IMG/VR virus record: IMGVR_UViG_3300044209_000010
Span: 1 to 36,272 of that record
Origin: a virus
Taxonomy: Duplodnaviria > Caudoviricetes
Strand: one strand, 5' to 3'
DNA: 36,272 nucleotides
Shown: piece by piece, positions 1 to 36,272 of the stretch
Numbering within the stretch: the first letter of the stretch is position 1
How the letters are laid out: each line of letters starts with the position of its first letter
Notes under the pieces: model-generated
The model's input: only the letters and a program-made list of their open reading frames with translations
Databases searched by the model: none
What the model was told of the DNA's origin: nothing
Translations under genes and position numbers: made by a program

Positions 1-3
1 GAG

Positions 4-192
4 TTAATCCGCCGAGTCGCGCTCGATCAGTTGCCGCAGCGCGCGATGCCCCTGCTTCATGCTGGCGAGCAGGTGCGCCACCCTGCCGGGGCACGCAGCG
101 CAAGCCCGCTCGATCTGCTGCAACTCACCGATCCACAGTTCGAGGCTGCCGACCACGCCACGCAGGATCAGCGCCGATTTCTCCGGCGTCAT
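4..192 (-). CDS. Hypothetical protein (62 aa, helical)
   Basis: ATG at 192 overlaps the stop of 189..422 (ATGA); starts MTPEKSALIL. Confidence 0.6.
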   Translation of the reverse strand: MTPEKSALILRGVVGSLELWIGELQQIERACAACPGRVAHLLASMKQGHRALRQLIERDSAD

Positions 193-422
193 TCGTCTGG
201 CGGCTTGTCGGCCGGCGTCTCGTAGACCGCTTCGCCCTCCATCCGGGCCAGCCGGCACAACGAAAGCTTGAACATCTCCATGTCGCGCAACAGGCTCAGG
301 CTCCGGACGCGGTTTCCGGGGGTGGCGTGACTGGCGATTTCCTCCAAACGCTCCTCCCAATTGCCGACGTTCTGCAAGATGGCGGTGATAAGCCGCCGCG
401 CCCGCTCGCCCTCCAGCGGCAC
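189..422 (-). CDS. Hypothetical protein (77 aa)
   Basis: GTG start immediately follows the lysozyme stop; coupled to the next gene. Confidence 0.6.
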   Translation of the reverse strand: MPLEGERARRLITAILQNVGNWEERLEEIASHATPGNRVRSLSLLRDMEMFKLSLCRLARMEGEAVYETPADKPPDE

Positions 423-875
423 CTAGCGCCCGCGCGGAACCGGCGTCAGGAACAGATCCCGCTCCGCCGCCCTGCGCCTGACAAGACCACTCAAAACCTG
501 CCCCCCACTATGGCAAAATCGCGGCATCTGATCCGCCGCTCCCCGGAAATCCTTGCTGTTCAGCAACCGCAGCAGCGTGGAATTCTCCAGCGTCCGCAGT
601 CCAAGATTGTAGGAAAATGAAACCAACGCCGCGAACATGTTGTCATTCAGCGGCACTTTGACCAGCCGGCTCACCCCCTCCTCGAACTTCCGCAGATCGG
701 CGTCGAACCTCGCCTCTACCTGCTCCATCGTCCATTCCGTTGACGCCACCACGTCGGGACCCGTGGAGCCCCGGCCGCATGTCCAAATCCCTCTTGGGCA
801 GCGATAAGCCTTTGTGCGGCAGCCTTCGAAATCGCAAATCAGCTTTCGCCCGGCCGCGTTGATCCTGCGCGTCAA
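423..875 (-). CDS. Endolysin, GH24 (T4/P21-like) lysozyme
   Basis: FEGCRTKAYRCPRGIWTCG catalytic region, ALVSFSYNLG and GLVRRRAAERDLF; probable TTG start at 875 overlapping the upstream stop. Confidence 0.9.
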   Translation of the reverse strand: MTRRINAAGRKLICDFEGCRTKAYRCPRGIWTCGRGSTGPDVVASTEWTMEQVEARFDADLRKFEEGVSRLVKVPLNDNMFAALVSFSYNLGLRTLENSTLLRLLNSKDFRGAADQMPRFCHSGGQVLSGLVRRRAAERDLFLTPVPRGR

Positions 876-1360
876 TTCCTGCTCCGTCGTCTGAAAAAGC
901 AATGCGCGCCATGAACGGCCCGCCTCTCGAACGTCCGCATCCATGGCGGCTGCGGCCGCAGATCGCAGCGGGCGAAGTGCGTCGAGCCATTCGAACTGTC
1001 CCCACCTTCGCCGAGGAGCGCCTGCACCGTCGCCAGCAGCGCGCGGAGGTAAGCTATTGAGGTTTCGTCCAGCGGCGCGGGCTTGGCGTACTGGTACGGC
1101 CGCAGGATGACTTTGGTGATCGTCTTGCCGTAGGTTTCCGGTTCACGCAGCCGGTTGATGACGGTCCAGGCCACGGCCCGTTGCCCGGATGCTGGTTCGC
1201 CGGTCGTCTCGGCCGCGACGACGCGCACCAGCAAGGACAACTCGCCCGGCCGCAGCTCCGCGCCCTCAGCCGGCCGCGCCGCATGAACGAAGACCATGGC
1301 GATGCCGACCACGATCCACACCGCCGCCAGGGCGATGAATACCCCGTGCAGCCAGCGCAC
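872..1360 (-). CDS. Cell-wall hydrolase (SleB/Hydrolase_2 family) with N-terminal transmembrane segment
   Basis: LVRVVAAETTGE..GQRAVAWTVINR..YQY..GSTHF..HCFF pattern; hydrophobic N-terminus. Confidence 0.8.
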   Translation of the reverse strand: MRWLHGVFIALAAVWIVVGIAMVFVHAARPAEGAELRPGELSLLVRVVAAETTGEPASGQRAVAWTVINRLREPETYGKTITKVILRPYQYAKPAPLDETSIAYLRALLATVQALLGEGGDSSNGSTHFARCDLRPQPPWMRTFERRAVHGAHCFFRRRSRN

Positions 1361-1382
1361 AGGTCAGCCCTGCGACCAAGCT

Positions 1383-1487
1383 TTAGCTTGGCGCATACGC
1401 CAGCAGGAAGCCGTAGACCACCAGCGCGACAAGCGCCACCACGCCGAGGTACGCCAGCGCGGCGACGCCTTCGTTGCGGCGCTTCAT
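1383..1487 (-). CDS. Small single-TM protein (34 aa), holin/antiholin candidate
   Basis: MKRRNEGVAALAYLGVVALVALVVYGFLLAYAPS*; ATGA overlap with the upstream gene; below the ORF-track cutoff. Confidence 0.6.
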   Translation of the reverse strand: MKRRNEGVAALAYLGVVALVALVVYGFLLAYAPS

Positions 1488-3523
1488 TCGTTCGTCGCCA
1501 GCCCCTGCCCGATCAGGTTCGCAGTGCCGGCCGTCCCCGCACCCAGCAAGCCCATGCCCGCCCGCGCCCGCTGTTCAACCTGCGCCTGCCGCCGCTGAAG
1601 CTCGGCAAGCACTTGGGCTTGAACGGCACGATCCGATGTGAACAGCATTTGCGATAGCTGCTCCGTGGTCGCTTCATTCAATCCGCGCGTCCGGTTCATG
1701 GCCCGGTTGAACAGCCCAAGCGTCGCCCCCCCGGCCCCGCCGTTGACATAATCGACGGCGACGTTTGCCAGATTGCCCGCGTCCTCCTGCTCCGCATTGA
1801 TCCTGCTGGTCACGCTGTTGCCGGTCACCGCCTGCCGCGTCTGCGCCATGCGGATCTCTTCATTCATGCCCTTTTCGAAGGCGTCGAAACTCCCCTGGTC
1901 GGGGAATAGCGCCCGCAGTCGGGTCCGCTGGCCCTTGCTGCCGAAGATCCTCGGCACGGCGTTATGCGTGTCGCGGGTGTTCTCGACCTTGCCGGCCAGT
2001 TCGCGCGCCACGCCGAGGCGGAAAGCGTCCTGATCCCCCGGCGACAGGCGGCGGAACCTCTCAAGCGTCACTTCCGCATCGCCGCTGGCGTACTGCCGGC
2101 CCAGCCGTGCCGCTTCCATCGTCTGCGTTGGGCCGCCCCACGCCGCCCGCGCCTCTGCGTATTTCGGGTTGATGGCATCGACCGATTTGACGAACCGCGC
2201 GCGGGTCTGGTTGATCGCCTTGCCGCTTTCGTCCAGCACCAGCTTGCCGGTCGTCGTGTCGCGGAACTGCTCGACCACGTCATCCAGCCCGCGCTTGACG
2301 TAATCCAGCGTCTGCATGTTGGCTGCGGTCTTGTTGATCTTCACGTTGCCATCGGCGTCCAGATCAAGTCCCAGCCCGGTCGGGTCGCGCCCTTCCTCCG
2401 CCGCGATGCCGTGCGCCCGCTTCAGCGCGCTTCGCGTCGAGGGCCGGTCAAGCAGCGTTTCGATGGTGGCGTTCCAGACCAGCGGCTGGGCATACGCTTC
2501 GTCGTAGAGCGGTGCGGCTGTCGCCCGGCGGGTCCGGTCAAGATCGTCCAGCGTCTGGTGAAAATTGCCGGGGCTGAGGTGCGTGGTGATATCCTCGGTG
2601 ACCCGGTCAACCTGATCCGCCTGCCGCTCGTTGAGGAACTGCTTGGCCTGATTGCTGCCCTTGCCGGGGATCGTTTCCACCACCCGGCCCAAGCGCGTGG
2701 CGCTGTCCCCCGCGCTGTCCACGATGCCGTACGGCTTTGTGGTGCCGCTCAGCGTCGATTGCACGGCGCCCGGCGTCGTCTCGTCCCGCACCAGCGCCCG
2801 ATTGAGTTGATCAAGCGCCGTATTGCGAGGGTTGTTCAGACCGAACAGGTTTATGCCCTTGCCGACGATCTGGTTGCCGACAGCCCCGACCGCCGGCAGC
2901 GCGCCGCCGAACAGCCCGCCCAGCGCCGCGCCCTGTCCCGCCGAGGCTATGCGGTTCTCGAAGCCGCCCTCGCCCGCGCCGAAGCCGCCCAGCGCGCCGT
3001 AGCCGGCTCCCGTCGTCGCCGCCGTGCCGATGGCGCGCGGGATGCTTGGCGCCGCCACCACCGCTTTGGCCGCCGGCCCGCCCGTCGCCAGTCCGCCGAC
3101 GATGTTCGCCGTCGTGCTCGCTACCGGGTGTTCTTCCGCGAATTGCTTCTCCCGGCCCCGGATATCGGCCAGCGCCCGGTCATAGTTGCCGGAGAGATCC
3201 GCGTCCTTGCCCTGGATCAGGTTGGTTGCGCCGCGCGCCAGTGCCCGCCCGCCTGCGCCAAGCTCGTCAGCGAAGCCGAAAGTCAGCCCCTGCGTCGCCG
3301 CGTCCGCCGTCCCGCCGACGAAGTTGTTGATGCCGCCGAGCAAGCCGCGATCCGGCGGCGCATTGACGTTCAGCGGGTCCGGCGCCGTGAAGCCGATCTT
3401 GTCGTGAAACTCCGCCAGCGGCATGTCGGTATAGAATTTCTGATGCAGCGCGCCCGCCAGGTCCGCGTCGGACATGTCGTTGTACTGCGGGAATTTCTCC
3501 CGCACCTCGGCAATCGTCGTCAT
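1484..3523 (-). CDS. Internal virion / DNA ejection protein (679 aa)
   Basis: N-terminal EVREKFPQYNDMSD motif, Gly/Ala-rich TFGFADEL segment, long helical body; last gene of the ejection cluster. Confidence 0.7.
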   Translation of the reverse strand: MTTIAEVREKFPQYNDMSDADLAGALHQKFYTDMPLAEFHDKIGFTAPDPLNVNAPPDRGLLGGINNFVGGTADAATQGLTFGFADELGAGGRALARGATNLIQGKDADLSGNYDRALADIRGREKQFAEEHPVASTTANIVGGLATGGPAAKAVVAAPSIPRAIGTAATTGAGYGALGGFGAGEGGFENRIASAGQGAALGGLFGGALPAVGAVGNQIVGKGINLFGLNNPRNTALDQLNRALVRDETTPGAVQSTLSGTTKPYGIVDSAGDSATRLGRVVETIPGKGSNQAKQFLNERQADQVDRVTEDITTHLSPGNFHQTLDDLDRTRRATAAPLYDEAYAQPLVWNATIETLLDRPSTRSALKRAHGIAAEEGRDPTGLGLDLDADGNVKINKTAANMQTLDYVKRGLDDVVEQFRDTTTGKLVLDESGKAINQTRARFVKSVDAINPKYAEARAAWGGPTQTMEAARLGRQYASGDAEVTLERFRRLSPGDQDAFRLGVARELAGKVENTRDTHNAVPRIFGSKGQRTRLRALFPDQGSFDAFEKGMNEEIRMAQTRQAVTGNSVTSRINAEQEDAGNLANVAVDYVNGGAGGATLGLFNRAMNRTRGLNEATTEQLSQMLFTSDRAVQAQVLAELQRRQAQVEQRARAGMGLLGAGTAGTANLIGQGLATNE

Positions 3524-5340
3524 CGGCGGATGCCCAGCGGGTCAGGAGCGTCCCCGCCCGGCGGCTTCATCTCGAAGTCCGGCTTTGCCGGCCCGGCCGC
3601 CTTCACCATGTTGCGCACGGCCATTTCGCGGGCTTGGCGCTTCTGCTTCAGCACGGCCTCGCTGTCTCCCGGCTGCGGGAAATACTGCTTGTCCGCGTTC
3701 TCGAACTCGCTTTCACCGATGGCCGCGCCGCTCTCCCGACGAAGCTGAGCGTTGATGAACTCGCGCTTGGCCTGGTCATACTGCTGGTATTCATCGGACA
3801 TGGCGTAGTTGCCGAGCAGCGGCACGTTGCCGAGGTTCCGCTCCAGCGCACCGGGGCCTGTCCAGCCCTTCGCTTCAAGCTGGTCAAACGTGGAGTTGGC
3901 GGCGTTCAGGCGGTTGGCGAAGCCGGCGGCTAGTGACTGCTCGTTGTTCGGCGTCGGAGCGCCCTCGCGGAGTTGGGTCACGCGCGGGTTGGGCGGGGGC
4001 TGCGCTCCGGGAGGCTGTGCGGGAGGCGAGGTCACGGCAGGTCCGGGCGGCGGCGACTGGGGGGCCGGCGCCGGCTGCGGCATGCCCGGCAGCGGCTGCG
4101 GCGACACTTCGGCAAACCCGCCGTTCGCAGTCGGGACCACGCGCGGTTTCATCAAATGCCGTTCCGACAACTGCAGCAACATGGTTTCCTGCGGGTTCAG
4201 CGGCTGGCCGCTCACCTGCTTCTGCGACAGCGTCACATAAGTATTGTACATCTGCGCGTCGATGCCGGTCCCCTCCAGCGGCCCGCTCTGGTCCACGCCG
4301 CCCGGTGACTGGATGAACTGCTTCGTCTGCGTGTCGTAGACCTGCTTGCCGACCACCTTGTACCGATCCGCGTCGGACGTCGGCGCCAGCGCCTTCTTCG
4401 CGCTCGCGAACTTGTACAGGTTGTCGAATTCGCTGCCCAGCCGCTGCTGCCGCGCCTCTTCGCCCGCCATGGCACCACGGGTCAGGCCGCCGCCGAGCGC
4501 GCCGAGCAGTTCGCCGATGCCGACTTTCCGGTCCCGGACCCCCGCCAGCGGACTGACCGCGCCCAGCGCGCCCGCCATCATGTAGCCGCCCTGGCTCATC
4601 TGCGGCCGCTGTGTTTTCGGGTCCAGCAACTGCTGCATCACGCCGTTCAGCCTGTCGTTGATGCCGAGCCCAGCGCCAAGCTCGCTTGGCGCTCTGTCGG
4701 TCTGCGTCGTGCCCGGCAGTGCTGCCGGATCTGTGCGCGGCGGCTGGCTCGGCTCCTGCCCGACGTTGAGCAAGCCGCCCAGGCCCTCGTAAAAGTTGTT
4801 CTCGTCATCAACCTCAAGCAGCCCGGTCAGGGACTGGCCCGGCCGGGCCGCCCCGAACATCGGCCCCATGCCGGAAGTCTGCCCCGGCCTCGGCCGCGTC
4901 AACCCTGGTGCCACATCGCCCCCCTGTCCCTGATCGAAGATCCCAAGCGCGGCATTCACTTTCGGCAGGTACGCCGCCGTCTCGGCCGGCACCGTCGCGG
5001 TCCCGTTGCGCACCCGCATGGCCCGCCCCGGCCCCATGTTGTACGCCTGCGTCGCCTCGTCCCAGTTGCCGAACTGGTCGTACATCTCGCCGAGGTACGC
5101 GGTCCCGGCGAAGATGTTGTTCGTCGGGTCGAACCTGTCCGGCCCGAGGCCGTGGCGCTTGGCGAGGTCCTGGTACGTCGGGGCCATGACCTGCATGAGC
5201 CCGGCCGCGCCCTTCGGCGACACCGCGTCGGCCCGCCCGCCGCTCTCGACGCCCATCACGGCGCGGATGCGTTCTTCCGGCACCCCGAAGCGCCTCGACG
5301 CCGAGGATATGATCGGATCGTATCGATTGATCATCACCAT
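3520..5340 (-). CDS. Virion-associated lytic transglycosylase (SLT) / ejection protein
   Basis: VESGG..AVSPKGAAGLMQVM..AYNMGPG..ETAAYL SLT motifs at the N-terminus; Pro-rich linker. Confidence 0.85.
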   Translation of the reverse strand: MVMINRYDPIISSASRRFGVPEERIRAVMGVESGGRADAVSPKGAAGLMQVMAPTYQDLAKRHGLGPDRFDPTNNIFAGTAYLGEMYDQFGNWDEATQAYNMGPGRAMRVRNGTATVPAETAAYLPKVNAALGIFDQGQGGDVAPGLTRPRPGQTSGMGPMFGAARPGQSLTGLLEVDDENNFYEGLGGLLNVGQEPSQPPRTDPAALPGTTQTDRAPSELGAGLGINDRLNGVMQQLLDPKTQRPQMSQGGYMMAGALGAVSPLAGVRDRKVGIGELLGALGGGLTRGAMAGEEARQQRLGSEFDNLYKFASAKKALAPTSDADRYKVVGKQVYDTQTKQFIQSPGGVDQSGPLEGTGIDAQMYNTYVTLSQKQVSGQPLNPQETMLLQLSERHLMKPRVVPTANGGFAEVSPQPLPGMPQPAPAPQSPPPGPAVTSPPAQPPGAQPPPNPRVTQLREGAPTPNNEQSLAAGFANRLNAANSTFDQLEAKGWTGPGALERNLGNVPLLGNYAMSDEYQQYDQAKREFINAQLRRESGAAIGESEFENADKQYFPQPGDSEAVLKQKRQAREMAVRNMVKAAGPAKPDFEMKPPGGDAPDPLGIRR

Positions 5341-5669
5341 CAGATAACCCGCGCGGGGACTGTCGGCTTAAGCCGACAGAGGAAGCGCGGCCCCCTGTGA
5401 TTTGAGGTAAAATCATCGAACACGGCCGGATAGTCCTCTGAAGCTGAAATTGCTCTTGGGCGTTGATGCCGGTGCGGCTCTTGGGTCTTTGACATCGTGG
5501 AGTTCATGCGGTTGGACGGGATAGCCCCGTCCGTAAAACTCAATGCGACCAAGAGAGAAACACACGGGCTTTTGCCCAAGGGCCAGGAGCGGGCCTTGTA
5601 GCGCCAACGTGAGACAGTGGTCTGTGCGTTGCTACAGAAGCCGTCTCGTTTACGGGACGGATTGTTCAC
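5341..5669 (+). mobile_element. Non-autonomous IS200/IS605-family element (PATE/MITE-like, 329 bp), no tnpA or tnpB
   Basis: Left-end hairpin CTGTCGGC-TTAA-GCCGACAG (5360-5379) preceded by guide GGGA at +16..+19, with target CCAT at 5337-5340; right-end guide GAAG plus hairpin CCGTCTCG-TTTA-CGGGACGG (5641-5660), ending TCAC at 5669. Confidence 0.8.
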
Positions 5670-5689
5670 CCCAGCAACCCCCCGGTCCC
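5570..5689 (+). ncRNA. Putative TnpB-type omegaRNA (reRNA) scaffold plus flanking guide
   Basis: Nested stems TGTAGC(GC)CAACG..CGTTGCTACA and AGAC-AGTG-GTCT lead directly into the right-end hairpin, the layout of IS605/IS1341 right-end RNAs; the 5' boundary is approximate. Confidence 0.6.
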
Positions 5690-6757
5690 GGAGCGGCCGC
5701 GCCAGATGTAATCGTACAGCAGGTTCTGGGCCGGGTCCTTCCAGGCGGCGCGGTCGTCCCCCTGGCTCTGCCCGGCCAGCGGCACGATCTGCCCTGCCGG
5801 ATTGAGGGTGTACCCTGGGGGCGGCGCCTGGCCGACCGTCTCGGCCGCGGGCGGCCCGGACGCCTGCTGCAGCCTGGCGTCGATCTCGTTGAGGTTATGG
5901 CTCTGCTGCTGGCCGCCGCTGTTGTGGCCGCTCCGCGCCGCATCTTCGGCAGCGCTGGCGGCTTGCGTCGCGGGCGACGACGCCCGGCCCATCGCCGCAC
6001 CGATCCCCATCATGGCGCTCATCGGCTGCCCGGCCAGGAAGCCCGCCATGGTGCCCATGATGCCCGGCCCAACAGCGCTCGGCGCGCCGTAGCGGCCCGG
6101 AGCCTTGACGCTCGGCTTGAAATACTCCTGGACCAGCCGCGCCAGCGTGTCGCGCGGCGCGTACTGCTTCATGCTCATGCCCTCGGGCATGAAGCTCGGC
6201 GCCGCCAGCAGGCTCTCGACGGCGGGCATGGTCATGGGGTCATAGGCGCGATAGCCAAGTTGCCCGCTCCGGCCGCCGCCGCCGCCGTACCCGATGCTGT
6301 CCTCCCTGCCCCTCGGCCCCATGCTGGGATCATCGGTCCAGTTGCCGAAGCTGGTGTTGCCGCCAACGTCCATGCCACCATAGCTCTGCCCCGGCCCGGT
6401 GCCCTCGCTGCCGTTGCCTGGCCCGCCGACACCGTTGTCGCCGCCCTCGCCGCCGCCGCCGCCCGCCGTGCTGTACTCCAGCAGGCCGCTCAGCGGGTTG
6501 ACGGTGCCCGAGCCGCCGCGCGCCTTGAGCAGCGCCGCCTCGGCCGGGATCAGCCGCGTCACCCGGTCGTCGCCGCGCCGTCCGGCCTCGGCCAGCAGGC
6601 CGCGCGTGACCACCGCGCCGTGAGCCTCCGGCATCAGCTTGCCAAGCAGCCGGTCCTCACGCTCGTTGATGTGCGCGGGATCGCCAGCGTGTTTCAGCGT
6701 CGCGGCGTCCTCGGCATCGCGCCGCGTCGGCCGTGATTTCTTGAGCTTGCCCGTCAT
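5666..6757 (-). CDS. Putative internal virion protein (363 aa)
   Basis: GRRGDD..EAALLKARGGSGTVNPLSGLLEY motif, Gly-rich; lies in the ejection cluster; its stop codon comes from the IS right end. Confidence 0.7.
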   Translation of the reverse strand: MTGKLKKSRPTRRDAEDAATLKHAGDPAHINEREDRLLGKLMPEAHGAVVTRGLLAEAGRRGDDRVTRLIPAEAALLKARGGSGTVNPLSGLLEYSTAGGGGGEGGDNGVGGPGNGSEGTGPGQSYGGMDVGGNTSFGNWTDDPSMGPRGREDSIGYGGGGGRSGQLGYRAYDPMTMPAVESLLAAPSFMPEGMSMKQYAPRDTLARLVQEYFKPSVKAPGRYGAPSAVGPGIMGTMAGFLAGQPMSAMMGIGAAMGRASSPATQAASAAEDAARSGHNSGGQQQSHNLNEIDARLQQASGPPAAETVGQAPPPGYTLNPAGQIVPLAGQSQGDDRAAWKDPAQNLLYDYIWRGRSGTGGLLG

Positions 6758-9390
6758 CAGCCGAAGATCCCGTTCTCATAGAAGCCGAGCGAGGACCCGC
6801 CGCCGCCGCCGAACAGGCCGGAGATCGCATCGTACCCGGCCTTCGCGCCGCTGATGAGCTGCGGCGCGTTGTAGAGCGCCGAGCCGATGCCCAGCCCGCC
6901 CGCGAGCACGTTCGCCATGGTGTTGCTCGACGCCCCCGGCGCTATCTGCTGGGTGCCGCTGCTGTAGCCGTTCAGCCCCTGCTGCAGGATGCCGAGCTGC
7001 GTCAGCGGGTAGTTCTGCCCCGCCGCCCACTGATTGTACTCGTTGGTCAGCGCCGCCTGCCCCTGCGCCTGGTGCGCGGCCCCCGCGCCCGACAGCGCGT
7101 TGGCGTAGCCCAGTTGCTGCTGCTGCTGATCCATGCCCATGCCGCTCAGGGCGTTGGCCGCCGACAGCCGCGTGTTGGCGGCGTTCTGGGCGGCCGACTG
7201 GTTCGCCAGCCCGGCGCGCAGGTTCAGATCGGAATTGAACTGACCGGCCTCGTTAACCGCCGCCGCCTGCCCCGCCGAGGCGGTGTTGTGGGCCGCCGCC
7301 GTCTGCTCGTTGGCGCGCTGCTGGTTGGTCGCGTTGTACTGCAGCATCTGGTTGGCGGCGTCGGCCTGCGCCCGGCTCTGGGCGTTCTGCTGCAGGCTGT
7401 TCTGCAAATTGGCGGCTTGACTCAGGCCGGCGTTGTACTGCGCCATTTCGTTCGCCATCGCGGCCTGGCTTTGCGACGCCGCGTTGTGCGCCTGCGCCGT
7501 CTGACTGTTGGCCGTCTGCTGAAGCTGCGCCTGCAGCGCCGAGCGGTCGTTCGTCGCGGCCATGTTCTGCAAGCCGGTCTGCTGCTGGTAGCCGCTGGTG
7601 ACCTGGTTGGCCTGCTGCTGCAGATTGGCCTGGAGATCCTGGCGGTCGTTCAGGGCCGACATGTTGTTGGCGGCCGCCTGCTGCTGCAATCCCGCGTTGT
7701 ACTGGCTCTGGGAATTGGTCTGGCCGGTGTTGTAGATCGATGCCTGATTTTGGGCGGCGCTGTTCGCGAGGTTGACGTTTTGCTGCTGGCTGGCGTTGAA
7801 ATCGGCCCGCGCATTGGCTGCGGCTTGGTTCGCGGCACTCGCGTTTTGCTGGAAACCGGCGTTCGTGCTGGCGGCGTTTTGGGCGAGATTGCTGTTCTGG
7901 AGGTTGGCGGCCTGCAACAGCCCGGCGTTGTACTGGTTCTGGCTATTGATCGCGGCTTGGTTGTTGGCCCCCGCCTGCTGCGCATAGCCGCTGTTGGTCT
8001 GCGCGGCCTGTTGCCGCAAGCCGGTGTCGTAGGCCGCCCGCTCGTTGATGGCCGCCATGTTCGCGGCGTTGGCGGCCTGCCCGTAGCCGCTCGACACGCG
8101 GTTGGCCTCCTGCGCCAACTGCGCCTGCAGGTCGCCACGGGAATTGGCCGCCCCGGCGTTCCATTGCGACGCGGTCTGCTGCTGGCCCGCGTTGAACTGG
8201 CTCTGGGCATTGCCCGCCAGCATGTTCTGCAAACCGGCCTGCTGGGCGTTCGAGGTGTTCAGGTTTCCGACATTCCAATCCTGGCCCTGGTTCGCGAGCT
8301 GTGCGTTGAGCGCACGCTGCTGGTCGGTCTGGATCGCGGCCTGCGCCTGGGCGAAGTTCGTGTTGTTCAACCCGGCGATGGTCTGCGCCGCCGTGTCGAG
8401 ATAGGCCCGGTTGTTCTCGGCATTGGCAACCGCCTGTCGCGAACCGCCGAACGCCCCGGCCTTCGCAGCCGCCGCGTTGGTCTGCTGGTTCAGCAGATCA
8501 TTCCTGCGGCCAAGCTGCTGCATGCTCGCATCGATGACGGACGAGGTGTACGGGTTGAGATACGACTGCAGGTTGGCTTCGGTGAAATTCTGGCTCGCGA
8601 CGTTGCGGATATCGCCGCGCGCCAGTTGGGCGGCGTTCATCTGGCCTGCGGGTCCCGCCAGCGAAGCCTGCATCTGGGCGGCCGGCCCGGCGTTCGCCAT
8701 AGCCATCTGCGCCGCCGCCATCTGGCTCGCGGGACCAGCCTGCTGCGCCTGCATCGAAGCCGCGTTCATCTGCGCGGCAGGACCTGCGCTCGCGGCGGCC
8801 ATCCTGGCGGCCTGCATCTGCGCCGGGGTCATGGTCGCGGCGTTGCCGGCCAGGGCGGCCTGCGCGGCGTAGCTCTGAGCCTGCGCCGCGTTCCCGGCGG
8901 AGGCTGCGTTCATGGTCGAGGCGGGTCCGGCGTTGGCGGCCTGCATCGCCGCCGCCTGAGCCTGCGCCGCCGCCCCGGCGTTGGCGGCACTCGTGTTGGT
9001 CACCGACTGGAGGTGCGCCGGTCCGGCGTTCGCGGCGTTGGCCCCGTAAAACGCGGGCAGATGCCCCGCCCCGGCCGAGGCGGCCTGAGTGTTGGTGACC
9101 GCCTGCAGCGCGGGCGTGTAGCCTCCCGGCTGCACCTGCTGCCCCTGGAACGCGGCGGCTCCCTGCGCCGCCTGCTGGCCAGCATCCATCGCCGCGCCGC
9201 CGATGTTGTTCGTCGCCGCGTTCACCGCCGTGTTGTAGCCCTGCGCCTGCGCCGGGTCCCAGCCCGCCAGCATGTTGCCTTGATACTGCTGATATGGCTT
9301 GTTGGCGATCTGCTGGGCGAGCCCGAAGTTGGACTGCGCGGCGTTGGCGGCCCAGCCCGTCGGGGTGGTCGTCGTGGTCGTTAGTGCCAT
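6757..9390 (-). CDS. Repeat-rich DNA pilot/ejection-type virion protein (877 aa)
   Basis: A/Q/N-rich; central YLNPY..AGAFGGSR motif; 5/6-aa and 11-aa repeat arrays; Gly-rich hydrophobic C-terminus. Confidence 0.75.
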   Translation of the reverse strand: MALTTTTTTPTGWAANAAQSNFGLAQQIANKPYQQYQGNMLAGWDPAQAQGYNTAVNAATNNIGGAAMDAGQQAAQGAAAFQGQQVQPGGYTPALQAVTNTQAASAGAGHLPAFYGANAANAGPAHLQSVTNTSAANAGAAAQAQAAAMQAANAGPASTMNAASAGNAAQAQSYAAQAALAGNAATMTPAQMQAARMAAASAGPAAQMNAASMQAQQAGPASQMAAAQMAMANAGPAAQMQASLAGPAGQMNAAQLARGDIRNVASQNFTEANLQSYLNPYTSSVIDASMQQLGRRNDLLNQQTNAAAAKAGAFGGSRQAVANAENNRAYLDTAAQTIAGLNNTNFAQAQAAIQTDQQRALNAQLANQGQDWNVGNLNTSNAQQAGLQNMLAGNAQSQFNAGQQQTASQWNAGAANSRGDLQAQLAQEANRVSSGYGQAANAANMAAINERAAYDTGLRQQAAQTNSGYAQQAGANNQAAINSQNQYNAGLLQAANLQNSNLAQNAASTNAGFQQNASAANQAAANARADFNASQQQNVNLANSAAQNQASIYNTGQTNSQSQYNAGLQQQAAANNMSALNDRQDLQANLQQQANQVTSGYQQQTGLQNMAATNDRSALQAQLQQTANSQTAQAHNAASQSQAAMANEMAQYNAGLSQAANLQNSLQQNAQSRAQADAANQMLQYNATNQQRANEQTAAAHNTASAGQAAAVNEAGQFNSDLNLRAGLANQSAAQNAANTRLSAANALSGMGMDQQQQQLGYANALSGAGAAHQAQGQAALTNEYNQWAAGQNYPLTQLGILQQGLNGYSSGTQQIAPGASSNTMANVLAGGLGIGSALYNAPQLISGAKAGYDAISGLFGGGGGSSLGFYENGIFG

Positions 9391-9393
9391 GGC

Positions 9394-10908
9394 TTATCTC
9401 CGCGAACCGGTTTGCGTCATGTCCAACCGGACCGCGCCAAGTCTCCAAAATGACGGCGCGCTGGCGCTGTCGATACGGATCGCCATCTGCCGCGCCGTCG
9501 CGCGAAGGTCCACGCGCTCGGTCGTCGGCAGCACCGTATACGGCCCGTGCTCCGTCTCCGCCCCGGCCGGCCACTGGCGGCCCTTGAGCGTGATGGTCAA
9601 GCCGCCGGCCATGTCTTCCACGTCCGGGACGATCCGCGTCACCGCCATGAGCGCGTCGCCGTCGCCGATATCCGATGGCGCGCTTTCCAGATGCGCGACG
9701 ATGGCGCCGCCGTCCGCTGACGACAGCCGCTCATGGAAGTACAGGTAGCCATCCGTGTCCGTCGCCAGCGGGTGCTGCCACACCCCGGCGTCTACCCAGG
9801 CGGTTCTATCCCAGGTGCCAATCGACCAATGGTTCTCGGCGTAATTGTATATGACGTAGCGCGAGCACTCGTTGCCGTCGCGCTGATCGGGATAGAACCA
9901 CCACACTTCGCTATTGGCCGAATTGCCGCCCGCATAAACCTTGTCGCTCTGCACCCAGGACAGGTTATCCATGACGTACCGCTTCACCGGGCAGGGAATG
10001 ATCTGCGGCGCGCCGCCGGAGTATACGAAAAACTCGCCGCTGGAGCTTAGCCAGTAGGCCGCGCCGTTGACTTCCACCGCCGCGTTCGGCCCGATCAGGC
10101 CGCACCCCTGCCCCAGCAGCTCGGCGCCGTAGACCAGCAGCGGGTCGCCCAGGTAGGTCAGGCTATACAAACTGGTATCGGTCCAAACCAAATTGGTCTT
10201 GCGGCTCGCCATGCCGCGCACGATGCGGCCGCCTTGGCTCAGGATCAGATCGCCCGACTGGTTGGTGGCGCTTGGTGTCCAGTTGGTGTTGTCCTCCTGA
10301 TCGCTCCAGCGCAACATCATCGGGTTGTAGGTCGATCCGCCGAACTCGGTTGCCCCGCCGCACATCACGATCCTCTCGGCGGTCACCCACATGCAGCCGA
10401 TCTCATCCGGCGCTGATGTGATCTCGGCCGCTGGCGTGCCGGTGTTCCCCGTCCACTCGTACAGGGTGCCACTCCTCGGGCTCGCCAGCAGATACTCGCC
10501 CCAGTTGGCGAGGCTCCAGGTGCGCGGGAAATAGTCCCCGGTTGACGGCGTGCCATAGGTGCCGGTGCCATAAGTGCCGGTGCCGTAGCCCAGGCCGCCG
10601 GTACCGTCCTCGTTGCCCGCCGCCAGTCCAGCGGGCGTGATGTCATACAACCCGCCGCCATAAAACACCCACAACGCCTCGTGCGTCCCGATGCCGACGC
10701 GCGGCGCCCCGTCGTTGCCCGCCCAAGCGTGCAGCCCCCGGCAGATCCCGCTGAACTGCTGCGTGCTGGCCCGCTCCCAGCCGCCGATGGTCTGCGCCTG
10801 CCCCTGGCGGAACCGGACCTTGTCGGCATCCACGAAGCCGCCCTCGGCCGCCAGCGGGGCGTCGTCTTTGACCACGCCCGGCCGGAATGTCACTTTGGTC
10901 AGCGTCAC
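9394..10908 (-). CDS. Tail stabilisation/nozzle-like (beta-propeller) protein
   Basis: GTG at 10908 overlaps the tail-fibre stop; MLRWSDQED..W and EVWWFYP motifs; position between the fibre and ejection genes. Confidence 0.7.
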   Translation of the reverse strand: MTLTKVTFRPGVVKDDAPLAAEGGFVDADKVRFRQGQAQTIGGWERASTQQFSGICRGLHAWAGNDGAPRVGIGTHEALWVFYGGGLYDITPAGLAAGNEDGTGGLGYGTGTYGTGTYGTPSTGDYFPRTWSLANWGEYLLASPRSGTLYEWTGNTGTPAAEITSAPDEIGCMWVTAERIVMCGGATEFGGSTYNPMMLRWSDQEDNTNWTPSATNQSGDLILSQGGRIVRGMASRKTNLVWTDTSLYSLTYLGDPLLVYGAELLGQGCGLIGPNAAVEVNGAAYWLSSSGEFFVYSGGAPQIIPCPVKRYVMDNLSWVQSDKVYAGGNSANSEVWWFYPDQRDGNECSRYVIYNYAENHWSIGTWDRTAWVDAGVWQHPLATDTDGYLYFHERLSSADGGAIVAHLESAPSDIGDGDALMAVTRIVPDVEDMAGGLTITLKGRQWPAGAETEHGPYTVLPTTERVDLRATARQMAIRIDSASAPSFWRLGAVRLDMTQTGSRR

Positions 10909-12527
10909 GACGTGTAATCCACCCAGGCCATGCCGCGCCATTTGGTGCCGCCGTCGTCGGTGAGAAATTTGAAGAGGTGCACCTTGCTGGTGTTCAGCGT
11001 CGGCGTCGTGGCTGCCGGCCATGTCACCGATGCGGGCCATGTGATGGCCCCGGATGTGTGGATCACCTTCAGGGTGAACTCGAAGAACCCCGTCGTCGGC
11101 GGGCTGCTGAAGACGAAGCTCGACGCCCCGTTGATCGTCCGCGTGAAATACTGCCCCAGCGTCAGGTCGAGCGTGCTGGTCGCCGCCGCCACCACATCCG
11201 CGACCGTGCGCCCGGCAACCCGCGTCGTCCCGGCCAGGACCGGCGAGCTGTTCGCCAGGTCCGTTTCCCCCGCCCAGGCCGTGAAGCCGGACGGCGGCGC
11301 GTAACTGAATTCCTGCCTCGCCAGCCGGAGCGTGAAGGTCTGCGACGATGTCGAGCCGACAGCCGGAAAAACGGTGCCGCTCACGTCGGTCATGCCCGCA
11401 TTGGTGCCCGCCGCCGGATCGCCGCTGGCGAACCAGGAGCCGTTGCGCGCCGCCCAGAACTTGCCGGTGTCCAAGTCCACCGCGACGCCGAAGACATCGC
11501 CCGCCGCCGGCGTGAACGCGCCCACGGTCGTTACCGCCGTGCCGCTGGCGTGGTAATAGCCATCGGTCGCGGCGTTCGCCAAACTCCAGCCGGCGGCTAT
11601 CGCCCCGATATTCGAGCTGGCGGTTGAGATGGAATAGGCCGAGGTGACCACGCCGAAGGACATCAGCGAAGTCCCGGCATCGACCCTCACCTCGAAGTAG
11701 TATTTGCCCGATGCCCGGCCGATCCCGCTCCGCGCCGCCCGCGAAACGGCCCCCCCGGTCGCCATGGCCCGACCCTGGTTGCTGAGCGTCACGGCGGTCG
11801 CGTCGTAGCTCTCGAAGCCCCGGTTGAGCCCCTGGACCGCGCTTTGCCCGGACGACAGGGCGGCGGAGGTCGCGGCCTCCGCCGCCGAAGCCGCCGAAGC
11901 CGTGGCCGAAGCCGCCGCCGCCGTGGCGCTGGAGGCTGCGCTTGTGGCGCTGCCGGCCGCCGCCAAGGCGCTGGCGGCCGCCCCCGTCGCGTCAACCGCG
12001 CTCGCCGCCGCGTCCACGTAGGTCTTGGTCGTCGCGTCGGTGCCAAGGGTCGGAGTGCCCAGGCCGGTGATCTTCTGGCCGTTCAGGTCCAGCGCCGCTG
12101 TCGGAGCCGGGGTCTGGTCCAGCCGAGGCGTCGCGCGGTACACGTCCGTCGCATCGCAATAGACCCACTGCGGCCCGCCGCGCAGCGCGTAGCCGCTCCC
12201 GGCCGCCGTCTTGATCGTCAGGCTGTACGCGCCCTGCGTCGCGTTGTTGACGACGAGGTACAGCTTCTCGACGTTCGGCACCGTGATGGTGCTGTTCGCC
12301 GACAGGGTGCCGGTCAGCACCAGCGCCGCCTTTCTGGCCTGATCGGTCGCATAGTTCGTGGATGTGAGGGTTGTCGCCGTGCCGCTGATCGTGATGGCCT
12401 GGACGCCCGCGATAGCCTCGTCCAGCCGCTCCAGCGCGTCGTTCAGCCTGTTCGAGCCCCAGGTGTTCAAATTCTCGCCGAGTGATTGCAATTCTACCCG
12501 TAGACGTGTACTAGGAGTTGAAACCAT
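10905..12527 (-). CDS. Tail fibre protein with SPRY/ConA-like domain
   Basis: N-terminal GEN.NTWG anchor, DATTKTYVD, Ala/Ser stalk, GKYYFEV..GDVFGVAVDLDTGKFW SPRY-like pattern, C-terminal beta-sandwich. Confidence 0.8.
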   Translation of the reverse strand: MVSTPSTRLRVELQSLGENLNTWGSNRLNDALERLDEAIAGVQAITISGTATTLTSTNYATDQARKAALVLTGTLSANSTITVPNVEKLYLVVNNATQGAYSLTIKTAAGSGYALRGGPQWVYCDATDVYRATPRLDQTPAPTAALDLNGQKITGLGTPTLGTDATTKTYVDAAASAVDATGAAASALAAAGSATSAASSATAAAASATASAASAAEAATSAALSSGQSAVQGLNRGFESYDATAVTLSNQGRAMATGGAVSRAARSGIGRASGKYYFEVRVDAGTSLMSFGVVTSAYSISTASSNIGAIAAGWSLANAATDGYYHASGTAVTTVGAFTPAAGDVFGVAVDLDTGKFWAARNGSWFASGDPAAGTNAGMTDVSGTVFPAVGSTSSQTFTLRLARQEFSYAPPSGFTAWAGETDLANSSPVLAGTTRVAGRTVADVVAAATSTLDLTLGQYFTRTINGASSFVFSSPPTTGFFEFTLKVIHTSGAITWPASVTWPAATTPTLNTSKVHLFKFLTDDGGTKWRGMAWVDYTS

Positions 12528-13345
12528 TACCTGTTCTCCGAGCGAATTCTTGCGACAACATCGGCGTATTTCTTGCCGGAACGGATGTTGTGAATGAGCG
12601 TGTAGGACTTCCCGAACTCGTCAGCGATATCTTGGGTTATGCGCGTGTCGGCCAGGATCGCCCGGATATCGTCTTCGGTCAGCGTGCGGTTGGCAATGTT
12701 CCGGGCGGAAATGTGCGGCAGATGCTTGCCACGCTTCTTCTCCCCCGTCCGCCGCGCCAGTTCCGGATCGCGCCGCATATGGTGGAGATCACCCCGCTTG
12801 TGAGGTTTTGGGCCAGTCCGGAACTTCAGGTTCCGCTCGACAACTTCGGGCGGCAGCGTGGCGCAGACATTGTCGTACAAGTCCTTGTAGATCTTCCCGC
12901 GCGCGATTGAACTCACAGCGCCTTTGCTCAAGCCATACTGCGCGCAAATCTCTTTCGCCTGCCTCGTGTCCAGCAGGATCGCCCGAATGTCGTCTTCCGT
13001 CAGTTTCCGGTTGGCTCGGTTCCGCGCCGTCGTCCATGTGGACGTGATGCCCATCAGCCCGCCGCCGCCCGCCGTCTGGTTGTAGCCGCGCCAGCCGAAC
13101 GTGCCGTGCTCCGCGATCAGCCGGACTTCGGCAGTGTTCAGCGCTGCCAGATCATCGTGCTGCTCCAGCACTTCGGCTGTGAATACATCCAGCCCGCGAT
13201 TGCGCATTGAGACATGAAGCGGTGCCGCCGAGGCGGTATTCATCGCTTCATGAACATGGTCCGCGACACGATGCTTAAGTGATCGCGTTGAAATGCCGAT
13301 GTAACTGCGACCGGTGACTGTGTTGGTGATTTTGTAGACGATCAT
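12527..13345 (-). CDS. Free-standing GIY-YIG homing endonuclease with two HTH-like repeats
   Basis: MIVYKITNTVTGRSYIG..R..E..GYNQTAGG; duplicated NR(K/T)LTEDDIRAIL.DTR modules; TAATG overlap with the tail-fibre gene. Confidence 0.85.
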   Translation of the reverse strand: MIVYKITNTVTGRSYIGISTRSLKHRVADHVHEAMNTASAAPLHVSMRNRGLDVFTAEVLEQHDDLAALNTAEVRLIAEHGTFGWRGYNQTAGGGGLMGITSTWTTARNRANRKLTEDDIRAILLDTRQAKEICAQYGLSKGAVSSIARGKIYKDLYDNVCATLPPEVVERNLKFRTGPKPHKRGDLHHMRRDPELARRTGEKKRGKHLPHISARNIANRTLTEDDIRAILADTRITQDIADEFGKSYTLIHNIRSGKKYADVVARIRSENR

Positions 13346-13473
13346 GGTGGCCTTGGCGTCACCGAGGATCGTCACGCGCGGCTTGATGGTTTTCATGCCG
13401 AATTTTAGCATTCCGGCATGGTAGGCCGTTACGGAACTATCGCCCCAGACATTGACATTTGCGGATACCACGT

Positions 13474-13725
13474 TCAATCCACCACCGTCGAGTTGGGTCT
13501 TCTCCACGAAACCCCGTCGCTATAAGCCGGCACCGCGCCGCCCGTGGCATCGCTCACGAAAATCCAGCCGCCGACCCAAGCCGCCGGGTCCGGCAGATCG
13601 GCGACGACGAAGGAGGCGAGCACCACGGGGAAGCCGCGCGCCCGCGTCGCGGCCAGTTCGCGGGCCACATCGTCGGCGAACCGCTGCGCCCAGGGGGGCG
13701 CGTCCCGGCTGATCGTGATCGCCAT
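13474..13725 (-). CDS. Small virion/tail-associated protein (83 aa)
   Basis: TGATG coupling; IFVSDATGGAVPAYSDGVSWRR beta motif. Confidence 0.7.
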   Translation of the reverse strand: MAITISRDAPPWAQRFADDVARELAATRARGFPVVLASFVVADLPDPAAWVGGWIFVSDATGGAVPAYSDGVSWRRPNSTVVD

Positions 13726-14441
13726 CAGGCGGTATTGTCACTTCGGCTTAACTCCATCCAGGATGCCCCGGAATCCAGGAGTACCAGCCTGTCATCGGCG
13801 TGGCTCAGCGTGAAATCGCCCGCCAGCCGCAGGTTTCCCGTGCCGTCCTTCACCACCACGTCGCGCGTGCTGCTGGCCGCGCGCAGGATCAGGATCATGC
13901 CGGCCGTCCCGCCGGATATGGTGTCGAGGTCGTCGGTCGCGGCCGCCGCTTCGGTGTCAATGCTGTGGAGGCCGTTGGTGACGGTGACGGCCCCGGCCGC
14001 GATGGTCAGGGTCGCTCCCGCCGTCGTGACGAAGCGCCCGCCAGTCACGGCGCCGGTTGCCGTGACAGTGGTGCCGGACACGTTGCCGGTCAGGTTGGCC
14101 GTGATCGTCCCGGCCGCGAAGTTGCCCGAGGCGTCCCGCGCGACAATTTTGCTCGCCGTGTTCAGGTTGGTGGCATCGACCGCCCAGGTCGTGGCCGCCG
14201 CGCCGTCATAGTTGCTCCCGGTCAGATAGGTGCCGCGCGTCAGCGTGTTCGCCACCTTGGCCGCGGTCGTCGCGGTCGAGGCGTTGCCGGCCAGGGCGCC
14301 CGCGAAGGTCGGAGCGGTCACCGTCCCCGTGAAGGTCGGCGAGGCGAGCGGAGCCTTGAGCCCCAGCGCCGTGGCGATGGCGTTGAAGCGGTCGATCAGG
14401 CTCGTGCCGTTGACCAGCGACAGGTCGAACCACGTCGCCAT
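13725..14441 (-). CDS. Short tail-fibre-like protein
   Basis: KAPLASPTFTG and IVARDASGNFAAG fibre motifs; Thr/Gly-rich; ATG at 14441 (TAATG overlap). Confidence 0.7.
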   Translation of the reverse strand: MATWFDLSLVNGTSLIDRFNAIATALGLKAPLASPTFTGTVTAPTFAGALAGNASTATTAAKVANTLTRGTYLTGSNYDGAAATTWAVDATNLNTASKIVARDASGNFAAGTITANLTGNVSGTTVTATGAVTGGRFVTTAGATLTIAAGAVTVTNGLHSIDTEAAAATDDLDTISGGTAGMILILRAASSTRDVVVKDGTGNLRLAGDFTLSHADDRLVLLDSGASWMELSRSDNTA

Positions 14442-15043
14442 TACCAATGGCCCTCGGTCCGAATGACCAGCGGGCCGGGATATTCGGCGGCATCGTCGGA
14501 CGCCTGCAGCCCGTCCAGCGCCTGGGTGTACAGCGTGCCCCAGGTCTGCATCCGCGCATCGTCCAGCAGATACGGCGCCGCCTGGAGCAGCGAGCCGTAC
14601 AGGTAGATGCCGGGCGAGGCTGCCAGAACGTGGTTGCTGGTGTTGCTATCGCTCAGCGCCGGGATGCGCGCGTAGTAGCGCAGCGTCACCGTGCCGTCCC
14701 CCACCTGGGTGGGCGAAACCACCAGCGTATCGCCGTCGATGCCGTACCAGCGGGCATCCCCGCCCCGGTAGGCGTTCGAGAACTGGGCCGTATCGGCATC
14801 GGCCGCGAAGCCGAGATGCCCGTAGTCCGCAAGCTCGACCGAGCGCACCGCGAGGCAGTCGTCCGGCAGCGCGCCGCCCGTCGCATCCACCGTCACCGTC
14901 GTCAGCATCGCCCGCAGCCGAAGCTTGGCGTTCATGTCGGCCTCGGCCAGCGCGATGAAATCCGGGATCGCGGCCGTCAGGTCGTCGCGCATCAGCCAGG
15001 CGGCTATGCTCGCCTGGAGCGCCGCGTACGTGTCCAAGGCCAT
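14441..15043 (-). CDS. Head-tail adaptor (tail tubular protein A-like)
   Basis: TYAALQASIAAWL.RDDLT..IPDFIALAE..YLYGSLLQAAPYL pattern; position after the head genes. Confidence 0.75.
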   Translation of the reverse strand: MALDTYAALQASIAAWLMRDDLTAAIPDFIALAEADMNAKLRLRAMLTTVTVDATGGALPDDCLAVRSVELADYGHLGFAADADTAQFSNAYRGGDARWYGIDGDTLVVSPTQVGDGTVTLRYYARIPALSDSNTSNHVLAASPGIYLYGSLLQAAPYLLDDARMQTWGTLYTQALDGLQASDDAAEYPGPLVIRTEGHW

Positions 15044-15047
15044 ACTG

Positions 15048-15347
15048 TTACGATCCTTCGCCGAACGTGATGTTGACCGAGATCGGGTCCTTGCCGGGGC
15101 TGATCACGGCGACGTGCGTCGCGCCCGTCGGCATCCGCATCATGGAGACCGCCATGGGCAGCACGGCAAGGCTGTTGGCCTGAGCCGCAACCACGGCGGC
15201 GTCACCGAACTCCACCCACAGCGGCCGGTCGCCGAGATTGGTTATCCGGCAGTTGACGCCGCCCACCGGCAGCGCCGCGCGCGTGCTGGCGTCGCCGACC
15301 GCCAGCGCCATGGTTGGCCCCGGCGCGAAGGTCTGTCGAAACCCCAT
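15048..15347 (-). CDS. Hypothetical virion protein (99 aa)
   Basis: ORF in the late operon, beta-rich, tightly packed with neighbours. Confidence 0.65.
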   Translation of the reverse strand: MGFRQTFAPGPTMALAVGDASTRAALPVGGVNCRITNLGDRPLWVEFGDAAVVAAQANSLAVLPMAVSMMRMPTGATHVAVISPGKDPISVNITFGEGS

Positions 15348-15349
15348 GC

Positions 15350-15637
15350 CTAAAGCCGCCCCGGCGCCGTGCGCAGGTACAAATACTCGCTGGAGTTCAG
15401 CAGCCGACGAACGGCTTCCTTGTGGTCGGGATTGAACACGTCCACCCCCAACTCATTTTTCCACTTCTCGATGATAGCCATTGGCACCGACGCAGCCCGC
15501 CGCAACTCGCGCGACGGGCTGTAACCATCGTTCATCGTGTACAGCGCCTTGTTGGCTTCCAGCAGCGGCTCAACGTCGGCTTCGCGATGCACGATCAGCG
15601 AGCCGTCGCCATCCTCAACGAGGCGCGTCCGGATCAT
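15350..15637 (-). CDS. Hypothetical phage protein (95 aa)
   Basis: ATGA coupling; ASVPMAIIEKW..LNSSEYLYLRT. Confidence 0.75.
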   Translation of the reverse strand: MIRTRLVEDGDGSLIVHREADVEPLLEANKALYTMNDGYSPSRELRRAASVPMAIIEKWKNELGVDVFNPDHKEAVRRLLNSSEYLYLRTAPGRL

Positions 15638-16218
15638 TCCGCTTCGTTGCCTTCGACTTTAGCGTTGCGGGCTGAAGCCTTGGGCGCCGGAGCCGGAGCC
15701 GGTTCGGCAGGCGCATCAGCCGAAACGATCCGGCCCGCCTTGGTCTGCACCAAAAGCTCGGCTTCCTCTTTGCTCATGACGGTCTTGGAACCCTTCGCGA
15801 GCGGCCCGCCCTGCCCAACTCCATTGCCCGACCAGAAGGGCTGGTTGTCGGCAGTCGTCTCGAACAGCACTTGGCCCTCGCCCGGCCGCTGCGCTGTGTC
15901 TTCCGGCGCGTCGCTGGGGCTCTGCGGCTTGCGAACCGCTGTCGGCCCGAGAATGCCCGCGTTGGCAACGGCAGGGTCTACAACGTCTAGCAGCACCTGC
16001 CCCCCTTCGCCGTCCGGCTTGGTCCCCGAAACCACAACGTTGGGGTTGAGGCTGGTTGCCTGATCCGTGGTCATGACATCCAAGTCCGGCGTGGTGCCGG
16101 GCTCCGGCATCTTCGACTTCTCAGGCTCAAGAGCCGGGTTAAGTGTCCCCGACGACTTCGCAGCCTCTTCAGCTTCTTCGACCGCCTTCTGTGTCTCTTC
16201 GGCTAGCTTCTTGACCAT
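15634..16218 (-). CDS. Acidic Pro-rich hypothetical protein
   Basis: GGGAGA RBS before ATG at 16218 (MVKKLAEE). Confidence 0.65.
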   Translation of the reverse strand: MVKKLAEETQKAVEEAEEAAKSSGTLNPALEPEKSKMPEPGTTPDLDVMTTDQATSLNPNVVVSGTKPDGEGGQVLLDVVDPAVANAGILGPTAVRKPQSPSDAPEDTAQRPGEGQVLFETTADNQPFWSGNGVGQGGPLAKGSKTVMSKEEAELLVQTKAGRIVSADAPAEPAPAPAPKASARNAKVEGNEAE

Positions 16219-16235
16219 GGTGGTTCTCCCTGGAA

Positions 16236-16270
16236 ATGAAAAAGGCGGCTGACATGAAGTCGCCGCCTTT
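16236..16270 (-). terminator. Rho-independent terminator after the MCP gene
   Basis: AAAGGCGGCGAC-TTCAT-GTCAGCCGCCTTTTT on the minus strand. Confidence 0.75.
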
Positions 16271-16291
16271 GTTGTCAACTCTGCTTAGGTA

Positions 16292-16519
16292 CTACGAGAG
16301 GTCAGCCACAATTCCATGGGCTCTCTCATTGAGTACCTTCAAAGTCCATTCACATTTGACCATTCTCTTTTCGGAGTGCCCAGTTTTCGCCAAAGGCTCC
16401 TGGGCCATCTTTTGGAGGTACGCAATCTCGATCTTGTCAGGAGTAACTACAAGGGCGTCGCGTGCCCGCATAAGGCGGGACGGGACGATCTGAACCTCAC
16501 CGAAGTCGCCTACGTAGAT
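16292..16519 (-). CDS. Major capsid protein, exon 2 (75 aa)
   Basis: IYVGDFGEVQIVPSR..LAKTG..EWTLKVLNERAHG is an MCP C-terminus; joins exon 1 in frame to give 318 aa. Confidence 0.9.
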   Translation of the reverse strand: MYVGDFGEVQIVPSRLMRARDALVVTPDKIEIAYLQKMAQEPLAKTGHSEKRMVKCEWTLKVLNERAHGIVADLS

Positions 16520-17282
16520 CACGTCTGTTACCCCTCCCGACCGAAGAGGATGAACTGCGTCAGCTTGCGCATCGGCTGGTCGAGAGTGGGCAGGTCGTTT
16601 CTAGTTCCGCCTGCCTCCAGCGGTTTCCCGCTGGGTCGGACCATATCTTCATCCGAAATCACGTTCGGAGCCCGGCATATGGCCTCTGAGGATTTCGCTG
16701 TCGCTTTGGTGCGGATCGAGCTTATCAACTCGATTTCAGCACGGGTGTACCCGGCCCGCATAACCCGCCCCAGCGCATCGCGCCGCAGATAATTCCGCTT
16801 CCTGCTTTCCAGATACTGCAACACCACGTCCGCCGCCGCTGCCTTCTGTGTCGAACGCAGATACGGGCGAATGGTCGGCAGGAAAGCCATCATCGGCTTT
16901 TCGCCATCCATCCGCAGGTTGGTGCAGTTCTTGTTGATGCCGCCGCTGACGCCGCAAGGCCGCCACACAGCACCCATTTCAGTCAGGATACGCTTGCATT
17001 CCGACAGTATTCCTTCATCGGAATTCACAATGCATGCATACGGAGTTAAGCGAACGCAACCGTCTGGTTTGGTGTAGACCTGGACGCTGATAGTACCTTC
17101 CCCATCAACGATCCCGCCCAACCAAGACAACGATCTTTCCTGCTGATTGCCCATTGTTCCATCTCCACGGATTGTCACCATAATCAGGGTAGCATTATCC
17201 CTGACTACGGTACCGGGAGCTTTAGGGGTTTCCAGCATATAGCCGAGTTTCACGTCAACATTACCACTTATGCGGCGAGTTT
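16520..17282 (-). mobile_element. Group I intron (763 nt) in the major capsid gene
   Basis: Exon 1 ends in U and the intron ends in G; P1 CGUCGAU/GUUGACG; P AUGCUGGAAA 17238-17229, Q AAUCAGCAGG 17148-17139, R UCAGAGGCCAUA 16689-16678, S AAGAUAUGGUCC 16649-16638; P3 CUCGGC/GCCGGG; P9 with a GAAA loop. Confidence 0.92.
16528..17154 (-). CDS. Intron-encoded single-motif LAGLIDADG homing endonuclease (208 aa)
   Basis: LSWLGGIVDGEGTISV motif; FLPTIRPYL; GGAGA RBS before ATG at 17154. Confidence 0.88.
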   Translation of the reverse strand: MGNQQERSLSWLGGIVDGEGTISVQVYTKPDGCVRLTPYACIVNSDEGILSECKRILTEMGAVWRPCGVSGGINKNCTNLRMDGEKPMMAFLPTIRPYLRSTQKAAAADVVLQYLESRKRNYLRRDALGRVMRAGYTRAEIELISSIRTKATAKSSEAICRAPNVISDEDMVRPSGKPLEAGGTRNDLPTLDQPMRKLTQFILFGREG

Positions 17283-18011
17283 ATCGACGGCGGCCACAAT
17301 CTTCCTGCTATCCATTTCACGGAACGTGGTCGCATTTCCGGTGAAGGCGCTGATGAGCTGCTTATTGGCAGACCCCACGAAGACGAGCGACGGATCGCCG
17401 CCGTTGGTCCAGGCCAGGGCCAGCACGGTCTTGAGCAGGGCTTCGGTCAGGGCGCGCTGCGTCCCGTCCACCGCCGCCGTCGTCGGGTAGCCGCTGGTGG
17501 TGCCCGACAGCACCGGGTTCACGCCCGACGTGCCGCGCGACACGTTGGTCTGGAGGAACGACGCGAAGCTGGCGGAGGTGCGGGCGGTCGAGGCGCTGCC
17601 CGCCGACGCGACCTTGTTGCTCAGCAGGGTTTTCTCGATGTCGCGCTTCAGCTCCTGCGTCTTCAGGGCAAGCTGCTTGCTCATGCGGTTCAGGTCGCCG
17701 CTCTCGTCCACCACTTCGCGCGTGCTGGAGACTTGTGCGACCTTATCGCTGATTTGGGTATAGTTCGACAGCCGGACGCCTTCGGTCATGGCGTCGGCGG
17801 TGACATCGTTGCCCTCGATTTCCGCATTTGTGTCGCTCGCGCTAGCGAGGTCCACGGTGACCCACTCGGGATGCGTGGAAACCGTAGTGCCCTTGCGGAT
17901 CGCGGTCAGGAACGGCGTCTCGGTCGGGGCGATGAGTTCGGCGATCTTCGACAGATCTTCGGCGATCACAGACGACTGGTACGTCTGTGCGGTATTGGCG
18001 GGTACAGCCAT
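17283..18011 (-). CDS. Major capsid protein, exon 1 (243 aa; DUF5309-like)
   Basis: EDLS..IAPTETPF..NYTQI..ELKRDIE motifs; follows the scaffold gene; unspliced reading stops 4 codons into the intron. Confidence 0.9.
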
Positions 18012-18014
18012 TGG

Positions 18015-19040
18015 TCAGCCCAATTCAATCAGGCGCGCGATGGCATCCATATCTTTGCCACCGCTGCGTTTCACGTTGGAGATGACAGCTTTCTTCTGGT
18101 CCGGCGCCGGCCCTGCCGCGCCCGGTCTTACCATCCGTGGGGCTGTCGCGAGTTTGTTCTGGACTGTCGGCTTGGACGCCATGAGCTGGCGGTACAGCAT
18201 GCTTTCGCGGGCCATCAGGACGGCCCTCGGATCGGCGGCGGCGGCGATTTCGTGGTCCGCGTACCCGATTGCCCGAAGGTGTTCCGCGATTTTCGGCTGC
18301 TCGGCCTTGGCTACTTCCGGCTTCTTCCACTCCGGCAGCATCTCGACCAGTTGCGCGCGGGCTTGCTGCAGCGTCTGCTGCTGCATCGCCTGCATGTGCT
18401 GCTGCTGCTGCTGCTGCGCCTGGTCCCGCTCGGCGAGCACGTTCCGCAGTTGCCCGACGCGGATCTCCCAGTCCTCTTTGGCGTTCTGGTATCCAATCGG
18501 GTCCGCGTCGCGCATCTCGATGGGCGGACGGGGCGGCAGCGTCGCTTGAAGCACGGCTGCGACTTGATCGAGTTGTGTAGCGTAATGTTGCCTCTCAGCC
18601 GCGACGCGCTGGAACTCTGCCTCAGCGGCTTGCCGCTGCTGGGCCAACTCCATCGTCTTGCGGCTGTAGTCGGCTTGGCGCTGGTAGCCGTTCAGCAACT
18701 CCTCGCGGGTCACCTGCTGTTCGCGGCCATCGACCTTGACCGTGTAAAGCTCAGGCTCCGCTTCGGGCTGCTCGGGCTGTTCGGGCGCGTCGCCGTCTTC
18801 GTCCTCGCCCTCGTCGGGCGGTGTCTCCGGTCCCGGCTCCGGGATCTCTTCCGGCTCCGGGTTCGGGTTCTGAGAAGCGAACTTCCCAGATTGATCGCGC
18901 GGCTTCTGGGGTGCCGGGTCGCGGTCGGGCTTGCCCGATCCGTTGTCCTCCCGATCCAACATGCCGCTGATCAAATCCACGGGGTCAGGCGCGGAGGTTC
19001 CTTCGCTCCCGGTTGCCGGGTTGGCGCTATCTACGTCCAT
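18015..19040 (-). CDS. Capsid scaffolding protein
   Basis: Acidic N-terminus, VKVDGREQQVTREELLNGYQRQADYSRKT, coiled coil; sits between portal and MCP. Confidence 0.85.
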   Translation of the reverse strand: MDVDSANPATGSEGTSAPDPVDLISGMLDREDNGSGKPDRDPAPQKPRDQSGKFASQNPNPEPEEIPEPGPETPPDEGEDEDGDAPEQPEQPEAEPELYTVKVDGREQQVTREELLNGYQRQADYSRKTMELAQQRQAAEAEFQRVAAERQHYATQLDQVAAVLQATLPPRPPIEMRDADPIGYQNAKEDWEIRVGQLRNVLAERDQAQQQQQQHMQAMQQQTLQQARAQLVEMLPEWKKPEVAKAEQPKIAEHLRAIGYADHEIAAAADPRAVLMARESMLYRQLMASKPTVQNKLATAPRMVRPGAAGPAPDQKKAVISNVKRSGGKDMDAIARLIELG

Positions 19041-19055
19041 GGTGCTCTCGTGGTC

Positions 19056-19340
19056 TTAGGGGTTGGTGATGCCAGCGCGCATTTCGTCCAGGGCGGCGCG
19101 AGCCATTTCCCCGTCCTCAAGCGCGGTGTTCAGTTCGGCCCTGACCTCGGCGATGGCCTGGAGGTAGAGCCACAGGCGTTCGCGCATTTCCGGCTTGTCG
19201 GCCGGGCTGTTGCGCCACGCCAGCAGGTAGCGGGCGTCGAGCGCCTCGAAGGCGCCGACCAGCAGCGGGTCATCGATGTAAGCGCGCGCGCGTTCGGCCG
19301 CCGCGACCCGTCGCCGCAGCGCTAGTTCGTCGTCGGTCAT
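19056..19340 (-). CDS. Hypothetical head-module protein (94 aa)
   Basis: Helical ORF between portal and scaffold. Confidence 0.75.
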   Translation of the reverse strand: MTDDELALRRRVAAAERARAYIDDPLLVGAFEALDARYLLAWRNSPADKPEMRERLWLYLQAIAEVRAELNTALEDGEMARAALDEMRAGITNP

Positions 19341-19346
19341 GGTGCG

Positions 19347-21419
19347 TTACTGGATCTGCTGTGGCGGTTGCATCTGCTGCTGGGCCAGTTGGCCCTGCTG
19401 GCGGATCGCTTCACGGTCACGCTCGACGGCGGCTCGGATCTGCGCGATGTTGACCTGCGCCCCGTACTTGGCCTGAAGCTCGGCGGCCTTCAGCGAGATG
19501 TCAGCGTCGAGCTTGTCGCGCTCGCGGTCATCGGCGCGGATCATCTTCTCACGCTCCAGCGCCAGCTTGCCCTGCTCGACCTGCGCCTGAACCTGGATCA
19601 TCATGATGTTCGGGTCGGGCTGCTGCTGCTGGGGCTGCTGCTGCGGCGGCTGCTGGCTGGGATCGCGGAAGTACTGGTCAACGTTCTTCAGCCCGGCGAT
19701 TTTCACGAGCTGGGCCAGCGTATGGTAATACTCCTGCGGCGACACTAGACCGCCGTACCCGCCGTTCTGAATGATGCCTTCTTGTGTGGCCTGGATCTGC
19801 GCCAGAATGCCGAGCTGCTCGGTTTTATTGCCGGTCCCGAGCCCCACTTCCGTCGTCAGGTCCATGTTGCTGTTCCACGAGCGCGGGTCCATTTCAACCC
19901 ACTGGTTCCGCAGCCGGACGACGCGGGATTTCTGCTGGTAGCGGGTGACCAGTTGGAGGATCAGCGAAAACGCGCGCTTGATGCCGGTTTCGGCGAAGAC
20001 GCGGCAGATCAACTCGACACGCTGCTGAGCGGCGGACTGGAGCGCCGCAACGCCCGTGGCAGTCTGCGCCGCCGCCGCCCCGCCTTTCAGCACGTCCGCG
20101 TCGATGCCTTGGGACAGCTTTGAAACGCCGCTTCGCCCCTCAAGTACCCGGTCAACATACTCAAGCATCGGGAAGGCGGCTTGGCCGACAAATTGGCTGT
20201 TTAGTTCGCCAACCATGCCGGGAGCCTTGACGCGGACAACACCGCCCGCCTCGCTGTTGAGGAGTTCTTGCAGATTGACTTGCCCGTCAACCGCCCATGT
20301 GCGCGGCTTGTTCGCCAGATAGAGCGAATTCAGCATCTGCCGAGTAATCGACGTTTTTATCTCCTGCAGATCCTTAACCAGATCGGCAATCGACAGCCCG
20401 TTGAGACGGTGCGGCATGAGGATCGGGCTCAGCACCGCGAACGGTGGCCCGTCCACCTCTTCGACGTTGAGCACCTTGCTGTCATTGACGCCGCCGAGCG
20501 TCACCTTGACCCACTCGGTCCGGCCGTCGCCGTTGATGTCGAGCTTGGTATACCACTCGGTAACCTCGATCAGCCTGGACGCGCGGTCGCGGCTGTCGCG
20601 GTTGGCGTCCTCCAGCGCACTGGGCTGGAGCCGATGGCTGCGCTCGCCCCACTCGTCATCCTCGTCAGCGGTCGGCAGATCGTCCACCAGCCCCGCATCA
20701 TAGCCGGCTTCGATCAGGTCGCTCTGCGTAACGCGCCGCCGATGGCCCTGCCCCGGATCGGCATCGCTCTTGACGGTCGGGAGGAACAGGTACTCTTCCG
20801 GCGGCACGGGCTCGACGCACACGCGGCCGTCCGGCTCGGCGTAGGTCAGGCGGACATCGTAGAGCACTGTCGGCTGACCATCAGGCCCAAGCGGCCCCTC
20901 GACCTGCTCCGCCGCCGTGATATCGGCGTTCTGGTCCTGCGTCAGCAATGCTAGCTGCATCTCGGACAGCCCGCCCATGTCCAGCGTCCGGTACCTGGTC
21001 TCGTCCTCCCACCAGATCTTGACCACGCCCAATCCACCGATCAGGGCATCCTTTATCCAGGTGTGAAGGATTAAAAACCCTGGGTTGTCTCTATTGAATA
21101 TGAAATTCACGAAATCGGTAGCTTGCTCCGCCAGTTGTTCGTCTTCCGCCCCTTGAGGCTCAAACCGAACAATCTCGTCAGTAGAAGCAAAGACTTTGAT
21201 GATCTGGGGGAGAAGCCACTCTGTCGCCTCAAGAACTTCTCTGGTGACAACAGAAGATTGCCCAGGCTTGCTGGCCCACCTGTTTTTTCCAAGATAGTAG
21301 TCAAGCGCGTCTTGCCTTGCCGAAGAAAGCGTCCCAACATGACTTTCAGCGGCAGCAATTTCTTTCCCGCAAATAGCTTTGATATCATCATCGCTTAGGG
21401 GCTTGGGGCTAGTCGGCAT
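19347..21419 (-). CDS. Portal protein (P22-like, with C-terminal Gln-rich barrel)
   Basis: About 690 aa; WIKDALIGGLGVVK.WW, VPPEEY and PFAVLSPILMPHR.G motifs; probable ATG at 21419. Confidence 0.88.
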   Translation of the reverse strand: MPTSPKPLSDDDIKAICGKEIAAAESHVGTLSSARQDALDYYLGKNRWASKPGQSSVVTREVLEATEWLLPQIIKVFASTDEIVRFEPQGAEDEQLAEQATDFVNFIFNRDNPGFLILHTWIKDALIGGLGVVKIWWEDETRYRTLDMGGLSEMQLALLTQDQNADITAAEQVEGPLGPDGQPTVLYDVRLTYAEPDGRVCVEPVPPEEYLFLPTVKSDADPGQGHRRRVTQSDLIEAGYDAGLVDDLPTADEDDEWGERSHRLQPSALEDANRDSRDRASRLIEVTEWYTKLDINGDGRTEWVKVTLGGVNDSKVLNVEEVDGPPFAVLSPILMPHRLNGLSIADLVKDLQEIKTSITRQMLNSLYLANKPRTWAVDGQVNLQELLNSEAGGVVRVKAPGMVGELNSQFVGQAAFPMLEYVDRVLEGRSGVSKLSQGIDADVLKGGAAAAQTATGVAALQSAAQQRVELICRVFAETGIKRAFSLILQLVTRYQQKSRVVRLRNQWVEMDPRSWNSNMDLTTEVGLGTGNKTEQLGILAQIQATQEGIIQNGGYGGLVSPQEYYHTLAQLVKIAGLKNVDQYFRDPSQQPPQQQPQQQQPDPNIMMIQVQAQVEQGKLALEREKMIRADDRERDKLDADISLKAAELQAKYGAQVNIAQIRAAVERDREAIRQQGQLAQQQMQPPQQIQ

Positions 21420-22269
21420 GCTTGCGCCTTTTCGTTTGGCTCTGCGCCACGCCAGCACATGCCGGACTGCAGTTCCGCGCCTTCGCGTACTTATTCGTGA
21501 TGAACGTCGTGCCGCAGGTCACGCACACGCGATCTGTCTTATCAATGCCGCTTTCCCGTCGCGCTGCCGCTCGGCAGTTATTCGAGCAGATCGCCGCGCT
21601 CGACCAGTACGATGTGAAGGAACTGCCGCATTGCTTGCAAGTGAGGTCCAGCAGCTTCCGCGCATTCCACGTCGCTTTGCCGTGCTGCTTATGCCATGCG
21701 CGGCCGTCTTCCGAAGCGTGCCATTCCTTCGCCGCCTCGCGCGCCTTCTCCAGCGATGGCTGAAGCGCGGCCTTGTGGGCTTCGGACAGTTTGCGGCCCA
21801 AGTTCGCAGCCTTCAGCGCAGCCATCACATGCGCGGGGCGCTTCTTGCCAAGCATGTTCTGGCGCAGCTTCTCGCATGTTTCAGCGGAGAACTGCCTGCC
21901 TGTGTTGGCTGCCTTGATCTTGGCGATGTGTTCAGCAGACAACTTCTTGCCCCGCCGGGAAACGGCCAGCCTTGTCTTCTCAGACATAGGGCGCCCCGCC
22001 GAGCCTTCGCCGCCGGTCGTCTGGTTGGCGAGCTTCACGCCAGCAGCGCGCAATTCAGCTATCTTCTCGCACTCCAGCGTGAAGGCTTCAGCTTCAGACG
22101 CGACGGGGAACAGTTCAACGATGATGTTCTCAGCGCCGTACTTTGCGATGATGTTCAGGTGATGCGGGTTGCGCCGATACTGCATGTTATATGCGCGCCG
22201 CCCATGCCCCTTGCCGACATAGAACGGTGTGCCGTCAGGGCGGCAGTGAAAGTACACATAGAAAGCCAT
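21409..22269 (-). CDS. Free-standing GIY-YIG endonuclease with NUMOD3 repeats and C-terminal Cys zinc ribbons
   Basis: FYVYFHCRPDGTPFYVGKG..R..E..LANQTTGGEG; GRPMSEKTR, GKKLSAEH and GRKLSEAHK repeats; two CxxC..CSxxC pairs. Confidence 0.85.
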   Translation of the reverse strand: MAFYVYFHCRPDGTPFYVGKGHGRRAYNMQYRRNPHHLNIIAKYGAENIIVELFPVASEAEAFTLECEKIAELRAAGVKLANQTTGGEGSAGRPMSEKTRLAVSRRGKKLSAEHIAKIKAANTGRQFSAETCEKLRQNMLGKKRPAHVMAALKAANLGRKLSEAHKAALQPSLEKAREAAKEWHASEDGRAWHKQHGKATWNARKLLDLTCKQCGSSFTSYWSSAAICSNNCRAAARRESGIDKTDRVCVTCGTTFITNKYAKARNCSPACAGVAQSQTKRRKHAD

Positions 22270-22382
22270 GGCCGGTGCCTCCGAGGATTGATATCCCCGA
22301 AGAATACCGATGCATTCTGATATCTCGCCATTGCGCAGGAGAACCGCAGCCGGCACTCCGGCATAACCCGCCGGCGCCAGCA

Positions 22383-23630
22383 TCAAACGACCCACCCGAG
22401 ATCAGGCTTCAAAGGCTTAGACCATCCGTCATCCGCACCATCCGTTATGGCGAGCGAGAACATAAGGAATGCATCCGATGCGTGTGATGCGTCATCATGG
22501 AGAGGGTCCTTGGAGTACTGCCCCGTCTCCGGGTTGACGCCGTAGCGGTAGCGGCGGAGCGCGTTCAGGCCATCGGCGCACTTGTCAGCATCGAAGTAGC
22601 AGCGCGGAAAGACGGTGCGCGCCGCGTTGATCTGGTCTGCCTTGCGGGTGACGGGGACCACCTCGACCCGGTAGCCGGCGTCTTCCACCTGCTTGGCGAT
22701 GGTGCGCGGGCTGGCGAGAAGTTCATGCTTGGCGTCGTGCGGCAGATAGCAGGTGCCGTAGACGTATTCCCGCTTCTGGAGTTCCTTGAGGTAGTGCGAC
22801 AGGTCGTAGCCGCGCGACTGGTAGAAGTCGATCAGCCGGTATTCGAAGCCAACCTGCTGGGCGAACCAGATGCTGGTCATGTCGGCGCGGCCGAGGTCCC
22901 AAAACGTCTGCACGGGCTTGGCGCGCTCGTACGGTACGCGCGTGAAGCGCTGGTCCTTGGTGGCCGTGCGGATCTCTTGTGAGAAGATCGCGCCGTCGAG
23001 GACCTGGCGCGTATGGCCCTCCCAAACCGTCAGGTAGGCGTCATGATCCCGCTCGCGCAACAGTTCCATCTCGTCGCGCAGGACGTTGGGAAACCACGGG
23101 TTGTCGGACCAATTGATCTTGCGGACGATGGCGCCGGGAGGCGGGTCTTTGACGAAGCGTACGTACGTCTCGTCCGTGTCCAGTTCGGGATTGAAGCTGA
23201 TCCATATCTCGGAGTCAGGCTTGCGGATCGTCGGGATCAGCGTCATCCAAGACGCCCTGCTCACGGTCTGAGCCTCTTCCACCCAGCAAATCGACGTGCC
23301 CTCGACCGACTTGAGGCTGTTCACGTTGTGCCGCAGGCCGGCGAACGTGAACTCCGTCCCGTTGCGGCCCCGGATCGACGTGTTGGTAACCTCGTAGAAG
23401 TCACTCAGGCCCATGGCCTCGATCTGGTTGACCAGAAGTCGGTGGACGCTGTCAGCGACAGACTTCTGGATCTCGCGGGCACATAGGATCTGGAGAGGTT
23501 TCGCCGCGCCCTGGACAAGCAGAGCCCGCGCGATGCCCCACGATTTCCCCGACCCGCGCCCGCCCCAACAGCATTTCGTCCGCGCCGGGGTGAAAAGAAA
23601 CTCCAGCGCTTCGGGGAACTCAACCAGCAT
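22383..23630 (-). CDS. terL: Terminase large subunit (PBSX-like)
   Basis: Walker A GGRGSGKS, Walker B WVEEA, SFNP coupling motif, nuclease WDLG..SHASDA. Confidence 0.95.
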   Translation of the reverse strand: MLVEFPEALEFLFTPARTKCCWGGRGSGKSWGIARALLVQGAAKPLQILCAREIQKSVADSVHRLLVNQIEAMGLSDFYEVTNTSIRGRNGTEFTFAGLRHNVNSLKSVEGTSICWVEEAQTVSRASWMTLIPTIRKPDSEIWISFNPELDTDETYVRFVKDPPPGAIVRKINWSDNPWFPNVLRDEMELLRERDHDAYLTVWEGHTRQVLDGAIFSQEIRTATKDQRFTRVPYERAKPVQTFWDLGRADMTSIWFAQQVGFEYRLIDFYQSRGYDLSHYLKELQKREYVYGTCYLPHDAKHELLASPRTIAKQVEDAGYRVEVVPVTRKADQINAARTVFPRCYFDADKCADGLNALRRYRYGVNPETGQYSKDPLHDDASHASDAFLMFSLAITDGADDGWSKPLKPDLGWVV

Positions 23631-24000
23631 CAGTGCCTGATTTCGGCGCTGTGACGAAGGCGACGGCGAGGCTTTTGCCCTCGGCGTCGGTATGGGCGAT
23701 CTCCTGCTTCTCTTTCCAGCCCATCCGGGTCTTTGACCACCAGATGGCGGCCGTCACGTCACCGCCGACAGCCTTGGCGAACAGGGTCTTGCCGACGGCG
23801 AAGTTCGCCAGCGGCGCCGCCGTGTCGAGTTCATGCCGGAAATGCTTGCGCAGAGTGTCTTCATCGATCCCGATGACCAGCGCCATCTGCGCCTGCGGGA
23901 TACCGCAAGCCGCCATGCCATCGACCTTGGCGCGCTGTTCGGCGCTCGGCTCGAACGGCGGCCGCCCGGCCGATTTCGGCAGCGGTTCGTCAGCGATCAT
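23620..24000 (-). CDS. terS: Terminase small subunit
   Basis: GRP..HTH (IGIDEDTLRKHF)..AAIWWSKTRMGWKE; overlaps the terL start; exact start uncertain. Confidence 0.75.
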   Translation of the reverse strand: MIADEPLPKSAGRPPFEPSAEQRAKVDGMAACGIPQAQMALVIGIDEDTLRKHFRHELDTAAPLANFAVGKTLFAKAVGGDVTAAIWWSKTRMGWKEKQEIAHTDAEGKSLAVAFVTAPKSGTDAG

Positions 24001-24027
24001 TTTGTTTACCGGAAAAATCTTCAGACA

Positions 24028-24060
24028 CAAGAAAAGCCGGCGAGGTTTCCCTGCCGGCTA
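24028..24060 (-). terminator. Terminator in the late leader
   Basis: AGCCGGC-AGG-GAAA-CCT-C-GCCGGCT followed by TTTCTTG, just upstream of terS. Confidence 0.6.
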
Positions 24061-24092
24061 GAATTTGGAGACGCGAGTGCGCGCATATCACC

Positions 24093-24121
24093 GACGTATC
24101 ACGCAGCGGCCCGCTGGTCAA
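24093..24121 (-). promoter_or_regulatory. Putative late promoter
   Basis: TTGACC-N17-TACGTC upstream of the terminator and terS. Confidence 0.45.
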
Positions 24122-24132
24122 GCGCATCAACG

Positions 24133-24318
24133 TTAACGTGCGTCCGTCCGCTCCGCCAGCTTGAGCGCGGTTTGCCGATGCTCGGCCCGCTCCTGGCGCA
24201 GCTCCTGGCGCATCTTGCGGAGGTTGTATTTCAGCTTGTCGACTTCGGCGGCCAGCCTGCGCGCCTCGAACGACGCTTTCTGGAGCGCGCGGCGCAGGTC
24301 CTCGTCGTCGGTCATCAC
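24133..24318 (-). CDS. Small coiled-coil protein (61 aa)
   Basis: GTGA coupling with the upstream gene; heptad pattern. Confidence 0.6.
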   Translation of the reverse strand: MMTDDEDLRRALQKASFEARRLAAEVDKLKYNLRKMRQELRQERAEHRQTALKLAERTDAR

Positions 24319-24803
24319 GTGTCCGGCAGACCGAGGTGGTCGGCGGCGAGGTCGAGAGCGTGCCGGAGCAGCGCGATCACGCCTTTCCGGTCCATGCCGC
24401 CGCCGATCTCGTTCGCCCAGCGCTCGCAGGACCAGTCGTTACACGCCACATTCCAGGTCAGGGACCACAGCCGCAGCCCGACCGCGTCGCGCAACCCCCG
24501 GTATTCCCGCGCCGCGTCAAGCTGTCGATCCGTGTAGCCACCGGGGTCAAACACGGTGCAGCCGCCGCTGTCGCCGTCGCGCGCCCCGACGATGCCGAGC
24601 GCCCAGCACTGGTACAGCCGCTGCCCGGCGTGAGCTTGGCGATGGCTCAGGAGCCCCCGGCGGGCCATTCTCTCGATGCTCGGCATCGCCCGTGCATTCA
24701 TGGCCCCCGGAGTGTCACTGACGCGCTCGATGACCATGTCCGAGTGCTGGTCGCGCTCCGGCCGGATCAGCGAGCGGCGCAGCGCGGTTTCAGCTTTGGT
24801 CAC
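24315..24803 (-). CDS. Putative late transcription regulator (DUF6456-like, C-terminal HTH)
   Basis: IERMARRGLLSHRQAHAGQRL..LLRHALDLAADH pattern; last substantial early gene before the late promoter. Confidence 0.55.
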   Translation of the reverse strand: MTKAETALRRSLIRPERDQHSDMVIERVSDTPGAMNARAMPSIERMARRGLLSHRQAHAGQRLYQCWALGIVGARDGDSGGCTVFDPGGYTDRQLDAAREYRGLRDAVGLRLWSLTWNVACNDWSCERWANEIGGGMDRKGVIALLRHALDLAADHLGLPDT

Positions 24804-24982
24804 AGCAGGCCCTCGGCGATCAGCGCCTTGACGACGCGGTCGTGCAGATCGGCGGCGCGCGTGTCGCGCTGCGGCTGATCGCCGAGGTACGCCTCGATCT
24901 GGCGGAGCAGGGCGACGGGCACGAAGACGTGGTCCGAGCGCACGCCGCTGACCGGCAGGACCGGCCGCCTCATGGGATACAT
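24800..24982 (-). CDS. Hypothetical protein
   Basis: Stop overlaps the next GTG; start uncertain (24982 or 24973). Confidence 0.5.
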   Translation of the reverse strand: MYPMRRPVLPVSGVRSDHVFVPVALLRQIEAYLGDQPQRDTRAADLHDRVVKALIAEGLL

Positions 24983-25145
24983 CCGGGAATGCCTCTCCAG
25001 GGTTCGGCGTGGCGCCGCGTGATGCGTCCTGTGGGTGGGGGAGTTATCCGCGCACCCTCCGAAGCCAGACCGCATCCACGGGCCACCCCAACATAGCTAG
25101 CGTTGATTTCAGCTTTAGCGCGATCCGTGTCCATAGTTTTTCGCT

Positions 25146-25361
25146 TCATCCCGCCGCCTCCATCAGCTTGCGTTTCGCCAATTCCAGCAGCCAGAGCACA
25201 TCACCGCCGTCCGCCAGGTTGGACGCGAAATAGAAATCTCCCGCCTCGTCCCAGCCGACCACGGCGAGGTCCTTCAGGCCGGCGTCCTTCAAAGCCTCGA
25301 TGACCCGCTCCGCCGGCAGGTCCAGCCGGGTAACGCATGGCAAGTTGACGATGTTGGTCAT
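25146..25361 (-). CDS. Hypothetical phage protein (71 aa)
   Basis: ATGA coupling; VVGWDEAGDFYFASN..LWLLELAK. Confidence 0.7.
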   Translation of the reverse strand: MTNIVNLPCVTRLDLPAERVIEALKDAGLKDLAVVGWDEAGDFYFASNLADGGDVLWLLELAKRKLMEAAG

Positions 25362-25729
25362 TCCGCCGCCTCCATCAGTTTTCCGATCCCCGGCACCCCT
25401 TCCGCCCGCAGCACGGCCTCGACTTCGTCCACGCTCCGGCAGACGTGGACGCGATGCCCCAGCGCCCGCAGCAGCCCATGCCAGACCGTCTGCGCCGGGG
25501 ACAGCCGCCCGGCCCCGGCTTTGAGTTCGATCCCAAACGACGCGCCGCCGGCCGCCCACACCAGCAAATCCGGCACCCCGGCCCGCACGCCCATCGCCCG
25601 GAACCGCCCCGCCTCGGAAGCATTCCGCCAGCCGCCGTTCGGGCAGTGGGCATAGCCGAGCAGGCCGCGCGCCTCGTACAGCCGCAGCAGATCGACCACG
25701 GCGCGCTGCAGCGCCTCCTCCGGCTTCAT
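25358..25729 (-). CDS. VRR-NUC domain nuclease
   Basis: E..LQ..HCPNGG..GVRAGVPDL..IELKAGAGRLSPAQ, a PD-(D/E)XK motif. Confidence 0.88.
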   Translation of the reverse strand: MKPEEALQRAVVDLLRLYEARGLLGYAHCPNGGWRNASEAGRFRAMGVRAGVPDLLVWAAGGASFGIELKAGAGRLSPAQTVWHGLLRALGHRVHVCRSVDEVEAVLRAEGVPGIGKLMEAAE

Positions 25730-25944
25730 GCCCCACCCCCCGCGTACTGCGTCGCCAGCTCGGCCCCCTTCGGCGTCAGCGCGCAGCGGGTCCGCTCCGG
25801 CCACCACGCCAGCCCGAGCCGCTCGGCGTCCTTCAGCGGGTTCCAGTGCTTGCCGCGCGGATCGACCCGGAACGCGGCGTTGCCGAAGTTGCGGAACGCG
25901 ATCACCGTCACGGCTTCCGCCTGCCGGCGTTGATCCGCCCTCAT
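25726..25944 (-). CDS. Hypothetical protein (72 aa)
   Basis: ATGA overlaps at both ends. Confidence 0.55.
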   Translation of the reverse strand: MRADQRRQAEAVTVIAFRNFGNAAFRVDPRGKHWNPLKDAERLGLAWWPERTRCALTPKGAELATQYAGGGA

Positions 25945-26234
25945 GCCACCCACCCGTCCATTTCCAGTTCCCGCAGAAGCGCCATGATCCGGTCGGGCAG
26001 AACGCCCGCCTTGCGCCGCGCCTTGCCGTGGTCGCGGAAGAACTCCGCCGCCTCGACCAGCAGGGCGACCATCTCCGGCACCCGGGCGCAGCGCGTCGCC
26101 AGCGCCGCCGTCAGCGGCGCCGGCAGTTCCGAGCCGGTGAAGTCGGCCACGATGCGCTGCGGCCGGTTCACGTCCACCAGCAGCAGGCGCTGGCCGATCA
26201 GCCGCGCCTCGTAGCGGTGCGGGTCGCGCATCAT
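25941..26234 (-). CDS. Hypothetical protein (97 aa)
   Basis: ATGA overlaps at both ends. Confidence 0.6.
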   Translation of the reverse strand: MMRDPHRYEARLIGQRLLLVDVNRPQRIVADFTGSELPAPLTAALATRCARVPEMVALLVEAAEFFRDHGKARRKAGVLPDRIMALLRELEMDGWVA

Positions 26235-26410
26235 GCCCCGCCCCCGTCCCCACTCATCGCGTTTGGCGCGGTTTTGCTCGCAGTCTGAGCTTCCCGAGCC
26301 ATCCGCTCGGCAATCGCCCTCTCCCAGGCGAAGAAGACGTTCGCCGCCGCCAGCGGCCCCATTGCCGCCGTCAGATCGGCCCGCATCGCTTTCAGGTCCT
26401 CGCTGGTCAC
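26231..26410 (-). CDS. Hypothetical protein (59 aa)
   Basis: GTGA overlap with the initiator stop. Confidence 0.5.
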   Translation of the reverse strand: MTSEDLKAMRADLTAAMGPLAAANVFFAWERAIAERMAREAQTASKTAPNAMSGDGGGA

Positions 26411-27366
26411 GCCGCGCCCTCCTTCAGGATTTCCGCAACGAGATGGGCAGGCGCTCGGCACCCCGGCTGCCCCGGCTCCACCCCCCACCTGCCTTCCCAC
26501 GGCCGCCCGTCTCGATAGCTGGCGAGGCGCAACGGCCAGCGCGGATCATCGTCGCCGTCAGGAATGTAGCCACCGGGGATGATGCGCAGCTTGGCAGACC
26601 CCGCCCTCTGTCGCTCCGCCAGCGTCGCGAAGATCCACGGAACCGGCTTGTCACGTTTCTCGGCAATCGTGGCGCTGATCACCTGCACGACCAGCGCGGC
26701 GCCGTACTGCTTCCGCCACGCCTTCATCAGCGCCCACACCGCACGCTCCTTCTGCCCGCTGATTTGCATCAGTGCAGGGATGAGCGCCCAAAGAATTTCC
26801 GAATGGTCTTCGGGTGCCTCGGGCACCGTAAGTCCTCTTGGACTTACGTTCTCTTCTATGACGGTTCCTGACGGTTCGGGTGACACCGTGTCACCTTTTA
26901 CGGACAGAGTGTCACCTTTTACGGCTTCAATGGGTGTCGCCGTGTCACCTTTTATTTGGTCAGTATCCGGGGACTTTTGCGCCGTTAGAGTTGTGATATC
27001 GACCGTTTCCCCGTTGATAAAAGGCGTCGCCGTGTCACCTTTTTTCTGATGTGTCGGGCTAGGCTTATACGGCGGCCCGGTTGCGATAAGCTCGGCCACC
27101 CTTTGCAGATCGATGTTGTAGTGGTTGGTGTTGCCGCGACCACACCCACGGCGGCCCTTGAGCCGCAGCACGCCCAAATCTTCCAGACGCTCGAAGCACC
27201 GGAGCACGGTACGGCGGGACAGGCAGCAGTCGATGGCAACCGTCTGCGCTGACGGGAAGATGCTGCTGCCATCATCGTGGGCATGGTCGGCAAGGTTCAT
27301 GAGGACCGACTTTTCAGCGGCTCCGACCCGGAGTTTTCGGCATTTATCGGCGACCGTGACGCTCAT
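26407..27366 (-). CDS. Replication initiator protein (N-terminal winged HTH, lambda O-like organisation)
   Basis: KSVLMNLADHA..FPSAQTVAIDCCLSRRTVLR HTH; internal iterons; adjacent to dnaB. Confidence 0.8.
   Translation of the reverse strand: MSVTVADKCRKLRVGAAEKSVLMNLADHAHDDGSSIFPSAQTVAIDCCLSRRTVLRCFERLEDLGVLRLKGRRGCGRGNTNHYNIDLQRVAELIATGPPYKPSPTHQKKGDTATPFINGETVDITTLTAQKSPDTDQIKGDTATPIEAVKGDTLSVKGDTVSPEPSGTVIEENVSPRGLTVPEAPEDHSEILWALIPALMQISGQKERAVWALMKAWRKQYGAALVVQVISATIAEKRDKPVPWIFATLAERQRAGSAKLRIIPGGYIPDGDDDPRWPLRLASYRDGRPWEGRWGVEPGQPGCRAPAHLVAEILKEGAA
26879..27043. repeat. Iteron-like repeats, putative replication origin
   Basis: GTGTCACCTTTT at 26888, 26909, 26942 and 27032; the first lies in the palindrome GGTGACAC-C-GTGTCACC; locally AT-richer. 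Confidence 0.75.
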
Positions 27367-28718
27367 GACCGGCCTCCTTCCAGATCAGTGAAGACCTGCC
27401 GCACGCCATTGAACCGCACGGTGTCGGTGCCAACCTCGCCCTGCCGGAACTTTGCCGTGATGATGTCGGCCTTGCCTCGGGCATCGTTGCGCCGCCGGTC
27501 CCAGTCGGCATATTTGCTCGGGTCCTCCGGTTCCTCCTTGGCGAGATAGTATTCCGCCCGGTACAGCAGCATGACGACATCGGCGTCCTGCTCAATCGAT
27601 CCGCTATCGCGCAGATCGGCCAGCCCCGGCCGCTTGTCGTCGCGGCTTTCCACGCCCCGGTTCAACTGCGCCAGCAGCACCACGGGGATGTTCAGTTCCT
27701 TCGACAGACGCTTCAGCCCGGTTGTGATCTGCTCGATCTGGTGGACCTTCTGGGCTTTCGGGTCGCTCGGCTGGATCAGCCCGAGGTAATCGATGATGAG
27801 CAGGTCCAGCCCGTCCCGCCGCTTGTCCCGGCGTGCTTCGGCGCGGATCGACGTAACCGTCTGTGTGTCTGACGCATCAATTGAAATCGGAAGCTCATCC
27901 AGCAGGTTGCCCGCGTCCGCCAGCCGGCGGAACATCGACATTGGAGCCCCCGCCTTAAGCTGCTCCTGTACGCTGATGCCGGTGAACTGGGCATAGAGCC
28001 GCTGGACAAGCTGTTCCTCGGACATTTCCAGGCTGACGATCTTGACCTTTTTGCCGGTCTTGGCGGCGCTGACCGCCAGCGTCAGGGCAAGAGCGGTCTT
28101 GCCCATGCCCGGTCGCCCTGCCGCGATGACCAGTTCGCTGTCGCGCAAGCCGCCCAGCCGCTTATCGATGGAAGCGATCCCGGTCGTGATGCCGCTCAGG
28201 CCGCCGCCGCTCTTATGGACGCGCTCGATCATCGCATCCGCCTTGCGGCGGGCATCGGCCATGGTGGAAGCCCGCTTCCGCCCGCTGCCGTGCTCCGCCA
28301 CCGAGTACAGCCGCGCTTCCGCCGCTTCCAGTATTTCGCGGCCGGAACGGGTCGGGTCGGCGTCGCAAGCATCCTTCTTCGTCACTTCGGCGAACTCGGC
28401 AACTTCACGCTTCAGCGCCAGATCGCGCAGCCCTTTGATGCAGTAGGCCGGGTTAATCCGCATGCGGCGATCCTGAAGATCGACCAGATAAGGCCGCAGA
28501 TCGTCGCCGACGATTTTCGCCAACCCTTCGGCTGTCAGCGCGGCACCATGCTCGGCGTGCGCGATAGCAGAAGCCCATATCTGTTGGTGCTTCAGGTCGT
28601 AGAAGTCTTCCGGCCGGATCGATTGCGCCAGTTCCTCGATCCGCGAGCGCGTATCGAAGATGGCGTCCCCCAAGAAGTTCTGTTCAAGCTCCAGATTGTA
28701 TGGGACGGGAATAGTCAT
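27363..28718 (-). CDS. dnaB: Replicative DNA helicase
   Basis: GRPGMGKT, SLEMS, IIDYLGL, QLNR..DLRDSGSIEQDAD, AKFRQG. Confidence 0.95.
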   Translation of the reverse strand: MTIPVPYNLELEQNFLGDAIFDTRSRIEELAQSIRPEDFYDLKHQQIWASAIAHAEHGAALTAEGLAKIVGDDLRPYLVDLQDRRMRINPAYCIKGLRDLALKREVAEFAEVTKKDACDADPTRSGREILEAAEARLYSVAEHGSGRKRASTMADARRKADAMIERVHKSGGGLSGITTGIASIDKRLGGLRDSELVIAAGRPGMGKTALALTLAVSAAKTGKKVKIVSLEMSEEQLVQRLYAQFTGISVQEQLKAGAPMSMFRRLADAGNLLDELPISIDASDTQTVTSIRAEARRDKRRDGLDLLIIDYLGLIQPSDPKAQKVHQIEQITTGLKRLSKELNIPVVLLAQLNRGVESRDDKRPGLADLRDSGSIEQDADVVMLLYRAEYYLAKEEPEDPSKYADWDRRRNDARGKADIITAKFRQGEVGTDTVRFNGVRQVFTDLEGGRS

Positions 28719-28932
28719 GCTGCTTAGCCCCCTGTCTGAGACGGGGTAAGCAAATCGCGGGCTTGAAAAGCGCCCACGGAATAGCGATCATGGAAACCGT
28801 GAGAGGTTTCATGTCGGCTTACCCCGATATGACCAGTATCCGAGGATCGGATACCAGCCGCCGCCAGTGTTGACGCACGGGCGGCGTTGCTGTTTGTAGG
28901 GTCCGCCGATCCGTGCGGCGGCGCAAGTCCAC

Positions 28933-29127
28933 TCATGGGTTAGTCCCCTTCGTTTTGTTGTTCATCGGATAGGTCCGGCGCGATGCGATCTCGCGGAGCA
29001 CCGCGCGGGCCAGGACCCAGCCGTGCTCGTCCAACTCGGTCAGGAAGCGGTCGATCTCGTCGCGCTTCATGCGGGCGAACAGCGCCATCTCGGCGTCGGT
29101 GAGTTGGATCGGGATCGCGCCGGCCAT
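28933..29127 (-). CDS. Hypothetical protein (64 aa)
   Basis: TGATG coupling to the rha stop. Confidence 0.6.
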   Translation of the reverse strand: MAGAIPIQLTDAEMALFARMKRDEIDRFLTELDEHGWVLARAVLREIASRRTYPMNNKTKGTNP

Positions 29128-30497
29128 CAGTGCACCGCCTCGCCGTCGCTCAAGCCGTCGTCGCGGCTCAGCCCCAGCACGCCCTGCCCGAGCACCGCCT
29201 GAACGCCGACGCCGAACGCCACCGCCAGCCGCGCCAGCCCCTTGGCCGTGACCAGCGGTTGGCTAACGATGAATTCGGTGCCGTCGCGGTGCGACAGGAC
29301 AACCGGCTTGTGGACGAACAGCCCGGCATCGATGTGCCTCTGGTAAGCCACCAGCCGGCCGTCTTCGCGGAACAGGGAGTCCAACTGCTCCAGCCGGCGC
29401 TTGAAGAAGTCCGGCCCGAAGCCGAGCGCCTTGGCCGCGCTGCGCAGGTTCATGGTCCCGGCTTTGTCGCTCAGACGATCAAGCGCGGCAGCCTTCGGCT
29501 CCAGCACCGACACCTGGGTTTCCAGCCGCTCGTTCTCGCCTGAGAGCGTCTGGATCTTCTCGGCATAGCCCACCGCGAGCTTCAGCAGCGTGTGCGGGTC
29601 CGCCAGCAGATCCTCGGCGCAGCCATAGCGCCGCACGCCATCGGGCACCGTCTTCAGCGCGGCTTCCATCTCCTCGAAGCGCTGGATGTAGCGAATGCGG
29701 AATTCCAGCGCCTTCGCCCCGGTGAAGCCCCCAACCGCCAGGGCGAACCCCGCTTTGGTCACCTCGAAGGCCGGCTGCTCCCTCCCGTGGCTGTCGGCGT
29801 AGGTGATCTCCCGAAAATTCGGGAGACCGAATTCCGGCTGGAGGGCGATGATCTCTCGAACCGACGCCAACACATGGTCGTGCCGCTTCCGGAAATACGC
29901 CGCGATGTCCATCGTCGTCGCGTAGACCCGCATACCGTCAGCATGGACGACCGGGTCATTCAGCGGCGGCGCATACTCTTCCAGCGCGGGCGGCATGGCG
30001 TGCAGGATCTTCGCCATCAGTTCCGGCGTCTCGGTCGCGCCCGAAACTTCGATGATGCGGCGGGCATGTTCCTCCGGCCCGCCGGGCTCCTTGCTCAGGT
30101 CGAGCACGACATTGTGATCATCCGGGATAATCGCCGGATCAAGGTCGAGCGGCTCCGCCTTCTCCCGCCGCTTCCGGCTCTGGTACTCGCACAGGTCGTA
30201 GGCGTCGAGGTACAGGACTTCGCAATCGCGCATGCCATGCATCTTGCGGCACATCGCCACGAAGCCTTCGCGGGTCATCCGGAAGCGCTCGAAGAGCTGC
30301 TTGTTGCGCGCCTGATAGGTGCCCGGCCGGAAGTTCTTCGCCGCGAACTCCGGCTCCTCGGCGATCACCTTGCGAACGGCGGTCAGAAAATTGTCATGCC
30401 TTGCCCGGCCGCAGAATTTGGCGATGTCGGTTGTCCAGGCCCATACCCTGCCATTGGGATGCTTGCGGACCTTCGGCTTGTTCGCGGGATCAGGCAT
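29127..30497 (-). CDS. rha: Antirepressor-like fusion: Rha-Rha-ANT (KilAC)
   Basis: Two Rha-like domains (DIAKFCGRARHDNFL; DIAAYFRKRHDHVL..GFTGAKALEFR) and a C-terminal LEPKA..AYQRHIDAGLF..VTAKGL. Confidence 0.85.
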   Translation of the reverse strand: MPDPANKPKVRKHPNGRVWAWTTDIAKFCGRARHDNFLTAVRKVIAEEPEFAAKNFRPGTYQARNKQLFERFRMTREGFVAMCRKMHGMRDCEVLYLDAYDLCEYQSRKRREKAEPLDLDPAIIPDDHNVVLDLSKEPGGPEEHARRIIEVSGATETPELMAKILHAMPPALEEYAPPLNDPVVHADGMRVYATTMDIAAYFRKRHDHVLASVREIIALQPEFGLPNFREITYADSHGREQPAFEVTKAGFALAVGGFTGAKALEFRIRYIQRFEEMEAALKTVPDGVRRYGCAEDLLADPHTLLKLAVGYAEKIQTLSGENERLETQVSVLEPKAAALDRLSDKAGTMNLRSAAKALGFGPDFFKRRLEQLDSLFREDGRLVAYQRHIDAGLFVHKPVVLSHRDGTEFIVSQPLVTAKGLARLAVAFGVGVQAVLGQGVLGLSRDDGLSDGEAVH

Positions 30498-30684
30498 CCG
30501 ACCCCCCTTCGGCCATGCGGGCCATGCGCGCGGCCGCCAGATCGATCACCGCGCACGGTTCCGGATCGTCACCGCCCATCGCGCACCGCGCGATCAGCGC
30601 CGCCCTGATCTCGGTCAGTTCGTCGGCCAGCGAAAAACTGAACGGTTGCGTTTCCTCGTAGAGCCAGAGCATTGCTTGCCTCAT
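30490..30684 (-). CDS. Hypothetical protein (64 aa)
   Basis: Coupled to neighbouring genes. Confidence 0.55.
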   Translation of the reverse strand: MRQAMLWLYEETQPFSFSLADELTEIRAALIARCAMGGDDPEPCAVIDLAAARMARMAEGGSDA

Positions 30685-30995
30685 TTGGCTGTTGCAGCGG
30701 ATTTACCGCTTTTGGTTGCGTCTTCGGCGGCGCGCTGGGCCTTGAACGCCCAATGCGCCGCGTACGAGCCGAGCACACGGCGGCGTTGCAGGGCCGGGAT
30801 GCGCTCGAATTCGAGCCGTGCGTCCTCCAGTTCAGCCCTGTCGCCGCTTTCGGCCAGCCAGAGCGCTTTGTATGCCGGCGCCGTCTTGCCCAGGTAGACC
30901 TGCACGAATGCCCGCAGCACGCGCAGCCGCGACACCATTTCGGGGTGCGATATGGCGGGGGAGAACGGTCCCCAATGGTCGCCTGTGCCGGTCAT
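30681..30995 (-). CDS. Hypothetical protein
   Basis: ATGA overlaps at both ends. Confidence 0.6.
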   Translation of the reverse strand: MTGTGDHWGPFSPAISHPEMVSRLRVLRAFVQVYLGKTAPAYKALWLAESGDRAELEDARLEFERIPALQRRRVLGSYAAHWAFKAQRAAEDATKSGKSAATAK

Positions 30996-31171
30996 GCCGG
31001 CCACCGTTCGGTGCCATCCAGGTTGCGGCCGATGTAGTCTTGCGCGGCGTCCTCAAGCTCGGCCAGCGCCGCCGAGCAGCCTTGGTCGAAGACCCAAACA
31101 ACGGCGGCCAGGATAAGCCGTTCGCGCGCGGACAGAGCCGGCGCGGCCTCAGTCTGTACAGGAGCAGTCAA
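30992..31171 (-). CDS. Hypothetical protein (59 aa)
   Basis: GGAGG RBS before TTG at 31171; start uncertain. Confidence 0.45.
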   Translation of the reverse strand: MTAPVQTEAAPALSARERLILAAVVWVFDQGCSAALAELEDAAQDYIGRNLDGTERWPA

Positions 31172-32030
31172 CCGACCCTCCGTCGTCCCCGAAGTAATCC
31201 GCGAAATCGCCCTGCGCCTGGACGGCGGCCAGCATCTGCGCATAGGACGGCCGATCCTTGCGGAACGTCGCCATTTCGGCTTTCCGCAGCGTCCCCGACG
31301 CCGCCGCGCCCATTTCCTGATCTATCCACCAGCGCGCCAGATCCGGCCGGCGCCGCATGATCCCGGCAAGGGTCGCGGCCGACTTGAGGTAACACAGATC
31401 GCAGTTGCCTTCGGGAGTGCTGCCGCCGACGTTTTCAAGCCGCAAATCGAAGGGCGATACGTCCCAATAAGCCTTGATGTCCCGCTTCGTAATCCCGGCC
31501 TCGGCCAGCGGCATGCACGGAATGCCGACGCTCTTGCCGTCCTTTCCGGAGGCGACGCGCCTGCGCTGCTTTTCCACCCGCCGCATTTCATCGGCCCGCA
31601 GCCCGACCACGCTTGTCCAGGCCGAATAGCCCAGGTGATGGCGCGCGTAAGCCTGAATACGCCTGATCTTGCCCTCAATCGTGCAGAACCGCATGGTCGG
31701 GTTCGGCAGCATCGAGCGCGCCTTGAAGATCGCCGCCAGCGGTTCGCCGTTCCTGCTCGCCGAGTTGTGCGACACGACCCCCGTCTTGTGCTCCGCCTCC
31801 GGGTCATACTCCAACCACGCGACAGGCACGTCCCAACGGGCGGAGCATTCCTGAACGAACTCCAGCGTCTCCGGCCGTTCCTTTCCGGTATTGGCGAACA
31901 CCACATGCCGGTCCCCCGGCAGTTTCCCGCCAAACGCGTCAAGGATCCGCCGCAGCATGTAAGCGCTCGTCCGCCCCCCCGAGAACGAAACGACCGACCG
32001 CGACGGGATCAAGTAGGGGTTGACTGTCAT
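31149..32030 (-). CDS. PAPS-reductase/PP-loop family protein
   Basis: VVSFSGGRTS PP-loop, FANTGKE, RFCT, GLRADE, GNCDLCYLK, terminal CSCTD. Confidence 0.85.
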   Translation of the reverse strand: MTVNPYLIPSRSVVSFSGGRTSAYMLRRILDAFGGKLPGDRHVVFANTGKERPETLEFVQECSARWDVPVAWLEYDPEAEHKTGVVSHNSASRNGEPLAAIFKARSMLPNPTMRFCTIEGKIRRIQAYARHHLGYSAWTSVVGLRADEMRRVEKQRRRVASGKDGKSVGIPCMPLAEAGITKRDIKAYWDVSPFDLRLENVGGSTPEGNCDLCYLKSAATLAGIMRRRPDLARWWIDQEMGAAASGTLRKAEMATFRKDRPSYAQMLAAVQAQGDFADYFGDDGGSVDCSCTD

Positions 32031-32049
32031 GGTTAACGCCTGTGGGTTG

Positions 32050-32093
32050 AAAAAAGGCTGCTCGGGTAACGGTGTGCTGAACCCCGAGCAGCC
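32050..32093 (-). terminator. Rho-independent terminator after recT
   Basis: 11-bp stem GGCTGCTCGGG/CCCGAGCAGCC followed by T6. Confidence 0.75.
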
Positions 32094-32103
32094 AGGAGGG
32101 AGG

Positions 32104-33066
32104 CTAGTGCTTCGGCGGAAGATCGCCGATCCGAGAGGTGTCGTCGCCATCGGGGTCCACGAAGCGCTGAACGAAGCCGTCGCCGTCCTCCGGCACAGGA
32201 TCAACCGCGTCGTCGGCCAGCAGCGCGTCGTCGGCCGCCTTGCGCAGCTCCGCCACCTGTTCGGCGAGGTCCGGCAGCTTGGCCGCGATGGTGTCGAGCA
32301 GCGCGTCGTTCATGGACACGATCTGCGGCCCGCCCTCGATGATCGCGTCGCCCATGAACACCAGCGCCTCGCGCAAGCCCTTCTTGGACCGCTCGAACTG
32401 GACCGGGTCCCAGCCGCCCGGCACGGCCACCTCCAGCGGCGGCTTAGGTGCGGTTTTCGCCAGCGGCGGCTTATCGGGAACCCGCTCGATCTGCTTCGCT
32501 TCCGGCGTCACGTCGCGCATCGGCGGCGCGTCGAATTCCTCCGGCGCGTAGATGCCGAGCATCACTTCCGGCACATGCCGCCGCGCCCAAACCCTGGCGC
32601 CGTGGTAGCTCAGTTGCTGGTCGGGCTGCGTCGTCCAGACCTTGTTGTTGGTCTTGGCATCCTTCAGCCGGACGCTGACGGTGCGCGGCTCGGTTTCCCC
32701 GGCCAGCGTGCCGCTGACGGTTACGGTGCGGTTTTCGCCGTCGCCGCTGTAGCTGTAGGACAGCCGGCTCTTCAGGTTGCCCAGGCTATGCACGACGGCG
32801 GCCGTCAACTTGCCCTCATACATGATCTTGCCGTGGATGAAGCTGGTGCCCTGCGCCACCGCGAACGGGTCCATCCGCCACAGCCGCGCTTGGTTCACGA
32901 TCAAAAAACAATCCGCTGGCGAGCCGCGCAGATGCTCCGGCACCATGCGCGCTTCGGACATCACGCGGGCGAGCTGCATCGCTTCCGTGATGCTGGTCGG
33001 CAGCAGCGGGCCGAGCGACTGCGCGGGAGGCTGATAGGCAACGACGTTGCTTGGTATCGCGGTCAT
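32104..33066 (-). CDS. recT: RecT/Red-beta-family single-strand annealing protein
   Basis: VPEHLRGSPADC..WRMDPFAVAQ..W..QPDQQLSY..RVWARRHVPEVMLGIYAPEE. Confidence 0.85.
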   Translation of the reverse strand: MTAIPSNVVAYQPPAQSLGPLLPTSITEAMQLARVMSEARMVPEHLRGSPADCFLIVNQARLWRMDPFAVAQGTSFIHGKIMYEGKLTAAVVHSLGNLKSRLSYSYSGDGENRTVTVSGTLAGETEPRTVSVRLKDAKTNNKVWTTQPDQQLSYHGARVWARRHVPEVMLGIYAPEEFDAPPMRDVTPEAKQIERVPDKPPLAKTAPKPPLEVAVPGGWDPVQFERSKKGLREALVFMGDAIIEGGPQIVSMNDALLDTIAAKLPDLAEQVAELRKAADDALLADDAVDPVPEDGDGFVQRFVDPDGDDTSRIGDLPPKH

Positions 33067-33068
33067 GC

Positions 33069-33506
33069 TCAAAACCCTCCGGCGCGCTGCCGCGCCCTGT
33101 AGTTGTCCCAGCGCGCCCCGGCGGCGTGGCGCTTGGCGCGGTATTGCTCGACGGTCGTGTTGTTGCGTGCCGCGCCCTGCGCATCGGTCGAGCGGATGAA
33201 CTCGGCCAGCGAGGCGATGACGTCCCGGTAATCGGCCGCCTCCCGCACCAGCGCCTCGCTTGCCAATTCGGCGAGATCGGCGCGCAGCCAGCACTCCCGG
33301 CTGTGCGTCGCCTGCACGCACCGGGCGATCACCGTCCCGTCCAGCGTCGCGAACTCCTTGACCGTGGCGCGACTTTCGCCGCCGGCCACCTGCTGCGCGC
33401 CCTCCGCCAACTCGACCCGCTTCGGCCGCATCAGCCGGCCGCCCGCCTTGGAGACGAAGCCGAAGCGGTGCGCCGCGTAGTAGGTGTCGTGATCGACGCT
33501 GATCAT
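33069..33506 (-). CDS. Hypothetical protein (145 aa)
   Basis: GGAGG RBS and ATGA coupling. Confidence 0.6.
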   Translation of the reverse strand: MISVDHDTYYAAHRFGFVSKAGGRLMRPKRVELAEGAQQVAGGESRATVKEFATLDGTVIARCVQATHSRECWLRADLAELASEALVREAADYRDVIASLAEFIRSTDAQGAARNNTTVEQYRAKRHAAGARWDNYRARQRAGGF

Positions 33507-33742
33507 GCCGCGTTCCTCCCGGCCGCATCTTCGTCGGCGCCAATCGGCGTCACGCCGTCGAGCCGGTCCGCCAGCATGCGGAATTCGTCGGCCAGCCGGC
33601 GCGCCCGTTGCGCCGCGAACGGTCGGCCCAGTTCCTCGAAAAGCTCGGCCGCCCAATCCCAGTTTTTTGCATCTATGCGCGGGAAGATCGCGTCGAAGGA
33701 CGAAGCGCGGCGCTCGATCATGTATGGATTTGTCATGCTCAA
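33503..33742 (-). CDS. Hypothetical protein
   Basis: Coupled ORF; GAGG RBS, ATG at 33736 is a possible start. Confidence 0.6.
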   Translation of the reverse strand: MSMTNPYMIERRASSFDAIFPRIDAKNWDWAAELFEELGRPFAAQRARRLADEFRMLADRLDGVTPIGADEDAAGRNAA

Positions 33743-33960
33743 TTCCTCACGCGCTGGATGGAAAGCGCCTCATGGCCCGGCGCGCGGAACCCGGCCGGCA
33801 GCGCCAGAAGGCTATCGACGCTCGGCAGCGGCGCGGGCGCGGAAACCTGCCGCTCGACCGCCGGGGGGCTGACGAGGGACACCACGTCATCGATGGACGG
33901 CAGGATCGGGCCGGGAAGCAGGATCAGCGACGCGGCGAAGTTCAGAAGCATGTCGTTCAT
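33739..33960 (-). CDS. Hypothetical protein (73 aa, hydrophobic N-terminus)
   Basis: GAGG RBS; first gene after the AT-rich control region. Confidence 0.5.
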   Translation of the reverse strand: MNDMLLNFAASLILLPGPILPSIDDVVSLVSPPAVERQVSAPAPLPSVDSLLALPAGFRAPGHEALSIQRVRN

Positions 33961-34166
33961 GGGGAAACCTCGGTATGGGGTTGCCCCGCCGTGAAAATAC
34001 TCACATATTTGGTAGTGCGACGTACCAGACTATGGGTTTCTCCCAGCGGATTGAGGAAATCATAACCTCGTTCGTTGGGGGAAATCAACATTGAATTGCG
34101 ATTTTTTATCGTTATAATGCGAATTAGATGAACCGCACGGCCATCACGGAAGGACGGAGAGACGGA
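33961..34166. promoter_or_regulatory. AT-rich divergent promoter region
   Basis: Plus strand TTGAAT-N16-TATAAT (about 34091-34118); minus strand TTGATT-N18-TATGAT (about 34088-34059); imperfect palindromes GAGG..CCTC and CGAT..ATCG. Confidence 0.65.
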
Positions 34167-34403
34167 ATGCAGATCGTAATATCCCCGGCACAGAGTCGGG
34201 CGGCGCGCGCGCTTCTCGACCTGCGGCTTGATAAAGTCGCGAGCCAGGCCGGGGTGAGCGTGAACACCTTGAGCCGCTTTGAGCGCGACGACCGAGGTGC
34301 GACCAGCACCGACACTGTGCGGAAGGTGCTTGAAGTCTACCGCGCCAATGGCATCGAGTTCTTGGAAGGCGACGGAGTCCGCCGAGCCCAGCAAGCCGCC
34401 TGA
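34167..34403 (+). CDS. XRE-family HTH transcriptional regulator
   Basis: ISPAQSRAARALL..VASQAGVSVNTLSRFE..GIEF; GGAGAG RBS; the only credible plus-strand gene. Confidence 0.9.
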   Translation: MQIVISPAQSRAARALLDLRLDKVASQAGVSVNTLSRFERDDRGATSTDTVRKVLEVYRANGIEFLEGDGVRRAQQAA

Positions 34404-34417
34404 TCCGCCGCCATCCA

Positions 34418-35149
34418 TCAGACGCGCGCCTCTTCGTGCGTCTGCGCGACCACCGGCTTTTTGAACGGCAGCACGCCCTGTCTGCCGGACACGTCGTTGT
34501 GCGCGGCCACCATCGCGTAGCCGAAGTCCTTCATGCAGCCGTCGGCGAACTCGATTGGGAACAGCCATTGATGCTGGCTTGAGTGCGGATCGCGCCGGAA
34601 GGCCACGCCTTTCTCACGCGCACGGTTATGGAAGGCGCGCGACAGCCGCCCCTGCAGCGACCTTCGGCCCTTGGAGAAAGCGCAGGCCTTGTTGAGCACT
34701 TCGCGCATCGAGATGTAGTCAAGGACGGCCAACCGTGGATCGGCCATCTTCGACAGTTCGGTGACCCGCTCGGCCAATGCCAGCAAGGCGGCCTGCAGCG
34801 ATGCTATGCCGGCATCGTCGCGCGGCGCGGCCGTCCGTCCTTCCATGTGAGCCCGGACGACCTCGTTGCACCACATATGAAATTCCGGCGACAGGTGCTT
34901 GGCGTAAGCAATGCCGATCTGCCAGTGCGCCCAGGTTTCGCCGGTGCACCCGCGTGACACGTCGAAAAGGTGATATTTATCACCCAACGCCAAGGCCAGA
35001 TGGTCAACGAAGTGCTGAACCTGCTTGGTCCGCAGCCATACGGCGGGCTTCCTGCTGTCAGGCGACCCGGCGGCCCGCCACATGTCGGTCAGGCACAGGA
35101 ATTCGGCACGGTCGCGGATAACCGCGCCGCGAAATGCGAGCGTGTTCAT
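34418..35149 (-). CDS. KilA-N domain protein
   Basis: LCLTDMWRAAG..P..WLR..TWAHWQIGIAYAKHLSPEFHMWC. Confidence 0.88.
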   Translation of the reverse strand: MNTLAFRGAVIRDRAEFLCLTDMWRAAGSPDSRKPAVWLRTKQVQHFVDHLALALGDKYHLFDVSRGCTGETWAHWQIGIAYAKHLSPEFHMWCNEVVRAHMEGRTAAPRDDAGIASLQAALLALAERVTELSKMADPRLAVLDYISMREVLNKACAFSKGRRSLQGRLSRAFHNRAREKGVAFRRDPHSSQHQWLFPIEFADGCMKDFGYAMVAAHNDVSGRQGVLPFKKPVVAQTHEEARV

Positions 35150-35182
35150 GGGATCACCTTCGGAGGCAGGGGGACGGCAGCG

Positions 35183-35212
35183 AAAAAACCCCCGCCACCA
35201 TCGGCGGCAGGG
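35183..35212 (-). terminator. Terminator/attenuator upstream of the KilA-N gene
   Basis: CCCTGCCGCC-GAT-GGTGGCGGGGG followed by T6. Confidence 0.65.
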
Positions 35213-35381
35213 TCAGTCAAGACATGCTCAGAGAACACTGTAGCAAAGGAGGAAACGCTGCGACGGGCGGCCGGCGCGTGGCCTAAAACACGCGTACCGG
35301 CGAAGGTGATATGTTGAAGGACGCCGGCCGCCCGCGCGCTTTCTAACGCGTACGGCCGTGCCGCGCAAGCCCCGCGCGCCG

Positions 35382-35600
35382 TCATTGGCAGTATTTCCAG
35401 TACAGCCAGGCCGACCGCTGGCCACGCGCGCACAGTTCGCAGCCCGGCGTGTGCTCCAGCAGTGTCTGCTGCTGCTCCGGCGTGGTGCAACAGGCGCAGG
35501 CGACCCCGTCGTCGATGGTCCGGTAGCACCCCGGCCGCGCCGTCGCCTTGTGCATGCCCCGCTGGTATTCCGGCGCGTGAATGATGCGATGGTCATTCAT
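35382..35600 (-). CDS. Cys-rich hypothetical protein (72 aa)
   Basis: ATGA coupling; CACC..CELC. Confidence 0.55.
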   Translation of the reverse strand: MNDHRIIHAPEYQRGMHKATARPGCYRTIDDGVACACCTTPEQQQTLLEHTPGCELCARGQRSAWLYWKYCQ

Positions 35601-35668
35601 TGCCGCCACCAACGGCGCAGCCACTCCAGCAACTGCCATGCGAAGATCAGCGTCAGCGCCCAGATCAC
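35597..35668 (-). CDS. Trp-rich micro-peptide (23 aa)
   Basis: MIWALTLIFAWQLLEWLRRWWRQ*; GAGG RBS; 4-nt overlaps at both ends. Confidence 0.5.
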   Translation of the reverse strand: MIWALTLIFAWQLLEWLRRWWRQ

Positions 35669-35799
35669 GCCATCACCTCGCGGCAGGCTATCGCCGCGCC
35701 CAGCAGAGAGACCACCAGCAGTGCCCGCAGCAGCCACGCCGCCACGGCGATCAAGGCGTCAAGCGAGCTTGGCGCGAGCGCGTCGGCGTCGCTCTTCAC
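35665..35799 (-). CDS. Small membrane protein (44 aa)
   Basis: MKSDADALAPSSLDALIAVAAWLLRALLVVSLLGAAIACREVMA*; GTGA overlaps. Confidence 0.5.
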   Translation of the reverse strand: MKSDADALAPSSLDALIAVAAWLLRALLVVSLLGAAIACREVMA

Positions 35800-35912
35800 C
35801 GCAGCACCAGCGCGATGGCGACGCCACCGATGGCCCAGCCGAGAACCATTCCAATGACGACGGCGCCGATGCAGGCGAAGCTGCTCAGCAACCGCTCAAG
35901 GGCGCGCGTCAT
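35796..35912 (-). CDS. Small membrane protein (38 aa)
   Basis: MTRALERLLSSFACIGAVVIGMVLGWAIGGVAIALVLR*. Confidence 0.5.
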   Translation of the reverse strand: MTRALERLLSSFACIGAVVIGMVLGWAIGGVAIALVLR

Positions 35913-36272
35913 AGGCCGAAACCCCAGGCTGGGTAGGGACTAGACAAAAGGTTTTTCGGCTTAGCCGAATGGCGGAAGGGGAAGCGCCGGCCCTGCCCGT
36001 AAGATCGGGCGGGCGCAAAAGAAACCGGGGGCCGGTCAAGGAAATGGTTGCGCCGGGGCGCCAGGAATTGCCAATATCGCCGCAGATACGCCAAGGCTAG
36101 ACCCCTTGTGTGTGTTTAGACGACGGGCCAATGGCCCGGAAGGTCGGTGGGCGGCAGCGTATTTCCCCTGGGTCTCGCCAAAGAACCAAACTAGGGTCTA
36201 CCGCTGCCGCCTCTTCCTTTGAGGCGTACGCCTCGAATTCCTCAGCATCTTAACGTCTTATGGAAACAGCAC

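Follow-up and report, generated by a model that had tools for sequence, protein, structure and literature searches.

The window, that is the whole analysed stretch of 36,272 nucleotides of phage DNA, encodes on its minus strand an 877-aa protein (6757..9390) with two distant repeat arrays. Read in mirror order, each unit of one array has its partner in the other, and among homologues the two arrays co-vary in length. The preferred reading, given a probability of roughly two in three, is a channel protein that is ejected first, doubles back on itself with strand on helix, and extends a DNA-delivery tube by about 50 nm. As the two arm lengths change together at about 1:2, one array probably lies in extended form, folded back against the long helix of the other.

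The gene, an ORF call related to PHROG 4287 via short homologues, is regarded as encoding a putative ejection (internal virion) protein. From the N-terminus, the product comprises a leader with outer helices (residues 1-89; 9124..9390), traced by AF2 helices and couplings, and the N-arm array (residues 90-255; 8626..9123), probably an extended strand. A conserved central hairpin follows (residues 256-377; 8260..8625), containing an NPY motif, a helix at 281-310, an AFGGSR turn, and a helix from 317; it is defined by a coupling ladder and by anchor spacing and may serve as the docking tip on the tail hub. The C-arm array (residues 378-718; 7237..8259), defined by its parse and helical in the AF2 model, comes next, and beyond it the C helix continues outward (residues 719-806; 6973..7236) in a part common to SU10 gp22 and LUZ24 gp53 by hhalign of the family profile. 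The C-terminal tail (residues 807-877; 6757..6972), rich in Gly and mildly hydrophobic, is a candidate membrane anchor; its Kyte-Doolittle 19-residue maximum is weak (1.13 at residue 828), and 59 of 132 homologue tails reach 1.0 on this scale. All these segments lie on the minus strand.

Mirror order of the two arrays

The N-arm array was parsed by anchoring on AG[PNA][AG] alone, a rule borrowed from the description in an earlier, sequence-only reading of this DNA. It contains ten such anchors, and all nine gaps between them are exact multiples of five. This yields 31 units, 20 five-mers and 11 six-mers (including a leftover GYTPAL), with the run pattern 1,1,2,2,3,2,1,2,2,2,2. Residues 378-718 are exactly 31 hendecads (31x11), uninterrupted. 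The rule-based parse thereby reproduces the claim of the sequence-only reading that 31 short units face 31 hendecads in mirror order, and its coordinates were correct, with residue 90 starting at 9123 and residue 718 ending at 7237.

Position 6 of the hendecad is N or Q in 31/31 cases, and N or Q make up 123 of the 341 residues of the C-arm array (36%); the N-arm array is of low complexity, with 40% Ala and one charged residue. The proposed N/Q code was recovered: all 11 six-mers lie opposite N at position 6 and 16 of the 20 five-mers opposite Q, while the four five-mers named as atypical lie opposite N. This atypical class is post hoc in the window protein, but it held out of sample in relatives. 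The two histidines of residues 378-718 (H635 and H701) indeed face QSVTN and QAVTN. An F, W, Y, or L at position 11 is found opposite 11/11 six-mers vs 2/20 five-mers. The spacing described for NxxAxN..(F/Y/L) hendecads is largely as claimed but imperfect at hendecads 16 and 17, since the former (NSAAQNQASIY) fits the form yet lies opposite a five-mer and the latter lacks A4.

Antiparallel agreement at zero shift is 0.94 for position 11 and 0.87 for position 6, compared with 0.75 and 0.78 for the best parallel and 0.79 and 0.75 for the best shifted antiparallel arrangement. The permutation test for flexible parsing that had been suggested was run as a block shuffle, scored as the best over shifts and both orientations, and gave p 0.002 (position 11) and 0.014 (position 6). 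This single-protein match is significant, not overwhelming, and the case for the mirror match is carried by the homologues. It is not an artefact of DNA repeats, as Tandem Repeats Finder listed nothing within the 877-aa gene and other lengths occur on independent contigs.

Length, register, and couplings among homologues

In total, 515 homologues were collected; 223 with measurable arms entered the main fit, 261 of 484 falling below the outer-anchor threshold. N-arm and C-arm lengths are correlated with r 0.984, and the slopes of C-arm on N-arm are 2.009 (n=155) and 2.046 (n=68) in the two subgroups. Phylogenetic contrasts (222) give a slope of 2.00 and r 0.985, and in 28 of 31 differing sister pairs the ratio of arm-length changes lies between 1.6 and 2.3. 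The anticipated co-variation of array lengths at about 5.3:11 is borne out by these slopes and pairs. C-arm length equals 67+11k in 210/223 proteins, and 15/223 deviate by more than one hendecad from their fitted line. N-arm length does not track leader length (rho -0.01), and the NP-to-AFGG spacing is 34 in 479 of 484 homologues. A core profile recovers 5,742 representatives at 50% clustering.

The unit code was also followed in relatives, with parser rules that were written after the paired output had been viewed. N-arm unit count equals hendecad count in 25 of 26 close relatives, the sole exception having a mis-placed anchor. Among 222 unique out-of-sample pairs, N at position 6 is found opposite 75/80 six-mers and Q opposite 100/112 canonical five-mers, and His at position 5 lies opposite 20/20 xxVxN units vs 4/202 others. 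Residues that open a unit co-vary with the far end of the hendecad, and those that close it with the near end. Parser-free self-similarity is higher in antiparallel than in parallel orientation in 24/25 long proteins and in 14/15 outside the close clade, and several unrelated motif alphabets follow the same pairing rule.

Between the window and the related contig L001, the N-arm differs by one 129-nt indel and the C-arm by 66+198 nt; the same eight units were changed by different events in each arm. A single nested-cassette event as keeper of the register finds no support in these indels; the two arms likely acquired their indels separately, with selection keeping them in register. DNA similarity within unit classes is mirrored in three of six proteins (window, p 0.04; L002, p 0.001; L004, p 0.02), which fits co-duplication in some lineages but also amino-acid constraint. 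In L102 and L104, a 70-aa domain is inserted in the N-arm and has no counterpart in the C-arm, which fits an outward-facing N-arm strand. A Pfam scan of 22 selected homologues returned no family for the core and none for the L102 insert.

Direct couplings, computed for the array flanks, run antiparallel in ladder form both centrally (479 sequences) and at the outer end (211 sequences); they are compatible with intra- and inter-chain contacts alike. The central pairs include 256-375 and 272-357, followed by a ladder from 282-345 to 305-323. The outer pairs include 91-715/719, 81-734, 78-738, 75-745, and 64-755, with helix 65-79 coupled antiparallel to residues 734-755. These co-evolving positions pin both array ends in antiparallel register, and physical contacts probably continue inside the arrays.

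AF2 models of two proteins (pTM 0.28 and 0.32) show a helical C-arm and an N-arm mostly without regular structure, with pLDDT mostly <50. The window model contains a helix-turn-helix (281-310/317 onward), helices 317-507 and 559-806 with a low-confidence break at 508-558, and three short helices in the N-arm. The predicted helix of the C-arm array is ~51 nm long, and the hendecads form no continuous hydrophobic core stripe; their helical wheel does not distinguish a lumen side from an outer one. Foldseek against the PDB gave no match at E<=0.001 (post-ejection gp14, E 8.4). The best VIA Z was 9.2, among generic helices; T7 chains 7ey7_A (Z 8.8, rmsd 4.6, 99 aligned) and 8e4g_a (Z 8.3) were tied with unrelated helical hairpins. 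Structure matches in BFVD were to uncharacterised phage proteins only.

It could be argued that the arrays do not pair physically and that flexible parsing or linked DNA duplication produced the match, in line with the low-complexity A/Q/N sequence and block-shuffle values of only 0.002-0.014 in the single protein. This is hardly credible: it is contradicted by the parser-free length fits, the self-similarity tests, and the couplings, by the eight units that window and L001 gained or lost through different indels, and by the several motif alphabets that obey one rule.

Kinship, gene order, and candidate roles

With the window protein as query, Pfam, PHROG, and NCBIfam returned no match, and its link to PHROG 4287 is indirect, via homologues. 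Short homologues match phrog_4287 ('DNA ejection protein') in 10 of 20 cases at E<=0.01 and in 5/5 of a second set (best E 3e-28), and the same group is matched by SU10 gp21 and gp22, phiM5 gp27, and LUZ24 gp53. In hhalign, the family profile scored 93.5% against SU10 gp22 and 92.1% against LUZ24 gp53, the aligned part being Q-rich C-terminal helix of just 91 and 49 columns, respectively, and 12% against SU10 gp21. The score against P22 gp7 as a single sequence was 0.2%, and none of the homologues in the two sets matched phrog_598; a weak ESM lead was Pfam P22_gp7 at 0.87. PDB sequence searches with three profiles found nothing but two poly-Q matches, so the subfamily of the window protein has no solved-structure member. 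SU10 gp20-24 exit the virion at genome release (PMC9509320), and phiM5 gp27 is annotated in the particle proteome.

The 877-aa gene lies in a cluster after the tail hub and before large internal proteins, in a tailed-phage context with portal and terminase; an Rfam scan of the window found none. All neighbours named here are on the minus strand. The Pa223-like tail hub/nozzle gene (9394..11040; phrog_3287), whose true start is probably ~45 codons into the ORF, is directly upstream; its L001 copy (92% identical) matches PDB 9nwi_Y (513 aa, E 1e-16). Downstream follow a 363-aa gene, next in the operon and kept in close relatives (5666..6757), the gene of a 606-aa protein with an N-terminal lytic transglycosylase (SLT) domain (3520..5340; PF01464, E 4e-26; phrog_342, internal virion protein), itself likely an ejection protein, and that of a 679-aa protein (1484..3523; phrog_5880), last of the putative ejection cluster, whose gene order is conserved in relatives. 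In many relatives, a small gene and a 120-aa phrog_22172 gene stand between the hub gene and the 877-aa-type gene. PHROG 4287 kinship and gene order support the ejection role proposed by the sequence-only reading, and a channel protein of the gp14/gp7 kind, ejected first, is the likely identity.

The same strand-on-helix pairing could instead belong to a needle, plug, or fibre, a closed trimer with the task of piercing or sensing the envelope rather than conducting DNA, comparable to the leash-in-groove arrangement of class I fusion proteins. An S74 chaperone domain, typical of trimers, occurs in 24/220 homologues (not in the window protein), and the cultured homologues of phiM5 and phiOH were deposited as 'tailspike' and 'tail fiber'. 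The place directly after the hub gene is the needle-gene slot in P22, SU10, and LUZ24, and no needle gene was found in the window. However, the S74 domain is the basis of the deposited labels, and these cultured members are mislabelled. Moreover, hhalign to the P22 needle gp26 gave 0.2%, PHROG 4287 includes SU10 gp21/gp22 separately from the SU10 needle gp18, the small gene and phrog_22172 gene of relatives sit where P22 has gene 14, ahead of gene 7, and the hendecads lack the core stripe. A closed trimer is considered unlikely.

It is improbable, too, that the tube spans the periplasm or the whole envelope, in a gp15/gp20-like role, rather than extending the tail outside the cell. A length of ~50 nm equals the entire P22 trans-envelope channel (10.64898/2026.09.03.749273), and the two PHROG 4287 paralogues of SU10 imply that roles can split. 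Against this stand the first place in the cluster, the kinship to LUZ24 gp53, which is the counterpart of Pa223 gp56, a proposed outer-membrane channel, and the separate SLT-bearing and 679-aa genes downstream. Lengths that vary almost continuously, from 10 nm up to 79 nm in close relatives, would also suit the thickness of surface layers better than the width of the periplasm.

Proposed mechanism and comparison with known systems

In the proposed fold-back channel, each 5- or 6-residue unit would lie as extended strand along one 11-residue helical repeat. The NPY/AFGGSR hairpin would dock on the tail hub like the fingertip of P22 gp7, and the C-arms of 6-12 copies would build a helical barrel, presumably hollow. 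The N-arms would run along its outside grooves, held by Asn/Gln at hendecad position 6, with Gln beneath taut five-mers at 3.3 A per residue and Asn plus an aromatic residue beneath Gly-Pro-kinked six-mers. The two termini would come together at the far end, with the Gly-rich tail entering the outer membrane there. Each unit pair would add ~1.65 nm, giving spans between the same anchors of ~10 nm (no array), 65 nm (window), and 79 nm (L002). The extension likely serves to bridge thick surface layers, and its length may be tuned to a host trait. Tail-fibre length shows no clear relation to arm length (rho 0.48, p 0.19, n=9).

Alternatively, the pairing could be a state of storage or assembly, in which the N-arm, an intramolecular tape, holds the long helix in solution inside the capsid or steers it on exit and takes no part in the final channel wall. 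The N-arm is near-uncharged and of low complexity, as would suit such a tape, but a rigid 65-nm hairpin would hardly fit the small head of a podophage. Between capsid and cell, ejection proteins undergo extensive refolding according to two sources (PMC8954989; PMC11784390); yet the same antiparallel ladder joins the tip with the outer helix pair, as in the post-ejection geometry of P22 gp7 and T7 gp14. A role confined to storage or assembly is judged very unlikely.

On balance, with chances slightly better than even, the family represents a widespread undescribed class of podophage ejection channels with a self-encoded length ruler. Its strand-on-helix zipper would carry a unit code that can be read, would have grown independently in several lineages to anything from 0 to 40 unit pairs, and would give tail extensions of 10-80 nm from one gene. 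If true, this would be a podophage counterpart of the tape-measure principle, with ruler and tube in the same chain. Until now, first-ejected channel proteins were regarded as small and of uniform size. With its quantised length variation, up to ~eightfold between the same anchors, this family allows a direct test of the way in which short-tailed phages get past thick surface layers to the outer membrane. The two distant arrays, forced to expand together and in register, are also a clean natural example whose unit-level pairing code can be read from sequence, of use for the study of compensatory indel evolution and the design of long strand-on-helix rods.

Mirror co-expansion of two arrays was not found in the literature searched. 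In the hairpins of class I viral fusion proteins, as Duquerroy reportedly described in 2005, Asn/Gln zippers hold an extended chain antiparallel in coiled-coil grooves; these are trimeric, heptad-based, short, and unrelated to the window protein, and no mirrored repeat expansion is known in them. The monomer of P22 gp7* and T7 gp14 is an antiparallel hairpin with its central tip on the tail hub and its arms reaching to the outer membrane (10.64898/2026.09.03.749273; PMC11784390). The coupling ladder and the AF2 helix-turn-helix match this hairpin with its central tip. Both arms are helical in gp7 and gp14, whereas one arm would be extended in the window protein, as the 1:2 residue ratio and the non-helical N-arm in AF2 suggest, helix-helix pairing being confined to the tip and the outer end. 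Gp14-like proteins were reported to measure 181-240 aa and to vary by <30% (PMC8954989), while the family of the window protein reaches 877-1038 aa. The same source describes residues 157-228 of T7 gp16 as a 'molecular tape', an extended segment cementing the helices of the gp15 DNA tunnel (PMC8954989), much like the proposed N-arm; that tape is inter-protein, of fixed length, and non-repetitive, whereas the N-arm is intra-chain, repetitive, and unit-coded.

The phiX174 H protein shares Gln/Asn-rich hendecad helices with the window protein, three hendecads plus heptads in a DNA-conducting helical barrel as opposed to 31 hendecads, and no return strand is mentioned in the passages describing it (PMC7354561). 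PDB searches found no sequence homology to H beyond poly-Q noise, the context is that of a tailed phage and not of Microviridae, and the likeness is an analogy only. The window protein is more closely akin to SU10 gp21/gp22 and to the outer-membrane channel protein of Bruynoghevirus. At 313-468 aa, SU10 gp21/gp22, phiM5 gp27, and LUZ24 gp53 are without mirrored arrays, unlike the window protein; PHROG 4287 members resemble its family in the near end-to-end match of short homologues, the AFGGSR-like turn, the C-terminal Q-rich helix, the Gly-rich tail, and the place after the hub gene and before SLT-bearing proteins.

Mirror match between the two arms

The window protein (877 aa; 6757-9390, minus strand) carries an N-arm of five- and six-residue units (residues 90-255) and a C-arm of 31 hendecads (residues 378-718), separated by a central hairpin. 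In the sequence-only reading, 31 N-arm units face the hendecads in antiparallel order, counted outward from the hairpin. A parse of the N-arm with AG[PNA][AG] anchors only recovered these units, with 9/9 inter-anchor gaps being multiples of five. The proposed code was reproduced as well: hendecad position 6 is Asn opposite 11/11 six-mers and Gln opposite 16/16 canonical five-mers, and position 11 is F/W/Y/L opposite 11/11 six-mers versus 2/20 five-mers. The antiparallel order likewise stood, agreement being maximal at zero shift (0.94 at position 11, versus 0.75 in parallel). Block-shuffling of the window protein alone yields p = 0.002 for position 11 and 0.014 for position 6. The mirror observation in this protein is real, and the probability that N-arm and C-arm pair is put at about 0.9.

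An N-arm-only parser returns as many units as hendecads in 25/26 close relatives, and stricter anchors do so in 30/30, 12 of which share an identical 5-unit length. The longest arrays harbor 40 units (contig L002) and 37 units (L004). On 222 unique non-window unit pairs, Asn-6 lies opposite six-mers in 75/80 and atypical five-mers in 27/30 cases, Gln-6 opposite canonical five-mers in 100/112, and His-5 opposite xxVxN units in 20/20, versus 4/202 for other units. Since the parser rules were set down after the paired output had been seen, a parser-free self-similarity test was added. Mirrored self-similarity exceeds parallel in 24/25 long proteins, and in 23 of them a permutation test with a lenient null gives p<0.05. 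Distant lineages employ different motif alphabets under the same pairing rule, so that array expansion likely occurred in several independent instances.

Co-variation of arm lengths

Among 515 distinct homologous sequences, 484 contain both central anchors; 223 of these also passed both outer-anchor thresholds, leaving 261 out of the main length fit. The expected joint length change of the arms was borne out in the 223 proteins (r 0.984), with slopes of 2.009 for 155 plain proteins and 2.046 for 68 with an extra inner module. Phylogenetic contrasts (n=222) give a slope of 2.00 and r 0.985. C-arm length equals 67+11k in 210/223 homologues, and 31/65 sister pairs differ in length, with a ratio of change of 1.57-2.33 in 28/31. 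Fifteen of the 223 homologues deviate by more than 11 residues from their subgroup line: some belong to five-mer-only lineages (ratio 2.2), some are probably wrongly grouped, and a few (P0055, P0018, P0155, P0163) fit neither account. Relaxed outer-anchor thresholds yield rho 0.96 over 272 proteins; where only the N-anchor failed, 45/74 show the expected motif at most 8 residues from the C-arm-predicted position, versus 30% by chance.

The window protein and its L001 relative (core 96% identical) are eight units apart, through one 129-nt indel in the N-arm and 66 + 198 nt in the C-arm. This argues for separate events in each arm under selection. Off-register intermediates may be short-lived, or tolerated through looping-out of the strand. 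In L002 and L004, recent-looking duplicate blocks are mirrored on both arms.

Architecture of the hairpin

Direct couplings at the tip are of the helix-helix antiparallel type (305-323, 295-328, 293-337, 282-345), and the ladder continues via 277-356, 272-357, 264-363 and 256-375. Beyond the far side of the arrays it comprises 91-715/719, 86-730, 81-734, 75-745 and 64-755; both array ends are thus fixed in the register given by the parsing. Each unit's first residue shows co-variation with the far end of the hendecad it faces, and its last residue with the near end. In AF2 monomer models of two family proteins, the C-helix is long and the N-arm largely without regular structure (pTM 0.28-0.32, N-arm pLDDT mostly <50); N-arm/C-helix packing was not confirmed in them.

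With standard geometry, a helix of 341 residues would be 51 nm long, and the 166 N-arm residues spread over this distance would each cover a computed 3.1 A. Five-mers would be stretched taut at 3.3 A per residue, and Gly-Pro six-mers kinked. The C:N ratio ceiling near 2.2 may represent the limit set by a fully extended chain. The L102 (L102:5539-6942) and L104 proteins harbor a 70-aa N-arm insert without C-arm compensation, which suggests that the strand faces outward.

Such a small domain of ~70 aa is also inserted in P0221 and P0226, again without matching C-arm lengthening, and a Pfam scan returned no family for it. In phiM5 gp27 (L178:7001-8407), lengthening judged by eye seems to affect the outer helix-helix stem, not the strand-on-helix segment, which would be a second route to a longer hairpin. 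An S74 chaperone domain ends 24/220 family members (P0014, P0021, P0111 and others); further C-terminal add-ons are a ~70-aa Cys-led tail in the L004 protein (L004:5137-8250) and, in the P0009 type, a Cys-led domain of greater length. They are possibly processing signals; NCBIfam gave no match for the add-ons.

Gene neighborhood and known ejection proteins

SU10-type portal, capsid and adaptor genes, together with terminase, DnaB, RecT and antirepressors (Pfam/PHROG), indicate that the 36-kb window belongs to a short-tailed phage, probably of temperate lifestyle. The gene directly ahead of the window protein gene encodes a tail hub; its counterpart in L001, 92% identical, hits PDB 9nwi_Y (E 1e-16), an entry whose length suggests the Pa223 hub gp59. 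Downstream lie genes for 363 aa, an SLT-bearing 606 aa, and 679 aa. Among named genomes, a prophage of Azospirillum soli carries the closest homologue, 59% identical in the core.

In many relatives, a 120-aa phrog_22172 gene with weak acetyltransferase likeness (L004:4763-5137) precedes the family gene; it is absent at window 9390-9394. Instead, an 83-aa gene upstream of the window's fibre gene resembles in style the small post-hub gene of relatives. Between hub and next gene, L004:4461-4742 shows short repeated segments (~60-nt period in translated frames), possibly a mini-array. A PAPS-reductase-domain gene (31149-32204, minus) lies in the early region. Two GIY-YIG/NUMOD3 homing-endonuclease ORFs (Pfam/PHROG; both minus) lie within the structural module, ahead of the fibre gene (12527-13507) and between terminase and portal (21409-22395). 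The major capsid gene (16298-18011, minus) seems split: 18011-17328 aligns to LUZ24 capsid residues 1-223 and 16519-16298 to residues 240-313, and the stretch separating them contains an HNH-like ORF (16528-17253). This looks like an intron with a homing endonuclease; an Rfam scan at gathering score gave no match for it.

Short homologues of the window protein match PHROG 4287 ('DNA ejection protein'), which also takes SU10 gp21 (E 1e-117) and gp22 (4e-109), phiM5 gp27, and LUZ24 gp53. The two SU10 proteins are adjacent paralogues (L183:21904-23937), and SU10 gp20-24 are described as present in the virion and gone after genome release (PMC9509320). For Pa223 gp56 (313 aa), an outer-membrane channel is proposed, with a hollow nonamer predicted (10.1101/2025.06.11.659172); LUZ24 gp53, also 313 aa, would be its counterpart. 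It is likely that the window protein extends the ejection channel. Full-text searches of the literature accessible without subscription turned up no ejection protein described as having mirrored arrays that expand together.

P22 gp7 is reported to double back, its central fingertip wedged in the hub and its arms reaching the outer membrane (10.64898/2026.09.03.749273), and T7 gp14 to form a two-helix hairpin (PMC11784390); gp14-like proteins are given as 181-240 aa (PMC8954989). By hhalign against the gp7 sequence, no homology to the window protein's family was found. The mode of action is most likely like that of these channel proteins; unlike them, the window protein would have a strand in place of most of one helix. 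The closest structural precedent for this proposed strand-on-helix arrangement is the T7 gp16 'molecular tape' (described in PMC8954989).
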